A program made the translations under genes and the position numbers. A DNA stretch of 64,000 nucleotides from a bacterium (lineage in GTDB: Bacteria; Omnitrophota; Gorgyraeia; Zapsychrales; Zapsychraceae), in assembly GCA_030429765.1 (NCBI GenBank), contig JAUIER010000009.1, positions 49,941 through 113,940 on the forward strand, given 5' to 3'. Within the stretch, counting starts at the first letter, position 1. Each line of letters begins with the position of its first letter. Below are positions 1-64,000 of this stretch, in pieces. The notes below the pieces were generated by a model that saw nothing but the letters and a program-made list of their open reading frames with translations, did not search any database and was not told the origin of the DNA.

Positions 1-1590
1 GCGCTGGTCGACGAGGAAATGCAGGAAGTCGAAACGACATTATCAGAATCCGCGAAAAAAGAAGAAGAATTTAACTTCGAGCTTGATTCAATTAACAAGG
101 AAATTGAATGGTGTCAGAAGGACATCAAGGAGAAACAGCACGCGATTAATGAAAAAGGAACGCAGCGTGAAGAATTAGCGGTTTCGATCGCGCAGATGGA
201 AACGGAAATTCAGCTTGAAGAGCAAAAGATTCATGATCAGCAGCAGAACCTGCACATGTTCAGCGAGGCGCTCGATAGCTGGCTGGAAGAGATGCAGCGG
301 ATTGATGAAGAATTGTCCACGCAGGACGACCGGACGGGTGAATATTCGCGTGAGATTGAGGAGCTAACGCAGAAAGTCGCAGCCGACCGGGAAGAAAAAG
401 AATCGATTCAAGCTGTTTCGGTGGATATCAAAAATCAAAAGGAAGAGCTGGCGCAGAAAATCGGCAGCATGCGAACCAATCTAACCGGTATCGAGGACGA
501 GGTCGATACCATTAAGCGGCAGATCCATGAACAGGAAATGGCCGGTCAGGAGCTGCAGTTCAGCACCAAGGGAATCAAGGATCGTCTGGAGCAATCCTAC
601 AAGATTGATTACGATCAATTGATGGAGCGGCTCGAGCAAGTCCGGCAGGAACAAAAGGCCCTGGCCGAATCTGACAATCCGATCGAACAGTTGATTGATT
701 CCATGATGGCGACTGATAGGCCGGTTGTTGAACCGGCAACGCCAGCTGAGGCAACACCGTCGGCTGAGGCATCGTCGTCGGAAGAGACAAACGAAGAATC
801 GGAAGAAGATCAAGAGTCGACGCAGGCGACCAAGCCGCGTGTCGATATCATTGCCGAGACCGTGAATTATTTGATGGAGGCCGACGAAGAGCCGTTTGAC
901 CCGCAGGAGGCGGAGACGGAATTGTTGCGCTTGAGAAAGCGATGCGATTCATTCGGTAATGTCAATCTTGACGCGATGGATGAGTATGAAGAGCTTAAAG
1001 ATCGATTTGAATTTCTCACACAGCAGCAGTCCGACTTGCTTGAGGCCAAATCACAATTGTTAAGCACGATCAGTAAGATTAATCGTTCGACCCGCCAGAT
1101 GTTTATGGACACGTTCGCCAAGGTGAGCGAGGAATTCCGGATTCACTTTAGAATGCTGTTCGGCGGTGGGGAAGCTCAGCTGATCCTGCTCGACCAGGAA
1201 AATGTCCTTGAGTCCGGAATTGATATCATTGCCCGGCCGCCGGGAAAGAAATTGCAGAATATCAGTTTGCTGTCCGGGGGGGAAAAGACCTTAACCGCGA
1301 TCGCATTGATCTTCGGGGTGTTTAAGGTTAATCCATCGCCATTCTGTGTTCTCGACGAGATCGATGCCGCCCTGGACGAATCCAATGTGGGACGTTTCGC
1401 TTATCTGCTGCAGGAGTTCACCAAGATCGCGCAATTTATCGTCATCACTCACAACAAGAAAACGATCTCCAGCGCCGATGTCATGTATGGGATTACCATG
1501 CCGGAAACGGGTGTGTCGCGGATTGTGTCGGTGAAGTTTGCGGATGACGAGAAAAATAAAAAGGCGGATGAAGTACCCGCCGCTGTCTAG
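1..1590 (+). CDS. smc: Chromosome segregation protein SMC, C-terminal part (5' truncated by window edge)
   Basis: The frame is open from nt 1. It has a long coiled coil, the ABC signature LSGGEKTLTAIALIF, and the Walker B/D-loop VLDEIDAALDE. Confidence 0.9.
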   Translation, partial: ALVDEEMQEVETTLSESAKKEEEFNFELDSINKEIEWCQKDIKEKQHAINEKGTQREELAVSIAQMETEIQLEEQKIHDQQQNLHMFSEALDSWLEEMQRIDEELSTQDDRTGEYSREIEELTQKVAADREEKESIQAVSVDIKNQKEELAQKIGSMRTNLTGIEDEVDTIKRQIHEQEMAGQELQFSTKGIKDRLEQSYKIDYDQLMERLEQVRQEQKALAESDNPIEQLIDSMMATDRPVVEPATPAEATPSAEASSSEETNEESEEDQESTQATKPRVDIIAETVNYLMEADEEPFDPQEAETELLRLRKRCDSFGNVNLDAMDEYEELKDRFEFLTQQQSDLLEAKSQLLSTISKINRSTRQMFMDTFAKVSEEFRIHFRMLFGGGEAQLILLDQENVLESGIDIIARPPGKKLQNISLLSGGEKTLTAIALIFGVFKVNPSPFCVLDEIDAALDESNVGRFAYLLQEFTKIAQFIVITHNKKTISSADVMYGITMPETGVSRIVSVKFADDEKNKKADEVPAAV

Positions 1591-2771
1591 CGAGAATCAG
1601 AATGCAGGCAGGTCCGGTTTTTACCGGAAAATTTAGCCACATACATTGCGCGGTCGGCGGATTCAATCAGTTCAGATTTACTCTGTGCGTCCTCGGGAAA
1701 ACCGGCAATCCCGATACTTACTGTCACGGAATGATTGTCCGGCAGATCTTTCACCCGGCATGATGCGACATTTTCGCGGATCCGCTCCGCGATCGTAAAC
1801 GCGTCATCCTTGTCGGTGTTGGTCAGTATCACCACAAACTCCTCACCTCCGTACCGGCAGATGTAATCCATCTCACGCGCCGAATGCTTCAGAATGTCGG
1901 CGATCTTGATCAGTGTCTGATCTCCGGTCTGGTGACCAAACTCATCATTTAATTTCTTAAAGTTGTCCAAATCCAGCATCAGCAGACAAAGCGGCTGATC
2001 ATTTTCTGTAGCCTTTTCGATTTCCGTGGACAATTGATCCTGAAAAAAACCATGATTGTAGACATCCGTCAGTGAGTCCGTATAGCTTTTGTGTTTGATC
2101 TTTTCGTAGAGCTGTGAGTTCTCAATGGCCAGGCCGGCCTGGTTGGCCAGCATGGTGAACATCCGCAATGATTCGTCGGTGATGGGATCTTTGGTGAAGC
2201 GGTTGTCGGCGACGATAATGCCTTTGACGCGGTCGCGGGCCTTAAGCGGCATCACCACCAGCTCATCGGTCTTGAATTTCTCGAGCAGCGGGTCTTTGAG
2301 GTAGGCCTTGATCACGGACTCGTCCAGATGTTTGGGTTCGCCGCTGTGGTAGACATCCGCTAACAGATTCCGCTTGTCGGTGACCAGAGGGATTTTCAGA
2401 TCGCTGATCTGTTTGAACAGGGTGGAGGGTTGGCGGTTTTGTGTACTGATATTTTCTTCAATGAGATCGTCCAGCAGGTGATTTTGGTTTTCAATGTACT
2501 GCCAGATTTCCTGGGCATGTTTGAGAGAGTCCGGTCCAATCGCCATCTCCGGGATCAGGTTACGCTTGTGCGGATCCACCAGAAAGAGGATGGCGCGGTT
2601 AAATCCTAGTCCATAGTGAGCGGTTACACTCGTGAGGATGATATAGAGGATCGATTGCAGTTCCAGCGTGGAGCGCATCGCAATGCTGATATCATACAGC
2701 ATCTGCAGATCGCGCTGGGCCCGATCTAGTTGGTTTTTGAGGGACTTGTCGTCCGGTTTGGTGTTCGACAT
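1587..2771 (-). CDS. GAF-domain diguanylate cyclase (GGDEF)
   Basis: The C-terminal RYGGEEF motif follows a FGHQTGD I-site-like stretch, and the N-terminus is GAF-like. It is convergent with smc and overlaps its stop by 4 nt. Confidence 0.85.
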   Translation of the reverse strand: MSNTKPDDKSLKNQLDRAQRDLQMLYDISIAMRSTLELQSILYIILTSVTAHYGLGFNRAILFLVDPHKRNLIPEMAIGPDSLKHAQEIWQYIENQNHLLDDLIEENISTQNRQPSTLFKQISDLKIPLVTDKRNLLADVYHSGEPKHLDESVIKAYLKDPLLEKFKTDELVVMPLKARDRVKGIIVADNRFTKDPITDESLRMFTMLANQAGLAIENSQLYEKIKHKSYTDSLTDVYNHGFFQDQLSTEIEKATENDQPLCLLMLDLDNFKKLNDEFGHQTGDQTLIKIADILKHSAREMDYICRYGGEEFVVILTNTDKDDAFTIAERIRENVASCRVKDLPDNHSVTVSIGIAGFPEDAQSKSELIESADRAMYVAKFSGKNRTCLHSDSR

Positions 2772-2954
2772 GATCGTAAATATTTTATAGTCCTGGGCAA
2801 TAAATTCCCATGACTTTTTGTCCGTTGTTTCGTTGCCAAAGATACCATTGTATCGGGATTATGTCAACATTACGTGTATATCATTCTAATCGACTAGATT
2901 TCTAAGTTATTGCATATCAATGAATTACAAGTTAATATTCAAGAAAGCGCTTCC

Positions 2955-2983
2955 TTGACACCCCCAGACCGGTGTGGTATACT
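2955..2983 (+). promoter_or_regulatory. Near-consensus sigma70 promoter (TTGACA-17nt-TATACT) upstream of the cvpA-like gene
   Basis: TTGACA at 2955-2960, a 17-nt spacer, then TATACT at 2978-2983. It lies about 40 nt upstream of the 3023 start in a divergent intergenic region. Confidence 0.5.
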
Positions 2984-3022
2984 TTAGCACTTGTGCGGTA
3001 AATACCTATATATTAATATTAT

Positions 3023-3610
3023 ATGACTTTTAATTGGGTAGACATAGTCATGATCGCCATCCTCCTGACCGGAATTTACACAGGCCGGCGAAACGATTTT
3101 GTCTCGGAAGTCTATCATCTTATAGCTATCTTATTCGCCACATTCATAACATTGCATTATTTCATAGGTTTTGGTTTCTATGTTGCCAAGACTTTTTTTG
3201 TACCGCATGGTGTGCAGGAAGCTGTCGCTTTCTATATGCTGGCGGGATTGATACTGGGATTCTTCTTGGTCGCGCATGGCGGCTGGAAGAGGCTGCTGAA
3301 AATCAAAAGTCCGGACTTTTTAGATCAGTACGGGTCATTAGTGCTGTCTATTTTCCGGAGTTTTTTATATTGCGGGCTGCTGTTTCTGGCATTATGCATC
3401 CTCCGGGATCCGACAATATCCAGAGACACACGCAATTCGTGGTCCAGTCCGGTATTCAAGCAGGTTTCGATTGCGACGTACGGTTTTATTTATCAAGGCA
3501 TTGTGCATCCGGTCTTTCGGGCGGAAAAGTTTAATGACCGCGTTTATCATATTCTTGTTCAGCCCAAGAAGAAGCAGGACACAGATGAGGATGAATCGGA
3601 GGCCAAATAA
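3023..3610 (+). CDS. CvpA family membrane protein (colicin V production protein-like)
   Basis: It has four hydrophobic helices and a CvpA-like N-terminus (MTFNWVDIVMIAILL...). Confidence 0.55.
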   Translation: MTFNWVDIVMIAILLTGIYTGRRNDFVSEVYHLIAILFATFITLHYFIGFGFYVAKTFFVPHGVQEAVAFYMLAGLILGFFLVAHGGWKRLLKIKSPDFLDQYGSLVLSIFRSFLYCGLLFLALCILRDPTISRDTRNSWSSPVFKQVSIATYGFIYQGIVHPVFRAEKFNDRVYHILVQPKKKQDTDEDESEAK

Positions 3611-3646
3611 AACAGCAACCCTGTATGTTACATAAACGAGGTCCAA

Positions 3647-4600
3647 TTGAAACTCAAAGATATTTACGCGTTATTTGTGAAGGAAGGGATACGGCTTGAT
3701 CCGCGGTCGACAGCCCAGGTTGAGCAGTACCTGAAGGATCAGAAAAAGTCGTATCGCGCCTTAAGCGCGAAAGACAAGAAGTTCTTTGATAGTGAAACAA
3801 TGACCAATCCATACTCGGACACACGTATTTTACATGGTGATCCGAATCGGGAGATCCGGCGCATTCTCGTCGGGATTGATATCGAGCCTGGAGAAATTGC
3901 CATCGCCGATCAGTTGTCGTTGCGGGGTGATGAGATCGATCTGCTGCTCGCGCATCATCCGGAGGGCGTGGCGCTGGCCGGACTGCATGAAGTGATGCAT
4001 ATGCAGACAGATTTTCTTAAGAATGCGGGGATCAAGGATTCAATCGCTGAAAAGCTGATGAAATCCAGGATCGATCAGGTGTCGCGGCGCTTGCACAGCG
4101 CGAACCACACTCGCAGTGTGGATGCCGCCCGATTGCTAGATATCCCGATGATGTGCTGTCATACGCCCGCGGATAATCACGTGAGTACTTATCTGCAGAA
4201 GTTGATGAACGCGAAGAAGCCGCGCACGCTTAAGCATATTGTGGATTTGCTGATGAAAGAACCCGAGTACCGGGACGCTGTTCTGAACAAAGCCGGTCCG
4301 GAGATTCTGGTCGGAAAAGCGAAGGATTTGGCCGGCAAAGTTTACGTGGATATGACCGGCGGGACAGAAGGATCGGATAAGATTTTCGCACGGATGTCAC
4401 AATTGGGAATCGATACACTTTTGGGAATGCATTACTCAGAGGCTCATTACAAAAATATCAAGGCCGAAGGCATTAACGTGGTCAATGCCGGACACATGGC
4501 CAGTGATAATCTCGGAATGAACCTGCTGTTGGATAAATTGACGCGAAAAGCGGATGTTGAAATCGTCGAATGCTCAGGCTTCAAGAGGTTTGAACGTTAA
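3647..4600 (+). CDS. NIF3/YqfO family metal-binding protein (GTP cyclohydrolase 1 type 2 homolog)
   Basis: It carries the DLLLAHHPEG motif and a C-terminal GMHYSEAHY motif. Its position directly upstream of dnaG-rpoD matches Bacillus yqfO synteny. Confidence 0.55.
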   Translation: MKLKDIYALFVKEGIRLDPRSTAQVEQYLKDQKKSYRALSAKDKKFFDSETMTNPYSDTRILHGDPNREIRRILVGIDIEPGEIAIADQLSLRGDEIDLLLAHHPEGVALAGLHEVMHMQTDFLKNAGIKDSIAEKLMKSRIDQVSRRLHSANHTRSVDAARLLDIPMMCCHTPADNHVSTYLQKLMNAKKPRTLKHIVDLLMKEPEYRDAVLNKAGPEILVGKAKDLAGKVYVDMTGGTEGSDKIFARMSQLGIDTLLGMHYSEAHYKNIKAEGINVVNAGHMASDNLGMNLLLDKLTRKADVEIVECSGFKRFER

Positions 4601-6369
4601 TGCCGTTAATCCCTGAAGAAATTATCTCTCAGATCATTGATCAGACGGATATTGTCGACACCATTTCAGGTTACGTTACGCTCAAGAAGGCCGGACGTAA
4701 CTTTAAGGGGTTGTCTCCGTTTAATCATGAGAAGACACCGTCATTTGTTGTCAGTCCGGATAAGCAGATATTTCACTGCTACAGCAGCGGTATCGGCGGC
4801 AATGTAATTTCGTTTATCATGAAGGTCGAACGTCTGACCTTTCCGGAAGCCGCGCGGTTCCTGGCCAAACGGATTAACATCGAAATCCCGGAGAACACCG
4901 GCGGCTCGCCGTATCAACGGGGACAGCGTGAAGAAATTTTCGATGTGAACGCGCTGGCCATGAAATATTTTACCGACATATTGGTGTCGGGTGCTGACCG
5001 AGAATGCGCAGTCAGTCGGGATTATCTCAAATCGCGGGGGATTACGCTGGAGACGGTCAAAACGTTTCAGCTAGGGCTTTCCCGCAATGAATGGGACGGT
5101 CTCATCCGATTTTTGAAATCGAAAAATGTCCCGTTGCGTACGATGGAAAAGGCCGGATTAATCGTCGCTCGTGACAACAAGGAAGGTTATTACGACCGCT
5201 TTCGTAACCGGATTATGTTTCCGATTCAGGACACCCAAGGCCGGGTTCGGGCGTTCGGAGCGCGCAGTCTCGACGACGGCGGAGCTAAGTATATCAATTC
5301 TCCCGAGACAGCGGTTTATACCAAGGGAGAACACCTGTACGGATTGCACTTGGCCAAGCAGGCGGTGATCCAGAAAGATTTTGTCGTTATCGTTGAGGGG
5401 TACATGGATTGCATTATGCCTCAGCAGGCGGGTTTCATGAACATTGTCGCGTCACTTGGAACCGCGCTGACGACGCAGCAAATAAGAAATATCCGACGAT
5501 TTACTCCGAATGTCGTTATGCTTTACGATAACGATAAGGCTGGAGAGGCCGCCATGATGCGCAGTTTTGATGTGCTGATTGAAGAAGGTATCAGCGTCAA
5601 GGTGGCGAGCCTGGAAGCTGGTGAGGACCCGGATTCATACATCAGGAAGCACGGGATCGCCCGCTTTGAAGGACAAATAGAACGGTCCAGAGATTTGTTT
5701 GAGTACAAGCTTGATCGATTGTGTGAGCGTTATGATCCGCGATCGGTAAGCGGTCAAGCCAAGATCTGTGATGATATTTTGCCGACGATTAATCGTTTTC
5801 CGCATGCGGTGATGCAGGCGGGCTATGTTAATCGATTGGCGGCCAAGCTCGGCGTGTCCGAGCGGGCATTGAACGTTGAACTTCAAAAGGTACGTGAAGG
5901 CATGCGCCAACCGGCACGAGAGGCGGTCGTCGAGACCAAGCCGAAGATAAGCATTTCACGTCCTGTTGAAAGCAGCTTATTGAAATTATTGCTTGAAGAG
6001 AAAGATTATATCCAGCCGACGAAGCAGGAAATCGCGCTGGATGATTTTCAGGATAAAACCATCCGTTGTGTCGTGTCCAAGCTTTTTGAGCTTGTCGACC
6101 AAGGGGTGGAATTTGGTACCACAGATTTACTCAGCAGTTTTGACGATCAGGATGCCGTGCAGCTCATATCCCGGTTGTCGACGGACGATCAACTTATCGC
6201 CGGAGATAAACAAAAAATCCATCAGGATTGTCTGAGCCGGATCAAAAAGGATCGACTGAAGAATCAACGTAAGGAATTGCTGGAACAGATTAAATCGGCC
6301 GAGCAAGCCGGTGATCAAACTCGACTGGAAGAATTGCGGCAGCAGTTTTTACAGTCCACCAAAAATTGA
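4600..6369 (+). CDS. dnaG: DNA primase DnaG
   Basis: The N-terminus is zinc-finger-like (EKTPSF) but has lost Cys ligands. The TOPRIM motifs VIVEGYMD and MLYDNDKAGE are intact. Confidence 0.9.
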   Translation: MPLIPEEIISQIIDQTDIVDTISGYVTLKKAGRNFKGLSPFNHEKTPSFVVSPDKQIFHCYSSGIGGNVISFIMKVERLTFPEAARFLAKRINIEIPENTGGSPYQRGQREEIFDVNALAMKYFTDILVSGADRECAVSRDYLKSRGITLETVKTFQLGLSRNEWDGLIRFLKSKNVPLRTMEKAGLIVARDNKEGYYDRFRNRIMFPIQDTQGRVRAFGARSLDDGGAKYINSPETAVYTKGEHLYGLHLAKQAVIQKDFVVIVEGYMDCIMPQQAGFMNIVASLGTALTTQQIRNIRRFTPNVVMLYDNDKAGEAAMMRSFDVLIEEGISVKVASLEAGEDPDSYIRKHGIARFEGQIERSRDLFEYKLDRLCERYDPRSVSGQAKICDDILPTINRFPHAVMQAGYVNRLAAKLGVSERALNVELQKVREGMRQPAREAVVETKPKISISRPVESSLLKLLLEEKDYIQPTKQEIALDDFQDKTIRCVVSKLFELVDQGVEFGTTDLLSSFDDQDAVQLISRLSTDDQLIAGDKQKIHQDCLSRIKKDRLKNQRKELLEQIKSAEQAGDQTRLEELRQQFLQSTKN

Positions 6370-6390
6370 GTTCGGGGAGAAGAGAAGAAC

Positions 6391-7986
6391 ATGAAAAAGC
6401 AGAAAGCGAAAGACGATATCCAAGCCGATATCGAAAAATTGGTGGCTTTAGGCAAGAAAAAAGGATTCTTGACCTACGACGAAGTCAACAATGCTTTATC
6501 TGAAACAGTGGAATCATCGGAAGAAATTGATAAAGTTTTCGATATCTTGGACGGAAAAGATATAAAGATCATTGAGTCCGACGAAGGGGAAGAGGAGTCC
6601 AAAAAGGAAGATTTGGATAAAGAATCCCGTGAGCAGGAAGTGCGTCGCGTCCGTGAAGAAAGCAAGGAAGACGAAGTCTATTCAGACAAGTTTATTCCTC
6701 TGGATGATCCGGTGAAGATGTATCTCAAACAGATGGGCTCTATCCCTCTGTTATCTCGCGAAAACGAGATTAATTTGGCCAAGCGGATCGAAGAGGCGGA
6801 ACATAAATTTGCCGAAGCGCTGTATAAGACGGCATACGCCCGGAAGCGCGCGCTGGAAACGATCAAGAATGTGCTTAATGAAGAGATCAACGTGGAAGAC
6901 GTTATCAAGGATGAACTTGATCGTCGACCTAAATTGATCCGCGACCTCAAGCGGATTCGCGCGAGTGTTACACGAACGCGGGTTGGATCGGATAAATCTG
7001 CCGCGTTATTGGCTGAGTTTAAGTTGACCGCCGCGTACAATGAAAAGGTTATGGCTGAGATCATTGATCTGGTTTCAAAGATTGAAAGGATAGAGCGGAA
7101 GCTGAACAGTAAACGCAAGATACCCGGTGTGACGCAAATGCGGAAAGATAAGTCAGCCCTCCTCAAAGAGCTGGCCCAGCCGGTCAAAAAGGTCAAGGAG
7201 CAGCTTCGGGTTATCAAGATCCGAGAATCCAAGTTCAACAAGGCCAAAAAGCTTCTTGTTGAGGCCAATCTCCGTTTGGTGGTTAGTATCGCCAAAAAAT
7301 ACATCAACCGTGGATTGTCGTTTCTGGATCTGATCCAGGAAGGCAATATGGGATTGATCCGGGCCGTAGAGAAGTTCGAATACAAACGTGGGTATAAATT
7401 TTCGACCTACGCCACATGGTGGATCCGACAGGCTATCACCCGGTCTATTGCTGACCAGGCCCGTACAATCCGCATCCCGGTTCACATGACCGAGACGATC
7501 AATAAAATTATCCGTGTGTCACGTCTGTTCGTGCAGGAATACGGGCGCGAACCAACGGCGCAGGAAATTGCCAAGCAGATGCGAATTCCGATCGGCAAAG
7601 TGAAGGAAATCCTCAAGATTTCTCAGGTGCCGATCTCACTGCAAACGCCGATTGGAGACGAAGGGGATACACACTTTGGTGATTTCATCGAGGACAAAAA
7701 GGCGGTATCGCCGGCCAACGCCACACTGCAGTCGATGCTGAAGGATGAGATCACATCTGTCCTTAACACACTGGATGAGCGTGAGCGTAAGATCCTGGAA
7801 TTGCGTTTCGGGATTCATGATGGAACAACGCGAACCCTCGAGGAAGTGGGGAGCGAGTTTAACGTCACCCGTGAGCGGGTTCGGCAGATCGAATCCAAGG
7901 CGTTGCGTAAACTTCGTCATCCAACCCGTTCCAGACGGGTCAAACAGTTCCTGGATATGGCGTCCAAAGAAGACGCGATTATCTAA
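6391..7986 (+). CDS. rpoD: RNA polymerase primary sigma factor RpoD (sigma-70)
   Basis: Region 2 reads [19 protein letters not shown] and [13 protein letters not shown]. Regions 3 and 4 are present, as is an acidic region 1. Confidence 0.95.
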
Positions 7987-8066
7987 ATTTGCTCCGATAG
8001 GTCTGCTTATGGTATCCTTTAAGCAGGCCTATCGATTTGATAAACATCATCATAAAGGAGACTCCG

Positions 8067-8897
8067 ATGGCTTTCAAATGTCTCAAGCGAACAAGCATGC
8101 TGGTCATGGTCTTGATGTGTGCGGCCTTTTCACCGGCGACGGCAGAAGAGCAGGTGTTCAGTGAGCAAACCGTCCTGATATGCAACAAGATCATCGAGAA
8201 TGTCCATAGCGAGATACAGAACCAGAAGGACGAGTTTGAAGACCTCAAGCTGTATACGGATCTTGCCTTGAAAACCAATCAATGGGGTTTCCGCTACATC
8301 AAATATCAATTCATTGATACCTTCCGGAGTCGAGAGAAAGACAAACTTGATTTTTTGATTGAGTTTGTTCCGATCGATGCCGATAAAGAGTACACCTTCG
8401 AGGGAGATCACTTTGAGTACGATTTTCCATTGTTGAAGATCAAGCTCATTGCCTACCAAAACCGCAGCAACAAGAGTAAGCAGGTCAAGGTATTGCCTTT
8501 CGTCAAAGAGCATGCCCGTCCGATTCATGACTACCAATCGCAATTTTTACCGGTCAAGTTTTCGCTCAGTACCGAAAAAGAATCGTACCAGGTGGGGCAG
8601 ACGATCACATTGATTGTCGAGATGGAAAATCTTACCAGTACAAATCTCAAACTCCGTGATTTATCCAGTAAGTCAGTGGCGTTTACCTTTGACCGAGGCG
8701 TTTGGGAAAATGATTTGGGATTGGCTGATCCCAAAACAGGCAATGAAATTTTACGGCCGCATCGAACGCTCAAGCGTAAATTTCGATTGAGAGGCGTGGA
8801 CAAGCCGCAAACCCTTGCGGTGCATGCCGTGTATCTGATGCCCTTCAAAAATGCCAGACCAACACACACGCGCTACATCAAGATTACCGAAGAATAG
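8067..8897 (+). CDS. Secreted hypothetical protein
   Basis: The signal peptide is MAFKCLKRTSMLVMVLMCAAFSPATA. An AAAGGAG RBS sits 6 nt upstream of ATG 8067. The track ORF starts at 8037. Confidence 0.5.
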   Translation: MAFKCLKRTSMLVMVLMCAAFSPATAEEQVFSEQTVLICNKIIENVHSEIQNQKDEFEDLKLYTDLALKTNQWGFRYIKYQFIDTFRSREKDKLDFLIEFVPIDADKEYTFEGDHFEYDFPLLKIKLIAYQNRSNKSKQVKVLPFVKEHARPIHDYQSQFLPVKFSLSTEKESYQVGQTITLIVEMENLTSTNLKLRDLSSKSVAFTFDRGVWENDLGLADPKTGNEILRPHRTLKRKFRLRGVDKPQTLAVHAVYLMPFKNARPTHTRYIKITEE

Positions 8898-9111
8898 GGC
8901 TCCGACTTGGACTCATTTGTCCTGAACGTGGTTTTTTCAAATGATCAGCCGCGGTGAAATTCTGTAAACTATTCCATATCAAATATTTACCAAATGTAAA
9001 TTTTGGGTGACATACCCAAAAAAGATGGAGATTCGTGCTTCATTCAGATATAATTATAGGGTAAGTACAATTCCCCAATTGCCTTTCTTTAGTTTTGATT
9101 CCAATTAAATT

Positions 9112-11508
9112 ATGAGATTTTGTTTTGCGACAAATAAGTGTATATTCGCCGTGGCCGCGCTGTTGATTGTCTTTGCTTTTTGTGATCGGACATCAGTGTA
9201 TGCACAGCGGTCCACGCCCGGGCAACCAGACTTAATTGAGCTTACCGATGATTATCGGCCTGCCCTGATTAAAGGGGTTCGGGTTGATCCCGATAATGCC
9301 CTTGCGTTTCAATTTATTATTGATCCAGGGGGCACCTCGTTTCAGGATGAAGCCTTCCAACGTCAAGCGACAAAGTTAATTAAATACTTTCTCACCGCGT
9401 TAACTATTCCCGAAGATGAACTATGGGTCAATCTGTCACCGTATGAATCGCATCGGATTATTCCCGATCGTTTTGGTCAAACGGAGATGGGGCGTGATTT
9501 GCTGGAGTTGGATTATCAGCTCAAGCAGCTGACCTCCTCAATGATGTATCCCGAAACCCCGATCGGTCAGTCATTTTGGCAGCGTGTGTATCAACGCGCG
9601 CAATCGCTTCACGGTTCCACGGAGATTCCGATGAATACTTATAACAAGATCTGGATAATTCCGGAGTCCGCGCAGGTCTACGAAGATGAGCTCGGAGCGT
9701 TTGTAGTTGACAGCCATTTGCAGGTAATGCTCGAAGAGGATTATTTGGCATTACAGCATCACACGGCTGAGTCGGCGAAGGCCGCGGATGATGTCATCAG
9801 TGGAGTCTCGTCCAAAATTGTGCGTGAGGTATTGATCCCGGAGATTGAACATGAGGTCAACAACGGCAAGATCTTTGCTGAATTACGGCAGATGTACAGC
9901 GCGCTGGTGCTGGCGGCTTGGTACAAGCAGTCCGTAACATCGGGGCTTCTGGATAAATCCTATGTCGACCAGGGTAAAGTTCAGGGAGTGCACATACAAA
10001 AAGAGGGAGTACGGGAGGAAATCTATCAGCGTTATGTTATGGCCTTCAGGAAAGGGGTTTATGATTATATCCGTGAGGATGTTGATCTTCAGACCGGACA
10101 GTTAATCCCGCGCAGATATTTCTCCGGCGGCGTTGAGCTCAGCGCTGAGCGCCAACGAGTGGACCTGTCTACGCTAGCGAAGGAGTTAGGCGGCACAGAG
10201 GCAAGTCTGATTCGGGTGTCGGCGGATCTGGAGGCGATTACGAATAGCGCCTCTAAAATCGACCGGGCGCAGTTAGGTCAGCATACGGCAGACCTGTTGT
10301 TATATCGGGAGTTAATGCTGTTGCGAGATCAAAATCTGCCGTTCCGTCCCGAAGATTTCCGAGGGACGGGCACTGAACTTGAACGTCTTCCCGCCCGGTT
10401 ACTGGAAAAGGCCATTGATATCATGAAAAACCATCACATCGGTCAGTTTCGCGCGGATGGGACCACCGAGTACATTACGCATCCATTGGGGGTTGCCGCG
10501 ATTTACCTGAACGAACTGGGTATTAATGATCCCGAAGTCTTCATGGCCCTCTTGTTTCACGATGTCATCGAAAACAGTATCACCTATTATACAGACTTGC
10601 CAATCAACAAGATTACCGAGGAGGAGGCGATTGAGCTCAGGAAACGTCGTCCCAAGATTTCGCGCAGCGCCCGGGATCTGCATCGGGTGACCAAGCTTGT
10701 CATGGACGAGTTGGTGGCGGCTGGTGTCGACCGTCAAGGGCTGGATCTTGATCGTGTCTTTAGTCTTGTTAACGCGCTCAGTAAGCACAATGAACGGGAT
10801 ATCCACAAGCACTATCTGCCTGGTCTGGTCGATCAGGGTAGTGATGGGGTGCTGGCGAAGTTGATGGACCAAATCCATAATATCCGTACCAATATTTTTG
10901 CCACCGATGCGTCATTTGTGGAGAAGTACGTGTTTGGCGATGGACATAAACGAACGGGCAGTATTTACATTTATCTGGAGGCCCCGGTGGGAACAACAGG
11001 TAAGCCGTTTGTTGATCATCTTAATGAAGACCATCGGCATGTGAAAACGCTCTACCAAATCGCCTTGTTCAAGACCATTGAAGGGAATCTTGAACGTTTA
11101 ACACGGATCCATACAATCCGCGATGTGCTCGCGGTGATTCATCGGATTGCGCCGGATCTGACAATGGACCTGCATTATCATTCCAGGGAGCATGCGCTCG
11201 AGGAGGCCATTGCCCAGATGCAGCAACGGTTTGATCAGCAGGTCGCCGCCATTGACGCGGCGATGATCAGCGACTTTACCAAGGGTGGAATTGATCTGAA
11301 TCAGGCGCATTTAAAGCTGGAGGTCGCCGGCGAGCGGCGGATTCAAATCCAGTCACCGGAGTCCTGGACGGAGGAATCCGTAGAGATAGAAGGGTTTGTT
11401 CCGGTTATCCAGGAAGTCGTTCCGATGATCGATCCGCTTGAAACGCTGGGTTTGGGAGATAGTGCCCTAAAGGCGGACAGTCTGGCGTATGAAATGTCAG
11501 ATGATTAG
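9112..11508 (+). CDS. Large protein with N-terminal signal/anchor and a RelA/SpoT-type HD (ppGpp hydrolase-like) domain
   Basis: The N-terminal hydrophobic segment is MRFCFATNKCIFAVAALLIVFAF. The HD motif is HHIGQFRADGTTEYITHPLGVAAIYL...ALLFHDVIENS. Confidence 0.6.
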   Translation: MRFCFATNKCIFAVAALLIVFAFCDRTSVYAQRSTPGQPDLIELTDDYRPALIKGVRVDPDNALAFQFIIDPGGTSFQDEAFQRQATKLIKYFLTALTIPEDELWVNLSPYESHRIIPDRFGQTEMGRDLLELDYQLKQLTSSMMYPETPIGQSFWQRVYQRAQSLHGSTEIPMNTYNKIWIIPESAQVYEDELGAFVVDSHLQVMLEEDYLALQHHTAESAKAADDVISGVSSKIVREVLIPEIEHEVNNGKIFAELRQMYSALVLAAWYKQSVTSGLLDKSYVDQGKVQGVHIQKEGVREEIYQRYVMAFRKGVYDYIREDVDLQTGQLIPRRYFSGGVELSAERQRVDLSTLAKELGGTEASLIRVSADLEAITNSASKIDRAQLGQHTADLLLYRELMLLRDQNLPFRPEDFRGTGTELERLPARLLEKAIDIMKNHHIGQFRADGTTEYITHPLGVAAIYLNELGINDPEVFMALLFHDVIENSITYYTDLPINKITEEEAIELRKRRPKISRSARDLHRVTKLVMDELVAAGVDRQGLDLDRVFSLVNALSKHNERDIHKHYLPGLVDQGSDGVLAKLMDQIHNIRTNIFATDASFVEKYVFGDGHKRTGSIYIYLEAPVGTTGKPFVDHLNEDHRHVKTLYQIALFKTIEGNLERLTRIHTIRDVLAVIHRIAPDLTMDLHYHSREHALEEAIAQMQQRFDQQVAAIDAAMISDFTKGGIDLNQAHLKLEVAGERRIQIQSPESWTEESVEIEGFVPVIQEVVPMIDPLETLGLGDSALKADSLAYEMSDD

Positions 11509-11606
11509 ATTTGGGTGTGAATCAAAAGGCATATGAAGGCCCATAAATAACTTAAATATATGGTATAAAACAACTTATATGGTGATTATGCTGATCTCAA
11601 ATTGTG

Positions 11607-11635
11607 TTGAAAATCATTTTTGCATATGATATGCT
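11607..11635 (+). promoter_or_regulatory. Putative sigma70 promoter for the tRNA (TTGAAA-17-TATGCT)
   Basis: TTGAAA at 11607-11612, a 17-nt spacer, then TATGCT at 11630-11635. It lies about 100 nt upstream of the tRNA. Confidence 0.3.
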
Positions 11636-11738
11636 GAATGACAAAATTGAGCTAAGTATATACGAATACTTTGAGTTACGTCTAATTCTTGACCAACTAA
11701 GGTGTTCGGGGAGATGAATCATACATTCAAGGATTTCC

Positions 11739-11812
11739 GGGCCTTTAGCTCAGTCGGTTAGAGCAGTTCACTCATAATGAATTGGTCCCAGGTTCGAGTC
11801 CTGGAAGGCCCA
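11739..11812 (+). tRNA. tRNA-Met (anticodon CAT), elongator-type, possibly tRNA-Ile2 (lysidine)
   Basis: The 74-nt sequence folds as a cloverleaf: acceptor GGGCCTT/AAGGCCC, D-arm GCTC..GAGC, anticodon loop CTCATAA, T-arm CCAGG-TTCGAGT-CCTGG, discriminator A. It has no initiator hallmarks. Confidence 0.85.
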
Positions 11813-11855
11813 GTTTACCAAGACCTAATAATTATCCCTAGATAAAGGACAGAGC

Positions 11856-12578
11856 GTGGAGACTTCGGTAAAGGATCAAATAAAAAAACTAGTCGAAATA
11901 CAAAAGTTGGATGGTGAAATCTATGATCTCAACAAAGAGATCAAGGAAAAACCGCTGCTGATTGATGAGCTCAAGGAACAGTTCGAAACCACCAAGGCTC
12001 ATCTTAATCAATTGGAAGCTGAAGCCAAAGCGGTCCTGGTTGCCCGTAAAGATTTTGAACTGGAGCTTCAATCCAAAGAGGATGCCATCGCCAAGTCCAA
12101 TGCAGATTTGTCGCAGATCAAGACCAACAAGGAGTATACGGCCAAGGTCAACGAGATCGAAAGTATAAAAGCCGATAAGTCTCAAACCGAAGAAAAAATT
12201 CTCAAGTCATACGATCAGGTCGATAAAATCAATGTCGATATAGATAAAGAAAAAGTCGTTGTCGGTGAGCGTGAAAAGGAATACTTAAGTAAGAAAAAGG
12301 AAATTGAAGACGAGATTAAGGTTCTACAGGATCGTGTTCAAGTTCTCGACGGACAGCGAAAGCAAATTGCCCCGGATATCGATCCGCCGTTACTAGCTCA
12401 ATATGAAAAGCTGCTGCAGCACAAAGAGGGGCGCGCGATTGTGGCGGTACACGGAACGTCATGCGGTGGATGCTACATGAATGTCATGCAGCAAAGTCTT
12501 AATCTGATCAAGATGCACACGGAAGTGGTCCGTTGCGATTATTGTTCGCGGATGCTCTACATCGAGGATGATCTTTGA
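11856..12578 (+). CDS. Coiled-coil protein with C-terminal C4 zinc ribbon (COG1579 family)
   Basis: The start codon is GTG with an AAGGA RBS. A long coiled coil precedes CGGCYMNV....CDYCSRMLY. Confidence 0.75.
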   Translation: METSVKDQIKKLVEIQKLDGEIYDLNKEIKEKPLLIDELKEQFETTKAHLNQLEAEAKAVLVARKDFELELQSKEDAIAKSNADLSQIKTNKEYTAKVNEIESIKADKSQTEEKILKSYDQVDKINVDIDKEKVVVGEREKEYLSKKKEIEDEIKVLQDRVQVLDGQRKQIAPDIDPPLLAQYEKLLQHKEGRAIVAVHGTSCGGCYMNVMQQSLNLIKMHTEVVRCDYCSRMLYIEDDL

Positions 12579-13042
12579 GTTTAAAGTCGTTGGTGATCAA
12601 TGTCGACGGTGCGTGCAGTGGCAATCCGGGAGAGGCCGGGATTGGCGTTGTGGTCCGTCAGGACGATAAGATCATTAAAGAGATATCGCAGCCAATTGGC
12701 GTGGCGACGAATAATATCGCTGAATATACCGCGCTGATTTACGGATTGCAGGAAGGGTTGATCCAGCGGGCAGATGAAGTTTATGTGATCACCGATAGCG
12801 AATTGGTATTCAATCAAATAGCGGGCAATTATAAGGTCAAGAATGAAAAAATCAAACCGCTATTTGATCAGGTAAAGCATTTAGTTCAAGGGTTTAAGTC
12901 GTTTAAAATAGAGCATGTTCTGCGTGGAAAGAACCAGGACGCGGATCGGCTTGCAACACAATCCATAGCTAAAAAACAGACCAAGATGGTTGCCTCGTTG
13001 TTTGATAACAACGAGGAGGAAAGTCCGAGCTCCACAGGATAG
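12575..13042 (+). CDS. rnhA: Ribonuclease HI
   Basis: The N-terminus LVINVDGACSGNPGEAGIGVV is RNase H-like. The start is TTG overlapping the upstream stop. The last ~23 codons overlap rnpB. Confidence 0.8.
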   Translation: MSLKSLVINVDGACSGNPGEAGIGVVVRQDDKIIKEISQPIGVATNNIAEYTALIYGLQEGLIQRADEVYVITDSELVFNQIAGNYKVKNEKIKPLFDQVKHLVQGFKSFKIEHVLRGKNQDADRLATQSIAKKQTKMVASLFDNNEEESPSSTG

Positions 13043-13352
13043 TATACCCTGGTAACGCAGGGCCTTACCGGTTTGCTTCGCATGCCGGTATGAGGATTAG
13101 AGCCACAGTGACGAATAAGGCGAATTTGTCTCTGACAAATCCGCTATAGTGAAACGAGCAATCTCTATACGGAGCAATGCCAAATAGGTGAAGATTTAAC
13201 TTCGGTTAAGACGAATTGATCCGGTTCGTTGATTCACGGGTAGGCTGCAAGAGTTTAAGAAGTGATTCTTAAAGTGAGTTGAATAACCATCGAGCCAGAT
13301 TGATTGTTATGATCGGGCTGGCTTCACAGAACTCGGCTTATACAGTCTGTTT
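12973..13352 (+). ncRNA. rnpB: RNase P RNA (bacterial type A)
   Basis: The P4 5' strand GAGGAAAGTCCGAGCTCC is present. The 3' strand ACAGAACTCGGCTTA shows a compensatory CCGAG/CTCGG pairing. GGTAACGC and GGGTAGGCTGC are conserved. A P3 hairpin CCTCGTTGT..ACAACGAGG is present. P1 pairs AACAGAC with GTCTGTT. Confidence 0.88.
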
Positions 13353-13447
13353 AATTATAGAATTGAACGGTGGATTATTGCGAAACAGTCAGTAAATCCG
13401 TCGGCAAGACTTCAACAAATAAGCATTTCAAAAATGGAGGAGATGTA

Positions 13448-14206
13448 ATGTCAGGACATAGTAAATGGGCGAGTATTAAACATAAAAAGGGAGCGGCTGA
13501 CGCCAAGCGTGGAGCAGCCTTCTCGAAAATGGCGAAAGAAATTACTGCTGTGGCCAAGACCGGCGGCGGAGATCCTGATGCAAACGCGTCTCTACGAACA
13601 GTGATTGAACGGGCCAAAGGCATTAACATGCCCAAGGACAAGATCGAGAATGCGATCAAGAAAGGGACGGGTGAAATTCCTGGTGTTACATATGATGAGG
13701 TCTCATTTGATGCGTATGGTCCCGGAGGTGTAGCGATGATGATTACCGGTTTGACTGATAACAACAACCGGACATCAGCCGAGATCAAGGCCATTTTGAA
13801 ACGTAAGAATGGTAGCTCGGCCGGAGCCGGCGCGACATCGTTCCTGTTTTCGAAAAAGGGTTTTATTTCAATCGAGAAAGACAAAGTCAGTGAAGAGGAT
13901 TTGATGGATGTGGCTTTGGAAGCAGGCGCGGAAGATATTAAATCAGACGGCAACTATCATGAAATCACGACAGACATCAATGATCTGAATGCCGTCCGTG
14001 AGGCGATCGAGGCCAAGGGAATTCCTATGGTTACAGCTGAAATGACGATGATCCCAAGTAACTATGTGAAGGTCGAGGGGAACGAAGCCAAGCAGTTGCT
14101 TTCATTGATGGAAGCCCTTGAAGAGCATGAGGACGTCCAAAATGTATACGCCAACTTCGACATTTCGGACGAAGAAATGGATCGGATTGCAGCCGAAGAA
14201 GGCTAA
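13448..14206 (+). CDS. yebC: YebC/PmpR family DNA-binding transcriptional regulator
   Basis: The N-terminus reads MSGHSKWASIKHKKG. A GGAGG RBS sits 7 nt upstream. The track ORF starts at an upstream GTG at 13370. Confidence 0.9.
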   Translation: MSGHSKWASIKHKKGAADAKRGAAFSKMAKEITAVAKTGGGDPDANASLRTVIERAKGINMPKDKIENAIKKGTGEIPGVTYDEVSFDAYGPGGVAMMITGLTDNNNRTSAEIKAILKRKNGSSAGAGATSFLFSKKGFISIEKDKVSEEDLMDVALEAGAEDIKSDGNYHEITTDINDLNAVREAIEAKGIPMVTAEMTMIPSNYVKVEGNEAKQLLSLMEALEEHEDVQNVYANFDISDEEMDRIAAEEG

Positions 14207-14688
14207 TGCGCGTAATAGGGGTTGATCCCGGATCAAACGCGACCGGTTACGGAATCATCGAAGCGCAAAGCGGCAAGATCAAGATCCTGGAAATCGGCAC
14301 GATCGAGCCCAAAAAGTCGGACCCGCTACGATTTCGGATTCTCAAGATACATTCAATCCTTAAAAAATTGATCCAGCAGTATCATCCGGATGTCATGGTC
14401 CTGGAAAAACTTTACGCGCACCACAAGTATCCGGCCACAGCTGCGGTTATCGGTCATGCCCGGGGCGTGATTTGCCTGGCCAGCGCTGAGAGCAATATTG
14501 AGCTGGTTGAACACAGTGTTAAACGTATCCGGAAGGCCATAACCGGCAACGGAAACGCGACCAAACACCAGACACGCAGTGTGGTGGCGCACATTTTATC
14601 GATAGATGAATCCAAACTCACCCTTGATGCCAGCGACGCGCTGGCATTAAGTTTGGGGTACGCCTACATGGAAAACCTTCACAGATGA
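14206..14688 (+). CDS. ruvC: Crossover junction endodeoxyribonuclease RuvC
   Basis: The N-terminus is MRVIGVDPGSNATGYGIIE. Confidence 0.9.
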   Translation: MRVIGVDPGSNATGYGIIEAQSGKIKILEIGTIEPKKSDPLRFRILKIHSILKKLIQQYHPDVMVLEKLYAHHKYPATAAVIGHARGVICLASAESNIELVEHSVKRIRKAITGNGNATKHQTRSVVAHILSIDESKLTLDASDALALSLGYAYMENLHR

Positions 14689-15311
14689 TCGTAAAAATAG
14701 CCGGACAATTAGTCGAAAAAAATGAACAATCGGTTGTTTTGCGTCTCAATGGGCTTTATTATGAAGTGATGGTTCCGCAATCGGTGCTGCAGCGCATTGC
14801 CGACGACTATCCGGCCGAACAGGAACTGGAATTGATCACGTATCACTATTATCAGATGAATCAGTCCAGTGCCGTACCGTTATTGATCGGATTCTTGAAT
14901 AAGATCGAATGTGATTTTTTTCAGCAGTTTATCAAGGTTTCCGGTATCGGACCGCGCGCGGCCGTCAAGGCGATCAACAAGCCGATCAGTGAAATTACCC
15001 AGGCCATCGACGCTGGCGATGTCAAGATGCTCAAGACATTGCCCGGGATTGGTCTGCAACGCGCCAAGGAAATTGTGGCCAAGCTTCAGGGTAAGGTCAG
15101 CAAATATGGTTTAATCCAAGACCGGGTGGCTACACCTGTAGCGGCCGAGGCGCCTGATTGGCAGGAAGAGGCGTTAAACGTATTGCTTCAGCTTCAGTAC
15201 AAGAAGCCGGAAGCCCAGGATATGATCGAAAAGGCTTTAAAACGTTCTGACAGCATTGATACATCCGAGAAGCTTTTGAATGAAATTTACAAACAAAAGG
15301 TGAATGCTTAA
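14685..15311 (+). CDS. ruvA: Holliday junction branch migration protein RuvA
   Basis: It has the RuvA domain architecture, a helix-hairpin-helix motif (LKTLPGIG), and overlaps ruvC. Confidence 0.9.
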   Translation: MIVKIAGQLVEKNEQSVVLRLNGLYYEVMVPQSVLQRIADDYPAEQELELITYHYYQMNQSSAVPLLIGFLNKIECDFFQQFIKVSGIGPRAAVKAINKPISEITQAIDAGDVKMLKTLPGIGLQRAKEIVAKLQGKVSKYGLIQDRVATPVAAEAPDWQEEALNVLLQLQYKKPEAQDMIEKALKRSDSIDTSEKLLNEIYKQKVNA

Positions 15312-16153
15312 TGGAAAACGAAACGAACGAGCCGCTTAACTACATCAAAGGTGTGGTTGAGTCTTTGCTTTTCGTGAACGAACGTCCGGTGACTCTCGAA
15401 CAGATCAAGCGGGTATTGGAAACCGTCACTCCCAAGGAAATCAAACAGGCCATTGCTTCTCTTAAAGAAGAATTTGAATCGAGGGGGGCTGGAATTACGA
15501 TTGAGGAGATTGCCGGCGGATATCAGATGTTAAGCAATCCCAAGTATGTCAGCTATGTTCGGAAGTTTTATAAAACCAAGCATAAAGAAAAACTTTCAAA
15601 ACCGGCGCTTGAGACGCTGGCGATCATTGCCTATAAGCAGCCGGTCACGCGCGGTGATATTGAGTTAATTCGCGGCGTAAATTCGGATGGTGTCGTCGCG
15701 CATTTGCTGAATAAAGAACTGATCAAGATGGCGGGCCGAAAAGATATTCCGGGCCGGCCGTTTTTATATGGAACCACGAAACAATTTTTGGAATATTTTG
15801 GACTGAAGTCGCTGGACATTCTGCCGAACCTTGAAGAATTAAGTATTTTATCGTCGAGAGATGAAGAGGAATCTGAAGACGAAGGTGTTGGCGTGCCGGA
15901 AAGCGCGTTGGCGGTCAATTCGTTGGAGAAGCAGAAACAGCGGGCCATCGCAGAGGCGGAGCGGAACGCTATGCCAGAGGAATCCGACTCAATCGATTCT
16001 GCCCCGGCGACAGAAGCCGTCGCGGACATATCGGAGGAGACAGAATCATCGCTCGAGCCAGACGCCGAAGGTGAACCGCAGGTGGCGACAGCAACCTTAA
16101 CAGCACAGGATGAACAACCGGACGAACGTAAGGAAGAAAATGAGTCTCAATAG
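15311..16153 (+). CDS. scpB: Segregation and condensation protein B (ScpB) with acidic C-terminal tail
   Basis: SLLFVNERPVTLEQI and ETLAIIAYKQPVTRGDIELIRGV match the ScpB winged helices. Confidence 0.85.
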   Translation: MENETNEPLNYIKGVVESLLFVNERPVTLEQIKRVLETVTPKEIKQAIASLKEEFESRGAGITIEEIAGGYQMLSNPKYVSYVRKFYKTKHKEKLSKPALETLAIIAYKQPVTRGDIELIRGVNSDGVVAHLLNKELIKMAGRKDIPGRPFLYGTTKQFLEYFGLKSLDILPNLEELSILSSRDEEESEDEGVGVPESALAVNSLEKQKQRAIAEAERNAMPEESDSIDSAPATEAVADISEETESSLEPDAEGEPQVATATLTAQDEQPDERKEENESQ

Positions 16154-17201
16154 TTACCGCAAAAAGATTGACGAGATTGATGCGAAGGTCATAAAGTTAC
16201 TAAACGAACGCGCCGAAATGAGTCAGGCGATCGGGGCGCGGAAGTTAAAAACGAATACCGGAATATACGCGCCAGCGCGTGAGAAGCAGGTTTTTGACAA
16301 TATCAAAAAACTTAACCAAGGGCCGATGAGTCAGGAGGCCTTTGAAGCGATTTACCGTGAGATCATGTCGAGCTCATTGGCTCTTGAGAAGTCATTGAAG
16401 ATCGCCTATCTCGGTCCGGAAGATTCGTATACCCATCTGGCATCGATCAAGAAGTTTGGTTCTCAAATTGATTACCAGCCATGTGACAGCATTTTGGATG
16501 TTTTCAAATGTGTTGAAAACGACGAATGTGAGTATGGCGTCGTTCCTATTGAAAATTCCACGGAAGGCGTTGTCACGCACACCATTGATATGCTGGTGGA
16601 CTCCGAACTAAAGATCTGCGCGCAGATCCTGATGAAGATTTCACATAATTTGATCTCCAAGACTACGCTGCGCCAGATCAAAAAAATCTACTCTAATTCA
16701 CAGGTTTTTGGTCAGTGCCGGCATTGGTTGCATAAGAATATGCCGGGGGTGGATTTGGTTCCGATTGAATCGACCAGCAAGGCGGCTCAAAAGGCCTCGA
16801 AGGAAAAAAATACAGCCGCGATATCGTCGTCGATGGCGGCCAAGACCTATGGCCTAAAGGTGCTCAAATCAAATATTCAGGATATCGCGCATAATGCGAC
16901 AAGATTTCTGGTGATCGCCAAGCAGGACGTGCCCGCGACGGGAAGCGATCGCACCACTATATTGTTTTCAATCAAAGATAAAGTCGGCGCATTGCATGGC
17001 ATGTTGACGCCGTTCTACAAAAATAAAATAAATTTAACCAAAATTGAGTCACGACCATCGAAAAAACGTGCATGGGATTATTATTTCTTTGTTGATTTTA
17101 ACGGACATCGTTCAGATAAGAATGTTAAATTAGCCTTAAGTCAGTTGGAAAACATGTGCAAGTATCTGAAGGTGGTCGGCTCGTATCCAAGTTTGGATTG
17201 A
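16140..17201 (+). CDS. pheA: Bifunctional chorismate mutase / prephenate dehydratase
   Basis: A chorismate mutase helix (IDEIDAKVIKLLNERAEMS), a PDT domain (IAYLGPEDSYTHLA), and a C-terminal ACT domain are present. The start is taken at the internal ATG 16140. The track ORF starts at 16110. Confidence 0.85.
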   Translation: MSLNSYRKKIDEIDAKVIKLLNERAEMSQAIGARKLKTNTGIYAPAREKQVFDNIKKLNQGPMSQEAFEAIYREIMSSSLALEKSLKIAYLGPEDSYTHLASIKKFGSQIDYQPCDSILDVFKCVENDECEYGVVPIENSTEGVVTHTIDMLVDSELKICAQILMKISHNLISKTTLRQIKKIYSNSQVFGQCRHWLHKNMPGVDLVPIESTSKAAQKASKEKNTAAISSSMAAKTYGLKVLKSNIQDIAHNATRFLVIAKQDVPATGSDRTTILFSIKDKVGALHGMLTPFYKNKINLTKIESRPSKKRAWDYYFFVDFNGHRSDKNVKLALSQLENMCKYLKVVGSYPSLD

Positions 17202-17202
17202 T

Positions 17203-18297
17203 ATGCGAGATTTAAGAAGTGTTGCCAAGCAGACGGTGCTTCAAGTTAAGCCGTATGTTCCGGGCAAGCCTATCGAAGAGGTCAAACGTGAGCTGAAACT
17301 TACGGATGTCATCAAGCTGGCTTCGAACGAAAACCCATACAAGCCCTCACCCCGAGTCCTTCAGGCGATTAAGTCGGCGTCTTTGCAGATTAACCGCTAT
17401 CCCGACGGAGGATGTCACTATCTGCGTGAAAAATTAGCTAAATTTTTAAAAGTCAGGCCGGAGCAGCTGGTTTTCGGAAACGGTTCGGATGAACTAATCG
17501 TCTTGGCGGTGCGGCTTTTTGTCGGTGACAAAGACGAGGTCGTGATGGCTCAGCCGTCATTTTTGGTATATTCCATCGCATCCAGTATTGCCGGCGCGCA
17601 GATCAAGAATGTTCCGCTTAAAGATTTTCATTATGATTTACCGGCGATGAAAAAGGCAATCACGAGCAGGACCCGTATCGTATTTTTGGGTAACCCGGAT
17701 AATCCCGCCGGAACTTATCTCAAGCAAAAAGACGTAGAGAGCTTTCTCGAGGGAATCCCGCAGGATGTTCTCGTCTTTATTGACGAAGCCTATTTTGAGT
17801 ATGTGCACGCCAGAGACTATGTCAATTCCATCCAGCTGTTAAAGAAATACAAGAATATTATAATTTCGCGGACATTCTCCAAGATGTACGGACTGGCCGG
17901 GCTGCGTGTCGGTTATGGGGTGTGCCATAAGGATCTCAGCGATTTGTTCAACCGGATTCGAGAGCCGTTCAATGTGAACTCTGTCGCCCAGGCGGCCGCG
18001 ATCGCTTGCCTTGAAGATCAGGATTACTATCGAGATATAGCTGAGAAGGTTGAGCGAGAACGGGCCTATCTCTATAAGAATTTTGAACGGCTGGGGTTGA
18101 ACTATCAGCCAAGCTGTACCAACTTTATTCTCCTTGATGTCGGACAGAATGGATCGGATGTGGTCAAGCGGCTGCTCAAGCGGGGCGTGATCGTCCGTGA
18201 CATGGGCTTTTGGGGAATGAATCAGCATATCCGCATTTCGATTGGGAAGAGGTCGGAAAATCGGCAGCTGATCAGCACATTGGAGCAGGTATTATGA
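17203..18297 (+). CDS. hisC: Histidinol-phosphate/aromatic aminotransferase (class II PLP aminotransferase)
   Basis: KLASNENPYKPSP is the HisC-family N-terminal motif, and the lysine region TFSKMYGLAGLRVGY is present. In an aromatic amino-acid operon it probably acts on phenylpyruvate/prephenate. Confidence 0.75.
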   Translation: MRDLRSVAKQTVLQVKPYVPGKPIEEVKRELKLTDVIKLASNENPYKPSPRVLQAIKSASLQINRYPDGGCHYLREKLAKFLKVRPEQLVFGNGSDELIVLAVRLFVGDKDEVVMAQPSFLVYSIASSIAGAQIKNVPLKDFHYDLPAMKKAITSRTRIVFLGNPDNPAGTYLKQKDVESFLEGIPQDVLVFIDEAYFEYVHARDYVNSIQLLKKYKNIIISRTFSKMYGLAGLRVGYGVCHKDLSDLFNRIREPFNVNSVAQAAAIACLEDQDYYRDIAEKVERERAYLYKNFERLGLNYQPSCTNFILLDVGQNGSDVVKRLLKRGVIVRDMGFWGMNQHIRISIGKRSENRQLISTLEQVL

Positions 18298-19310
18298 TCG
18301 TTGTTTTTAAGCCGGATGCAACACCGGATCAGATCAATCAAATCTTAACCAAAGCCGAACAACTTGGTCTCAAGACGAATGTGTCGGAGGGGGTCGAGCG
18401 GACCATTGTCGGATTAATTGGTCCCGAGGAAGTTTTACAGGTCACACCGCTGGAGGTTTTTGAAGGGGTTGAGCGGGTGATACCTGTTTTGGCGCCGTAC
18501 CGCTTGGTATCCCGCGAGTATCAGGCAGATAATTCGATCGTGAGCCTGTCGGATGACGTCAAGATCGGCGGTGAACAACTGCATGTGATGGCTGGGCCGT
18601 GTTCCATTGAGAGTCTTGACGGGATGGATCGAATCGCCAGACAGGCGCGCGAAGGCGGAGCAACGATTCTGCGCGGGGGCGCATTCAAGCCGCGTACGTC
18701 TCCGTATGATTTTCAGGGCATGGGCGAAGAGGGCTTGAAGATTCTCAAGGATGTCGGTGAGAAATATGGTATGGCGACCGTGACGGAGGTGATGGACGCA
18801 CGGGACATTGATTTGATTTGCCGGTACGCGGACATGCTGCAGATCGGCGCGAGAAATATGCAGAATTTCACATTGCTTAAGGAAGTCGGTAAGGCCAAGA
18901 AGCCCGTTTTGCTCAAGCGCGGGATCAGCGCGACGATCAAGGAATGGTTGATGTGCGCCGAGTATATTTTGGCCAATGGAAATTTTAATGTGGTCTTCTG
19001 CGAACGCGGTATTCGAACGTATGAAACAGCTACGCGCAACACGCTGGATATCAACGCGGTAGGCGTGGTCAAACAGCTGTCGCATTTGCCGATCATTGTC
19101 GATCCCAGTCATGCCACGGGACGGTGGGGCTTAGTGGCGCCGGCGGCGCGGGCGGCGGTAGCGGCCGGTTGTGACGGATTGATGATTGAGGTCCATGATA
19201 ATCCCAAAGAGGCATTTTCCGATGGGGGACAATCACTGGTGCCTGAGAAATTCAGTGCTTTAATGCAGGAATTAAGACCGATTGCACAGGCGGTCAACAG
19301 AAAATTATAA
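18294..19310 (+). CDS. aroF: 3-deoxy-7-phosphoheptulonate (DAHP) synthase, type I-beta with N-terminal regulatory (ACT/FL-like) domain
   Basis: The N-terminal regulatory domain reads MIVVFKPDATPDQINQIL. The catalytic domain reads AGPCSIES...FKPRTSPYDFQG (DAHPS/KDO8PS family). The ATG overlaps the hisC stop. Confidence 0.85.
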   Translation: MIVVFKPDATPDQINQILTKAEQLGLKTNVSEGVERTIVGLIGPEEVLQVTPLEVFEGVERVIPVLAPYRLVSREYQADNSIVSLSDDVKIGGEQLHVMAGPCSIESLDGMDRIARQAREGGATILRGGAFKPRTSPYDFQGMGEEGLKILKDVGEKYGMATVTEVMDARDIDLICRYADMLQIGARNMQNFTLLKEVGKAKKPVLLKRGISATIKEWLMCAEYILANGNFNVVFCERGIRTYETATRNTLDINAVGVVKQLSHLPIIVDPSHATGRWGLVAPAARAAVAAGCDGLMIEVHDNPKEAFSDGGQSLVPEKFSALMQELRPIAQAVNRKL

Positions 19311-19331
19311 CTTACAAACAAGCAGGTTGAT

Positions 19332-20219
19332 ATGATAGGGAAATCGAAATTTATCTTTAAGCGGGTCACGATTGTTGGTGTGGGGCTGATGGGCGGATCA
19401 TTGGGATTGGCGCTCAAAAAGAACAATGTAGCCAAGGAAGTAACAGGGTTATCTCACCGGAAGGCCTCATTAGAAAAGGCCAAAGAAATTGGAGCGATCG
19501 ATGTCGGACAGGCGGACGTGAAGAAGGCCGTTGAGAAGGCCGATTTGATCGTGTTGTCGACACCGGTCGATGATATTATCAAGCTTTTAAAAACCATCAG
19601 CCCGTACGTCAAGCGCGGGATGATCGTCACGGACGTTGGAAGTACCAAACAGGAAATTGTCGAGGCAGCCGAAGAAATTTTGCCGTACCCCGGAAACTTT
19701 GTCGGCAGTCATCCGTTGGTCGGTTCAGAGAAAAAAGGCGTTGCCAATGCCAAGGAAGACTTGTTTATCGATTCGCTGTGTGTCATGACACCGACGAATA
19801 AAACCAGTCAGATGAGCAAGGCCAAGGTTCAGCAGATGTGGAAACGTGTGGGAGCGGAGGTCAAGAATCTGAACCCCGCGGACCACGACGACAGTTTGGC
19901 CTATATCAGTCATCTGCCGCACCTGGTGGCTTACGGAGTGATGGAGGCCTTACCTGATAAATATTTGGAGCTGGCGACGCAGGGTTTACGTGACACCACA
20001 CGTATTGCCGCGTCTTCGCCGAAGATGTGGAATGATATTTGCATGTCTAATGTCAAGAATGTGGTCAAATCGTTGGATGAGCTTATTGCATGCATGTCCG
20101 AGTTGAGACTGGCCATTATTAACCGTGACGACAAGGTCCTAACCAAGCACTTTACCGTGGCCAAAGAGAAGCGGGACAAGATCGCCAAGGTTTCACATAA
20201 GGCCGAAGTCACAGAATGA
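19332..20219 (+). CDS. tyrA: Prephenate dehydrogenase
   Basis: A Rossmann motif VTIVGVGLMGGSLGLAL is followed by a PDH C-terminal domain. Confidence 0.8.
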   Translation: MIGKSKFIFKRVTIVGVGLMGGSLGLALKKNNVAKEVTGLSHRKASLEKAKEIGAIDVGQADVKKAVEKADLIVLSTPVDDIIKLLKTISPYVKRGMIVTDVGSTKQEIVEAAEEILPYPGNFVGSHPLVGSEKKGVANAKEDLFIDSLCVMTPTNKTSQMSKAKVQQMWKRVGAEVKNLNPADHDDSLAYISHLPHLVAYGVMEALPDKYLELATQGLRDTTRIAASSPKMWNDICMSNVKNVVKSLDELIACMSELRLAIINRDDKVLTKHFTVAKEKRDKIAKVSHKAEVTE

Positions 20220-20905
20220 CGGTCACCGAAGACCTGTCTCCAGGTAAGACGGTGATTACGATCGATGGCCCGGCGGGGGCAGGTAAAAGCACTGTCGCCA
20301 AACAATTGGCCAATCGATTGGGTTATACATATCTCGACACTGGCGCGATGTATCGCGCGATCACACTCAAAGCCTTATCCGAGTCTGCGGATCTCAATGA
20401 CGAAGAGCAGTTGCAGCGAATTGCGGCTGATTCCACGGTTGATCTTACGTACCAGGACGGCAAGGTCACGGTTAATCTTGATGGGCAGGATGTCAGCGAG
20501 GCCATCCGGGCTCCGGAGGTGACCGGTAACATCCGGACCATTGCGAATGCTGAGGGAGTCCGGAAAATTCTGGTGAACCTGCAGCGACAGTATGCCGCAC
20601 AAAAAGATCTGGTTGTCGAAGGGCGCGATGTGGGCACGGTGGTGTTTCCCTCAGCCCATTACAAATTTTATCTGGATGCCGATGTGCAGGAACGGGCTCG
20701 CCGCCGGCGGGAGGATTTTAAATCCCGCGGTGATCAGGTGAGCGATGATCAATTGAAGCAGGAAATTGAATTACGGGATCAGAATGATATGAATCGAAAA
20801 GTCGGGGCTCTTAAAAAAGCGGACGACGCGATTGTGATCAATTCCACCGGCCTCAGCATTGACGAGGTGGTTGATCGGATGATCGGAATTATCAAGCATG
20901 GATAA
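20216..20905 (+). CDS. cmk: Cytidylate kinase
   Basis: P-loop ITIDGPAGAGKST and LDTGAMYRA. Confidence 0.9.
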   Translation: MTVTEDLSPGKTVITIDGPAGAGKSTVAKQLANRLGYTYLDTGAMYRAITLKALSESADLNDEEQLQRIAADSTVDLTYQDGKVTVNLDGQDVSEAIRAPEVTGNIRTIANAEGVRKILVNLQRQYAAQKDLVVEGRDVGTVVFPSAHYKFYLDADVQERARRRREDFKSRGDQVSDDQLKQEIELRDQNDMNRKVGALKKADDAIVINSTGLSIDEVVDRMIGIIKHG

Positions 20906-22688
20906 ATCACGCATACGAAATTTTTCAATCATTGCGCACATCGACCATGGAAAGTCGACATTGGCCGACCGGTTGCTGTTGACCACGGGAGCGATTGATG
21001 AACGCAAGTTCAAGAATCAGTTGCTCGATGACATGGATCTGGAACGTGAGCGAGGGATTACAATTAAAGCCTCAGCGGTACGGATTAAATACAAGGCGCA
21101 GGACGGAGAGGACTATGTGTTCAATCTGATCGACACCCCCGGACACGTGGATTTTTCGTATGAAGTCGAGAAGTCATTACGCGCCTGCGAAGGTGCGTTG
21201 CTGGTGAGCGACGCGTCGCAAGGGGTCGAATCTCAGACCGTCGCGAACTTTTATTTAGCCATCGAAAACAATCTGGAGATTCTGCCGGTCATTAACAAGA
21301 TCGATATTGCCAATATCGATCTGGATTATGCCAAGCTGCAGTTGATGGAGGTCTTTAATTTTGATGACAAGGATATCGTGTGTGTCTCTGCGAAAGAAGG
21401 TACGGGGATTATTGAGCTGTTCGAAAAAATCATCAAGTTTATTCCGCCACCCGACGGCAAGGACGACGATCCGCTCGAGGCCCTGATCTTCGACATGAAG
21501 TATGACATCTACAAGGGGATCATCATCTATGTGCGTTTGTATAATGGCGTGCTGAAACCGGGTATGAAGATCCGGATGATGAATATGGACAAGCAGCTCA
21601 CGGTTGAGGAATTAGGCGTGTTTGTGCCCGAGATCACCAAGACCAACGATTTGTTGGCCGGTGAGGTAGGATACATCACCTGTAACATCCATGATCCTAG
21701 CGAAGTTCGGGTGGGCGATACAATTACGGATCCCAAAAATCCGGTGGCCCAGCCGCTGGAGGGATATCGAACGTTGAATCCGCTGGTGTTCTGTGGAGTG
21801 TATCCCGTTAACTCCAAGGACTTTATGGGTCTCAGAGAGGCCATCAGCAAATTGCGTTTGAATGATCCGAGTTTTGTGTATGAGCCGGAGTCGTCGCAGT
21901 CCTTCGGTCATGGTTTTCGATGCGGTTTTCTGGGCCTGCTGCATATGGAGATTGTCCAGGAACGGCTGCAGCGGGAGTACGGTCTAAACTTGATTTTGAC
22001 GACGCCTAACGTGAAGTATCAAATTCGACATAAGGACGGCAAGCTGACCTATCTGGAAAGTCCCAACGAACTACCCGACGCGGGATCCTATGAATCGATT
22101 GAAGAGCCGACATTGACGGTGACGATCATGACGCCGGTGAGCCATATGGACGGGGTCATGGAATTATCCAAGCAGAAGCGGGGAACGTTTGTCAGCAGCG
22201 AATATGTGTCCGACCGCATGCGGATTGTCTTTGATATTCCGTTGTCGGAGGTCATTGTGGATTTCAATGATAAGATCAAATCCATCACCCGGGGCTATGG
22301 ATCGATCGATTATAAATTTAAAGGATATGTGCCGACAAAGGTTTCAAAACTTGATATATTAATTAACGATAAGATTTGCGATGCGTTTTCATTTTTGGTT
22401 CACAAAGAGCGGGCCTATGAAAAGGGGCTCGGGCTGGTGACCAAGCTCAAGGAGCTGATCCCGCAGCAGCTTTTTGAAGTGCGGGTGCAGGCGACATGCG
22501 ACGGACGAATTATTTCGAGTGCCCGGGTCAAGTCGGCCGGCAAGAACGTCACGGCCAAGTGTTACGGCGGGGATATTACCCGTAAGCGCAAGTTGTGGGA
22601 GAAGCAGAAAGAGGGTAAGAAAAAGCTCAAGCAAATCGGAAATGTCGAGCTGCCGCAGGAGGCGTTTACCGCGGCGCTCAAACTCTAG
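20898..22688 (+). CDS. lepA: Elongation factor 4 (LepA)
   Basis: The G-domain reads IAHIDHGKSTLADRLL and DTPGHVDF, with the LepA C-terminal domain. Confidence 0.95.
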   Translation: MDKSRIRNFSIIAHIDHGKSTLADRLLLTTGAIDERKFKNQLLDDMDLERERGITIKASAVRIKYKAQDGEDYVFNLIDTPGHVDFSYEVEKSLRACEGALLVSDASQGVESQTVANFYLAIENNLEILPVINKIDIANIDLDYAKLQLMEVFNFDDKDIVCVSAKEGTGIIELFEKIIKFIPPPDGKDDDPLEALIFDMKYDIYKGIIIYVRLYNGVLKPGMKIRMMNMDKQLTVEELGVFVPEITKTNDLLAGEVGYITCNIHDPSEVRVGDTITDPKNPVAQPLEGYRTLNPLVFCGVYPVNSKDFMGLREAISKLRLNDPSFVYEPESSQSFGHGFRCGFLGLLHMEIVQERLQREYGLNLILTTPNVKYQIRHKDGKLTYLESPNELPDAGSYESIEEPTLTVTIMTPVSHMDGVMELSKQKRGTFVSSEYVSDRMRIVFDIPLSEVIVDFNDKIKSITRGYGSIDYKFKGYVPTKVSKLDILINDKICDAFSFLVHKERAYEKGLGLVTKLKELIPQQLFEVRVQATCDGRIISSARVKSAGKNVTAKCYGGDITRKRKLWEKQKEGKKKLKQIGNVELPQEAFTAALKL

Positions 22689-22697
22689 CAGGCCAAC

Positions 22698-23279
22698 ATG
22701 TCAAATATCTGGGCTAAAAATTCAACCGTCCGAGAATGGGTCGAGTCGATCGTCATTGCCTTTATCCTGGCGATGCTGATCCGCACGTTTTTTATTCAAG
22801 CCTTCAAAATTCCCAGTGGTTCCATGCGGTTGACGTTGATCGAGGGTGACCGGTTGATGGTCAATAAATTACGCTACGGTCCGAAGGTCCCGTTCTCAAC
22901 CAAGCGCATGCCCGGCATTTCAGAACCGCAACGCGGTGACATTATCGTCTTTGAATATCCCAAAGATCCGGATCGTGATTTTATTAAGCGGCTGGTGGCC
23001 CTCGGAGGCGAGACTATTGAAATCAAGAACGGTGATATCTATATCGACGAAGAGTTGGTCACCGAACCGCGGATCAAGAATGTCTATCACTATAACAAAG
23101 GGCCTTATGGGCAGGAAGGCCAGCCGTATGTGGTGCCCGAGGGGTACGTATTTGTGCTGGGCGACAACAGTTCTTCCAGTCATGACAGCCGATTCTGGGG
23201 CGTTGTCCCGGTCGAAAATATTATTGGACGGGCGGAAGTGATTTATTGGCCGTTTAACCGGATCAGGATTTTGGACTAA
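22698..23279 (+). CDS. lepB: Signal peptidase I
   Basis: GSMRLTL (Ser box), KRLVALGGE, and GDNSSSSHDSRFWG are present. Confidence 0.85.
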   Translation: MSNIWAKNSTVREWVESIVIAFILAMLIRTFFIQAFKIPSGSMRLTLIEGDRLMVNKLRYGPKVPFSTKRMPGISEPQRGDIIVFEYPKDPDRDFIKRLVALGGETIEIKNGDIYIDEELVTEPRIKNVYHYNKGPYGQEGQPYVVPEGYVFVLGDNSSSSHDSRFWGVVPVENIIGRAEVIYWPFNRIRILD

Positions 23280-23629
23280 TGAAAACGCTCAGATTTATTA
23301 TTTGTGTATGTACGGTTGTCAGTCTATCGGCTTGTGGAACGATCCAGAAGAAAAAGAATCAGATTGAGTATCTCAAGGAAAGTCAGGAGGCCCTTGGAAC
23401 GATTGCCGAGGCGGTCACCGGAATGCCGCTGACGGAAGAAGAGAAGAAGGCCCTGGAAAAACAGTTGCGTAGTGATCCTGAGGCCCAAGCCGCGGTCGAG
23501 TCGATTGCCAATTCACTCTCCGAACCGGTTCGGATGAAGTATTCTCCGGTGACAGGAAAGCGCTACGCACCGCATTTAGATTATGATCCAGAGACCGGAG
23601 CCCAACTGCTCTGGCTGGATGACGAATAA
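23279..23629 (+). CDS. Small lipoprotein, hypothetical
   Basis: A signal peptide with lipobox LSAC. Confidence 0.5.
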   Translation: MKTLRFIICVCTVVSLSACGTIQKKKNQIEYLKESQEALGTIAEAVTGMPLTEEEKKALEKQLRSDPEAQAAVESIANSLSEPVRMKYSPVTGKRYAPHLDYDPETGAQLLWLDDE

Positions 23630-23641
23630 TCCCCGTCTATT

Positions 23642-24268
23642 ATGATTATTTTGGCTGTCGGAATCATCATCAGTTATCTCGTCGGATCCATCCCTACCGC
23701 TTATATTTTCGGAAAATTACTCAAAGGCATTGACATTCGACGGCATGGCTCCGGAAATGTTGGAGCAACCAATGTGTTCAGGGTCCTCGGGAAAGTCCCC
23801 GGGATCATCGTGTTAGCCCTGGATATCTACAAGGGTTTTTGGGTTGTCGGTATCGTCTCGGAAGTGTTGGGACTGATCCTCCCGTGGGAGCGCGTGGTGC
23901 TGTGTGTGGCCGTGGTTCTCGGCCATAATTACACTTTATTTCTTGGATTCAAGGGGGGTAAGGGGGTGGCCACGAGTCTGGGGGCGCTGATCGGGCTGAC
24001 CTTGCGGATACCCTCGATTCTACCCGTATTACTGTTGACGTTAGGGGCCTTCCTGGTGGTCTTTGTGACGTCACGTATTGTATCGTTATCTTCAATAGTG
24101 GCGGCGATTTGTCTGCCGATTCTGATGTGGCTGACACCGCAACCGCTTGAAATCCGTCTACTAGGACTGGTATTCGGCCTTTTCGTGGTGTATCGTCATC
24201 GTCCCAATATCCAGCGGTTACGGGCCGGGGAAGAGCCCCGGGTGCCGCTGTTCGGGAAGAAAAAATAA
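23642..24268 (+). CDS. plsY: Glycerol-3-phosphate acyltransferase PlsY
   Basis: HGSGNVGATNVFRVLG and FKGGKGVAT. Confidence 0.9.
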   Translation: MIILAVGIIISYLVGSIPTAYIFGKLLKGIDIRRHGSGNVGATNVFRVLGKVPGIIVLALDIYKGFWVVGIVSEVLGLILPWERVVLCVAVVLGHNYTLFLGFKGGKGVATSLGALIGLTLRIPSILPVLLLTLGAFLVVFVTSRIVSLSSIVAAICLPILMWLTPQPLEIRLLGLVFGLFVVYRHRPNIQRLRAGEEPRVPLFGKKK

Positions 24269-24497
24269 CGTAAGTATATGGAAATAATATATTTACAGAA
24301 TATTATCTGCTAAATTCCCTCCAATTAAGATATCGCCACCATCCATATGAATTAAAAGTTTTTTCAGGTATCACCTCAAAGCTGTATCCAATCCTCGTCG
24401 AGAGTGGAAGCAGAAAACGTTTTCCCGTATTTGGGGCTGTCGTCTTGTGAAGCCCCCCGTGGGTGTTATACTTTCATTGTCCCGGGTTAATTAGGAT

Positions 24498-24878
24498 TTG
24501 GGTCAAGAGAAGGATACCTCGATGAAAACAATGGTCTTCAGACGCAACAAGGATGTCAATCGCGGGACAAAGTTTTTACAGATTTGCTCCCGATACCAAG
24601 ATAAAGAATGCAGCACGATCGTCCGTAAAGGATTTCTGTACAAAGTCAAACGGGCGCCGAATTTGGAGCCCAAGATCGAATCTCCCCAGGTGTATATCCG
24701 AAAATATATCGACACGCGGGCTGGCATTGAGAAATTCAGCTTCAGGGTCAAAGGCACCTTCTATATGACTCACGAGCGGGTGCTGATGCAGGTGGATTTT
24801 CATCATTCGCTGCATATCAAAATCATCTGGAAGAACAAAAAGAACTTCTCCCCCAAAAAGTCAGAGAGTCTGACTTAA
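24498..24878 (+). CDS. Hypothetical protein
   Basis: A stand-alone ORF preceded by a 230-nt AT-rich intergenic region and followed by a strong terminator. Confidence 0.35.
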   Translation: MGQEKDTSMKTMVFRRNKDVNRGTKFLQICSRYQDKECSTIVRKGFLYKVKRAPNLEPKIESPQVYIRKYIDTRAGIEKFSFRVKGTFYMTHERVLMQVDFHHSLHIKIIWKNKKNFSPKKSESLT

Positions 24879-24900
24879 TCGCCTGTATAAGGCATTAATA

Positions 24901-24931
24901 GCGGAAGGATTTTTCCTTCCGCTATTTTTTT
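24901..24931 (+). terminator. Rho-independent terminator
   Basis: Hairpin GCGGAAGG-ATTTTT-CCTTCCGC followed by TATTTTTTT. Confidence 0.65.
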
Positions 24932-24991
24932 GTTCCTGGTCGGAAAATCGTAAAAGCAGTCATGAAAGTTCTTGCTTATCGGGGGTAATTT

Positions 24992-25780
24992 TTGATAAAC
25001 TACCCTCAGTCAATTATTACTCTTTTACTTTTCCGTTTGATGCAAAAATTCCTTTCAATTATCTTTATCCTATTCCTGACAACAGGATGTGCCACCTTGA
25101 GATCCGAAACTCCCGCTCCGATGGTATCTGATGAAATTATCATTGATGAGACGGTCGCGGTGCAGGAAGCGCTGGAGAATATTCCAGCACCTGAAACCGC
25201 TATCGAGATGGATCCTGTCGAGGCGCCCGTGGAGATTGAGATGCCTCAGGAAGTCGTCGAGCCCACTGGTGAACCTGATATCGAACCGCCGGAGTTGATG
25301 GGATTTGTTTTTGCCAAGACAATTTTTGAAGGGGTTCTAAAAACCAATTATGTCCGACTGAAATTTGTCAATGCCGACCATCCGGAACGGACATATGAAC
25401 TGCATATCGGTGAGAAGGAACCGCAGCTGCCATTTGCGTTCAACGTGAAGACGGTGAACCCGGGATACTTCTATATTGAATTGCCGGCGGGCAAATACCA
25501 GATTACGTCAGTGTCGATTCCGGTCGGTTCCGCGACCGCCACGGAGGATATTAATATTTCGTTTGAAGTTTTACCGGAGCAGATCAACTATTTGGGGACG
25601 CTTTCGCTGGTCGGGACCAAGGAGCGTATCAAATTGGGCGGTGTCCCAGTCATCCGTCCGGGTTTTGAGTATGAGGCGGCCGTTCTCAATGAGTTCGACG
25701 AAGGGGTCGCATCTTTCCAACAGCGTTTTCCCAACCTGCAAGGTACGGTTTCCAATCAACTGATGTCTCTCAATCAGTAG
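24992..25780 (+). CDS. Lipoprotein, hypothetical (acidic/Pro-rich linker then beta-rich domain)
   Basis: A signal peptide with lipobox LTTGC. Confidence 0.5.
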   Translation: MINYPQSIITLLLFRLMQKFLSIIFILFLTTGCATLRSETPAPMVSDEIIIDETVAVQEALENIPAPETAIEMDPVEAPVEIEMPQEVVEPTGEPDIEPPELMGFVFAKTIFEGVLKTNYVRLKFVNADHPERTYELHIGEKEPQLPFAFNVKTVNPGYFYIELPAGKYQITSVSIPVGSATATEDINISFEVLPEQINYLGTLSLVGTKERIKLGGVPVIRPGFEYEAAVLNEFDEGVASFQQRFPNLQGTVSNQLMSLNQ

Positions 25781-25791
25781 TCGAAGATTCC

Positions 25792-27906
25792 ATGAAAAAT
25801 TATTCATCTCGCAGTCTCATGATTGGCTTGGCTCTGGTCTTTGGATTGTTTACGCAAGCTGTCCAGGCCCAAACCACCCCGGTGACCAAGGCTCACACCC
25901 AGGTCGAACTGGTCAGCCAATATTTGACGATCGTTGAAGGACGATCGTTCTACATAGGTCTGCGTCTGACCATGGAACCTGAATGGCATGTGTACTGGCG
26001 CAACCCCGGTGACTCGGGATTGCCACCCAAGATCAAGTGGGATCTGCCGCCGGGATACCGGGCCGACCCGATTACGTGGCCCCGGCCGGAGCGTATTGAC
26101 GCGCCGCCATTGGTTTCGTACGGCTATGAGGGGGATGTTTTTTTTCCAGTCAAGATCAGCGCGCCCGGTGACATCAAGAATCGGGCCAGCATCGACGTAC
26201 AGGCCAAGGTGAGTTGGTTGGCCTGCAAGGTCGAGTGTATTCCAGGTGTGGCGAACTTCAGTTTTTCCATTCCTGTTGTCAAAGAAAATGACAAACTCAA
26301 TCCAAAGTTCCGGGAACTCTACAAGGCGATTCGATTCAAACTTCCCGCCAAGGACATTCATGGCAAATATTCGGTATGGCAGACCGAAGACTCATTCATT
26401 ATTCGATATTTGCCGACGGATCTAATTGAAGGGATTCAGCAGGGCTACTTCTTTCCATATGATTCCAATGTGATTCAGGATGTTGAGCCGCAGAAATTCC
26501 GGGCCATTCCAGGTGGGTACGAGTTCGAAGTTCGTCAGTCGGAATTTTACCAGGAGCAGGATACCTATCGTCTCAAGGGAATTTTGACTTTTGACAAAAA
26601 AGGGTACGAAGAGATTCAGCCTATTGAAATTGATGTGCCGATTCAGGCCCGGCCGGCAGCCGTGAGCGGCAGCGTCGAGGAGATTCAGGGCTTTCAGAGC
26701 TTCTTCCTGGCCTTGGTGTTCGCGTTTTTGGGCGGGTTGATCCTCAATCTGATGCCATGTGTTTTGCCGGTGTTATCCATCAAGATTTTAAGTCTGGTAG
26801 AAAAATCACAGAAAGACAGTCGGGGATTGTTCGGGAGCGGGCTGCAGTTCACGGCGGGAATAATTGTCAGTTTTTGGGTATTGGCCGGAGCTATGCTGAT
26901 TCTCCGTCACGCGGGCAACCAGATCGGTTGGGGATTTCAGTTTCAGAGTCCGGCCTTTGTGGTCTCGATGGCGATTCTCTTTTTCATGTTGGCCCTGAAC
27001 CTGTTCGGTATGTTTGAGATCGGCGTCGGATTGACCCGGGTGAAATCCAGCGAGCATTCTTTTATGAATGGTGTGTTGGCGACTATTGTAGCGACGCCTT
27101 GTACCGCGCCGTTTATGGGATCCGCCTTGGGCTATACGTTGACGCAGCCGGCCTGGAATACATTTATGGTCTACACCGCGTTGGGCTTTGGGATGGCGTT
27201 TCCGTACTTACTGCTGACACGATATCCCGGTTTTCTTAAATTTGTCCCTAAACCCGGGGCCTGGATGAACACGATGAAGCAGTTTTTCGGATTCGTTCTC
27301 GCGGGGGTCGTGATCTGGCTGATGTGGGTCCTGTCGCTGCAGAAGAGTGAAGGGGCGGTTATCACCTTGGGCATTGGACTATTTTTCGTCGGATTCGGAT
27401 TTTGGGTCAATCGGATCCGAAAGCGCCGGGATATCGTACTTGCGGTCGCGGTCTTATGTTGGATTATCGGCGGAATTTTTGCCTACCAGGCCGTTCAGTT
27501 TCCCGCCCCGACGATCAGTGTCGCGTCTGATTCAGACAACAAATCTGCGGGTATTTCATGGGAGGCTTACACCCCGGAGCTGCTCGAGGGTTATATGTCC
27601 TCCGAGCGTCCGATTTTTCTTGACTTCACGGCAGCCTGGTGTTTATCATGTCAGGTGAACGACCGCGTTGTCTTCGGGCATCCCAAGGTCATTCAGAAGT
27701 TCAGGCAGCTGGACGTGGTCCCGATCAAGGCCGATTGGACCAATCATGATCCTCAAATCACCAAGGCCATCAATCAGTACGGCAAAAACAGCATCCCTTT
27801 ATACGTGCTTTATCCGCGTGACAAACGAAAGGATCCGGTCATTCTTCCGGAGCTGATCACGCCCGGGCTCGTGACCGATACGCTGACAGAATATGCCGGC
27901 GAGTAA
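25792..27906 (+). CDS. dsbD: Thiol:disulfide interchange protein DsbD (periplasmic N-domain, CcdA-like TM core, C-terminal thioredoxin)
   Basis: It has a signal peptide, a TM-core Cys (MPCVLPVLSI) and the thioredoxin motif AAWCLSCQ. Confidence 0.85.
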   Translation: MKNYSSRSLMIGLALVFGLFTQAVQAQTTPVTKAHTQVELVSQYLTIVEGRSFYIGLRLTMEPEWHVYWRNPGDSGLPPKIKWDLPPGYRADPITWPRPERIDAPPLVSYGYEGDVFFPVKISAPGDIKNRASIDVQAKVSWLACKVECIPGVANFSFSIPVVKENDKLNPKFRELYKAIRFKLPAKDIHGKYSVWQTEDSFIIRYLPTDLIEGIQQGYFFPYDSNVIQDVEPQKFRAIPGGYEFEVRQSEFYQEQDTYRLKGILTFDKKGYEEIQPIEIDVPIQARPAAVSGSVEEIQGFQSFFLALVFAFLGGLILNLMPCVLPVLSIKILSLVEKSQKDSRGLFGSGLQFTAGIIVSFWVLAGAMLILRHAGNQIGWGFQFQSPAFVVSMAILFFMLALNLFGMFEIGVGLTRVKSSEHSFMNGVLATIVATPCTAPFMGSALGYTLTQPAWNTFMVYTALGFGMAFPYLLLTRYPGFLKFVPKPGAWMNTMKQFFGFVLAGVVIWLMWVLSLQKSEGAVITLGIGLFFVGFGFWVNRIRKRRDIVLAVAVLCWIIGGIFAYQAVQFPAPTISVASDSDNKSAGISWEAYTPELLEGYMSSERPIFLDFTAAWCLSCQVNDRVVFGHPKVIQKFRQLDVVPIKADWTNHDPQITKAINQYGKNSIPLYVLYPRDKRKDPVILPELITPGLVTDTLTEYAGE

Positions 27907-27966
27907 TTTTGTTATCAATACAGTCAGCCAAATTTATACAATCGAACAAATTAGAGGAGGTCTCAC

Positions 27967-28578
27967 GTGAAAAAGTTTAAGACGGTTTTAAGCATGGCCG
28001 CAGCCATTATGATCGCCATGAGCGGGGCGGCGTACGCGGCGGTGACGAACAACAGTCCGGCGCCGGACTTTACGCTCACAGACTCAAACGGCAATTCACA
28101 TTCGCTGTCTGACTTTGCGGGAAAATATGTGGTGCTCGAATGGGTCAACTATGACTGTCCGTTTGTCAAAAAGTTCTACCGTTTTGGAGATATGCAGGGA
28201 TTGCAGGAAGACTTAACCGGACAGGATGTGATCTGGCTGTCGATCAATTCGTCAGCGACCGGTAAGCAAGGAGCGTACGGGCCGGATGAAGTCAATCAAA
28301 TTATGGCCAACAGCGAGGCCCAACCCACGGCGTATCTTTTCGATACCGACGGGACGGTGGGCCGTCTGTACGGCGCCAAAACGACACCTCACATGTATGT
28401 CATCAACCCGGACGGTGATTTGATCTATCAGGGTGCCATCGACAGCATTGCGAGTGTGGATTCGTCGGACATCGCTGAGGCGGACAACTACGTCCTTCAG
28501 GCTTTAAGCCAGGCATCAGCCGGTGATGCTATTACAGATCCCGTCACCAAACCCTACGGCTGTTCTGTAAAATACTAA
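27967..28578 (+). CDS. Secreted thioredoxin-fold (redoxin/peroxiredoxin-like) protein
   Basis: It has a signal peptide and FAGKYVVLEWVNYDCPFVKKFY with a single active-site Cys. Confidence 0.55.
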   Translation: MKKFKTVLSMAAAIMIAMSGAAYAAVTNNSPAPDFTLTDSNGNSHSLSDFAGKYVVLEWVNYDCPFVKKFYRFGDMQGLQEDLTGQDVIWLSINSSATGKQGAYGPDEVNQIMANSEAQPTAYLFDTDGTVGRLYGAKTTPHMYVINPDGDLIYQGAIDSIASVDSSDIAEADNYVLQALSQASAGDAITDPVTKPYGCSVKY

Positions 28579-28602
28579 TCCTAAATACTGAAATTTCATC
28601 CA

Positions 28603-28629
28603 TTGACGCCGACCTTCCTGTGCTAGAAT
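28603..28629 (+). promoter_or_regulatory. Putative sigma70 promoter (TTGACG-15/16-TAGAAT) upstream of the GH15 gene
   Basis: TTGACG at 28603-28608 and TAGAAT at 28624-28629. Confidence 0.35.
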
Positions 28630-28709
28630 GGCCCGTGACAGCGGGTTCACGTCGGGCATAGCATGGATCGGCGTCAGTTTCAAATCTCGACTATCGACAG
28701 GAATAATCC

Positions 28710-30527
28710 ATGGATAATTATGACTACGGCATGATCGGAAATTGTTCCAGTGCCGCTTTAATCAGCAAAGATTGCAGTGTGGACTGGCTGTGCCTTCCGA
28801 ATTTTGATTCATCGTCCCTATTTGCCAAGATCCTCGACGATGAGAAGGGCGGATATTTCAAAATCAGCGGGGTGGATGTCATCAAGACAAAGCAAGAGTA
28901 TATCCGTTTTACCGCTATTCTGAAAACAACGTTTGAGACACGGGATGGAATTTTTGAGGTCAACGATTACATGCCGCGATTCGGAAACTCGAGGGGAAGC
29001 TACTATTGCCCTGCCGAGATTCATCGAAAACTGCGGGTCATTGCCGGGAAACCTAAGATCCGCATCGAACTCTTTCCCAAACCCAATTACGCGCTCGGTG
29101 AGCCGGATTGCAAGATCAAGCACGATTACATCAAAATCACCTCTACGCAGGGCCATTACAACAGTTTCTACTTCTACAGTAACATGGATTATGAGAAGAT
29201 CCTCAGCGGTCAGACCATTGAGCTGGATACCTACGCGTACTGTCTGTTGTCCTATCATGAGAAGCTGGATGAGGTGTCCAACGACAAGATGTTTATGGAT
29301 TACGAACGCACCAAGTCCTACTGGCTGGAATGGATACAACGCACGAAATTTAACGGCAACTACAAGGAAGAATTTCAACGTTCGGCCATCACGTTGAAGA
29401 TGCTGATGTATCAGCGCACCGGTGCGGTATTGGCGGCGCCGACAACATCGTTGCCGGAGATCATCGGGCGAGACCGCAACTGGGACTATCGCTATTGCTG
29501 GATCCGTGACGGGGCCATGATCGTGGATACGTATGTACGGATTGGTCACATTCAGTCGGCCGACGGTTTTATCGATTTTATCCTCAATCGGATGCAGCTG
29601 AAGCACGAGGATATCGGCGTCATGTACGGTATCAACGGGGAAGAAAAGCTGGATGAATTTACGCTGGACCACCTCTCCGGGTACAAGGATTCAAAACCCG
29701 TAAGAATCGGCAACGCGGCGTACACACAGAAGCAGAACGATCTCTACGGGGAATTGATTGAGACAATTTACACCTATTTCTATATCAACCGGCGCGGCAG
29801 TTTTCAACTCAACGAGGAGATCTGGACCATGGTCCGGTCGCTGGTCAACCGGGTGCGGGACTGCTGGCGGGAGAAGGACAGCGGAATTTGGGAACGGCGG
29901 GAGGCCATGCAGCATTACACGCATTCCAAGCTGATGGCGTGGGTGGCGATGGACCGGGCCTGCAAAATTGCCAAATTCGTCAATAAACCCCAATATATTG
30001 AGATCTGGAAGGGGATGGCGGATGAAATCAAGGAAGATATTTTAAAGAATGCGTGGAATGAAAAGTTAAAATGCTTTACAATGTATTACGGTTCAGAATA
30101 CTACGACGCTTCCCTTTTGCTGATGCTCCATTACGGATTTCTGCCTCCGGATGATCCGCGTATGCAATCTACGGTTGAGGTATATTACCAGCATCTGGTA
30201 CAGAACGGTTTCTGTTTCCGCTATGTCGCCGAGGATGAGTTCGGCGCGCCGGAAAATGCCTTTGTCGTATGTACGTTCTGGATGATCAATGCCTTGTATT
30301 TGATCGGTGAAGAGAAGAAGGCCCGGGAGATGTTTGAGGGTATTCTGGCGTGTTCCAATCATTTGGGGCTGCTCGCGGAAGATGTCGAGATCAAAAGCCG
30401 GCGCCAAACCGGAAATTTCCCGCAGGGATATTCGCATTTGGCATTGATTCAAACCGTGCTCTTGCTGGAAACGGCCTACAATTGGAGCGATACGTTTTCA
30501 GCAAAAACAAATAACTATACCGTTTAA
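28710..30527 (+). CDS. Glycoside hydrolase family 15 protein (glucoamylase/trehalase-like)
   Basis: The N-terminus YGMIGNCSSAALISKDCSVDWLCLPNFDSSSLFA matches the conserved GH15-related N-domain, with a C-terminal (alpha/alpha)6 barrel. Confidence 0.85.
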   Translation: MDNYDYGMIGNCSSAALISKDCSVDWLCLPNFDSSSLFAKILDDEKGGYFKISGVDVIKTKQEYIRFTAILKTTFETRDGIFEVNDYMPRFGNSRGSYYCPAEIHRKLRVIAGKPKIRIELFPKPNYALGEPDCKIKHDYIKITSTQGHYNSFYFYSNMDYEKILSGQTIELDTYAYCLLSYHEKLDEVSNDKMFMDYERTKSYWLEWIQRTKFNGNYKEEFQRSAITLKMLMYQRTGAVLAAPTTSLPEIIGRDRNWDYRYCWIRDGAMIVDTYVRIGHIQSADGFIDFILNRMQLKHEDIGVMYGINGEEKLDEFTLDHLSGYKDSKPVRIGNAAYTQKQNDLYGELIETIYTYFYINRRGSFQLNEEIWTMVRSLVNRVRDCWREKDSGIWERREAMQHYTHSKLMAWVAMDRACKIAKFVNKPQYIEIWKGMADEIKEDILKNAWNEKLKCFTMYYGSEYYDASLLLMLHYGFLPPDDPRMQSTVEVYYQHLVQNGFCFRYVAEDEFGAPENAFVVCTFWMINALYLIGEEKKAREMFEGILACSNHLGLLAEDVEIKSRRQTGNFPQGYSHLALIQTVLLLETAYNWSDTFSAKTNNYTV

Positions 30528-30543
30528 CCGTAAGGAGGAGTCA

Positions 30544-31107
30544 GTGAGATTACAGTCAACGCTATTTATTCTTTTGGTTTCATTTCTCATGATTGGCTGC
30601 GCGCACACGCAAAGCCCGACGGCCGTTAACAGTCTTCAAATCAAGGTGGCTCAGCTCGAGCGAAAGGTGCTGGACAGAGATCGTCAAATCACCGATTTGC
30701 AGGCACAGGTTCAGTCACTGGATAGTCAGTTAAGTGAAATTGATACAATTGAATACGAGCTTCCTGCGGAAGATTATACCTATCGACAACCTGAACGACG
30801 AACTTATCAAGCCCAAACACGACGTCCTTACATCGAAGACACATATACTGAGGTCGAAACGTACGTTGAACCGGTGGTGCGCAAAGAACCGGCCAAGAAA
30901 GACACACGTATTATTCGCGTATCCGCATCGGCCAGAGATATCCAGCAGGCGTTGAAGAATGCCGGATACTATACAGGCAAAATAGACGGAAAATTCGGCC
31001 GTCAATCCAAGAAGGCCGTCACGGCTTTTCAGACCGATCACAATCTCAAGGCTGACGGCATCATCGGTCGTGCGACTTGGGGTGAACTCAAGACATACCT
31101 GGAATAG
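30544..31107 (+). CDS. Lipoprotein with coiled coil and C-terminal peptidoglycan-binding domain (PG_binding_1)
   Basis: The lipobox is MIGC. The C-terminus reads LKNAGYYTGKIDGKFGRQSKKAVTAFQTDHNLKADGIIGRATW. Confidence 0.6.
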   Translation: MRLQSTLFILLVSFLMIGCAHTQSPTAVNSLQIKVAQLERKVLDRDRQITDLQAQVQSLDSQLSEIDTIEYELPAEDYTYRQPERRTYQAQTRRPYIEDTYTEVETYVEPVVRKEPAKKDTRIIRVSASARDIQQALKNAGYYTGKIDGKFGRQSKKAVTAFQTDHNLKADGIIGRATWGELKTYLE

Positions 31108-31119
31108 GTCCTTGAACGC

Positions 31120-31935
31120 ATGCCGAACACAAGCGTCAGTATTCTGGGATGCGGCTGGCTAGGATTACCGTTGGCGCGGCGTCTCGCCGCAGAAAATTGG
31201 TCGGTTAAAGGATCCACGACTCACCCCGAGAAGCTGAAAGTGCTGGATCAGTATGAAATTGATCCGTACCATATCACGTGTGATCCCCGGATTCAGGGCG
31301 ATCGCCTTGATCATTTCTTTCATTCCGACGAATTGTTTTTAAATATTCCCTTCAAACGCGGCCTGCCTGATCCGGCCTTTTATCACACCCAAATTCATTC
31401 GGTTTTACAGCATGCCAAACAAGGGGCGGTTAAACGCGTTTTTTTTGCCGGTTCGACTTCGGTATACCCGTCGCAGATCGGTATCGCGCGGGAAGACATG
31501 GTGATTGATCCCGACACAGAACGCGCCAAGGTTCTTGGGCAGATTGAAGAGGATTTGATTTCCGATAAGGATGTATCGGCCGTCATCCTGAGATTTAGTG
31601 GTCTGTACGGCGGATCCCGTGAACTCGGAAAATTTATGCAGGCCGGACGCTCGGATCAGCGCAGAGGTCGCTCGCCGGTCAATCTTGTCCATCTCGATGA
31701 TTGTGTGGAAATCGTAAGCCGTTTGTTGGCTTCGGATATTGCCAACGAGATCTTTAATATCTGTGCGGATGAACATCCGTCCCGCGAAGAACTTTATCAG
31801 GCGAAGGCCCGGCAGCTGGGATTGCCGGTTCCACAATTTAACGATGCGGCCGAGCCCGACCAAAAAATTGTCTGTAATCAAAAGATCAAGGAGCGGCTTG
31901 ACTATACCTTTATACATCCTGATCCGCGTTTCTGA
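31120..31935 (+). CDS. NAD-dependent epimerase/dehydratase family (SDR) protein
   Basis: The N-terminus carries ILGCGWLGLPLARRL (Rossmann fold). Confidence 0.65.
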   Translation: MPNTSVSILGCGWLGLPLARRLAAENWSVKGSTTHPEKLKVLDQYEIDPYHITCDPRIQGDRLDHFFHSDELFLNIPFKRGLPDPAFYHTQIHSVLQHAKQGAVKRVFFAGSTSVYPSQIGIAREDMVIDPDTERAKVLGQIEEDLISDKDVSAVILRFSGLYGGSRELGKFMQAGRSDQRRGRSPVNLVHLDDCVEIVSRLLASDIANEIFNICADEHPSREELYQAKARQLGLPVPQFNDAAEPDQKIVCNQKIKERLDYTFIHPDPRF

Positions 31936-31941
31936 GTCGAT

Positions 31942-33786
31942 TTGCCTATGAACCTGTCGCTTAAAACCAGCGTCGTGATTGTCCTGCTTTTTCTGACGGG
32001 ATTTCTTCTCTACTCCAATACCTTCCACCATAGTTTTCATTTTGATGACTACGTCTTTATCGTTAATAATCCTGAGATAACGGATATCACCGATATTCGA
32101 CAAATCTGGAACGAAGGCAGCGCGCCGACCCGGTTTGTGACTTATCTGACCTTTGCTATTAATTATCATTTTCATCGGTTTGAGGAGTGGGGGTACCATC
32201 TCGGTAATATTGCCATTCACAGTATCAATAGCGGGCTGGTCTTCTGGCTGACATTACTGATTTTTCGCACGCCGACGGTGCAACGTCAGCATCTGCGGGA
32301 TCGTTCCTGGTCGGTGGCGATACTGACAGCCGCTTTGTTTCTGGTGCATCCCATGCAGACGCAGGCGGTCACTTATATCTGTCAGCGGTTTGCATCCTTG
32401 GCTACGTTGTTTTATTTGCTGACGGTCTGTTGGTATCTCAAGGCCCGTCTAGAGACGACGGGCGCGAAGCTCTACGTAACATTGGCCGTGATCTCGGCTG
32501 TATGCGGGATGTTTACCAAACAGATTGTGCTGACCTTGCCGATGATGATCGTGTTTCTGGAGATTTGTCTGTTTGAGCGATTTTCCCTCAAACAGATATG
32601 GAGCGGACGGAACGTGAAATGGTTGATCCTGTTGCTGGCTTTTTTGCTGTTGATCCCCGCCGTCTATCGATTTGATACAGCCTCCATTATCGGACGGGAG
32701 TTTGATTCATTGTCACACCGGGGAGATGTCCTGAACAGTCCACGTTATTTGCTAACGCAATTCCGCGTGATCTGGACATATATTCGCTTGATGGTGCTGC
32801 CCGTCGGACAAAACTTGCTGTATGATTTTCCCGCGTCCTACACCTTGTGGGAGGGGCGTACGCTGATGGGTTTAATCGGTCTAGGACTCTTGATAGGATT
32901 CGCCTATTGGTGCCGTCGGCGATTCGTCTTCGTGACACTTGGGATCGGCTGGTTTTTAATCGCTCTACTCGTGGAGTCGAGCATTATTCCGATCCGACAA
33001 GTCATCTTTGAGCATCGCTGCTATCTGCCGTCATATGGATGGATGCTGATGACCGCGGCCGTGCTGGTCCGGTTTTTGTCAACGCCCCAAAGGTTGTGGT
33101 CGGTCAGCGCGATGGTTCTGATAACGCTCGCCATACTAACATATCAGCGTAACCAGGTGTGGAGGGATGGGATTACACTTTGGACGGACGTCCTTGCTAA
33201 ATCCCCGAATATGATCCGGCCATACACGCATCTGGCGACGGCATATCTCAACGCCGGTCGATTGGATGAGGCGATTGACATCTACACACGCGGGATAGAG
33301 GTCGATCCTCAGCGTGCCGAGTCCTATAATAATCGCGGCAACGTGTATGTGATCCGACGGCAGTATGATATGGCTCTGAAGGATTACAAAAAGGCGCTGT
33401 CTCTGGATGATTCCCTCGTCAAGACCTATAACAATGTCGGGATTATTTATAACCGGCAGAAAAATTTTCCAGAGGCCTTGAAGTACTATAATAAGGCATT
33501 GGAGCTGGATGATCAAAATTCGGGAGCTTACTTTAATCGGGCCAATATCTATTTGCAGTTAAATCAGTTGGAGGCGGCGTTCAAGGATTATTCCCGGAGC
33601 CTCGAGCTGGATCCGTTTAAAAAGCGCGCGTTGTACTACCGCTCACAAATTTATGCGGTCAATCAGGATTACCGTCGAGCCCTGGAGGATATCCTCAAAG
33701 CCCAGGAACTGGGGCTGAAGGTTGATGCGGCGTATATCAATGATCTTAGGAAACAAATCCAACTTCAGAAAGGACAAGGGTTTTGA
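31942..33786 (+). CDS. Membrane TPR-repeat protein, TMTC/PMT-like (GT-C fold) putative protein O-glycosyltransferase, paralog 1
   Basis: About 10 TM helices with HHSFHFDDYVFIVNNP and HPMQTQAVTYICQRFASLATLFYL precede about 9 C-terminal TPR repeats. Confidence 0.7.
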   Translation: MPMNLSLKTSVVIVLLFLTGFLLYSNTFHHSFHFDDYVFIVNNPEITDITDIRQIWNEGSAPTRFVTYLTFAINYHFHRFEEWGYHLGNIAIHSINSGLVFWLTLLIFRTPTVQRQHLRDRSWSVAILTAALFLVHPMQTQAVTYICQRFASLATLFYLLTVCWYLKARLETTGAKLYVTLAVISAVCGMFTKQIVLTLPMMIVFLEICLFERFSLKQIWSGRNVKWLILLLAFLLLIPAVYRFDTASIIGREFDSLSHRGDVLNSPRYLLTQFRVIWTYIRLMVLPVGQNLLYDFPASYTLWEGRTLMGLIGLGLLIGFAYWCRRRFVFVTLGIGWFLIALLVESSIIPIRQVIFEHRCYLPSYGWMLMTAAVLVRFLSTPQRLWSVSAMVLITLAILTYQRNQVWRDGITLWTDVLAKSPNMIRPYTHLATAYLNAGRLDEAIDIYTRGIEVDPQRAESYNNRGNVYVIRRQYDMALKDYKKALSLDDSLVKTYNNVGIIYNRQKNFPEALKYYNKALELDDQNSGAYFNRANIYLQLNQLEAAFKDYSRSLELDPFKKRALYYRSQIYAVNQDYRRALEDILKAQELGLKVDAAYINDLRKQIQLQKGQGF

Positions 33787-36023
33787 AGCGTTGGGGGAGA
33801 TGGATTAGTCCGATCGCGATCATTGTGTTCGGATTGGCCATTTATTCAAATAATTATAATTGCGGATGGCATTTTGATGACTTGAGTTATATCGTCAACA
33901 ATCCGACCATCCGCTCATTATCTGATATCCGATCGATCTGGGAGCGGTTAACGGCGCCCGGCCGGACGCTCGTGCTGTATTCGTTTGCGCTGAATTATCA
34001 TTTCGGAAAGACGGATGTCTTTGGTTATCATGTTGTTAACAATCTGATTCACATCATCACATCGCTCGGTGTGTGGTGGCTGGCCCGTCTGATCTTTGCG
34101 ACACCAAATTTGGTTAAAAATAAGCTGTGTCGCCGTCGAGAGTGGGCCGCGTTATTCGTTGCCTTGATATTTGCCGCGCACCCGATTCAGACGCAGGCCA
34201 TAACCTATATTTGTCAGCGCTTTGCGTCGATGGCAACGATGTTTTATGTGTTGTGCGTGGCCAGTTACCTGCGGGGACGTTTGTATCCCTCGGGGCGATG
34301 GCTGTTTTTTTTATTATCCGGTTTGTTTGCGGTTTGCGGGATGTTCAGTAAACAGATAACGATTACAATTCCATTGGCGATTGCGATGATTGAATGGATC
34401 TTTCTACAGCCGGATGTCCGGTTAAGGGATTTATGCAGAAAGATCAAATGGCGTTATGTCCTTCCTGTTTTAGGATTCCTGCTGATTGTTCCAGCGCTGT
34501 ATGCCTTTGATATCCGCGGGATTTTGAGTATCTATCATGCATCGTCAGGATCCTACCGGGGGGAACCGGTGGACAGTTATCATTATTTTCTAACGCAATC
34601 GAGGGTGATTCTGACGTACCTGCGATTGTTGTTTGTGCCGATTGGACAGAATCTGCTGTATGACTTTCAGATGTCCAAGTCCTGGTTTGAGCCGAGGACA
34701 CTGGGTGCGTTTCTGCTGCTCGGATGTATGTTGGTGTCGGCCTTGAGGATCCGCGTCCGTCACCGCGTTATGACATTTGGTATCTTGTGGTTTTTTCTGA
34801 CGCTTCTCGTCGAGTCGAGTATTATTCCTATCCGTCATGTGATCTTCGAGCATCGGGTTTATCTGCCCAGTGTGGGGTTTTCTTTTTTCATCGTGGGCGT
34901 GATGTATGCGTTGATCAATGCCGATCGAAAAAGACAGATTACGTTGTTGATTATCATCTTCACCCTGGGATTTTTAACCTTTCAGCGGAACAAGGTTTGG
35001 AAAGATGAGCTAACCCTATGGGCCGACGTTAAGGCCAAGTCGCCTCATAAGATGCGTCCGTACCTGAATACCGGTATTGCTTATTCAGAGCGGGGTGAAT
35101 TTGATAAAGCGATTTACGAATTTAACCGGGCCCTGGAAAAGAATCCGCGCAGTATTATGGTGATGAACAACAAGGGCGTGTTGTATACCAAGACGCATCA
35201 GTTTGATTTTGCGATCGCGGAATTCAATCGGGCGTTGGAATTGTCTGAAGATTGGCCTGAGGTTTGGAATAATCGTGGGGATGCCTACCGTCACAAAAAA
35301 GATTATCAGCGGGCGCTGGATGACTACAACGTGGCCCTCGATAAGAAGCCGGAGCAGTATCGTACCTTAAGTAACCGTGGTGTGGTGTTGACGCATCTGG
35401 GACGTTATCAGGAAGCGCTTGAAGATTTTAATGCGGCTATTGCCGTCGATCCGGATTTTATAGAGGCGTATCAGAATCGCGGCAATCTGTTCGGGATGCT
35501 CAAGCGGTATGAAGAGGCGGCGGCCGACTTCACACGTGTCATTCAAGCCAATCCGGAAGTGCCGGAGATATACAACAACCGGGGGAATGCCTATCGAAAA
35601 CTCAAAGAGGATGATAAGGCGTTGGCGGACTATAATCGCGCGCTTGAGCTGCGTCCTGATTTTGCCGAAGCCCTCAACAATCGGGGGATTATGTACCGTA
35701 ATCAAAAAGACTATGATCGGGCATTGTTGGATTATAACCGGGCGATAGAATTGGATCCAAATTACTTGAGCGCACTCAACAATCGGGCCAATCTTTATAA
35801 ATTGATGAACCGGAACGATTTATCTATCAAGGACTTCAACCGGGCGATCGGGATCAGTCCTCAAACACCATACTTGTATTACAATCGGGCCAAGCTGTGG
35901 ATCGCGCAGAAAAATTTCAATCATGCCTTAAAAGATGCCGAGCGCGCCAAGGCGCTTGGTTATGGTCCGGCGGTTGATCTGGTCGAACGTCTCATTCAAT
36001 TCCGAAATGCGCAGAAAAAGTAA
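33783..36023 (+). CDS. Membrane TPR-repeat protein, TMTC/PMT-like, paralog 2
   Basis: The architecture is paralogous to the upstream gene (HPIQTQAITYICQRFASMATMFYVL) and the TPR array is longer. Confidence 0.7.
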   Translation: MKRWGRWISPIAIIVFGLAIYSNNYNCGWHFDDLSYIVNNPTIRSLSDIRSIWERLTAPGRTLVLYSFALNYHFGKTDVFGYHVVNNLIHIITSLGVWWLARLIFATPNLVKNKLCRRREWAALFVALIFAAHPIQTQAITYICQRFASMATMFYVLCVASYLRGRLYPSGRWLFFLLSGLFAVCGMFSKQITITIPLAIAMIEWIFLQPDVRLRDLCRKIKWRYVLPVLGFLLIVPALYAFDIRGILSIYHASSGSYRGEPVDSYHYFLTQSRVILTYLRLLFVPIGQNLLYDFQMSKSWFEPRTLGAFLLLGCMLVSALRIRVRHRVMTFGILWFFLTLLVESSIIPIRHVIFEHRVYLPSVGFSFFIVGVMYALINADRKRQITLLIIIFTLGFLTFQRNKVWKDELTLWADVKAKSPHKMRPYLNTGIAYSERGEFDKAIYEFNRALEKNPRSIMVMNNKGVLYTKTHQFDFAIAEFNRALELSEDWPEVWNNRGDAYRHKKDYQRALDDYNVALDKKPEQYRTLSNRGVVLTHLGRYQEALEDFNAAIAVDPDFIEAYQNRGNLFGMLKRYEEAAADFTRVIQANPEVPEIYNNRGNAYRKLKEDDKALADYNRALELRPDFAEALNNRGIMYRNQKDYDRALLDYNRAIELDPNYLSALNNRANLYKLMNRNDLSIKDFNRAIGISPQTPYLYYNRAKLWIAQKNFNHALKDAERAKALGYGPAVDLVERLIQFRNAQKK

Positions 36024-36963
36024 TTCACAGCCGCAAGTCTTAACCGTGACGATGAGTCCGTGCGTCGATTATCTCTATCAGTACCGGTCGCGCGGGCGTT
36101 TGTATGTGGTGAAACATGCTCAGGCTATGGCCGGCGGCAAAGGGATCAACGTATCGCGGAGCCTCAGGGCGATGGGGATTCCAAGCGTCGCGCTGGGATT
36201 GAACGGCGGACGCAACGGGGAGATGCTCAGATCACTACTACGTAAAGAACGGATTGAGAACGCTTTTACGGAGATTCAGGCTGAGACACGGGCCAGTCAG
36301 ACATTGGAGGGCGTAGGGCAGTCCGAGCCGTGGCGAATATTTCAGCGAACGCCGGCCGTTACAAGACAGGAATGCGAATTATTTCTGCGTCAGTATCGTA
36401 AATTGTTACCATCGGTGTCAGTGGTGGTGATCAGCGGCCGGATGGCTGATGGGTTATCTAAAACATTTTTATCGAAATTGATTAATCTAACACATCAGTA
36501 TGCTGTCAGGGTGATGCTCGATACCAGCGGGGAGTTAATGTTATCCGGAGTGAAGGCGCGTCCGTGGATGATCAAGCCCAATCGTCACGAGGCGCAGGCA
36601 TTGACAGGGGTTTCTATCAAGCGTTTTCCCGACGCTGTGCGTGCAATGAAGCGTCTCAAGCGACATCACATCGAGAATATTTTTATCACTCTAGATCGGG
36701 ACGGAGCAATCGGTTGCAATCAAAATCATTTGTGGTATGCTAAGGCACCTAAGGTTGACCACGTCAGTGCCGTGGGTTGCGGCGACGCGTTTGTGGCCGG
36801 ATTCTGCTGTTCGATATTGCGGGGGCATTCGTTTGAGGACGGCTTTCGATACGCCGTGGCCGCAGGCAGCGACAGTGTCAGGCGCTTAGTTCCAGGAGGT
36901 ATCTGTCCGGATACCGTTGACCGATTGTCTCAAAAAATAAAGATCAAAAAATACAAGCTATAG
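36007..36963 (+). CDS. PfkB-family carbohydrate kinase (1-phosphofructokinase/tagatose-6-phosphate kinase-like)
   Basis: It carries the N-terminal TVT..P..DY, a GGKGINVS motif, and the C-terminal signature GCGDAFVAGF. The start is uncertain (ATG 36007 or 36052). The track ORF starts at 35935 inside the upstream gene. Confidence 0.7.
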   Translation: MRRKSNSQPQVLTVTMSPCVDYLYQYRSRGRLYVVKHAQAMAGGKGINVSRSLRAMGIPSVALGLNGGRNGEMLRSLLRKERIENAFTEIQAETRASQTLEGVGQSEPWRIFQRTPAVTRQECELFLRQYRKLLPSVSVVVISGRMADGLSKTFLSKLINLTHQYAVRVMLDTSGELMLSGVKARPWMIKPNRHEAQALTGVSIKRFPDAVRAMKRLKRHHIENIFITLDRDGAIGCNQNHLWYAKAPKVDHVSAVGCGDAFVAGFCCSILRGHSFEDGFRYAVAAGSDSVRRLVPGGICPDTVDRLSQKIKIKKYKL

Positions 36964-36979
36964 TTGCGAAAGGGGTTCT

Positions 36980-37615
36980 ATGGAAACGTTGGAAGTTGCT
37001 CCGGTAAATTCACACTATATCGACGATACAATTCGAAATGAGATTCTGGAATTCTCCAAGGATTTCAAAAAGTCATGGGTCGGGCTGGGCCGGCATCTCT
37101 ATGCCGTCTGGGAAGATAAATTATTCCGGGCCTGGGGCTTTGATTCTTTCGAAGATTATATTGAAGGTGAGGTCGGCCTGCAGAAGTCATTGGGTCTGAA
37201 GCTGCTCAAATCATATTTCTTTCTGGAGCAGGACGAGCCGCAGTATCTGGACGCCCAGTTTATGGATGAGCGTACCGCCGACAAGATCCCCGGGTATGAG
37301 GAGATCAATTTTCTTCGGTTGGCCAAATCCAAGAAAGAGCTCAATAAAAATGACTATGCCAAACTTAAAAAAGATGTATTTGATAAAGGTAAGCTAGCCA
37401 CAACCCTTCGCAAAGATCTGTCGACGCTCATGAAGGAGCGGAAGTATGTGGACCCCGAGGAAGAACGTGACGCCCGCAATGAGGCGGCGATTCGCCGGCT
37501 GATTACGTCGATCAAGACCTTCCAGAAGGACATGACGGCTCTTAAACTGATCCCTGAAGACATTGTCGATAATGCCAAAGATCTGCTCAGACGTCTGGAA
37601 GAGCAGCTGGATTGA
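36980..37615 (+). CDS. Hypothetical protein (predicted alpha-helical)
   Basis: A 211-aa ORF with no recognisable motif. Confidence 0.45.
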   Translation: METLEVAPVNSHYIDDTIRNEILEFSKDFKKSWVGLGRHLYAVWEDKLFRAWGFDSFEDYIEGEVGLQKSLGLKLLKSYFFLEQDEPQYLDAQFMDERTADKIPGYEEINFLRLAKSKKELNKNDYAKLKKDVFDKGKLATTLRKDLSTLMKERKYVDPEEERDARNEAAIRRLITSIKTFQKDMTALKLIPEDIVDNAKDLLRRLEEQLD

Positions 37616-37720
37616 TCCAGCCGGGAGAAAATCCGCTTGGCGCCCCCTTAAAATAGTTGATTTCTTCCTGTCAATTGCCCCCAGAACGGATAAAATGTTA
37701 AAGTAAATATTGGTTAAGAT

Positions 37721-38083
37721 ATGTCGAAGCGAATTCTAATTATTGACGATGAAGCCACCAACATCCGGATCATGCAGTCCCGGCTTACGGGGGAAGGGTA
37801 TGAAGTTGTCATCGCCCGTGATGGTGATGTGGGGCTGGAACGTGTTCAGAAAGAAAGTCCGGATCTGATTATCCTGGATATCGAAATGCCGCGTATGAAC
37901 GGCTATTTCTTTATTTCAGAACTCAAGAAACTGGGCGATCAGAAAGATATTCCCGTCATTGTGATCACCTCTCATGATGACATGGAGGCCGCGTTTGCTT
38001 CAAAAGGAATCCAGCATTACATGGTTAAGCCGATTGACTTTGATCAGTTGTTTAACAAAATTCAATCCATTCTCACCGCGTAG
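37721..38083 (+). CDS. Single-domain response regulator (CheY-like receiver)
   Basis: ILIIDDE, DLIILDIEMPRMNG and a conserved Lys. Confidence 0.85.
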   Translation: MSKRILIIDDEATNIRIMQSRLTGEGYEVVIARDGDVGLERVQKESPDLIILDIEMPRMNGYFFISELKKLGDQKDIPVIVITSHDDMEAAFASKGIQHYMVKPIDFDQLFNKIQSILTA

Positions 38084-38265
38084 TTTTTATTCCCGCCCGT
38101 CGAAAAATTACATTTAAAATGTTGATTTTAATTTCAATTAACACATAATGAAAAGGTATTCCTAAACGAACAAATTGCCTTATGTCTGAACTGTTGCGCG
38201 TGTGATTCAGTCTTATTGAGCAGACAGAGTCCCTGATCAACGTTTTACACTTAAGGAGACCGGCA

Positions 38266-39462
38266 ATGACAGATCCAAAGCAGATTCCTTTTTTGGTTCA
38301 ACTTCTCGACGACGAATCGATCGATGTTCAGGAAAAAGTCAGTCTTGAGCTGGATGCCTTCGGTCCATTGCTCAGAGACGAGATCCAGAAGATATCATTT
38401 CCGCTGACGGCTCGCCAAAAAGAAAATCTCGAAAATATATTTGAACATCATCAGCGAACACGGTTGCTTCAGTTTTGGCCGACGTGGTATGACCAGCGCG
38501 GATCCATGGAGAAATTGGAGTCGGCGCTGACGCTGTTAAGTGAATATTTAACGGTCTACGATTATCGTGTGCGTCTCAAGGATTTGCTGGATGAGTTGGC
38601 CGATAAATTTCAGCGGAAATATCAGTCACTTGATCCTAAACTTCTCGCGTATTACTTGTTTGATGAGGTCGGGATGAAGGGGAATGACGAAGAATATTAC
38701 AATCCGCAGAATAGTAATCCGATCTACGTGATCAACGAAAAACGCGGTATTCCGATCAGCCTGGTCTGTATCTACATGCTTGTCGGATATCGGGTCGGCA
38801 TTCCGATCGAGGGATGTCCGTTTCCCGGTCATTTTCTGGCCCGTATCGATCTTGATGGACAGATGGCATTTGTGGACTGCTACAGCTCCGGACAGATCAT
38901 TCTTGAACATGAGTTTACGAAATTCCGTGATGAGATCACCGAAAATATTGTTGAAGCCCTGGCCGAGCGGGTGTGCGCCGAGGATATTGTGCGGCGATAC
39001 TTGGCTAATCTGATCCGTGCGTTTCAGTTTGAAGAAGACAAGGAAGGTGGCGAATTGATGAATCGCTTGTTCTGTGATCTCGAGCAGCGGATGGCGGAGC
39101 GGAGGATCGCCCATATCACGCCGGATGAGATCATCGACGGGCCCCGCCCCAAATACCGTCCGGGAAATATTGTCAAACACGCCAAATATGGTTATCGCGG
39201 AATCATCGTCGGGATGGATCAGGAGTGCAAGGCCACGGATGATTGGTACTACGGTAATCAGACCCAGCCCGCCCGGGATCAGCCCTGGTTTCATCTGTTG
39301 GTCCATGACACAGAGCAGGTCACCTATGTGGCCGAGAATAACCTGGAGATTGATGGATCCCGCAAAGAGATAGTTCATCCGCTGCTGACGTATTTTTTCA
39401 CCCGTCTGGGTAACGGGCGTTATGTCCGCAACGAAAATGCCTGGCCGCAGACCGATTTTTAG
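38266..39462 (+). CDS. Transglutaminase-like (SirB1/UPF0162-type) protein with C-terminal YccV/HspQ-like domain
   Basis: GIPISLVCIYMLVGYRVGIPIEGCPFPGHFLAR is a transglutaminase-like core. The C-terminus GNIVKHAKYGYRGIIVGMD...WFHLLVHDTEQ is a YccV-like hemimethylated-DNA-binding fold. Confidence 0.65.
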   Translation: MTDPKQIPFLVQLLDDESIDVQEKVSLELDAFGPLLRDEIQKISFPLTARQKENLENIFEHHQRTRLLQFWPTWYDQRGSMEKLESALTLLSEYLTVYDYRVRLKDLLDELADKFQRKYQSLDPKLLAYYLFDEVGMKGNDEEYYNPQNSNPIYVINEKRGIPISLVCIYMLVGYRVGIPIEGCPFPGHFLARIDLDGQMAFVDCYSSGQIILEHEFTKFRDEITENIVEALAERVCAEDIVRRYLANLIRAFQFEEDKEGGELMNRLFCDLEQRMAERRIAHITPDEIIDGPRPKYRPGNIVKHAKYGYRGIIVGMDQECKATDDWYYGNQTQPARDQPWFHLLVHDTEQVTYVAENNLEIDGSRKEIVHPLLTYFFTRLGNGRYVRNENAWPQTDF

Positions 39463-39476
39463 GGGTGATAAGACTC

Positions 39477-39505
39477 TTGACTTGCGCTAATTTGTGTGGT
39501 ATCAT
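39477..39505 (+). promoter_or_regulatory. Strong sigma70-like promoter (TTGACT-17-TATCAT) for lexA
   Basis: TTGACT at 39477-39482, a 17-nt spacer, then TATCAT at 39500-39505. The predicted transcription start coincides with the lexA ATG at 39512. Confidence 0.5.
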
Positions 39506-39511
39506 CCTCAC

Positions 39512-40111
39512 ATGACGCAAAAACCCAAACTTACCGACAAACAAAAAAACATACTCAAATTCATCTACCGCTCCATCCGGGAGAACAAGCTCCCGCCTAC
39601 CATCCGTGAAATCGCTACCGAATTTGGATTTTCCTCAACCGGCACGGTTCGCGATTATCTCAAAGCATTAGTCTCAAAAGGATATATCAAAATAACCGCC
39701 AACAAGTCGCGCGCAATTGAATTGGTGTCGGACGCATTGTTTTCGGTGCCGATTCTGGGGCGAGTGCAGGCCGGACTACCGGCGCTGGCCGTCGAGGAGA
39801 TCGAAGGATATCTGAACCTGGACAGTTTGATGTTTGGTGACGAGAGCACCTTCGCGCTCAGGGTTCGCGGCGACAGTATGATTGAGGCCGGCATCATGCC
39901 TGACGATTTGGTACTGGTCCGAAAGCAGAACGTCGCGCAAACCGGCGAGACGATTGTCGCCCTAATCGAGGAAGAGGCCACGGTGAAGAACCTGCAGAAA
40001 AAGCAGGGGCGTTACTTCCTGGAGCCGGCCAACCCGAATTATCAGCCGATCCTGGTGGACGAACATGTCTCGATCATCGGCAAGGTCATTTCCGTTGTCC
40101 GCAAGTATTAA
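39512..40111 (+). CDS. lexA: LexA repressor
   Basis: An N-terminal winged HTH and a C-terminal S24 peptidase domain (RVRGDSMIEAGI, catalytic Ser/Lys). The track ORF starts at 39494 inside the -10 box. Confidence 0.9.
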   Translation: MTQKPKLTDKQKNILKFIYRSIRENKLPPTIREIATEFGFSSTGTVRDYLKALVSKGYIKITANKSRAIELVSDALFSVPILGRVQAGLPALAVEEIEGYLNLDSLMFGDESTFALRVRGDSMIEAGIMPDDLVLVRKQNVAQTGETIVALIEEEATVKNLQKKQGRYFLEPANPNYQPILVDEHVSIIGKVISVVRKY

Positions 40112-40236
40112 TCACGGCTTCCGCATCACATCCCGCCTATTCTTTAGCTAACCAATGATTTTTCTAATTGTCATTCCGTCTGCTTCATAGCATAATACTA
40201 AACTCCAATAACAATCTGAACGCCTGGGTATAGAAG

Positions 40237-41481
40237 ATGAATATCGGCTATAAAATCCTGTCATTTTTCTCACACTACTTCGAAGAATTCGTTTACGCGA
40301 ATGTCGCAATTTTTAGTCTGGCTCTAGGTCTCACGATAATCAATCAGCTCAAGCGCCGGCCGATGGAGCAGAATATCCGGTCATTCACCGAGACGATTAT
40401 CGGCACCACAATGATCTGTTTGCTGCTGTTTGGATCGGCGCTGACCATTACGATCTGGTGGAACAATTACAACAGCCCGTTCATAAACTTTGATCTGCAT
40501 GATGAAATTTCGACGAACGTGGATTGGGTTGATGAAGATCTGACGGTTTACATCGTCAATGAAAATGAATTATTGGGCGTGAAAGCCAATGGAACCGGGC
40601 AGCATTCGGTCTTTACCAGCGACGAGAAAATCCGTGATTTTCAGTTTTCTCCGGATGGCCGGTATATGCTGATCGCCACGTATAAAAAATTATTTCTGTT
40701 TGACCGCGACTCAACCGAGCAGCAGCTGATAGATGCCGTTGATCTCGATAAACAAAACAAGAATCTCAAAGGCACGATCAGCGGGATTCGTTGGGCGCCG
40801 AATAGCCGTTACTTTGTTTATGAGCTAGCGCGCTGGTCCAAGTATGGATCCAAGGATGAAATCTTTGTTTATGATCTTGAAGACGGCAGCCGGCAGACCA
40901 TTAGCAGTCCCAAGCGCAAATTGTCCACGCTGTATTGGAGTATGGATAGTCAAAGCCTGTATTACCTTAAGAGTGATTCTCAGGAGCTGGATGAACGGGA
41001 GATCATTTATAAAATCAAGATCTACCGGATCGATATTGATGATTACAAGATCGACTTTGTGGCGGATATCCGCACCGATGATTCCAAATTCCCTCAGCAT
41101 CATTTTGACATGCTGGGAATTGATCTGTACCAGCCGGAAGATATCCTGACTTTCGGACGGGTGGGGGAGATCGGGATCCTCAAATCGCCCAAGGGGGCCG
41201 AGGTCGGCATCGACAGCCGGCATTTCTTCTATTACAAGGCCGGATGGTTCCGTAAGCGTCTGTTCAAGGTGTCCCGTGATGTGGACACGAGCAAAAAGCC
41301 TACAATGCTAAACACTTACGGTGAACACATTCTGCGGCAGATCCGCTGGACCCCGTCCGGTGATTACGTGATCATGGACCATCCGTACTGGGGGATTTTG
41401 GTGTTGGATCCCAAAAAACGGAAAATTGGTCAGCTGTATCCCTATGAAGTCAGTGCCTACGGCTGGTTTAGTAAAAAATAA
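40237..41481 (+). CDS. Membrane-anchored beta-propeller (TolB/PD40-like) protein, hypothetical
   Basis: Two N-terminal TM helices are followed by repeated FSPDGRY / WAPNSRY / WTPSGDY motifs. Confidence 0.5.
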   Translation: MNIGYKILSFFSHYFEEFVYANVAIFSLALGLTIINQLKRRPMEQNIRSFTETIIGTTMICLLLFGSALTITIWWNNYNSPFINFDLHDEISTNVDWVDEDLTVYIVNENELLGVKANGTGQHSVFTSDEKIRDFQFSPDGRYMLIATYKKLFLFDRDSTEQQLIDAVDLDKQNKNLKGTISGIRWAPNSRYFVYELARWSKYGSKDEIFVYDLEDGSRQTISSPKRKLSTLYWSMDSQSLYYLKSDSQELDEREIIYKIKIYRIDIDDYKIDFVADIRTDDSKFPQHHFDMLGIDLYQPEDILTFGRVGEIGILKSPKGAEVGIDSRHFFYYKAGWFRKRLFKVSRDVDTSKKPTMLNTYGEHILRQIRWTPSGDYVIMDHPYWGILVLDPKKRKIGQLYPYEVSAYGWFSKK

Positions 41482-41538
41482 AATCAAATTTCTTGTTTCA
41501 GCTTCCAAATCTCGCTAAAATTAAAAGGAAATCGAATA

Positions 41539-41718
41539 ATGACGGAATTTAGTGACACACCTCTCAATCGATCCAAAGAAGACTACCTGCGCATTATCAG
41601 CAAAATTGAATCCGATTCCAATGTCGGAATCGATGCTCAGTTCACGCATGCCGTGATTATTGAGCATCTGCAGCGCATCGAAAAACGCCTCGACCAGATT
41701 GAAAAAAAGCTGGGTTAG
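41539..41718 (+). CDS. Small hypothetical protein (59 aa), below the ORF-track length cutoff
   Basis: An AAAGGAA RBS precedes ATG 41539. The product MTEFSDTPLNRSKEDYLRIISKIESDSNVGIDAQFTHAVIIEHLQRIEKRLDQIEKKLG is helical. Confidence 0.3.
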   Translation: MTEFSDTPLNRSKEDYLRIISKIESDSNVGIDAQFTHAVIIEHLQRIEKRLDQIEKKLG

Positions 41719-41835
41719 AAATCTGACATATTTGGTGTCGATCCTGGAGAGTTAACCGCAAGCGAAATTCTCGTATTTTTCACGTACTAATATTCATTGA
41801 TCAACGCACGGAGTATGACCGGCAAGGAGGAAGAG

Positions 41836-42501
41836 ATGAAAAATTCATGGCTCGTTTGGGTATTTGTTGTCGGCGTGGTTATCACCATGTTGTTCGCGTT
41901 TAATTATCAGGGATCACAGGACACGGTTCCTTTAAGTGAAATTTTTCCGGAGACCGAAACGTATCCGGTTGATATCGAATTTGTGGACAGCGATGGGACC
42001 ATTGAAGATGTTCGGGACTCCGCGCCTACGGAAGAAGTGACCAAGGTTGACCGCTCTCTCGTCGAGAAAACACGTCGTTTCGAAGAAAAGATCAAACCGA
42101 TCGCCAAGCCGCCGATTGCTGTTATGGAGAACGAGCAGGTGGTGGTGAAAAAGCCTGAGCCGGCTCCCGTGCCTGCTCCGGTCGTTGAAAAAGTCGAAGC
42201 GCCTAAGCCTGTGCCTGTCGCGGCCGCGCCGGAGAAAAAATCGATCGACGTTGTTGAAATGAAAGGGACACCGTACACGATTCAAGTCGCTTCATTCAAG
42301 GACAAAGCCAAGGCGCAGAAGAAAGTCGAGGAAGTGCAGAAGAAAGACTACTCCGCGTTTCTCGCCGCCAAGGATATCAAAGGGAAGGGAACGTATTACC
42401 GGGTGTATATCGGCAAATTCGAAAACAAAGCTGACGCCGATCAGCATTTGACCAAGGTCAAAAAAGATTACGCCGGAAGTTTTATTATTACGCCCAAGTA
42501 A
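41836..42501 (+). CDS. SPOR domain-containing membrane protein (septal peptidoglycan binding)
   Basis: The start has a GGCAAGGAGG RBS, then a TM anchor, a Pro/Ala/Val-rich linker, and a C-terminal SPOR fold (YTIQVASFKDKAKAQ...YYRVYIGKFENKADAD). Confidence 0.75.
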   Translation: MKNSWLVWVFVVGVVITMLFAFNYQGSQDTVPLSEIFPETETYPVDIEFVDSDGTIEDVRDSAPTEEVTKVDRSLVEKTRRFEEKIKPIAKPPIAVMENEQVVVKKPEPAPVPAPVVEKVEAPKPVPVAAAPEKKSIDVVEMKGTPYTIQVASFKDKAKAQKKVEEVQKKDYSAFLAAKDIKGKGTYYRVYIGKFENKADADQHLTKVKKDYAGSFIITPK

Positions 42502-42585
42502 TGCGAAATTAATCTCATAGGTCCTCCGGAATGATCGGTTGCCGGTCCGTCGGTAATGCCGTCATTGTCATTCGGGAGGACTTTG

Positions 42586-44340
42586 TTGTGTATCGCGTCA
42601 ATGAAAATTCTTAACAATGATTTTGCCTTCGGGTTTTTTATCTTTGTCTCGGCCGTGCTGATTTTTGCCCACGGGATCAGCGTTCACGGATTTGAGTTCC
42701 GGGACGACGAAATTTTTTACTACAAAAGTACACATGAAATGGTCGAGACCGGCGAGATTATGTCGCCCACCTATTTCGGTGAGGACCGTTTTCAAAAGCC
42801 GATTTTATTCTACTGGCTGATTCTACTTTCCTACAAAATTTTCGGACTAAATTGGTTTGCGGCGAGAGCCGTTTCAGTGCTGTTTGCCGCCTTAACACTG
42901 GTCGTTACGTGGCTGATTGCCAAGCGTCTGTATGATCGGCGCGTGGCGGGCCTAAGCGCGCTGATGCTGGCGACAATTCCCTTATTTGTGCGCCATGCCC
43001 GTAATGCCGTACCTGATATGGCCTTGAATTTCTTTATTGTGCTGGCCGTGTACTGCTTCATTGAGTGGATCATGGGGAATAAATCCAACCGGTGGCGCAT
43101 TGGATTCTTTGTCGCGTGCGGATTAGGATTCATGATCAAGGGATTTGCCGCCCTGCTGGTGCCATTCATGACCGTCCTGGGATATGCCGCCTTTGTCCGT
43201 CGGGGAGATGTGCTGCGTCGGTTGCGATTCGGACAGGGGATGCTCATCATTCTGACGATTGTCCTGCCGTGGTTTTTGTACATGATCAAGATTCACGGGA
43301 GCGGTTATCTGGACTACATGTGGTCGCATGAAACCATGGGACGGCTGATGCATGTGAAGGAAGGTAACCCGATTCTGATCAAGATTCGGACCTTCGTTGA
43401 GCACTTGATCTTTTACGTCCAGGTATTCTTCCAGCAATTTATGCCGTGGAGCCTTTTTTGCGCTATTGGAGTACTATATTCGTTCAGGCATATCAAACCC
43501 AGCCGCCGGGACTTTGAGCCTTTCGTTATCCTGGTCGGATGGATGGCGGGCGTGTTTGGTTTCTTTTCTTTCATGTATTTTACGATCAGTCACTACTTGC
43601 TGACAATCACGACACCCGCCGCCATTCTAGCCGGTCATTTTTTTCTGCGGGCCATCGAACCAGCCGGATGGTTAGACAGGTTCTGTCTGTGGGGGCGGCG
43701 ATATATGCCGATTATCGCGGGGGTGTTCATAGCGGTTGTATATGTGTTTATTCTGACCTTTATCGCCGGCGTGTCACCGCTGTATTTTCTGTCGATGGCG
43801 TTATTTTTTGCGGTATGTCTGGTGGTGATGGTGAGGGGCCAAAACCGTATCCGCGGTCCGCTATTTCTGGGCTTTTTTCTGCTGATCATTGTGTTTCAAT
43901 CACCGATGCTCTCTCAGTTGGGGTTGACGTCACATTTGAGCCTGCGTCAGTTTGCCGCGGCCATCGATCAGGATTCACCCGAGCCGTATCACGTGGCGGT
44001 GGCCAGTCATGATATTCATGAGAAGGAGTTTCAGGTTTATGTACCGGATGTCAAGATCGACAAAATCGCCAAGGATATGGATCAATACAACCGCTATATG
44101 ATCCCGATCTATCTGGTTAAAAAGCAAAGAGTTTATTGTTTGCTGACAGAAAAAGACTATAATAAGTATTTAAATCCCATATATGAAGACTTCAATGTGA
44201 TCCATAAAGAGACGATGTTGCGCAAACGGCTCGATCTGGATGCCGGGTTCATCCGTGCTCTGATCAGATTTGACCGCCAACGGATTTACGAATATTTTAT
44301 GGAGCAGGTTGTTTTAATCATGAGAGAGAAGCGTGTCTGA
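42586..44340 (+). CDS. GT39/GT83-family glycosyltransferase (ArnT/PMT-like, polyprenol-phosphate-sugar dependent)
   Basis: FRDDEIFYYKSTHEMVETGEIMSPTYFGEDRFQKPILFYWL is a PMT/ArnT N-terminal loop with the DE motif. There are about 12 TM helices. The start is uncertain (TTG 42586 with a GGGAGGA RBS). The track ORF starts at 42556. Confidence 0.75.
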   Translation: MCIASMKILNNDFAFGFFIFVSAVLIFAHGISVHGFEFRDDEIFYYKSTHEMVETGEIMSPTYFGEDRFQKPILFYWLILLSYKIFGLNWFAARAVSVLFAALTLVVTWLIAKRLYDRRVAGLSALMLATIPLFVRHARNAVPDMALNFFIVLAVYCFIEWIMGNKSNRWRIGFFVACGLGFMIKGFAALLVPFMTVLGYAAFVRRGDVLRRLRFGQGMLIILTIVLPWFLYMIKIHGSGYLDYMWSHETMGRLMHVKEGNPILIKIRTFVEHLIFYVQVFFQQFMPWSLFCAIGVLYSFRHIKPSRRDFEPFVILVGWMAGVFGFFSFMYFTISHYLLTITTPAAILAGHFFLRAIEPAGWLDRFCLWGRRYMPIIAGVFIAVVYVFILTFIAGVSPLYFLSMALFFAVCLVVMVRGQNRIRGPLFLGFFLLIIVFQSPMLSQLGLTSHLSLRQFAAAIDQDSPEPYHVAVASHDIHEKEFQVYVPDVKIDKIAKDMDQYNRYMIPIYLVKKQRVYCLLTEKDYNKYLNPIYEDFNVIHKETMLRKRLDLDAGFIRALIRFDRQRIYEYFMEQVVLIMREKRV

Positions 44341-45061
44341 CAAACAAACTCAATCCAAAGAAGCCGAGATTTGCCAATATTCCATTGTGGTGCCGGTCTA
44401 CAACGAAGATGATTCCCTGGGGCCGCTGTTGGCTGAAATTCTCCAGGTGATGACCGGTTTAGATAAGTCATTTGAAGTGATCTTCGTAAATGACGGATCA
44501 ACGGATGATTCGTTGCCGACGATGAAGGTTTTTCAGCAGCGAAGTCCCGACATCATCAAGATCGTCGATTTGCCCGAACGCGGAGGGCAAACCAACGCCT
44601 TACGCAAGGGGTTGGACGCGACCCGCGGGGCCATCGCGATCACCCTGGACGCTGATTTGCAGAATGATCCGGCTGATATCCCCAAGCTGTTGAAGAAGAT
44701 GGAGGAAGGTGACTACGACTGCGTTTGCGGTTGGCGAAAAAACCGTCAGGATACGGCTCTAAAAGCGGGGTTGTCAAAGTTCGGCAACATTCTCCAGCGG
44801 ATGTTTAGCGATCTGAAGATTCACGACGTGTCCTGCACGCTTCGAGCGTATCGCCGGCGTTGTATCGCGGATGTCCCGCTACACTGGGAAGGTCAGCATC
44901 GCTTCATACCATTGGGGTTGTCGCTGCAGGGATACAAGATCGGTGAGGTGGTGTCAAATCACCGATACCGGCAGTACGGTCAGAGTAAGTACACTCATGG
45001 CCGGATTTTCCGGGTCATGACAGATTTCTTTAAGGTGTTGGAGACGAAAGGCAAGGCGTGA
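44333..45061 (+). CDS. GT2 polyprenol-phosphate glycosyltransferase (ArnC/Dpm1-like)
   Basis: YSIVVPVYNEDDSL, VNDGSTDDS and a DAD motif. Confidence 0.85.
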   Translation: MSDKQTQSKEAEICQYSIVVPVYNEDDSLGPLLAEILQVMTGLDKSFEVIFVNDGSTDDSLPTMKVFQQRSPDIIKIVDLPERGGQTNALRKGLDATRGAIAITLDADLQNDPADIPKLLKKMEEGDYDCVCGWRKNRQDTALKAGLSKFGNILQRMFSDLKIHDVSCTLRAYRRRCIADVPLHWEGQHRFIPLGLSLQGYKIGEVVSNHRYRQYGQSKYTHGRIFRVMTDFFKVLETKGKA

Positions 45062-45375
45062 GCGCGGGAGTTTTTCTGGGATTGTCAGCCAAGCAGTGGA
45101 TGATTGTCGGATTTATCGGTCAGTTTATTTTCGGCGGACGGTTTTTGATCCAATGGATTTGCTCAGAGGTCAAGAAAGAGAGCCACATCCCGATGGCGTT
45201 CTGGTACATGAGTGTCCTGGGAGGACTAATCCTGTTGTTATACGCGATCTCCATTAAGAACCCTGTATTTATTATGGGACAATCGATGGGGATGATTGTT
45301 TATACACGGAATCTTATGCTGATATCTAAGAAAAACAGGCTTGAGAAGCTATCTCAGGAAAAAGCTCAATCCTAG
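45058..45375 (+). CDS. Small membrane protein with lipid-A-biosynthesis N-terminal (LAB_N) domain
   Basis: WMIVGFIGQFIFGGRFLIQW plus a second helix. This domain is typically found next to ArnC-like GT2 enzymes. Confidence 0.6.
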   Translation: MSAGVFLGLSAKQWMIVGFIGQFIFGGRFLIQWICSEVKKESHIPMAFWYMSVLGGLILLLYAISIKNPVFIMGQSMGMIVYTRNLMLISKKNRLEKLSQEKAQS

Positions 45376-45398
45376 GGTATCAAATCCTTGGATTGGAG

Positions 45399-45427
45399 TT
45401 GAATTTTTCGGCAATTAAAGCTAGAAT
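45399..45427 (+). promoter_or_regulatory. Sigma70-like promoter (TTGAAT-17-TAGAAT) for the CheY-like/CheX-like pair
   Basis: TTGAAT at 45399-45404, a 17-nt spacer, then TAGAAT at 45422-45427. A GAAGGAG RBS and GTG start follow at 45466. Confidence 0.45.
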
Positions 45428-45465
45428 CAAAACGAATAGACGAAGACATCGTAGAAGGAGTTGTT

Positions 45466-45843
45466 GTGAAAATACTAGTCGTAGATGATTCATTGATGGA
45501 CCGGCGTTTGACAATGAATCTTCTGAAAAAAAATGACATCGAAAATGAAATTCTGCAGGCCGGAGATGGTGAAGAGGGGCTGCAGATTCTCAGTGAAAAT
45601 TATCAGGACATCGCCTTAATCTTGCTGGACTGGCAGATGCCAAAGATGGACGGTATTGAGTTTATGAAAGGGGTTGTAAAGGTCCCGGAAGTGGCCCAAA
45701 TCCCAATTATCATGATTACAGCATCAGGATCTGACGACAACAAGCGGGAAGCCCGCGAAGCCAATCCAAATTTGGCCGGTTATGTGGTCAAGCCATACAA
45801 GCCGGAAGAACTGCTTGAGCTTATCAAGTCTCACTTAACCTGA
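45466..45843 (+). CDS. Single-domain response regulator (CheY-like receiver)
   Basis: ILVVDDS, LILLDWQMPKMDG and VVKPYK. Confidence 0.85.
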   Translation: MKILVVDDSLMDRRLTMNLLKKNDIENEILQAGDGEEGLQILSENYQDIALILLDWQMPKMDGIEFMKGVVKVPEVAQIPIIMITASGSDDNKREAREANPNLAGYVVKPYKPEELLELIKSHLT

Positions 45844-45859
45844 TTGCCTCGTAAACTCT

Positions 45860-46456
45860 ATGGTCAAAATTCCCTTAGATGATAATGATCAACTGGATGA
45901 GCGTTATATTCAAGCGCTGATGCTGGCCAGGGTCGTTAAGAGAATCCTCAAAAAAAGGGCGAATATTGATCTGTCCTCCAATCCGAAGTTTATTGTCAAA
46001 CCGATTGCCGAGTTTATGAACCGCATTCGGGTTTCCAGTCTGAATAAGTTTGATGAAACCACTTACATATCTACCATAAATTTTTACAAGACCCGTGGAG
46101 ATATGGAGAAGCATGATGCGTTGGGCGCGCTGATAATCTATATCGGTCAGAGCTACCTCGTTGAGTTGATTCGAAAGCTGAATTATCCGGACGTCGATGA
46201 AGATGATCCGGAAGCTATGCTCGATTCCATCGGGACCTTTTGTAATTTGATCGCCGGAAATTTCAAGGCGGGGCTGACCCAGCTGGGATATATCGAGCTG
46301 ATCATGTCTCATTTTTCCGGCTATGAAAACAAGGTGTTGATGGGGATTGAGTTCTCGCCAAATGAAACTCAAATGTATGAAATTCAGTTTGAGATTGATG
46401 GTCAGCGACGTATCGTCGCGGAGATCTCAATGGGGTCAATCCCGCTGGACAATTAG
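45860..46456 (+). CDS. CheX/CheC-like phosphatase-fold protein (putative CheY-P phosphatase)
   Basis: DSIGTFCNLIAGNFKAGLTQLG matches the CheX/CheC D-x3-E/T-x2-N-x2-AG motif. It sits immediately downstream of a receiver. Confidence 0.45.
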   Translation: MVKIPLDDNDQLDERYIQALMLARVVKRILKKRANIDLSSNPKFIVKPIAEFMNRIRVSSLNKFDETTYISTINFYKTRGDMEKHDALGALIIYIGQSYLVELIRKLNYPDVDEDDPEAMLDSIGTFCNLIAGNFKAGLTQLGYIELIMSHFSGYENKVLMGIEFSPNETQMYEIQFEIDGQRRIVAEISMGSIPLDN

Positions 46457-46504
46457 CGCCTAGCTCCAGAAATTAGAATTCAAAATCACAAGCAAAGGAA
46501 TCAT

Positions 46505-48136
46505 ATGTCACATCCGGATATTGAGCGGCTGCATCTTGACAAAGACGGGATCACCGAGGCCGAAGATATATTGCACAATTTATCGTATGAAGATTTGTTT
46601 CAGCATGAAACCAGCGACACGCTTGTCGGTTTTGAGCGCGGCGTTGTCACGGAGTTCGGTGCGGTCAATGTCGATACCGGCAAATTTACCGGCCGTTCTC
46701 CCAAGGACAAATATATCGTCGAAGATGACGTGTCGCGGGATACGGTCTGGTGGGCGGACGGAACCGCGGCGGGGTCTGATAACAAAAAGATGTCGATCGA
46801 GACCTGGAATCATCTGAAGGATATCACCCTCAAGGAATTAAACGGCAAGCGTCTGTATGTGATGGACGGATACTGCGGGGCCAATCCAGACTCCCGGATG
46901 CAGGTGCGGCTAATTACCGAGGTGGCCTGGCAGGCGCATTTTTTTAAGAATATGTTTATCCGGCCGACTGACGAGGAATTGACTAATTTCGTGCCGGACT
47001 GGACCATTCTGAATGCCTGTGAAACCACCTGCGCAGACTACAAAGATTACAACATGAACTCGGAAGTGTTTTGCGCGTTTAATATCGGTGAGCGTGAAAC
47101 GGTTATCGGCGGCACGTGGTACGGCGGAGAGAATAAAAAAGGTATCTTTTCGATCATGAACTATTATCTGCCGCTTCAGAATATCGGGGCGTTTCATTGT
47201 TCGGCCAATCTGGGCCGGGACGGAGACACAGCGCTGTTCTTCGGTCTTTCGGGTACGGGCAAAACGACGTTGTCGACGGATCCCAAACGTGAGTTGATCG
47301 GTGATGACGAACATGGCTGGGATGATCAAGGGGTCTTTAACTTTGAGGGTGGATGCTACGCCAAGTGTATTAATCTCTGTCCGGAAAATGAACCGGAAAT
47401 ATATGCCGCGATCCGCCGCGATGCGCTGCTCGAAAACTGTGATGTGGATGATTTGGGCCGTGTTGATTTTTCATCGACGGTCAAGACCCAAAACACACGC
47501 GTCTCCTATCCGATCTATCATATCGATAATATTGTCAAGCCGATTTCCCGGGGCGGACATCCGGAAACAATTATTTTTCTGACATGTGACGCCTATGGTG
47601 TGTTACCGCCTGTCGCCAAGCTTAGCCGGGAGCAGGCCATGTATCATTATCTCAGCGGCTACACCGCCAAGGTGGCAGGGACGGAGCGCGGTGTCACCGA
47701 ACCGCAGGCAACATTTTCCGCCTGTTTCGGACAGGCCTTCTTGACGCTGCATCCAACCCGGTACTCACAAATTCTTGGAAATAAAATGGACATGCATAAT
47801 TCGCGGGCTTATCTGGTCAATACCGGATGGACGGGTGGGAAGTATGGTGTCGGCAAGCGCATGTCACTGCCGGATACTCGCAAGATTATTGATGCGGTCC
47901 TGAATCTGAGTATTGAGGAAGCCGATTTTGAAGCCATGCCGGTGTTTAATCTGCAGATCCCGCGCTCGGTGGTAAATGTCAATCCGGATATTCTCAACCC
48001 GCGTAACGCGTGGGTGGATAAGGATGATTACGACGAGACCTGTCGGCATTTGGCTGAAATGTTTGTCAGTAATTTTGTACATTACACGGATACGGAAGAA
48101 GGGCAGTCGCTGGTGGCGGCCGGTCCTCAAATCTAG
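46505..48136 (+). CDS. pckA: Phosphoenolpyruvate carboxykinase (ATP)
   Basis: [11 protein letters not shown], the kinase-1a motif and full-length PckA. Confidence 0.95.
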
Positions 48137-48195
48137 CACGGATTAACAAAACCGTCAGCCGATTGAGGCGATGGTCGAAAATTACGGAGAGAAAT

Positions 48196-48816
48196 ATGGC
48201 ACAGAAGAACAAGTCAGTGGTGGCGGTAATCATTGTCGCGGTATGTGTGGCCGTCGTTGTGGGAGTAAATTATTTACAGGGACAAAAGACGGTTCAGTCG
48301 GCCCAAGGGCGGGCCAAGGGAAATCCGGATTCCAATATTAAGGTTGTCGAATTCATTGACTTTCAATGTCCGGCCTGCGCCTCCGGTGCGAAATTTCTCA
48401 ATAAGTACATCAAAGACAACCCGGATCAGATCCATTTGGAGATGAAATATTTTCCGCTCAAAGGTCATGTGCACGGGATGCTCAGCGCACGATTTACCGA
48501 ATGCGCGGCGAGACAAGGCAAGTTTTGGGAGATGCATGATAAACTGATCGATAATCAAAGTGATTGGAAAAAGTTAATCAATGCCTATCCATCGTTTGAA
48601 GTGATGGCTCAGCAGATCAATCTGGATATGACCAAACTCAATACCTGTCTGGATGATACACGCGTGGATGAGGTGATTAACAAGCATAAAGAAGAGGGTA
48701 AGCAAAAGGGTGTGCGTAGTACGCCGACATATTTTGTGAATGGGCAAATCGTTGTCGGGCCGGGCAATCTCAAAAAAGAATTGGAAAAATTATCTAAGGG
48801 AGCTTCAGAAAACTAA
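48196..48816 (+). CDS. DsbA-like thioredoxin-domain protein, membrane-anchored
   Basis: A TM anchor, then FIDFQCPACAS (CxxC). The track ORF starts at 48163. Confidence 0.7.
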   Translation: MAQKNKSVVAVIIVAVCVAVVVGVNYLQGQKTVQSAQGRAKGNPDSNIKVVEFIDFQCPACASGAKFLNKYIKDNPDQIHLEMKYFPLKGHVHGMLSARFTECAARQGKFWEMHDKLIDNQSDWKKLINAYPSFEVMAQQINLDMTKLNTCLDDTRVDEVINKHKEEGKQKGVRSTPTYFVNGQIVVGPGNLKKELEKLSKGASEN

Positions 48817-49250
48817 TGTTGGCTGTCCTGAGAATCCTGTTTGGAATGATTTTTGTGGTATCGGGGTTTGAGAAATTGGTCTCTCCGTACCAGAACTTTC
48901 TGTATGTTATTCAAGGGTATCAGATCGTGCCCGCTGGTTTGGACGTCATCGTGGCGCAGGTGTTTCCATGGATAGAACTTCTCATCGGTTTGTTTATCGT
49001 CCTGGGTCTCTGGGTGCGCTGGTCGCTGATCGGCGGGATGGGAATGGTTCTGACATTTTTGACCATTGTCGGCCAGGCCCTTATTCGGAAATTGCCAATC
49101 GATGAATGCGGGTGTTTTGGTGAACTGATTTCATTTCCTCCGCAGGTTGTGTTTATGATTGATTCGGCGTTGCTCATCTGTGCGATAGTCCTGCTCAAAC
49201 GGCTCGACAAATCTTCAAGATTTTCATTGGACCGATACTTTAATGACTAA
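48816..49250 (+). CDS. DoxX/MauE-family membrane protein
   Basis: Four TM helices; the N-terminus is MLAVLRILFGMIFVVSGFEKL. Confidence 0.65.
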   Translation: MLAVLRILFGMIFVVSGFEKLVSPYQNFLYVIQGYQIVPAGLDVIVAQVFPWIELLIGLFIVLGLWVRWSLIGGMGMVLTFLTIVGQALIRKLPIDECGCFGELISFPPQVVFMIDSALLICAIVLLKRLDKSSRFSLDRYFND

Positions 49251-50727
49251 ATATTCGTCCGTAATTCTAAGTTTGATTATGGTGTTGAGTATGAGTATTC
49301 CTGCCTCCGGCGACAATTTTATCAAGAAGCCTAATGTCAGCGGACAATTTTATGACGCGGACGGTCAACGTCTGTCCAGAGGATTGGATGACATGTTCCG
49401 TGAGGCCTCTGTGGAGCCGCTGACCGAGCCGGTGGAGATTATTATCGCGCCGCACGCGGGATATGTGTATTCCGGGGCAACTGCAGCGCATAGTTTCAAA
49501 GCGGTCAAAAATCAGAAAATTTCGACGGTTGTGATTTTAGCTCCCAGTCATTTCTATGGCCTTTCCGGTATCTCTGTCTGGGAGCAAGGCGGATTCGAAA
49601 CGCCGCTGGGCGTGGCCGAGGTGGATGCGGAATTCACCCGGGCTCTGCTGGAGTCGGACGACGCAGTATCGTTTGATCGCAAGGCATTCGACAAAGAACA
49701 TTCGCTGGAAGTGGAGATCCCTTTTGTGCAGCGGACATTTCCCGACGCGAAAATTGTTCCCGTAGTCATGGGGCAGCCTCATCCGGACAAATTGGTGAAG
49801 TTCGCAAAGGCGCTCGACGGACTGATGGGTGAACGTGAAGATGTGCTTGTTGTCGTGAGTACGGACTTTTCACATTATCACGAGGACAAGATAGCTCGTA
49901 AGTTGGATCAGGCCACGATTGAGGCGGTGCGATCGTTGGACGCGCAAAAAGTGTATGAAGGTTGCCGCACGCGTGAGATGGAGATGTGCGGATGTATTCC
50001 CGTGGTCACATCAATGCTGTTGGCCCAGTTGCGCGGGGCCACGCAAGTAGATTTGCTGAAGTATGCGAATTCGGGAGATGTGAGTGGTGACCGGGACCGG
50101 GTGGTCGGATACGGTGCGTTGATCTTTCGTCAGAAAAGCGCTAGCGCTGCGGCATCGGATCAAGCGTTGTCGGATCCGCAAAAACGTCGTCTTTTGGCCA
50201 TCGCGCGACAAGCCATTGATTTGTATGTCAGCGAGGGGAAAACGGTTGACGTTCAAGAAAGCGACACACGGTTGTTGGAGGAAGAAGGGGCGTTTGTCTC
50301 GATTTATAGACATGGCCGGCTGCGTGGATGTATCGGTAATATTTTGGGAAATGGGCCTTTATGTTTAACCGTGCGTGATGTCGCTATATCGTCGGCGGTG
50401 CGAGATCACCGTTTTAAACCGCTGCAGAAGGATGAGCTCGACGACATAGATCTGGAGGTTTCTGTGTTGTCTAAGCCTCGCCGGATTAAGGACATCAACG
50501 AGATTGAGATGGGTAAGCACGGGGTGATTATTTCGCAGGGACGCAACAGTGGTGTATTTTTGCCGCAGGTGGCCACGTCGACGGGGTGGTCGCGTGATGA
50601 ATTTTTATCGGAATTATGTTCCCAGAAGGCCGGGTTGCCCAGGGATTGCTGGAAGGATCCCGACCGGGTGAACATTGAAATATTTTCGGCGGATGTCTTC
50701 GCCGATAAAGATTTTGCCAATCCCTAA
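49243..50727 (+). CDS. Signal-peptide-bearing fusion of MEMO1-family (AmmeMemoRadiSam protein B-like) and AMMECR1 (protein A-like) domains
   Basis: The signal peptide is MTKYSSVILSLIMVLSMSIPASG. The MEMO motifs are IIAPHAGYVYSG and VVVSTDFSHY. The AMMECR1 motif is RHGRLRGCIGN. Confidence 0.8.
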   Translation: MTKYSSVILSLIMVLSMSIPASGDNFIKKPNVSGQFYDADGQRLSRGLDDMFREASVEPLTEPVEIIIAPHAGYVYSGATAAHSFKAVKNQKISTVVILAPSHFYGLSGISVWEQGGFETPLGVAEVDAEFTRALLESDDAVSFDRKAFDKEHSLEVEIPFVQRTFPDAKIVPVVMGQPHPDKLVKFAKALDGLMGEREDVLVVVSTDFSHYHEDKIARKLDQATIEAVRSLDAQKVYEGCRTREMEMCGCIPVVTSMLLAQLRGATQVDLLKYANSGDVSGDRDRVVGYGALIFRQKSASAAASDQALSDPQKRRLLAIARQAIDLYVSEGKTVDVQESDTRLLEEEGAFVSIYRHGRLRGCIGNILGNGPLCLTVRDVAISSAVRDHRFKPLQKDELDDIDLEVSVLSKPRRIKDINEIEMGKHGVIISQGRNSGVFLPQVATSTGWSRDEFLSELCSQKAGLPRDCWKDPDRVNIEIFSADVFADKDFANP

Positions 50728-50754
50728 AACACGCGTCCGGCACGGCTACCGGCC

Positions 50755-51399
50755 GTGATATTGCCCGGATTGATTGAGCGGATAACGATGTCGACCAAGT
50801 TAATCCTTCCTATCAATGTTTTATGTCAATTAGCTGGTCTGTTTGTATTCATAACGTATCCTGATTTTCGTCTATTTGCCGTCTTTATCCCGCTATCTGT
50901 GGCTTTCAACTCCATACGTTCCACCCGTGTCCGCAATACGTACATATCCCTGTTTGTGATTGTCTGGATGTTGTTGTTTCAGTACGAATCGATTCGCACG
51001 TTTTATCTCAATCAAAACTTTAAAAAAGACTTTCCCAAAACCCGGTTTCTGTTTCCACCGGCTGGCTGGATCATGTTTTACAATGTCGGTAATTCGGCGG
51101 GATATATCGAGGTGTTCGGTTTCAAAGACGGCGTGCCGCAATTTATAGATCCGCATGACATCTTTGAAACGCGTACAATCGGCTACGATAATATTCATCG
51201 AGGCATTCTGGGCGCGGTCAGCGATCGTAATCCTCAAAAGGCGATGCAGTTCTGCCGATTCCTCAATTACAAGTTTCCGTACTTTGATAAATTTTACGTC
51301 GCGGCATCGTATCATCCGGATCTGGTCAAAGAACGGTTTGAACGCCGCCAGCGAATCTTGTATCAGTGTGATGAAAATCAGATCAAGTTCATGAAATGA
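50755..51399 (+). CDS. Hypothetical membrane protein
   Basis: It has three to four N-terminal TM helices and overlaps the downstream HTTM gene. Confidence 0.4.
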   Translation: MILPGLIERITMSTKLILPINVLCQLAGLFVFITYPDFRLFAVFIPLSVAFNSIRSTRVRNTYISLFVIVWMLLFQYESIRTFYLNQNFKKDFPKTRFLFPPAGWIMFYNVGNSAGYIEVFGFKDGVPQFIDPHDIFETRTIGYDNIHRGILGAVSDRNPQKAMQFCRFLNYKFPYFDKFYVAASYHPDLVKERFERRQRILYQCDENQIKFMK

Positions 51400-52661
51400 A
51401 ATTTATAAAATCCATATGGTCCCGCTTATTTCTGGAAGAACGCTCATCGATGAGTTTGAGTGTGTTTCGTATGGCGGTGGCATTCACCGTCTTTGCGCAT
51501 GTGTTCCCGTCGCTGATGCATCCGCATGACAATTATTTGCCGACGGCCTTTCGCGAGTTTAATGCTAGTATTTTTCCGGTTTATATTCTTGAATGGGTGA
51601 TCCAGAGTCCGGCATGGGTTATTTATTTGTTCACCGGGCTGTTTTGCCTATTTTCATTTTGCTTTTTTGTAGGCTTTTTGTCGCAGTTCAGCGCAATTGC
51701 GACAATGATCTGCTGTTACTATTTTTACGCGCTTAACAGTTTTCACGTCGGGACATTATCATGGGATATCCTACTGGTGACATTGTTCCTGATGTGTCTG
51801 GTGCCGTATCATGGCGATTATTTTTCAGTCGACAGTTTTCTTAAGGGGAGGGAGGGGTGGAGGCGCAAACGTCCGTATTTTCTGCAGCGGTTGCTTCAGG
51901 TACAGATCGCGTTTACGTTTTTCTATACAGCATTATGGAAGATTTATCCTAAAGGTAATTGGCTTCAGGATAATCCGATTCACTATTTGATGAACATGCC
52001 CCCGCCGGGTGTAACCAAATGGTTTTTGTTGCGGGATGTGTTGCGCGATAAGCCGGAGATTTGTTATTGGATTGGTGTCGGTGTGATCGTCGCTGAATTC
52101 CTGATGCTGTTTTTGCTGTTTATCCGGCGGACCAGATCGTCCGCGATTTATGCCGGTATATTTTTTCATATCGTGCTGATCCTCACGCTCGATGTGCCGG
52201 CGACATTTTTCTTTTTATTTCCCGCGCAACTACTTTTATTTATCAATCCGGACCATTGGTTGGATTGGATTGAACAAAAGCGTGCGTATCATCGGTCGGC
52301 CAGCCGGCCCGTATTGCTTTATGACGGTGATTGTCGATTCTGCCGTTTTTGTGTAAAGCGGATTCAGATCATGGATATGTATGCCCGCTACCGCTATACA
52401 CCCTATCAATCGATTCCGCAGTTAGCGTCGATCCATCCATCCCTGACCCTCGCAATGTGCAGGCGTGAAGTGATTCTGGTTGAACCGTCTGGGAAAATTC
52501 GCGGCGGAATTGACGCGCTTCGCCGGATGAGCCTGAACCTTCCGATGATGTACCTATGGATTCCTCTGCTATATCTGCCCGGGATGGGCATTCTAGGATC
52601 CGCGATTTATCGAGTGATTGCCCGAAATCGTGGACGCATTCGCTTGCCGCAAATGTCCTAG
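51396..52661 (+). CDS. HTTM-domain (vitamin K-dependent gamma-carboxylase-like) membrane protein fused to DCC-family thiol-disulfide oxidoreductase (DUF393)
   Basis: The N-terminal HTTM-like TM region is LSVFRMAVAFTVFAHVF. The C-terminus LLYDGDCRFCRFCVKRI is the DCC CxxC motif. Confidence 0.65.
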   Translation: MKFIKSIWSRLFLEERSSMSLSVFRMAVAFTVFAHVFPSLMHPHDNYLPTAFREFNASIFPVYILEWVIQSPAWVIYLFTGLFCLFSFCFFVGFLSQFSAIATMICCYYFYALNSFHVGTLSWDILLVTLFLMCLVPYHGDYFSVDSFLKGREGWRRKRPYFLQRLLQVQIAFTFFYTALWKIYPKGNWLQDNPIHYLMNMPPPGVTKWFLLRDVLRDKPEICYWIGVGVIVAEFLMLFLLFIRRTRSSAIYAGIFFHIVLILTLDVPATFFFLFPAQLLLFINPDHWLDWIEQKRAYHRSASRPVLLYDGDCRFCRFCVKRIQIMDMYARYRYTPYQSIPQLASIHPSLTLAMCRREVILVEPSGKIRGGIDALRRMSLNLPMMYLWIPLLYLPGMGILGSAIYRVIARNRGRIRLPQMS

Positions 52662-52880
52662 TCTGTCCAACTGAGTCCTATTTAAAAAATCTTTTTAAAC
52701 TATTTATTTTTCAGGGACTTATACGAAAAAATCCACTCACCTCAATTTGCGTATTACTGCCCGAATAAGGCCTCGAATCAGCCATTTCAGTCCCCTCCAA
52801 ATGCTCAAAAATTAATCAAAAAAAATATTGCTAGACATACCGCTTTTGCTAGTATATGTAAGGTGGCACTTTAATATATA

Positions 52881-52946
52881 TAAGTAGACGGTTTATAAAT
52901 AGTTATAAGTAGACGGTTTATTATACATATTAAGTAGACGGTTTAT
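52881..52946 (+). repeat. Three direct copies of 16-nt TAAGTAGACGGTTTAT at 25-nt spacing
   Basis: Copies at 52881-52896, 52906-52921 and 52931-52946. They are related to the REP-like unit TAAGTAcatGGTAC. Confidence 0.6.
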
Positions 52947-53254
52947 AAATGACCAAAGGGGGAGGGAAGAGATCCCCCGGTCGGACATTGTATTTAAAGA
53001 GGACGGGGGGTCCTTAATCGTCGTCGGCACGACGCCATCCTGAGATCGACATTCCGAACCATGAGGGTGAAGACATTAGTTTCCACGCGCTAATCAAAAA
53101 TGACATAAGTCACATCCAATTCAGTTGCTTACGTCAATCACTTGTCCAGAAGCTCATCACTTTTTCTGTGATGGATGGATACAGTGATGCTTGCCAAGCA
53201 GGGCGTTTCATCAGCAACACAATTCCAGTCGGAACAACAGAATCCAAACAAAAA

Positions 53255-53425
53255 AAGAACCAGGTACGTATTTATAAATTAGTACACGGTACTTTAAATA
53301 ATTTAAGTAGATGGTTGAATAATATAAAAAGGTACCATCTTAAAGATATTAATAAAGTAGCATGCACTATAAATAATTATAGTACATGGAACTATAAAAT
53401 AAAAAGGTGCCATCTTAGGTAGCTC
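53255..53425. repeat. REP-like degenerate palindrome array upstream of rayT
   Basis: It contains AGTACACGGTACTT, TAAGTAGATGGTTGAAT, AAAGGTACCATCTTAAAG, TAGCATGCACTA, TAGTACATGGAACTA and AAAGGTGCCATCTTAGG. Confidence 0.5.
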
Positions 53426-54091
53426 ATGCCAAGAGCCAGTCGCATAACACAGGCAGGGGTATTACATCACGTCATCTCGAGAGGGAATGCCAATCAGGAC
53501 CTCTTTCGGGATATCGATGATAATCGCAAATACCTCGCGTTATTAAGAGAAGCTGTGAGTCAGTTTCCTTTATATGTCTACAATTATGCGCTGACTAAAA
53601 ATACGGTGCACCTGTTGGTAGAGCCCAAGCAGGACGGGATGCTTTCCAAGGCCATGGAGAGTGTCACCAGGGAGTATGCCAAATATTTCAATCAGAAATA
53701 CAATAGTATCGGACATGTGTTTGCCGGCCGATTCAAAAGTTTCGCGGTCCAACCGGACCAATTTTTCCTCGCCTGTAGTCGATATATCGACTTAAATCCA
53801 GTCAATCACGAACTTGTCAAAGAGGCCAAAGATTATAACTTCAGCGGATACGGTGTATTGGCCTTTGGACATGAGGGAGAGTACGCCGTTGATCAGCATG
53901 ATTTGTATAAGGCCTTGGGCGGAACGGATCATGATCGTCAGTTGGTATACCGCAGTTTAGTGCATCAGTATCTGGGCGCGGAATTAGATTTGGAGAATCG
54001 AAAGAGCGGAATCCTTGGATCTAAAGAGTTTAAGACGCTGGTAAAAAGCGGAGCCAATGTCAAAGATGTCAAGTTTAAGAAAGGTTTATAA
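53426..54091 (+). CDS. REP-associated tyrosine transposase (RAYT; IS200/IS605-like Y1 HUH transposase)
   Basis: HHVISRGNANQDLF...YLALL is followed by the HUH motif (NTVHLLVEP) and a catalytic Tyr region RFKSFAVQPDQFFLACSRYIDLNPV. Confidence 0.8.
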   Translation: MPRASRITQAGVLHHVISRGNANQDLFRDIDDNRKYLALLREAVSQFPLYVYNYALTKNTVHLLVEPKQDGMLSKAMESVTREYAKYFNQKYNSIGHVFAGRFKSFAVQPDQFFLACSRYIDLNPVNHELVKEAKDYNFSGYGVLAFGHEGEYAVDQHDLYKALGGTDHDRQLVYRSLVHQYLGAELDLENRKSGILGSKEFKTLVKSGANVKDVKFKKGL

Positions 54092-54345
54092 GGTGGCACC
54101 TTTATTACAAAAAGAACGTGGTACAAATAATATATTAAGTGCATGGTACTTAAAAATGCATAAGTACATGGTACATAATATACAAATAGTGCATGGTACT
54201 TTAATATCAAAAAGTAGTAGGTACATTAAATGCATAAAAGTACATGCTACTAAAATATTTATAAGAACCTGGTTCTTAAAACACTGTAAGAACCTGGTAC
54301 TTATTATCAATATAGAACATGGTACTAAAATACAGAAAAGTAGCC
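54091..54345. repeat. REP-like degenerate palindrome array downstream of rayT (at least 12 units)
   Basis: It contains AAGGTGGCACCTTTATT, ACGTGGTAC, AGTGCATGGTACTTA, TAAGTACATGGTACATA, TAGTGCATGGTACTTTA, AAGTACATGCTACTA, TAAGAACCTGGTTCTTA, TAAGAACCTGGTACTTA and TAGAACATGGTACTA. Confidence 0.55.
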
Positions 54346-54442
54346 TCTTTGTTAAATCATCCTTTGAATCTGTTTCTAGGCGTTTTAGGACCATATGGGC
54401 CAATGAGTTTCAAGGTTGTATGTTCCAACAAAGGATCGGCAG

Positions 54443-57400
54443 TTGTTAAAGCGTAAGTCTAAAATTTGGTTGATAAGGTTGCTCGCCATTCTATGGATGG
54501 GTGTCGCTTCCTTATATATGTCGACGGCGGCATTTGCCCAGTTAGACATAGAGGCCATTTTTGACACGAACGATGGAACCAGCGGTTTCGATATGCAGGA
54601 TGTGGACAACACCACACAGGTCTTTATCGATTCAGACGGTAATATCGTGACACGTGGATGCGTGCGTCTGGACAGCGGCTTAACGGAATGTACTGATTCT
54701 GAGACATTGATTGTCGATGGAACGTTGGGAGTCGGAGTGGTTGCCCCGGCTACAGTATTCCACGTGGATTCCAATGCGGGAGCCGCCACGCCGATCATGA
54801 CGGTTGAAAACACGGTCGGCGACTTCCAGGTTCATATCTTTAGCGGAAGCCCGGAAAGCAATGTGATCGGTTCGCCGGGGGATCTGTGTGTCGATCCGGC
54901 TGGTGGTATGGTCTACATCAAATCTGCCGGGGCCGGAACCAATACGGGTTGGACCGAAGTTGCAACGGGTGGAGGTATGCCGCAATGGACACAGACCGGA
55001 ACGGTCGTTCATCCGAACACGATGTCGGATGATGTGGCTATCGGCGGGACCAGTGAGGCCACGGCCGAGGTGTTCTTCCGAAACGATGGTCAAACAGTAT
55101 TTAATGAACAAGGGCGCGCGGTGAGTTTCCGCATCGAAGGTGACAATGTTCCGAACCTATTTGTGGTCAATGGAACGCTTGACCGTATCGGTATCGGAAC
55201 CTCAACGCCGGATGCGGCGGCGATCCTGGATCTGTCCGCCACCAATGCGGCCTTACGCTTAACACGTTTGAGCGATCCATCCACCGACATCGCCGTACCG
55301 CGCAACGGTATGATCGTCTATGATTCGACGGATGCTGAACTCCAGGCGTATGTCGGCGGAAGTTGGATTATGTTGGCGGCCGGCGGTATGATCGATATTT
55401 CGTCGGATACCAATCTAACCGCCGGTTTTGGAATTACGCTTACGGGCGATACCGTCAGTGTCACCGACCTGTATGTTCAAACAGCTGGCGATTCAATGCA
55501 GGGATCGCTGCAGTTTGTCGGGGTTGGATCAGACATTACCACCGGTACCGGTGAAGATTTAGCCTTGATGCCGGATTCGGGTCGGGTTGGTATTGGTGTT
55601 ACAGCGCCGGATGCCGGAGCGATTCTTGATTTGAGCGCGACGGATAAAGCCCTTCGCCTGACACGATTGAGTGATCCAGCGACGGACATCGCCGTGCCTC
55701 GAAACGGTATGATCGTATACGACTCGACGGATGCCGAACTGCAAGCCTATGTCGGCGGCAGTTGGGTGATGTTGGCTGAGGGCGGCATGATTGACATTTC
55801 ATCCGATACCAACTTGACGGCTGGATTTGGAATCACCATCACCGGTGACACGATTAGTGTGACAGACCTGTATGTTCAAACCGCCGGTGATTCGATGCAG
55901 GGATCATTGCAGTTTGTCGGGGTGGGATCAGACATTACGACCGGTACCGGAGAAGATTTAGCGTTGATGCCGGATTCAGGGCGGGTCGGTATTGGTGTTA
56001 CAGCGCCGGATGCCGGGGCCATTCTTGATTTGAGCGCGACAGACAAAGCCCTTCGCTTAACACGCTTAAGTGATCCATCCACCGACATCGCTGTCCCACG
56101 CAACGGTATGATCGTCTATGACTCGACCGATGCCGAGCTGCAAGCCTATGTCGGCGGCAGTTGGGTGATGCTGGCTGAAGGCGGCATGATCGACATTTCA
56201 TCTGATACCAACCTGACGGCCGGATTTGGTATCACGATTACCGGTGATACGGTGAGCGTCACGGATCTGTACGTGCAAACGGCAGGCGATTCAATGCAGG
56301 GAACCTTGCAGTTTGTGGGTGTGGCAACCGATATCACAACAGCTGCAGGTGAAGATCTAACATTACAACCAGGAACGGGCGGTGACGTTGTTGTGTCACA
56401 ATCTCGACTGGGCGTTGGAACGAGCACGCCGGGTGTCAGTACTATTCTTGATTTAAGTGCGACCGATCGCGCGCTACGTGTCACACGCTTGAGTGATCCT
56501 TCCACCGATATCGTGACACCGCGCAACGGTATGATCGTCTATGACTCGACGGATGCTGAACTGCAAGCCTATGTGGGCGGCAGTTGGGTGATGCTGGCGG
56601 AAGGCGGTATGATTGATATTTCTTCCGATACCAACTTGACCGCCGGATTCGGTATCACGATTACCGGAGATACGGTGAGCGTGACTGACCTATATCTACA
56701 AACCGCCGGTGATTCAATGCAGGGATCGCTTGAATTTGCGGGTGTCGCAACGGATATCATAACCTCTGCCGGTGAAGACTTGACGTTGCAGCCTGGAACC
56801 GGGGGTGACGTCGTTGTATCACAATCACGTTTAGGTGTAGGAACGAGCACGCCGGGTGTCAGTACTATTCTTGATTTAAGTGCGACCGATCGCGCGCTAC
56901 GTGTCACACGCCTGAGTGATCCGACGACCGATGTCGCGACACCGCGTAATGGTATGATCGCCTACGACTCAACGGATAATGAACTCATGGCGTATATCAA
57001 CGGATCATGGCAGATGCTGGCAGAAGGCGGCATGATCGATATTTCATCTGATACCAACTTGACGGCCGGATTCGGTATCACGATTACGGGAGATACCGTC
57101 AGCGTCACGGATCTATATGTTCAGACCGCGGGTGATTCAATGCAGGGATCATTGCAATTCGTGGGCGTTGGTTCTGACATTACGACAGGCACCGGTGAGG
57201 ATCTGGCCTTGATGCCGGGTTCGGGTCGGGTCGGTATTGGCGTCACAGCGCCGGACGCCGGGGCCATTCTTGATTTGAGCGCGACAGACAAAGCCCTTCG
57301 CCTGACACGCCTGAGCGATCCATCCACCGACATCGCTGTCCCACGAAACGGTATGATCGTCTATGACTCAACCGATGCCGAGCTGCAAGCTTATGTGGGC

Positions 57401-60400
57401 GGCAGCTGGGTGATGCTGGCAGAAGGTGGCATGATCGACATTTCATCTGATACCAACTTGACGGCCGGATTCGGTATCACGATTACCGGTGATACCGTGA
57501 GCGTCACAGATCTATATGTGCAAACAGCGGGCGATTCGATGCAGGGATCATTACAGTTTGTCGGAGTGGCAACCGATATCACGACAGCCGCGGGTGAAGA
57601 TCTGACCTTACAACCGGGCGCCGGCGGTGACGTTGTTGTATCCCAATCTCGACTGGGCGTTGGAACGAGCACGCCGGGTGTCAGTACAATTTTAGATTTG
57701 AGCGCGAGTGATCGGGCGCTACGGGTTACGCGACTCACTGATCCAGCGGCGAACATTGCGACACCACGCAATGGTATGATCGCGTACGATTCATCTGATA
57801 ACGAACTGCAGGCGTATGTCAATGGATCATGGGTGATGTTGGCCGAAGGCGGCATGATCGATATTTCTTCCGATACCAATTTGACCGCTGGATTCGGTAT
57901 CACTATCACGGGCGACACAGTGAGCGTGACGGATCTGTATGTTCAAACGGCCGGGGATTCAATGCAGGGATCCTTGCAGTTTGTCGGAGTGGCAACCGAT
58001 ATCACGACGGCCGCGGGTGAAGATCTGACCTTGCAACCGGGTGCCGGGGGTGACGTCGTTGTGTCACAATCCCGTTTAGGTGTTGGAACCAGCACGCCGG
58101 ATGTGAGTACCATACTTGACTTGAGCGCGACTGATCGCGCGCTGCGTGTCACTCGATTAAGTGATCCATCGACGGATATCGCGACACCGCGTAACGGTAT
58201 GATCGTCTACGACTCGACCGATGCCGAACTGCAAGCGTATGTGGGTGGTAGTTGGGTGATGCTCGCTGAGGGCGGCATGATCGATATCTCCGATGACACC
58301 AACCTAACGGCTGGATTCGGCATCACCATCACGGGTGATACGATCAGCGTGACGGATCTCTACCTACAAACAGCCGGTGATTCCATGAGCGGGACATTGC
58401 AGATGGCGCAATTGTCAGATCCGACCATGACGTTCACACCATCCGGTGCGGATACAGATTTCTGGATCGGCGTACAGGACAATAACAATAATACCAATGA
58501 TGATTCCTTCCAAATCGGCGCGGGAAGTACGGCCGGTTCTAATTCTTATTTCGCGATTACATCCGACGGGACAATCGATATTAGCGGCGCGACGCTACTC
58601 AAACTACCGGCGTCGGCTTCTCCGGTATTGCCAACATCGGCAGGTGAGGTTGTGCTGGATCTTAACGCCCTAAGCGGAACAACCGGACAAGGATTGCTGA
58701 CGGTCTCCGATGGTCGACAGCAAACGTATGTTGTAGCGACAGATACACTCCCGCCGGCCGACGGACGAATACCAAAATACGACGCGGCCAGCGGTACGAT
58801 TCAGTGGTTGCCGGATAACGATACCGGCTTCCCGGCATGGGATTCTATCCAGGATGCCTCCGGACAGGGAACAATTGATTATCTGACATTCTCGCAACGC
58901 ATTGAAACCAGTATTACCGACGGTACGGGCGGTATCGGTCTTGAATTGCGATCGACGGATCTGGGTGTCGGTACGTCGGATGTGGTCTTGTTAGATCTGC
59001 AGGCGCAGCAGAATGATGATCCGAACTTTGTTCCATTACGTATTCGGGACGACATCGGCGGAACAGCGGATACGCTGGTTGAAGTGGATTATCAAGGTAG
59101 TATCTTGACGGAAGGTACGTTGCGGGTTGCGGCGGATGCGGACCCATCCATCACCTTTGAACCATCGGGTGGCGACACGAATTTCTGGTTAGGCGTTCAG
59201 GATGATGCAGGCGGAGATGACGATGATGTCTTCCAAATCGGTGAAGGTACCGTCGGTGGTAATATTTACTTGACCGTTGATTCCAACGGACGTATTGGGG
59301 TTGGAACATCAACGCCGGCGCTCAGTTCATTGCTAGACCTATCCGCCACAGATGCGGCACTGCGTATCACACGCGTTAGTGATCCATCCGTTAACATTGC
59401 GACACCGCGTAACGGTATGATCGTCTATGATTCGACCGACAATGAACTTCAAGCCTATATTAATGGAAGCTGGGTGATGCTGGCCGAAGGCGGCATGATT
59501 GATATCTCTGATGATACCAACTTGACGGCAGGTTTTGGTATTACGATCACAGGCGACACGGTGAGCGTGACAGATCTATATGTTCAATCCGCGGGTGATT
59601 CGATGAGCGGATCATTGCAATTCGTCGGAGTTGATTCAGATATCACCACGGGTACAGGTGAAGATCTGGCCTTGATGCCGGATTCAGGACGTGTCGGTGT
59701 TGGAACGACATCACCGGATGCCGGTGCGATTCTTGATCTAAGCGCGACGGACAAAGCGCTTCGGTTAACTCGTCTAAGTGATCCTTCAACAGATATCGCC
59801 GTTCCACGCAATGGTATGATTGTCTACGATTCGACGGATGCGGAACTGCAAGCGTATGTGGGTGGTAGTTGGGTAATGCTGGCTGAAGGGGGCATGATCG
59901 ATATCTCCGATGATACCAACTTGACGGCTGGATTCGGTATCACGATTACCGGCGACACGGTCAGTGTCACAGATTTATATGTTCAGACAGCCGGTGATTC
60001 GATGACAGGATCATTGCAATTCGTCGGGGTGGCCAGTGACATCATCACGGCCACGGGTGAAGATCTGACCTTGCGACCGGGAACCGGCGGTGATGTGGTT
60101 GTCGCCCAATCGCGTTTGGGTGTCGGAACCAGCACACCGGGTGTGAGTACGATTCTTGATTTGAGCGCGACGGACCGCGCGCTACGCGTCACACGCTTGA
60201 GTGATCCGACCACCGACGTGGTAACGCCGCGTAATGGTATGATCGCCTATGACTCAACGGATAATGAATTGATGGCGTACATCAACGGATCATGGCAGAT
60301 GCTGGCTGAAGGCGGCATGATCGATATCTCTGATGATACGAACTTGACGGCCGGCTTTGGTATTACGATCACAGGCGACACGGTGAGCGTGACCGATCTA

Positions 60401-63400
60401 TATGTTCAGACAGCCGGAGATTCGATGAGCGGATCATTACAGTTTGTCGGGGTTGATTCGGATATCACCACCGGAACCGGTGAAGATTTGGCGTTGATGC
60501 CGGATTCAGGACGTGTCGGTGTTGGAACGACATCGCCGGATGCCGGAGCGATTCTTGATCTAAGTGCGACGGACAAAGCGCTTCGGTTAACTCGTCTGAG
60601 TGATCCTTCAACAGACATCGCCGTTCCACGTAACGGTATGATCGTCTATGACTCGACGGACGCGGAACTGCAAGCGTATGTGGGTGGTAGTTGGGTAATG
60701 CTGGCTGAAGGGGGCATGATCGATATCTCTGACGATACCAACTTGACGGCAGGTTTTGGTATTACGATTACAGGTGATACGGTGAGTGTCACAGATTTAT
60801 ATGTTCAGACAGCCGGTGATTCGATGACAGGATCATTGCAATTCGTCGGGGTGGCCAGTGACATCATCACGGCCACGGGTGAAGATCTGACCTTGCGACC
60901 GGGAACGGGCGGTGATGTGGTTGTCGCCCAATCGCGCTTGGGTGTCGGAACCAGCACACCGGGTGTGAGTACGATCCTTGATTTGAGCGCCGCGGACCGC
61001 GCGTTACGCGTCACCCGGCTCACAGATCCGTCGGCCAATATTGCCACACCGCTGAACGGTATGATCGCCTACGATTCAACAGACGATGAATTACAAGCGT
61101 ATGTCAACGGATCATGGGTGATGCTGGCCGAAGGCGGCATGATCGATATCTCCGATGATACCAACTTGACGGCAGGTTTTGGTATTACGATCACTGGTGA
61201 CACCGTGAGCGTGACCGATCTTTATGTTCAAACCGCGGGTGATTCGATGACAGGATCATTGCAGTTCGTCGGGGTGGCCAGTGACATCATCACGGCCGCA
61301 GGTGAAGATCTGACCTTACGACCGGGAACCGGCGGTGATGTGGTTGTCGCGCAATCGCGCTTGGGTGTCGGAACCAGCACGCCGGGCGTGAGTACGATCC
61401 TTGATTTGAGCGCCGCGGACCGAGCGTTACGCGTCACACGGCTCACAGATCCATCGGCCAATATTGCCACACCGCTGAATGGTATGATCGCCTATGATTC
61501 AACAGACAATGAATTACAAGCATATGTCAACGGATCATGGGTGATGCTGGCTGAAGGTGGAATGATCGATATCTCAGATGATACGAATTTGACAGCTGGA
61601 TTTGGTATCACCATTACAGGTGATACGATCAGTGTCACGGATCTGTATGTTCAAACAGCCGGTGATTCGATGACCGGTACATTACAATTCGTCGGTGTCA
61701 CAAATGATATCACCACCGCGACGGGCGAGGATTTGACATTACGTCCGGGAACCGGCGGTGATGTGGTGATTAGTCAGGGGACATTGACCTTCGACGGTGT
61801 GACGACTGATATCGCGACATCAGCCGGTGAAGATCTCACCATTCAGCCGGGAACCGGCGGTGATGTGATTGTGTCGCAATCGCGATTGGGTGTTGGTACA
61901 ACCGCGCCGGATGTAAGTACCATTTTGGATCTAAGCGCGACGGACCGAGCGCTACGCGTCACGCGATTGACTGATCCGTCCGCCAACATTGCCACACCAC
62001 GCAACGGTATGATCGTCTATGACTCTACGGACAACGAATTACAGGCGTATGTCAACGGATCATGGGTGATGCTGGCTGAGGGTGGCATGATCGACATCTC
62101 CGATGATACCAACTTGACGGCAGGTTTTGGTATTACGATCACGGGTGACACGGTAAGCGTTACGGATCTGTATGTTCAAACCGCCGGTGATTCGATGAGC
62201 GGATCATTACAGTTTGTCGGCGTTGATTCCGATATCACAACCGGCACAGGTGAAGATTTGGCCTTAATGCCGGATTCAGGTCGAGTGGGTGTTGGAACGA
62301 CATCACCGGATGCGGGAGCTATTCTTGACTTAAGTGCAACAGACAAGGCGCTTCGGTTAACTCGTCTGAGTGATCCTTCAACAGACATCGCGGTTCCACG
62401 TAACGGTATGATCGTCTATGACTCGACGGATGCGGAACTGCAAGCGTATGTGGGCGGCAGTTGGGTGATGCTGGCCGAAGGCGGCATGATCGATATCTCC
62501 GACGACACCAACCTCACGGCTGGCTTTGGTATTACGATTACCGGTGACACGGTCAGCGTCACGGATCTGTATGTTCAAACCGCCGGTGATTCGATGAGCG
62601 GCACGTTGCAGATGGCGCAATTGACTGATCCGTCGATCACCTTTACGCCGGACGGGGCCGACAGTGACTTCTGGGTAGGTGTTCAAGACAATGATAACGC
62701 TGCGAATGACGATGTCTTCCAGATCGGCGCCGGCAGCACTCCGGGCACCAATGCCTACTTCGCGATAACCACGGACGGAACCATCGACCTAAGCGGTTCA
62801 ACACTCGTTAAATTACCAAGCGGACCAACACCGGTGCTTCCACTGTCAGCGGGTGAAATTGTGCTTGATACCAATTTCTACTCCGCCAATCAGGGGGCGC
62901 TTCGACTATTTGATGGAACACAAGAAGCTCATGTCGTCAGTGTGACAGGCGGTCTTCCGGGTGATCAATTTGTTCCAAAATATTCATCGGGTACCGGTCT
63001 CATCACATGGCAAGCTGATGCGGATAGCGGGGCGCCGGCTTGGAATGCGATACTGGATGCGTCGGCTGTGGGAACAATTGACTTCAGGACATTTGAACAA
63101 CGCTTGGAAACCAGTATTACCGACGGTGTCGGCGGAACGGGATTGACATTGCGCGCGACAGATTTGGGAGTCGGTACCAGTGACGTGATTATGCTTGATA
63201 TCGACGCGTCGGCCGATGATGATCCAAACTTCATTCCATTGCGGATCACCGACAACACGAGTGCAGAGACTCTAATGGAGGTAGACTATCAAGGTAGTAT
63301 TCTCACCGAAGGAACCATCCGTGTGGCCGCGGACGCGGATCCGACCGTAACGTTTGAGCCGTCAGCCGGAGATACCAACTTCTGGTTGGGTGTTCAGGAT

Positions 63401-64000
63401 GATGCCGGTGGTGACGATGACGATCTCTTCCAGATTGGAGAAGGTGCGGCCGGCGGAAATGTTTATCTGACCATCGATTCAAATGGTCGTATCGGGGTCG
63501 GGACGACCGCGCCAGGTGCGAGTACCTTGCTGGATCTGTCCGCAACCGACGCGGCGCTTCGTATTACCCGCGTGAGCGATCCATCGGTCAACATCGCTTC
63601 GCCGCAGAACGGTATGATCGTTTATGATTCAACCGATAATGAATTGCAGGCCTACATTGGCGGCAGTTGGGTGATGCTGGCCGAAGGCGGTATGATTGAT
63701 ATCTCTGACGATACAAACTTGACGGCCGGATTTGGTATTACCTTGACCGGTGACACGGTGAGCGTGACGGATCTGTATGTTCAAACCGCCGGTGATTCGA
63801 TGAGTGGTTCACTACAATTTGTGGGCGTTGACTCGGATATCACCACCGGAACGGGTGAAGATCTGGCCTTGATGCCGGATTCAGGTCGAGTGGGTGTTGG
63901 TACGACATCACCGGATGCCGGAGCGATTCTTGATCTAAGTGCAACGGACAAAGCGCTTCGCCTGACACGCTTAAGTGATCCTTCAATAGACATTGCCGTC
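54443..64000 (+). CDS. Giant secreted tandem-repeat protein (putative surface/adhesin-like), 5' complete and 3' truncated by window end (more than 3180 aa in window)
   Basis: The frame (position = 2 mod 3) is open from the stop at 54404-54406 to nt 64000 with no stop. The predicted start is TTG 54443 with AAAGGA upstream. The signal peptide is KRKSKIWLIRLLAILWMGVASLYMSTAAFA|Q. A unique N-domain follows, then repeats. The gene is absent from the ORF track because it has no stop. Confidence 0.85.
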   Translation, partial: MLKRKSKIWLIRLLAILWMGVASLYMSTAAFAQLDIEAIFDTNDGTSGFDMQDVDNTTQVFIDSDGNIVTRGCVRLDSGLTECTDSETLIVDGTLGVGVVAPATVFHVDSNAGAATPIMTVENTVGDFQVHIFSGSPESNVIGSPGDLCVDPAGGMVYIKSAGAGTNTGWTEVATGGGMPQWTQTGTVVHPNTMSDDVAIGGTSEATAEVFFRNDGQTVFNEQGRAVSFRIEGDNVPNLFVVNGTLDRIGIGTSTPDAAAILDLSATNAALRLTRLSDPSTDIAVPRNGMIVYDSTDAELQAYVGGSWIMLAAGGMIDISSDTNLTAGFGITLTGDTVSVTDLYVQTAGDSMQGSLQFVGVGSDITTGTGEDLALMPDSGRVGIGVTAPDAGAILDLSATDKALRLTRLSDPATDIAVPRNGMIVYDSTDAELQAYVGGSWVMLAEGGMIDISSDTNLTAGFGITITGDTISVTDLYVQTAGDSMQGSLQFVGVGSDITTGTGEDLALMPDSGRVGIGVTAPDAGAILDLSATDKALRLTRLSDPSTDIAVPRNGMIVYDSTDAELQAYVGGSWVMLAEGGMIDISSDTNLTAGFGITITGDTVSVTDLYVQTAGDSMQGTLQFVGVATDITTAAGEDLTLQPGTGGDVVVSQSRLGVGTSTPGVSTILDLSATDRALRVTRLSDPSTDIVTPRNGMIVYDSTDAELQAYVGGSWVMLAEGGMIDISSDTNLTAGFGITITGDTVSVTDLYLQTAGDSMQGSLEFAGVATDIITSAGEDLTLQPGTGGDVVVSQSRLGVGTSTPGVSTILDLSATDRALRVTRLSDPTTDVATPRNGMIAYDSTDNELMAYINGSWQMLAEGGMIDISSDTNLTAGFGITITGDTVSVTDLYVQTAGDSMQGSLQFVGVGSDITTGTGEDLALMPGSGRVGIGVTAPDAGAILDLSATDKALRLTRLSDPSTDIAVPRNGMIVYDSTDAELQAYVGGSWVMLAEGGMIDISSDTNLTAGFGITITGDTVSVTDLYVQTAGDSMQGSLQFVGVATDITTAAGEDLTLQPGAGGDVVVSQSRLGVGTSTPGVSTILDLSASDRALRVTRLTDPAANIATPRNGMIAYDSSDNELQAYVNGSWVMLAEGGMIDISSDTNLTAGFGITITGDTVSVTDLYVQTAGDSMQGSLQFVGVATDITTAAGEDLTLQPGAGGDVVVSQSRLGVGTSTPDVSTILDLSATDRALRVTRLSDPSTDIATPRNGMIVYDSTDAELQAYVGGSWVMLAEGGMIDISDDTNLTAGFGITITGDTISVTDLYLQTAGDSMSGTLQMAQLSDPTMTFTPSGADTDFWIGVQDNNNNTNDDSFQIGAGSTAGSNSYFAITSDGTIDISGATLLKLPASASPVLPTSAGEVVLDLNALSGTTGQGLLTVSDGRQQTYVVATDTLPPADGRIPKYDAASGTIQWLPDNDTGFPAWDSIQDASGQGTIDYLTFSQRIETSITDGTGGIGLELRSTDLGVGTSDVVLLDLQAQQNDDPNFVPLRIRDDIGGTADTLVEVDYQGSILTEGTLRVAADADPSITFEPSGGDTNFWLGVQDDAGGDDDDVFQIGEGTVGGNIYLTVDSNGRIGVGTSTPALSSLLDLSATDAALRITRVSDPSVNIATPRNGMIVYDSTDNELQAYINGSWVMLAEGGMIDISDDTNLTAGFGITITGDTVSVTDLYVQSAGDSMSGSLQFVGVDSDITTGTGEDLALMPDSGRVGVGTTSPDAGAILDLSATDKALRLTRLSDPSTDIAVPRNGMIVYDSTDAELQAYVGGSWVMLAEGGMIDISDDTNLTAGFGITITGDTVSVTDLYVQTAGDSMTGSLQFVGVASDIITATGEDLTLRPGTGGDVVVAQSRLGVGTSTPGVSTILDLSATDRALRVTRLSDPTTDVVTPRNGMIAYDSTDNELMAYINGSWQMLAEGGMIDISDDTNLTAGFGITITGDTVSVTDLYVQTAGDSMSGSLQFVGVDSDITTGTGEDLALMPDSGRVGVGTTSPDAGAILDLSATDKALRLTRLSDPSTDIAVPRNGMIVYDSTDAELQAYVGGSWVMLAEGGMIDISDDTNLTAGFGITITGDTVSVTDLYVQTAGDSMTGSLQFVGVASDIITATGEDLTLRPGTGGDVVVAQSRLGVGTSTPGVSTILDLSAADRALRVTRLTDPSANIATPLNGMIAYDSTDDELQAYVNGSWVMLAEGGMIDISDDTNLTAGFGITITGDTVSVTDLYVQTAGDSMTGSLQFVGVASDIITAAGEDLTLRPGTGGDVVVAQSRLGVGTSTPGVSTILDLSAADRALRVTRLTDPSANIATPLNGMIAYDSTDNELQAYVNGSWVMLAEGGMIDISDDTNLTAGFGITITGDTISVTDLYVQTAGDSMTGTLQFVGVTNDITTATGEDLTLRPGTGGDVVISQGTLTFDGVTTDIATSAGEDLTIQPGTGGDVIVSQSRLGVGTTAPDVSTILDLSATDRALRVTRLTDPSANIATPRNGMIVYDSTDNELQAYVNGSWVMLAEGGMIDISDDTNLTAGFGITITGDTVSVTDLYVQTAGDSMSGSLQFVGVDSDITTGTGEDLALMPDSGRVGVGTTSPDAGAILDLSATDKALRLTRLSDPSTDIAVPRNGMIVYDSTDAELQAYVGGSWVMLAEGGMIDISDDTNLTAGFGITITGDTVSVTDLYVQTAGDSMSGTLQMAQLTDPSITFTPDGADSDFWVGVQDNDNAANDDVFQIGAGSTPGTNAYFAITTDGTIDLSGSTLVKLPSGPTPVLPLSAGEIVLDTNFYSANQGALRLFDGTQEAHVVSVTGGLPGDQFVPKYSSGTGLITWQADADSGAPAWNAILDASAVGTIDFRTFEQRLETSITDGVGGTGLTLRATDLGVGTSDVIMLDIDASADDDPNFIPLRITDNTSAETLMEVDYQGSILTEGTIRVAADADPTVTFEPSAGDTNFWLGVQDDAGGDDDDLFQIGEGAAGGNVYLTIDSNGRIGVGTTAPGASTLLDLSATDAALRITRVSDPSVNIASPQNGMIVYDSTDNELQAYIGGSWVMLAEGGMIDISDDTNLTAGFGITLTGDTVSVTDLYVQTAGDSMSGSLQFVGVDSDITTGTGEDLALMPDSGRVGVGTTSPDAGAILDLSATDKALRLTRLSDPSIDIAV
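55180..64000 (+). repeat. In-frame tandem coding repeats: 399-nt (133-aa) and 423-nt (141-aa) units, 822-nt dimers, and a 4209-nt higher-order super-repeat
   Basis: DLYVQTAGDSMQGSLQFVG recurs at 55471, 55870 and 56269 (a 399-nt period), then at 56691 (a 423-nt period). The large module MSGTLQMAQLSDP... recurs at 58401 and 62610 (4209 nt = 1403 codons). Near-identical units lie 822 nt apart. Confidence 0.9.

What the first reader, a model, noticed from the sequence alone, without database searches (positions are those of the whole stretch)
54443..64000. Giant uninterrupted tandem-repeat ORF of more than 9.5 kb, missed by the ORF track because it has no stop in the window
A single + strand frame stays open from 54407 to the window end, at least 3185 codons, and probably continues far beyond. 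I translated the whole stretch and found no stop. The product starts with a classic Sec signal peptide (KRKSKIWLIRLLAILWMGVASLYMSTAAFA|QLD). A unique N-terminal region of about 240 aa contains two Cys (TRGCVRLDSGLTEC). It then enters repeats of about 133 aa: ...GIGVTAPDAGAILDLSATDKALRLTRLSDPSTDIAVPRNGMIVYDSTDAELQAYVGGSWVMLAEGGMIDISSDTNLTAGFGITITGDTVSVTDLYVQTAGDSMQGSLQFVGVGSDITTGTGEDLALMPDSGRV. These alternate with a 141-aa variant: TLQFVGVATDITTAAGEDLTLQPGTGGDVVVSQSRLGVGTSTPGVSTILDLSATDRALRVTRLSDP... A distinct module of about 317 aa appears twice, exactly 4209 nt apart: MAQLSDPTMTFTPSGADTDFWIGVQDNNNNTNDDSFQIGAGS ... FWLGVQDDAGGDDDDVFQIGEGT. The gene is therefore built from a 1403-aa super-repeat, which implies recent segmental duplication. 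The composition is Thr/Ser/Gly/Asp-rich and Cys-free, with predicted beta-rich units. This fits an extracellular fibre, S-layer or adhesin, but I recognise no named repeat family. The dense minus-strand small ORFs in the track over 55-64 kb are antisense artefacts of this gene.
Basis: seen in the sequence. Interest (0 to 1): 0.85.

Follow-up and report, generated by a model that had tools for sequence, protein, structure and literature searches.

The report
Giant secreted tail-fibre-like repeat protein
This is the real, strongly conserved 5' part of a very long gene in an Omnitrophota-type bacterium, encoding an exported, very acidic fibre protein made of old repeats whose motifs recur in bacterial proteins of the phage-tail-fibre kind; it is an uncharacterised member of a known kind of giant surface protein, not a new kind of system.

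Summary
The + frame from TTG 54443 to the window end has 3186 codons and no stop; the other five frames have 60-210 stops. The product has a 32-aa Sec signal peptide, a 228-aa unique region, 17 full repeat units of 133/141/175 aa, and two ~310-aa modules exactly 4209 nt apart.

The "recent segmental duplication" reading fails. Units are 82-100% identical as protein but only 71-93% as DNA. Median dS is 1.55 and median dN/dS is 0.056. The two modules are 67% identical. The repeats are old and under strong purifying selection, which also argues against an assembly artefact.

Orthologues (64-74% identity) sit in the same gene order in four Candidatus Omnitrophota genomes. The unit's core domain recurs in about 3100 database protein clusters. 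These include 3400-4300-aa multi-repeat proteins and proteins ending in a Peptidase_S74 chaperone domain; NCBI names one a "tail fiber domain-containing protein".

Best reading: a Sec-exported, probably trimeric, tail-fibre-like surface fibre, plausibly used for attachment. The C-terminus, total length and function are unknown.

The parts
54432..54445 (+). Shine-Dalgarno-like AGGA (GGA at 54433-54435) plus the proposed TTG start codon (54443-54445)
   Evidence: Read directly from the sequence. The spacer is 7 nt. The position matches the ATG starts of orthologues (L002 ORF 9986; P0001 and P0002). The start codon is inferred, not proven. TTG 54413 is an alternative.
54443..54538 (+). Sec-type signal peptide, 32 aa, predicted cleavage AFA|QLD
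   Evidence: n-region KRKSK, hydrophobic core, A-x-A motif. Apart from one borderline window at residue 88 (score 1.64, just above the 1.6 cutoff), the hydrophobic windows (Kyte-Doolittle score >1.6) lie in the first 32 residues. The cleavage junction is conserved in orthologues. No dedicated signal-peptide predictor was available.
54539..55222 (+). Unique N-terminal region (228 aa, 3 Cys), ending in the motif VFNEQGRAVSFRIEGDNVPNLFVVNGTLDRIGIGTSTP
   Evidence: 64-74% identical to Omnitrophota orthologues. The last ~55 aa match giant proteins of Ca. Peribacteria at 58-63%. There is a weak similarity to ricin-B lectin chains in the PDB, E=0.0015, not pursued.
55223..58396 (+). Repeat units 1-8. 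Each has an A domain (~55 aa, ILDLSATD..PRNGMIVYDSTD..LQAYVGGSWVMLAEGG), a B segment (~43 aa, MIDISSDTNLTAGFGITITGDTVSVTDLYVQTAGDSMxGSLQ) and a C linker of 35 or 43 aa ending RxGxGTxxP. Unit 8 runs into module 1 in place of its C linker.
   Evidence: In the AF2 model the A domain is the only confidently modelled part (pLDDT 79-88).
58397..59329 (+). Module 1 (311 aa): an acidic X element (DPxxTFxPxGxDxDFWxGVQD..DDxFQIG), a central domain (LPxxxxPVLPxSAGExVLD..DG..VPKY..G.IxW..D, then AWxxIxDAS..TIDF..DLGVGTSDV..DDDPNFxPLRI), and a second X element ending RIGVGTSTP
59330..62605 (+). Repeat units 9-16. Unit 14 (61397-61921) is the 175-aa variant with a duplicated 34-aa C segment.
62606..63526 (+). 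Module 2 (307 aa), 67% identical to module 1
63527..64000 (+). Unit 17 and the first 25 aa of unit 18. The ORF is cut by the window end.
   Evidence: The orthologue in L002 carries repeats for more than 10 kb after its start.
53426..54091 (+). Context, not shown to be functionally linked: an IS200/Y1-transposase-like gene (221 aa) immediately upstream
   Evidence: Pfam Y1_Tnp, 35.1 bits. It is conserved in the same position in L001-L004 at 72-81% identity, higher than the neighbouring genes.
54087..54330 (+). Context: array of ~25-nt-period AT-rich repeats with core AAGTRCATGGTAC between the Y1-like gene and the giant ORF. A second array lies at 52860-53420.
   Evidence: 7 matches against 0.55 expected. 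Similar GAACRTGGTWC motifs flank the Y1-like gene in L003.

Best explanation
The feature is the 5' 9.6 kb of a real, expressed chromosomal gene of a bacterium related to Candidatus Omnitrophota.

Proposed mechanism:
1. The product is exported through the Sec pathway after cleavage of a 32-aa signal peptide (inferred from sequence features).
2. It forms a very long, very acidic, Cys-poor fibre outside the cytoplasmic membrane.
3. Each repeat contributes one small beta 'knob' (the A domain, with a weak DUF2793-like signature P-x-NGMIxYD..L..Y..G.W) and a stretch of shaft (the B and C segments, with the GDSMTGxL and RxGIGTxxP motifs). The same motifs recur in homologous bacterial proteins that end in the Peptidase_S74 chaperone domain; NCBI names one of them a 'tail fiber domain-containing protein'.
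4. By analogy with those S74-terminated relatives, the chains most likely assemble as an intertwined homotrimer of triple-beta-helix type (inferred, weakly supported).
5. The repeats set the reach of the fibre and give many copies of a putative binding knob. The two ~310-aa modules are interspersed specialised segments.
6. The most likely role is attachment to a surface or to a host or prey cell (inferred from the architecture and from the reported lifestyle of the phylum; not tested here).

The repeat array is evolutionarily old and maintained by purifying selection. It is neither a recent expansion nor an assembly artefact.
For: The gene is real and constrained:
- 3186 codons with no stop, against 60-210 stops in the other frames.
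- Units are 82-100% identical as protein but 71-93% as DNA. There are 5410 synonymous against 1444 non-synonymous codon differences.
- Nei-Gojobori median dN/dS is 0.056 and median dS is 1.55. Units 10 and 12 have dN 0 and dS 0.33.

Lineage and locus:
- The closest proteins are from Omnitrophota MAGs at 67-73% identity.
- The gene order DsbA / orf144 / Memo-AMMECR1 / orf214 / HTTM-DCC1 / Y1-like / giant gene is shared with four Omnitrophota contigs, two of them 0.87 and 1.63 Mb long.
- The rest of the window is housekeeping: DnaG, RpoD, LepA, PEPCK, aromatic amino-acid genes.

Export:
- Signal-peptide features and a conserved cleavage junction.
- No later transmembrane segment, and net charge -313.

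Tail-fibre-like kinship:
- An exhaustive HMMER search finds 3108 representative proteins at E<=1e-3. Most match the GIGT cap plus the A domain. Several have 16-19 matched stretches in 3400-4300 aa.
- 7 of 7 distant homologues, preselected by a local S74 screen, plus P0022, carry C-terminal Peptidase_S74 above the Pfam cutoff.
- NCBI names one of them (P0149) 'tail fiber domain-containing protein'.
- DUF2793 occurs in the tail fibre protein of the RcGTA gene transfer agent (PMC5026251).

Fold:
- The named Foldseek hits in the viral library are mostly tail fibre or S74 proteins, but none is significant.

Phylum context:
- Omnitrophota are reported as mostly ultra-small and host-dependent (PMC10066038, title and abstract) and rich in giant, mostly membrane-associated or secreted proteins, including a tandem-repeat class and an 8.6% class with a signal peptide only (10.64898/2026.06.07.730766).
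- West-Roberts et al. propose adhesion roles for giant proteins (10.1101/2023.11.21.568195).
Against: - The 3' end is outside the window. Neither an S74 domain, nor any anchor, nor the total length could be seen.
- The orthologue in L002 is broken by many frameshifts. That is either long-read error or decay.
- A monomer model cannot show trimerisation.
- No solved-structure relative was found by sequence.
- No match in 50,697 phage records by tblastn. The tail-fibre kinship therefore rests on cellular S74-bearing homologues, not on phage proteins.
- A single unit scores only 12.9 bits against DUF2793, whose cutoff is 27.
- No secretion system for crossing an outer membrane is encoded in the window.
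- There is no expression or binding data of any kind.
Confidence: 0.6

Rival explanations
1. It is a structural envelope component, such as an S-layer-like coat, sheath or extracellular matrix protein, rather than a discrete attachment fibre. The repeats would tile the cell surface.
For: It is secreted, extremely acidic, Thr/Ser/Gly/Asp-rich and Cys-free, with a conserved chromosomal locus. A PMT-family glycosyltransferase and a GT2 gene lie about 10 kb upstream and could glycosylate such a protein.
Against: No SLH or other S-layer anchoring domain was found in Pfam or NCBIfam scans of the 3186 aa. S-layer proteins are normally far shorter and not built of tail-fibre motifs. Homologues end in S74 chaperone domains typical of fibres and spikes.
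Confidence: 0.15
2. It is the tail fibre of a prophage, tailocin or gene-transfer-agent-like particle encoded elsewhere in the genome, not a cell-surface protein.
Against: It has a Sec signal peptide; by my own knowledge, virion fibres are assembled in the cytoplasm and lack one. There are no phage genes in 54 kb of upstream sequence. The housekeeping synteny is conserved in four genomes. There is no tblastn match in the phage collection. A size of more than 3186 aa with 17+ repeats exceeds known tail fibres.
Confidence: 0.07
3. It is a secreted polysaccharide-degrading fibre. The triple-beta-helix modules would act as lyase or depolymerase sites against a host or prey envelope, as in phage HylP.
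For: The best structural matches of the module are HylP hyaluronan lyases, a tailspike depolymerase and an endosialidase. West-Roberts et al. link Omnitrophota giant proteins to cell-wall degradation.
Confidence: 0.1
4. It is an assembly artefact or a decaying pseudogene. The long frame would then reflect mis-joined repeats or a relic.
For: The region is repetitive. The orthologue in L002 is full of frameshifts. All database orthologues are partial, at contig ends.
Against: Copies differ at 7-29% of DNA positions and the longest exact repeat is 122 nt, so collapse or mis-joining is unlikely. Zero stops in 3186 codons and dN/dS of 0.056 are incompatible with decay. Partial orthologues are the expected result of short-read assemblies breaking in repeats.
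Confidence: 0.03

Closest known systems
Bacterial 'tail fiber domain-containing proteins' ending in a Peptidase_S74 (endosialidase intramolecular chaperone) domain, e.g. P0149 from a Saprospiraceae MAG, and P0020, P0052, P0062, P0100, P0128
   Same: They share the RxGIGTxxP cap plus the A domain (LD.S...L..PR......P..G.I.Y......L..Y.G..W), often in many copies, and GDTMTGxL-type shaft motifs. They are cell-encoded, and some have signal peptides or T9SS tails.
   Different: Identity is only about 30-37% and confined to the A domain and its flanks. Their repeats are less regular. Whether this gene ends in S74 is unknown, because its end lies outside the window. This gene's units are unusually uniform (82-100% identical).
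Omnitrophota giant proteins (West-Roberts et al. 2023, bioRxiv 10.1101/2023.11.21.568195; Nielsen & Lui 2026, bioRxiv 10.64898/2026.06.07.730766), in particular the 'tandem-repeat scaffold' and signal-peptide-only classes
   Same: Same phylum-level lineage. A very long gene, one repeat dominating by copy number, a signal peptide with no TM helices, and nucleotide repeats that have diverged while the protein architecture persists. That is the pattern the 2026 preprint describes.
   Different: Those catalogues start at 10,000 aa, and only 3186 aa can be shown here. The published repeat types are TSP3, ConA-like lectin, NHL, WD, HEAT and PATR. Neither paper mentions tail fibres, and the 2026 preprint does not mention DUF2793 or S74. 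The West-Roberts giants have many TM regions and SecA-like domains, which are absent here.
Pfam DUF2793 (PF10983), present in the RcGTA tail fibre protein Rcc00171 and in phage tail fibre or structural proteins (PMC5026251)
   Same: The signature P-x-NG-x-I-x-Y-D....L..Y..G-x-W of the A domain aligns to the last ~37 positions of the 87-position model.
   Different: Each unit reaches only about 13 bits (cutoff 27) and covers less than half of the model. The 137.8 bits for the whole protein is the sum of 17 weak matches.
Phage triple-beta-helix fibres and spikes: HylP hyaluronan lyase (6wv2, 2c3f), phi92/K1F endosialidase, T4 gp34
   Same: The module model is an extended chain whose only structural neighbours are such proteins.
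Giant repetitive adhesins exported by type I secretion (LapA, SiiE, MpIBP; from my own knowledge)
   Same: A very long, acidic, tandem-repeat extracellular protein thought to extend a binding region away from the cell.
   Different: Those lack an N-terminal Sec signal peptide, are built of BIg-type repeats and end in RTX repeats with a T1SS signal. None of these was detected here.

Membership tests
Pfam DUF2793 (PF10983) | A match to the family HMM at or above the gathering score (27 bits), over most of the 87-position model | tested here: inconclusive
   The whole protein scores 137.8 bits but has 0 stretches significant on their own. A single unit scores 12.9 bits, E 0.1, covering profile positions 50-87 only. 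Close homologues P0001, P0003 and P0004 carry precomputed PF10983 hits.
Pfam PF26696 (identity unknown to me) | A match to the family HMM | not testable with these tools
   Listed as precomputed on homologues P0001-P0007, P0009 and P0010. It did not appear in the local Pfam scan of this protein even at E<=1, so it is presumably absent from the local copy. No paper mentions it.
S74-terminated tail-fibre-like proteins ('tail fiber domain-containing protein') | A C-terminal Peptidase_S74 intramolecular chaperone domain | not testable with these tools
   The 3' end of the gene lies beyond the window. Orthologous contigs end inside the repeats or are frameshifted. The metagenome scan found no orthologue. 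The domain is present in 8 tested distant homologues.
S74-terminated tail-fibre-like proteins ('tail fiber domain-containing protein') | An intertwined homotrimeric fibre (triple beta-helix or beta-spiral) | tested here: inconclusive
Phage, tailocin or GTA virion tail fibre | Encoded with, or assembled onto, a phage-like particle; cytoplasmic assembly without a signal peptide | tested here: not met
   A Sec-type signal peptide is present. The neighbourhood is housekeeping with no phage genes. Chromosomal synteny is conserved in 4 genomes. No tblastn hit in the phage collection.
Omnitrophota giant proteins sensu West-Roberts et al. 2023 | Length of tens of thousands of aa, numerous transmembrane regions, and a divergent SecA DEAD-like domain | tested here: not met
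   In the 3186 aa visible there is no TM-like segment after the signal peptide and no SecA domain. Total length is not determinable.
Omnitrophota 'tandem-repeat scaffold' / signal-peptide-only long proteins (Nielsen & Lui 2026) | One repeat dominating by copy number; a signal peptide without TM helices | tested here: met
   17 or more copies of one unit. Signal peptide and no TM segment.
Omnitrophota 'tandem-repeat scaffold' / signal-peptide-only long proteins (Nielsen & Lui 2026) | Length of at least 10,000 aa (the catalogue threshold) | not testable with these tools
   Only 3186 aa lie in the window. The L002 orthologue shows repeats for more than 10 kb of DNA, or more than 3300 aa.
T1SS RTX giant adhesins (LapA/SiiE type) | No Sec signal peptide; BIg-type repeats; C-terminal RTX repeats and a T1SS signal | tested here: not met
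   A Sec signal peptide is present. No Big or RTX families were found in Pfam or NCBIfam scans. The C-terminus was not seen.
SwmB-type 'cyanobacterial long protein repeat' (TIGR02059) | Individual repeats matching the model | tested here: not met
   48.3 bits for the whole protein with 0 significant stretches. Single units give no hit even at E<=1. The score is a sum of very weak matches.
Trimeric autotransporter adhesins | YadA-type head or stalk repeats and a C-terminal beta-barrel anchor | tested here: inconclusive
   No YadA families were found in the visible 3186 aa. The anchor is not testable because the C-terminus is missing. One distant homologue (P0048) combines YadA_head repeats with S74.

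The most novel reading that the evidence does not exclude
Ultra-small, host-dependent Omnitrophota have taken the phage tail-fibre building plan (S74-type trimeric beta-helix shaft with small receptor-binding knobs), put it behind a Sec signal peptide, and expanded it into a multi-thousand-residue, multivalent 'grappling' fibre on their own surface. Repeat number would set the reach towards the host cell. The copies would be kept nearly identical as protein while their codons are free, or even selected, to diverge, which would protect the array from recombinational collapse.
Probability: 0.25. Interest if true: 0.6.

Novelty: new member of a known kind. Interest (0 to 1): 0.35.

Why it matters
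If the reading is right, the gene is a candidate attachment organelle of a poorly understood, uncultured phylum of nanobacteria whose host contact is unexplained. It would also be a clear case of tail-fibre-type architecture used by cells rather than viruses.

It is also a clean natural example of a long tandem array held nearly constant at the protein level (dN/dS about 0.06) while synonymous sites are close to saturation.

It shows a practical problem too. All public orthologues are truncated at contig ends, so such genes are systematically lost or mis-sized in short-read MAGs.

It does not reveal a new type of system. Giant repetitive secreted proteins are already documented in this phylum and elsewhere.

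Tried and rejected
- A word-index search with the whole 3186-aa protein timed out.
- The same search with module 2 returned only 3 partial hits and missed the known homologue P0003, so it was not informative about rarity.
- A combined module-plus-unit alignment (A4) was misaligned by MAFFT, with module homologues placed on the unit. It was discarded.
- The AFDB50 fold library was unavailable.
- Sequence searches of the PDB with the unit profile, the module and the N-terminal region gave nothing usable. The only marginal hit was ricin-B lectin chains to the N-terminal region, E 0.0015.
- tblastn against 50,697 phage records gave no match.
- The metagenome contig scan gave only two distant loci and no orthologue or 3' end.
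- The Pfam hits Glyco_hydro_2_N, UTRA and DUF6213, and the NCBIfam hits swm_rep_I and YdfZ, on the whole protein have no individually significant stretch. They vanish when single units are scanned, so they are artefacts of summing 17 weak matches.
- A profile-profile comparison of unit and module shows that only the RxGVGTxxP cap is shared, so the module is not a diverged unit.
- PHROG hits were all to families of unknown function.
- The Ca. Peribacteria giant ORFs (L005-L007) share only the ~55-aa VFNEQ..DFRIEGD..DRIGIGT motif, so they are not orthologues.
Full report
**Observation.** Translating 54407-64000 on the + strand gives 3198 codons without a stop. From the proposed start, TTG 54443, there are 3186 codons and 0 stops. 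The other five frames of the same stretch contain 60-210 stops. The start is preceded by AAAGGA with a 7-nt spacer, and it aligns with the ATG starts of orthologues. The first 32 residues have the features of a Sec signal peptide: a basic n-region, a hydrophobic core and an AFA|Q cleavage motif. The cleavage junction is conserved in orthologues. Apart from one borderline window at residue 88 (score 1.64, cutoff 1.6), no later 19-residue window reaches transmembrane-like hydrophobicity.

**Repeat layout.** After a 228-aa unique region with three Cys come 17 full units and one truncated unit, anchored on [IL]LDLSA. The spacings are 133, 133, 141, 141, 133, 141, 141, 406 | 133, 141, 133, 141, 141, 175, 133, 402 aa. 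Tandem Repeats Finder reports 399- and 423-nt periods. The two long spacings each contain a ~310-aa module. The module starts, 58397 and 62606, are exactly 4209 nt apart.

**Anatomy of a unit.**
- The A domain is about 55 aa: ILDLSATD.ALR.TRLSDP...I..PRNGMI.YDSTD.ELQAYV.GSWVMLAEGG.
- The B segment is about 43 aa: MIDISxDTNLTAGFGITITGDTVSVTDLYVQTAGDSMxGSLQ.
- The C linker ends in RxGxGTxxP. It occurs as a 35-aa form, a 43-aa form, or a form with the 34-aa core duplicated in unit 14.
- Each module has an acidic X element at both ends (..DPxxTFxPxGxDxxFWxGVQDD.GGDDDDxFQIGxG..), which is a longer relative of the C linker. Between them lies a central domain with the motif LP....P.....GE..LD......G.L...DG........P....VPK....G.I.W..D.
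- Profile-profile comparison finds only the GIGT cap shared between unit and module.

**Age of the repeats.**
- Over the common 97-aa core, units are 82-100% identical as protein but only 71-93% as DNA. Synonymous codon differences outnumber non-synonymous ones 5410 to 1444.
- Nei-Gojobori estimates over all 136 pairs give median dN 0.10, median dS 1.55 (14 pairs saturated) and median dN/dS 0.056. Units 10 and 12 are identical as protein yet have dS 0.33.
- The two modules are 67% identical as protein and about 71% as DNA. The longest exact DNA repeat in the gene is 122 nt.
- Units 8/16 and 9/17, which flank the modules, are each other's best partners (95% protein, 82-83% DNA). So an old duplication of a module-bearing block did occur. 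The order of unit types differs between the two halves, and other best pairs (3/6, 5/11, 10/12, 13/14) point to later, smaller duplications.
- 'Recent segmental duplication' is thus not supported.
- The same numbers show that the frame is translated and under strong purifying selection. They also make assembly collapse or mis-joining unlikely.

**Organism and locus.** The window is bacterial chromosome: DnaG, RpoD, LepA, PEPCK, DsbD, RuvA, ScpB, aromatic amino-acid genes and others, almost all on the + strand. The closest proteins to the N-terminal 410 aa are 'hypothetical protein, partial' entries from Candidatus Omnitrophota MAGs at 67-73% identity. A scan of one genome per species found the orthologue in four Omnitrophota assemblies. 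All four share the upstream order DsbA-like / orf144 / Memo-AMMECR1 / orf214 / HTTM-DCC1 / Y1-transposase-like / giant gene, at 52-81% amino-acid identity. In three of them the gene runs into a contig end. In the fourth (L002, a 1.63-Mb contig) the frame is broken by many frameshifts, but recognisable units continue for more than 10 kb. The full length and the C-terminus could not be recovered. The metagenome scan returned only two distant loci.

**Family searches.**
- Pfam reports DUF2793 at 137.8 bits for the whole protein, but with no individually significant stretch. A single unit scores 12.9 bits (cutoff 27) and covers only profile positions 50-87.
- The other whole-protein hits (Glyco_hydro_2_N, UTRA, TIGR02059 swm_rep_I, YdfZ) disappear on single units, so they are sums of weak matches.
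- Close homologues carry precomputed PF10983 and PF26696. PF26696 seems absent from the local Pfam copy and I could not identify it.
- PHROG matches are all to families of unknown function.
- There is no sequence relative in the PDB and no tblastn match in 50,697 phage records.

**Wider distribution.** An exhaustive HMMER search of 1.84 billion representative proteins, using unit 16 + module 2 + unit 17 as the query, found 3108 proteins at E<=1e-3, 231 at E<=1e-10 and 15 at E<=1e-30. Most matches cover the GIGT cap plus the A domain (query 375-460). About 90 matched segments (several per protein in some cases) extend over a whole unit. Some proteins are themselves multi-repeat giants: P0019 has 4319 aa and 16 matched stretches, P0036 has 3865 aa and 19, P0029 has 3554 aa and 18, and P0072 has 3426 aa. 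The central module domain has about 20 homologous segments at 26-43% identity, sometimes in tandem. Most of these proteins are unnamed or 'hypothetical'.

**Link to tail-fibre-type proteins.** A local screen indicated that at least 15 of the top 150 hits have a chaperone-like domain near the C-terminus. All seven that I then scanned, plus P0022, carry Peptidase_S74 ('chaperone of endosialidase') above the Pfam cutoff at their C-terminus. NCBI names one of them 'tail fiber domain-containing protein'. From established knowledge, the S74 domain is the intramolecular chaperone that drives folding of homotrimeric triple-beta-helix tail fibres and spikes and is then cleaved off. DUF2793 has been noted in the RcGTA tail fibre protein and in phage tail fibre proteins (PMC5026251).

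**Structure.**
- An AF2 model of unit 16 + module 2 + unit 17, with a 10-row alignment, was poor: pLDDT 47. Only the A domains were confident (79-88). Each A domain is a short strand and turn followed by a three-stranded sheet.
- A model of module 2, with a 21-row alignment of true homologues, reached pLDDT 68.8 and pTM 0.42, and is extended rather than compact.
- Foldseek against the PDB gave nothing below E 0.07, and against BFVD nothing below E 1e-3. All TM-scores were <=0.27, although the named hits are mostly tail fibres, S74 proteins and collagen-repeat proteins.
- This is consistent with one strand of a triple beta-helix, but it does not establish it.

**Interpretation.** Shown:
- A real, selectively maintained gene, conserved at one locus in an Omnitrophota lineage.
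- It encodes a protein of at least 3186 aa with a Sec-type signal peptide and no membrane-spanning segment, very acidic (net charge about -313), made of old repeats.
- Its core domain is shared with many cellular proteins of the S74-terminated tail-fibre type.

Inferred, with moderate support: it is a homotrimeric fibre with a beta-helical shaft and periodic knobs.

Inferred from context only: it is used for attachment to a surface or to a host or prey cell. Omnitrophota are reported as largely ultra-small and host-dependent (PMC10066038) and as unusually rich in giant secreted or membrane proteins. These include a tandem-repeat class in which nucleotide repeats have decayed while the protein architecture persists (10.64898/2026.06.07.730766). 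Adhesion has been proposed for such proteins (10.1101/2023.11.21.568195).

Rivals are an envelope or matrix protein, a true virion fibre, a fibre-borne depolymerase, and an artefact or pseudogene. All are less likely, for the reasons given in their entries.

**Novelty.** Giant repetitive secreted proteins are a known kind, both generally and in this phylum, and the repeat's core domain is already covered by Pfam families on the homologues. This particular family is uncharacterised. Its tail-fibre-like make-up is not mentioned in the two Omnitrophota giant-gene papers I checked. I rate it a new member of a known kind, of moderate to low interest. The main open questions are the C-terminus, the oligomeric state and the binding target.

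Noticed in passing
window 53426-54091, with 52860-53420 and 54087-54330: An IS200/Y1-transposase-like gene (221 aa, Pfam Y1_Tnp 35 bits) sits immediately upstream of the giant gene. It is flanked on both sides by arrays of ~25-nt-period AT-rich repeats with a palindromic core (AAGTRCATGGTAC; 7 matches, all on the + strand, against 0.55 expected). It resembles a REP-associated tyrosine transposase with REP-like arrays. The downstream array could also be a set of regulator-binding sites in the giant gene's promoter region. The gene holds the same position in four Omnitrophota genomes and is more conserved (72-81% identity) than the neighbouring genes (52-64%). L003 has similar GAACRTGGTWC motifs on both sides.
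   Followed up: partly
window 42556-45375: A PMT_2/PMT-family glycosyltransferase (594 aa), overlapped by a GT2 glycosyltransferase (242 aa) and followed by a small ORF, lies about 10 kb upstream of the Thr/Ser-rich giant protein. It is a candidate periplasmic protein-O-glycosylation system. No link was tested.
   Followed up: no
window 25792-27906, 48163-48816, 51396-52661: A cluster of thiol-disulfide and redox-folding genes lies near the giant gene, whose mature N-terminal region has three Cys: DsbD-like, DsbA-like, and an HTTM domain fused to a DCC1-like oxidoreductase.
   Followed up: no
window 54539-55222 (protein residues ~113-227): Marginal sequence similarity of the unique N-terminal region to ricin-B-type lectin chains (mistletoe lectin B, 1m2t_B, E 0.0015), around GSPGDLCVDPAGGMVYIKS...GW. 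It could hint at a carbohydrate-binding head, or it could be chance.
   Followed up: no
L002 13400-20000: The orthologous gene in the 1.63-Mb HK-STAS-OMNI-4 contig is broken into many short frames, yet repeat units are recognisable in all three frames for more than 10 kb. This is either uncorrected long-read indel errors in a repetitive region or a decaying copy.
   Followed up: partly
L005 3224-17560; L006 8309-20659: A Candidatus Peribacteria (CPR) genome encodes a complete 4779-aa ORF and a second ORF of more than 4117 aa. The 4779-aa ORF, the one I translated, is built of other tail-fibre-type motifs (RYVNVSGDTMTG.L, VFNEQSRxVDFRIESDGNANMFFVD..DRIGIGT), with repeats that by eye resemble FG-GAP units and a C-terminal region that by eye resembles the S74 chaperone (neither scanned). 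They share only a ~55-aa motif with the window protein.
   Followed up: partly
window 1-64000: Almost every long ORF is on the + strand, and GC skew is positive in every 2-kb bin, so the cumulative skew rises steadily. This is consistent with one replichore read in the leading-strand direction.
   Followed up: no
window 9112-11508: A 798-aa ORF with only a weak, sub-threshold HD_4 hit (21.6 bits against a cutoff of 27.2). It is otherwise unannotated.
   Followed up: no
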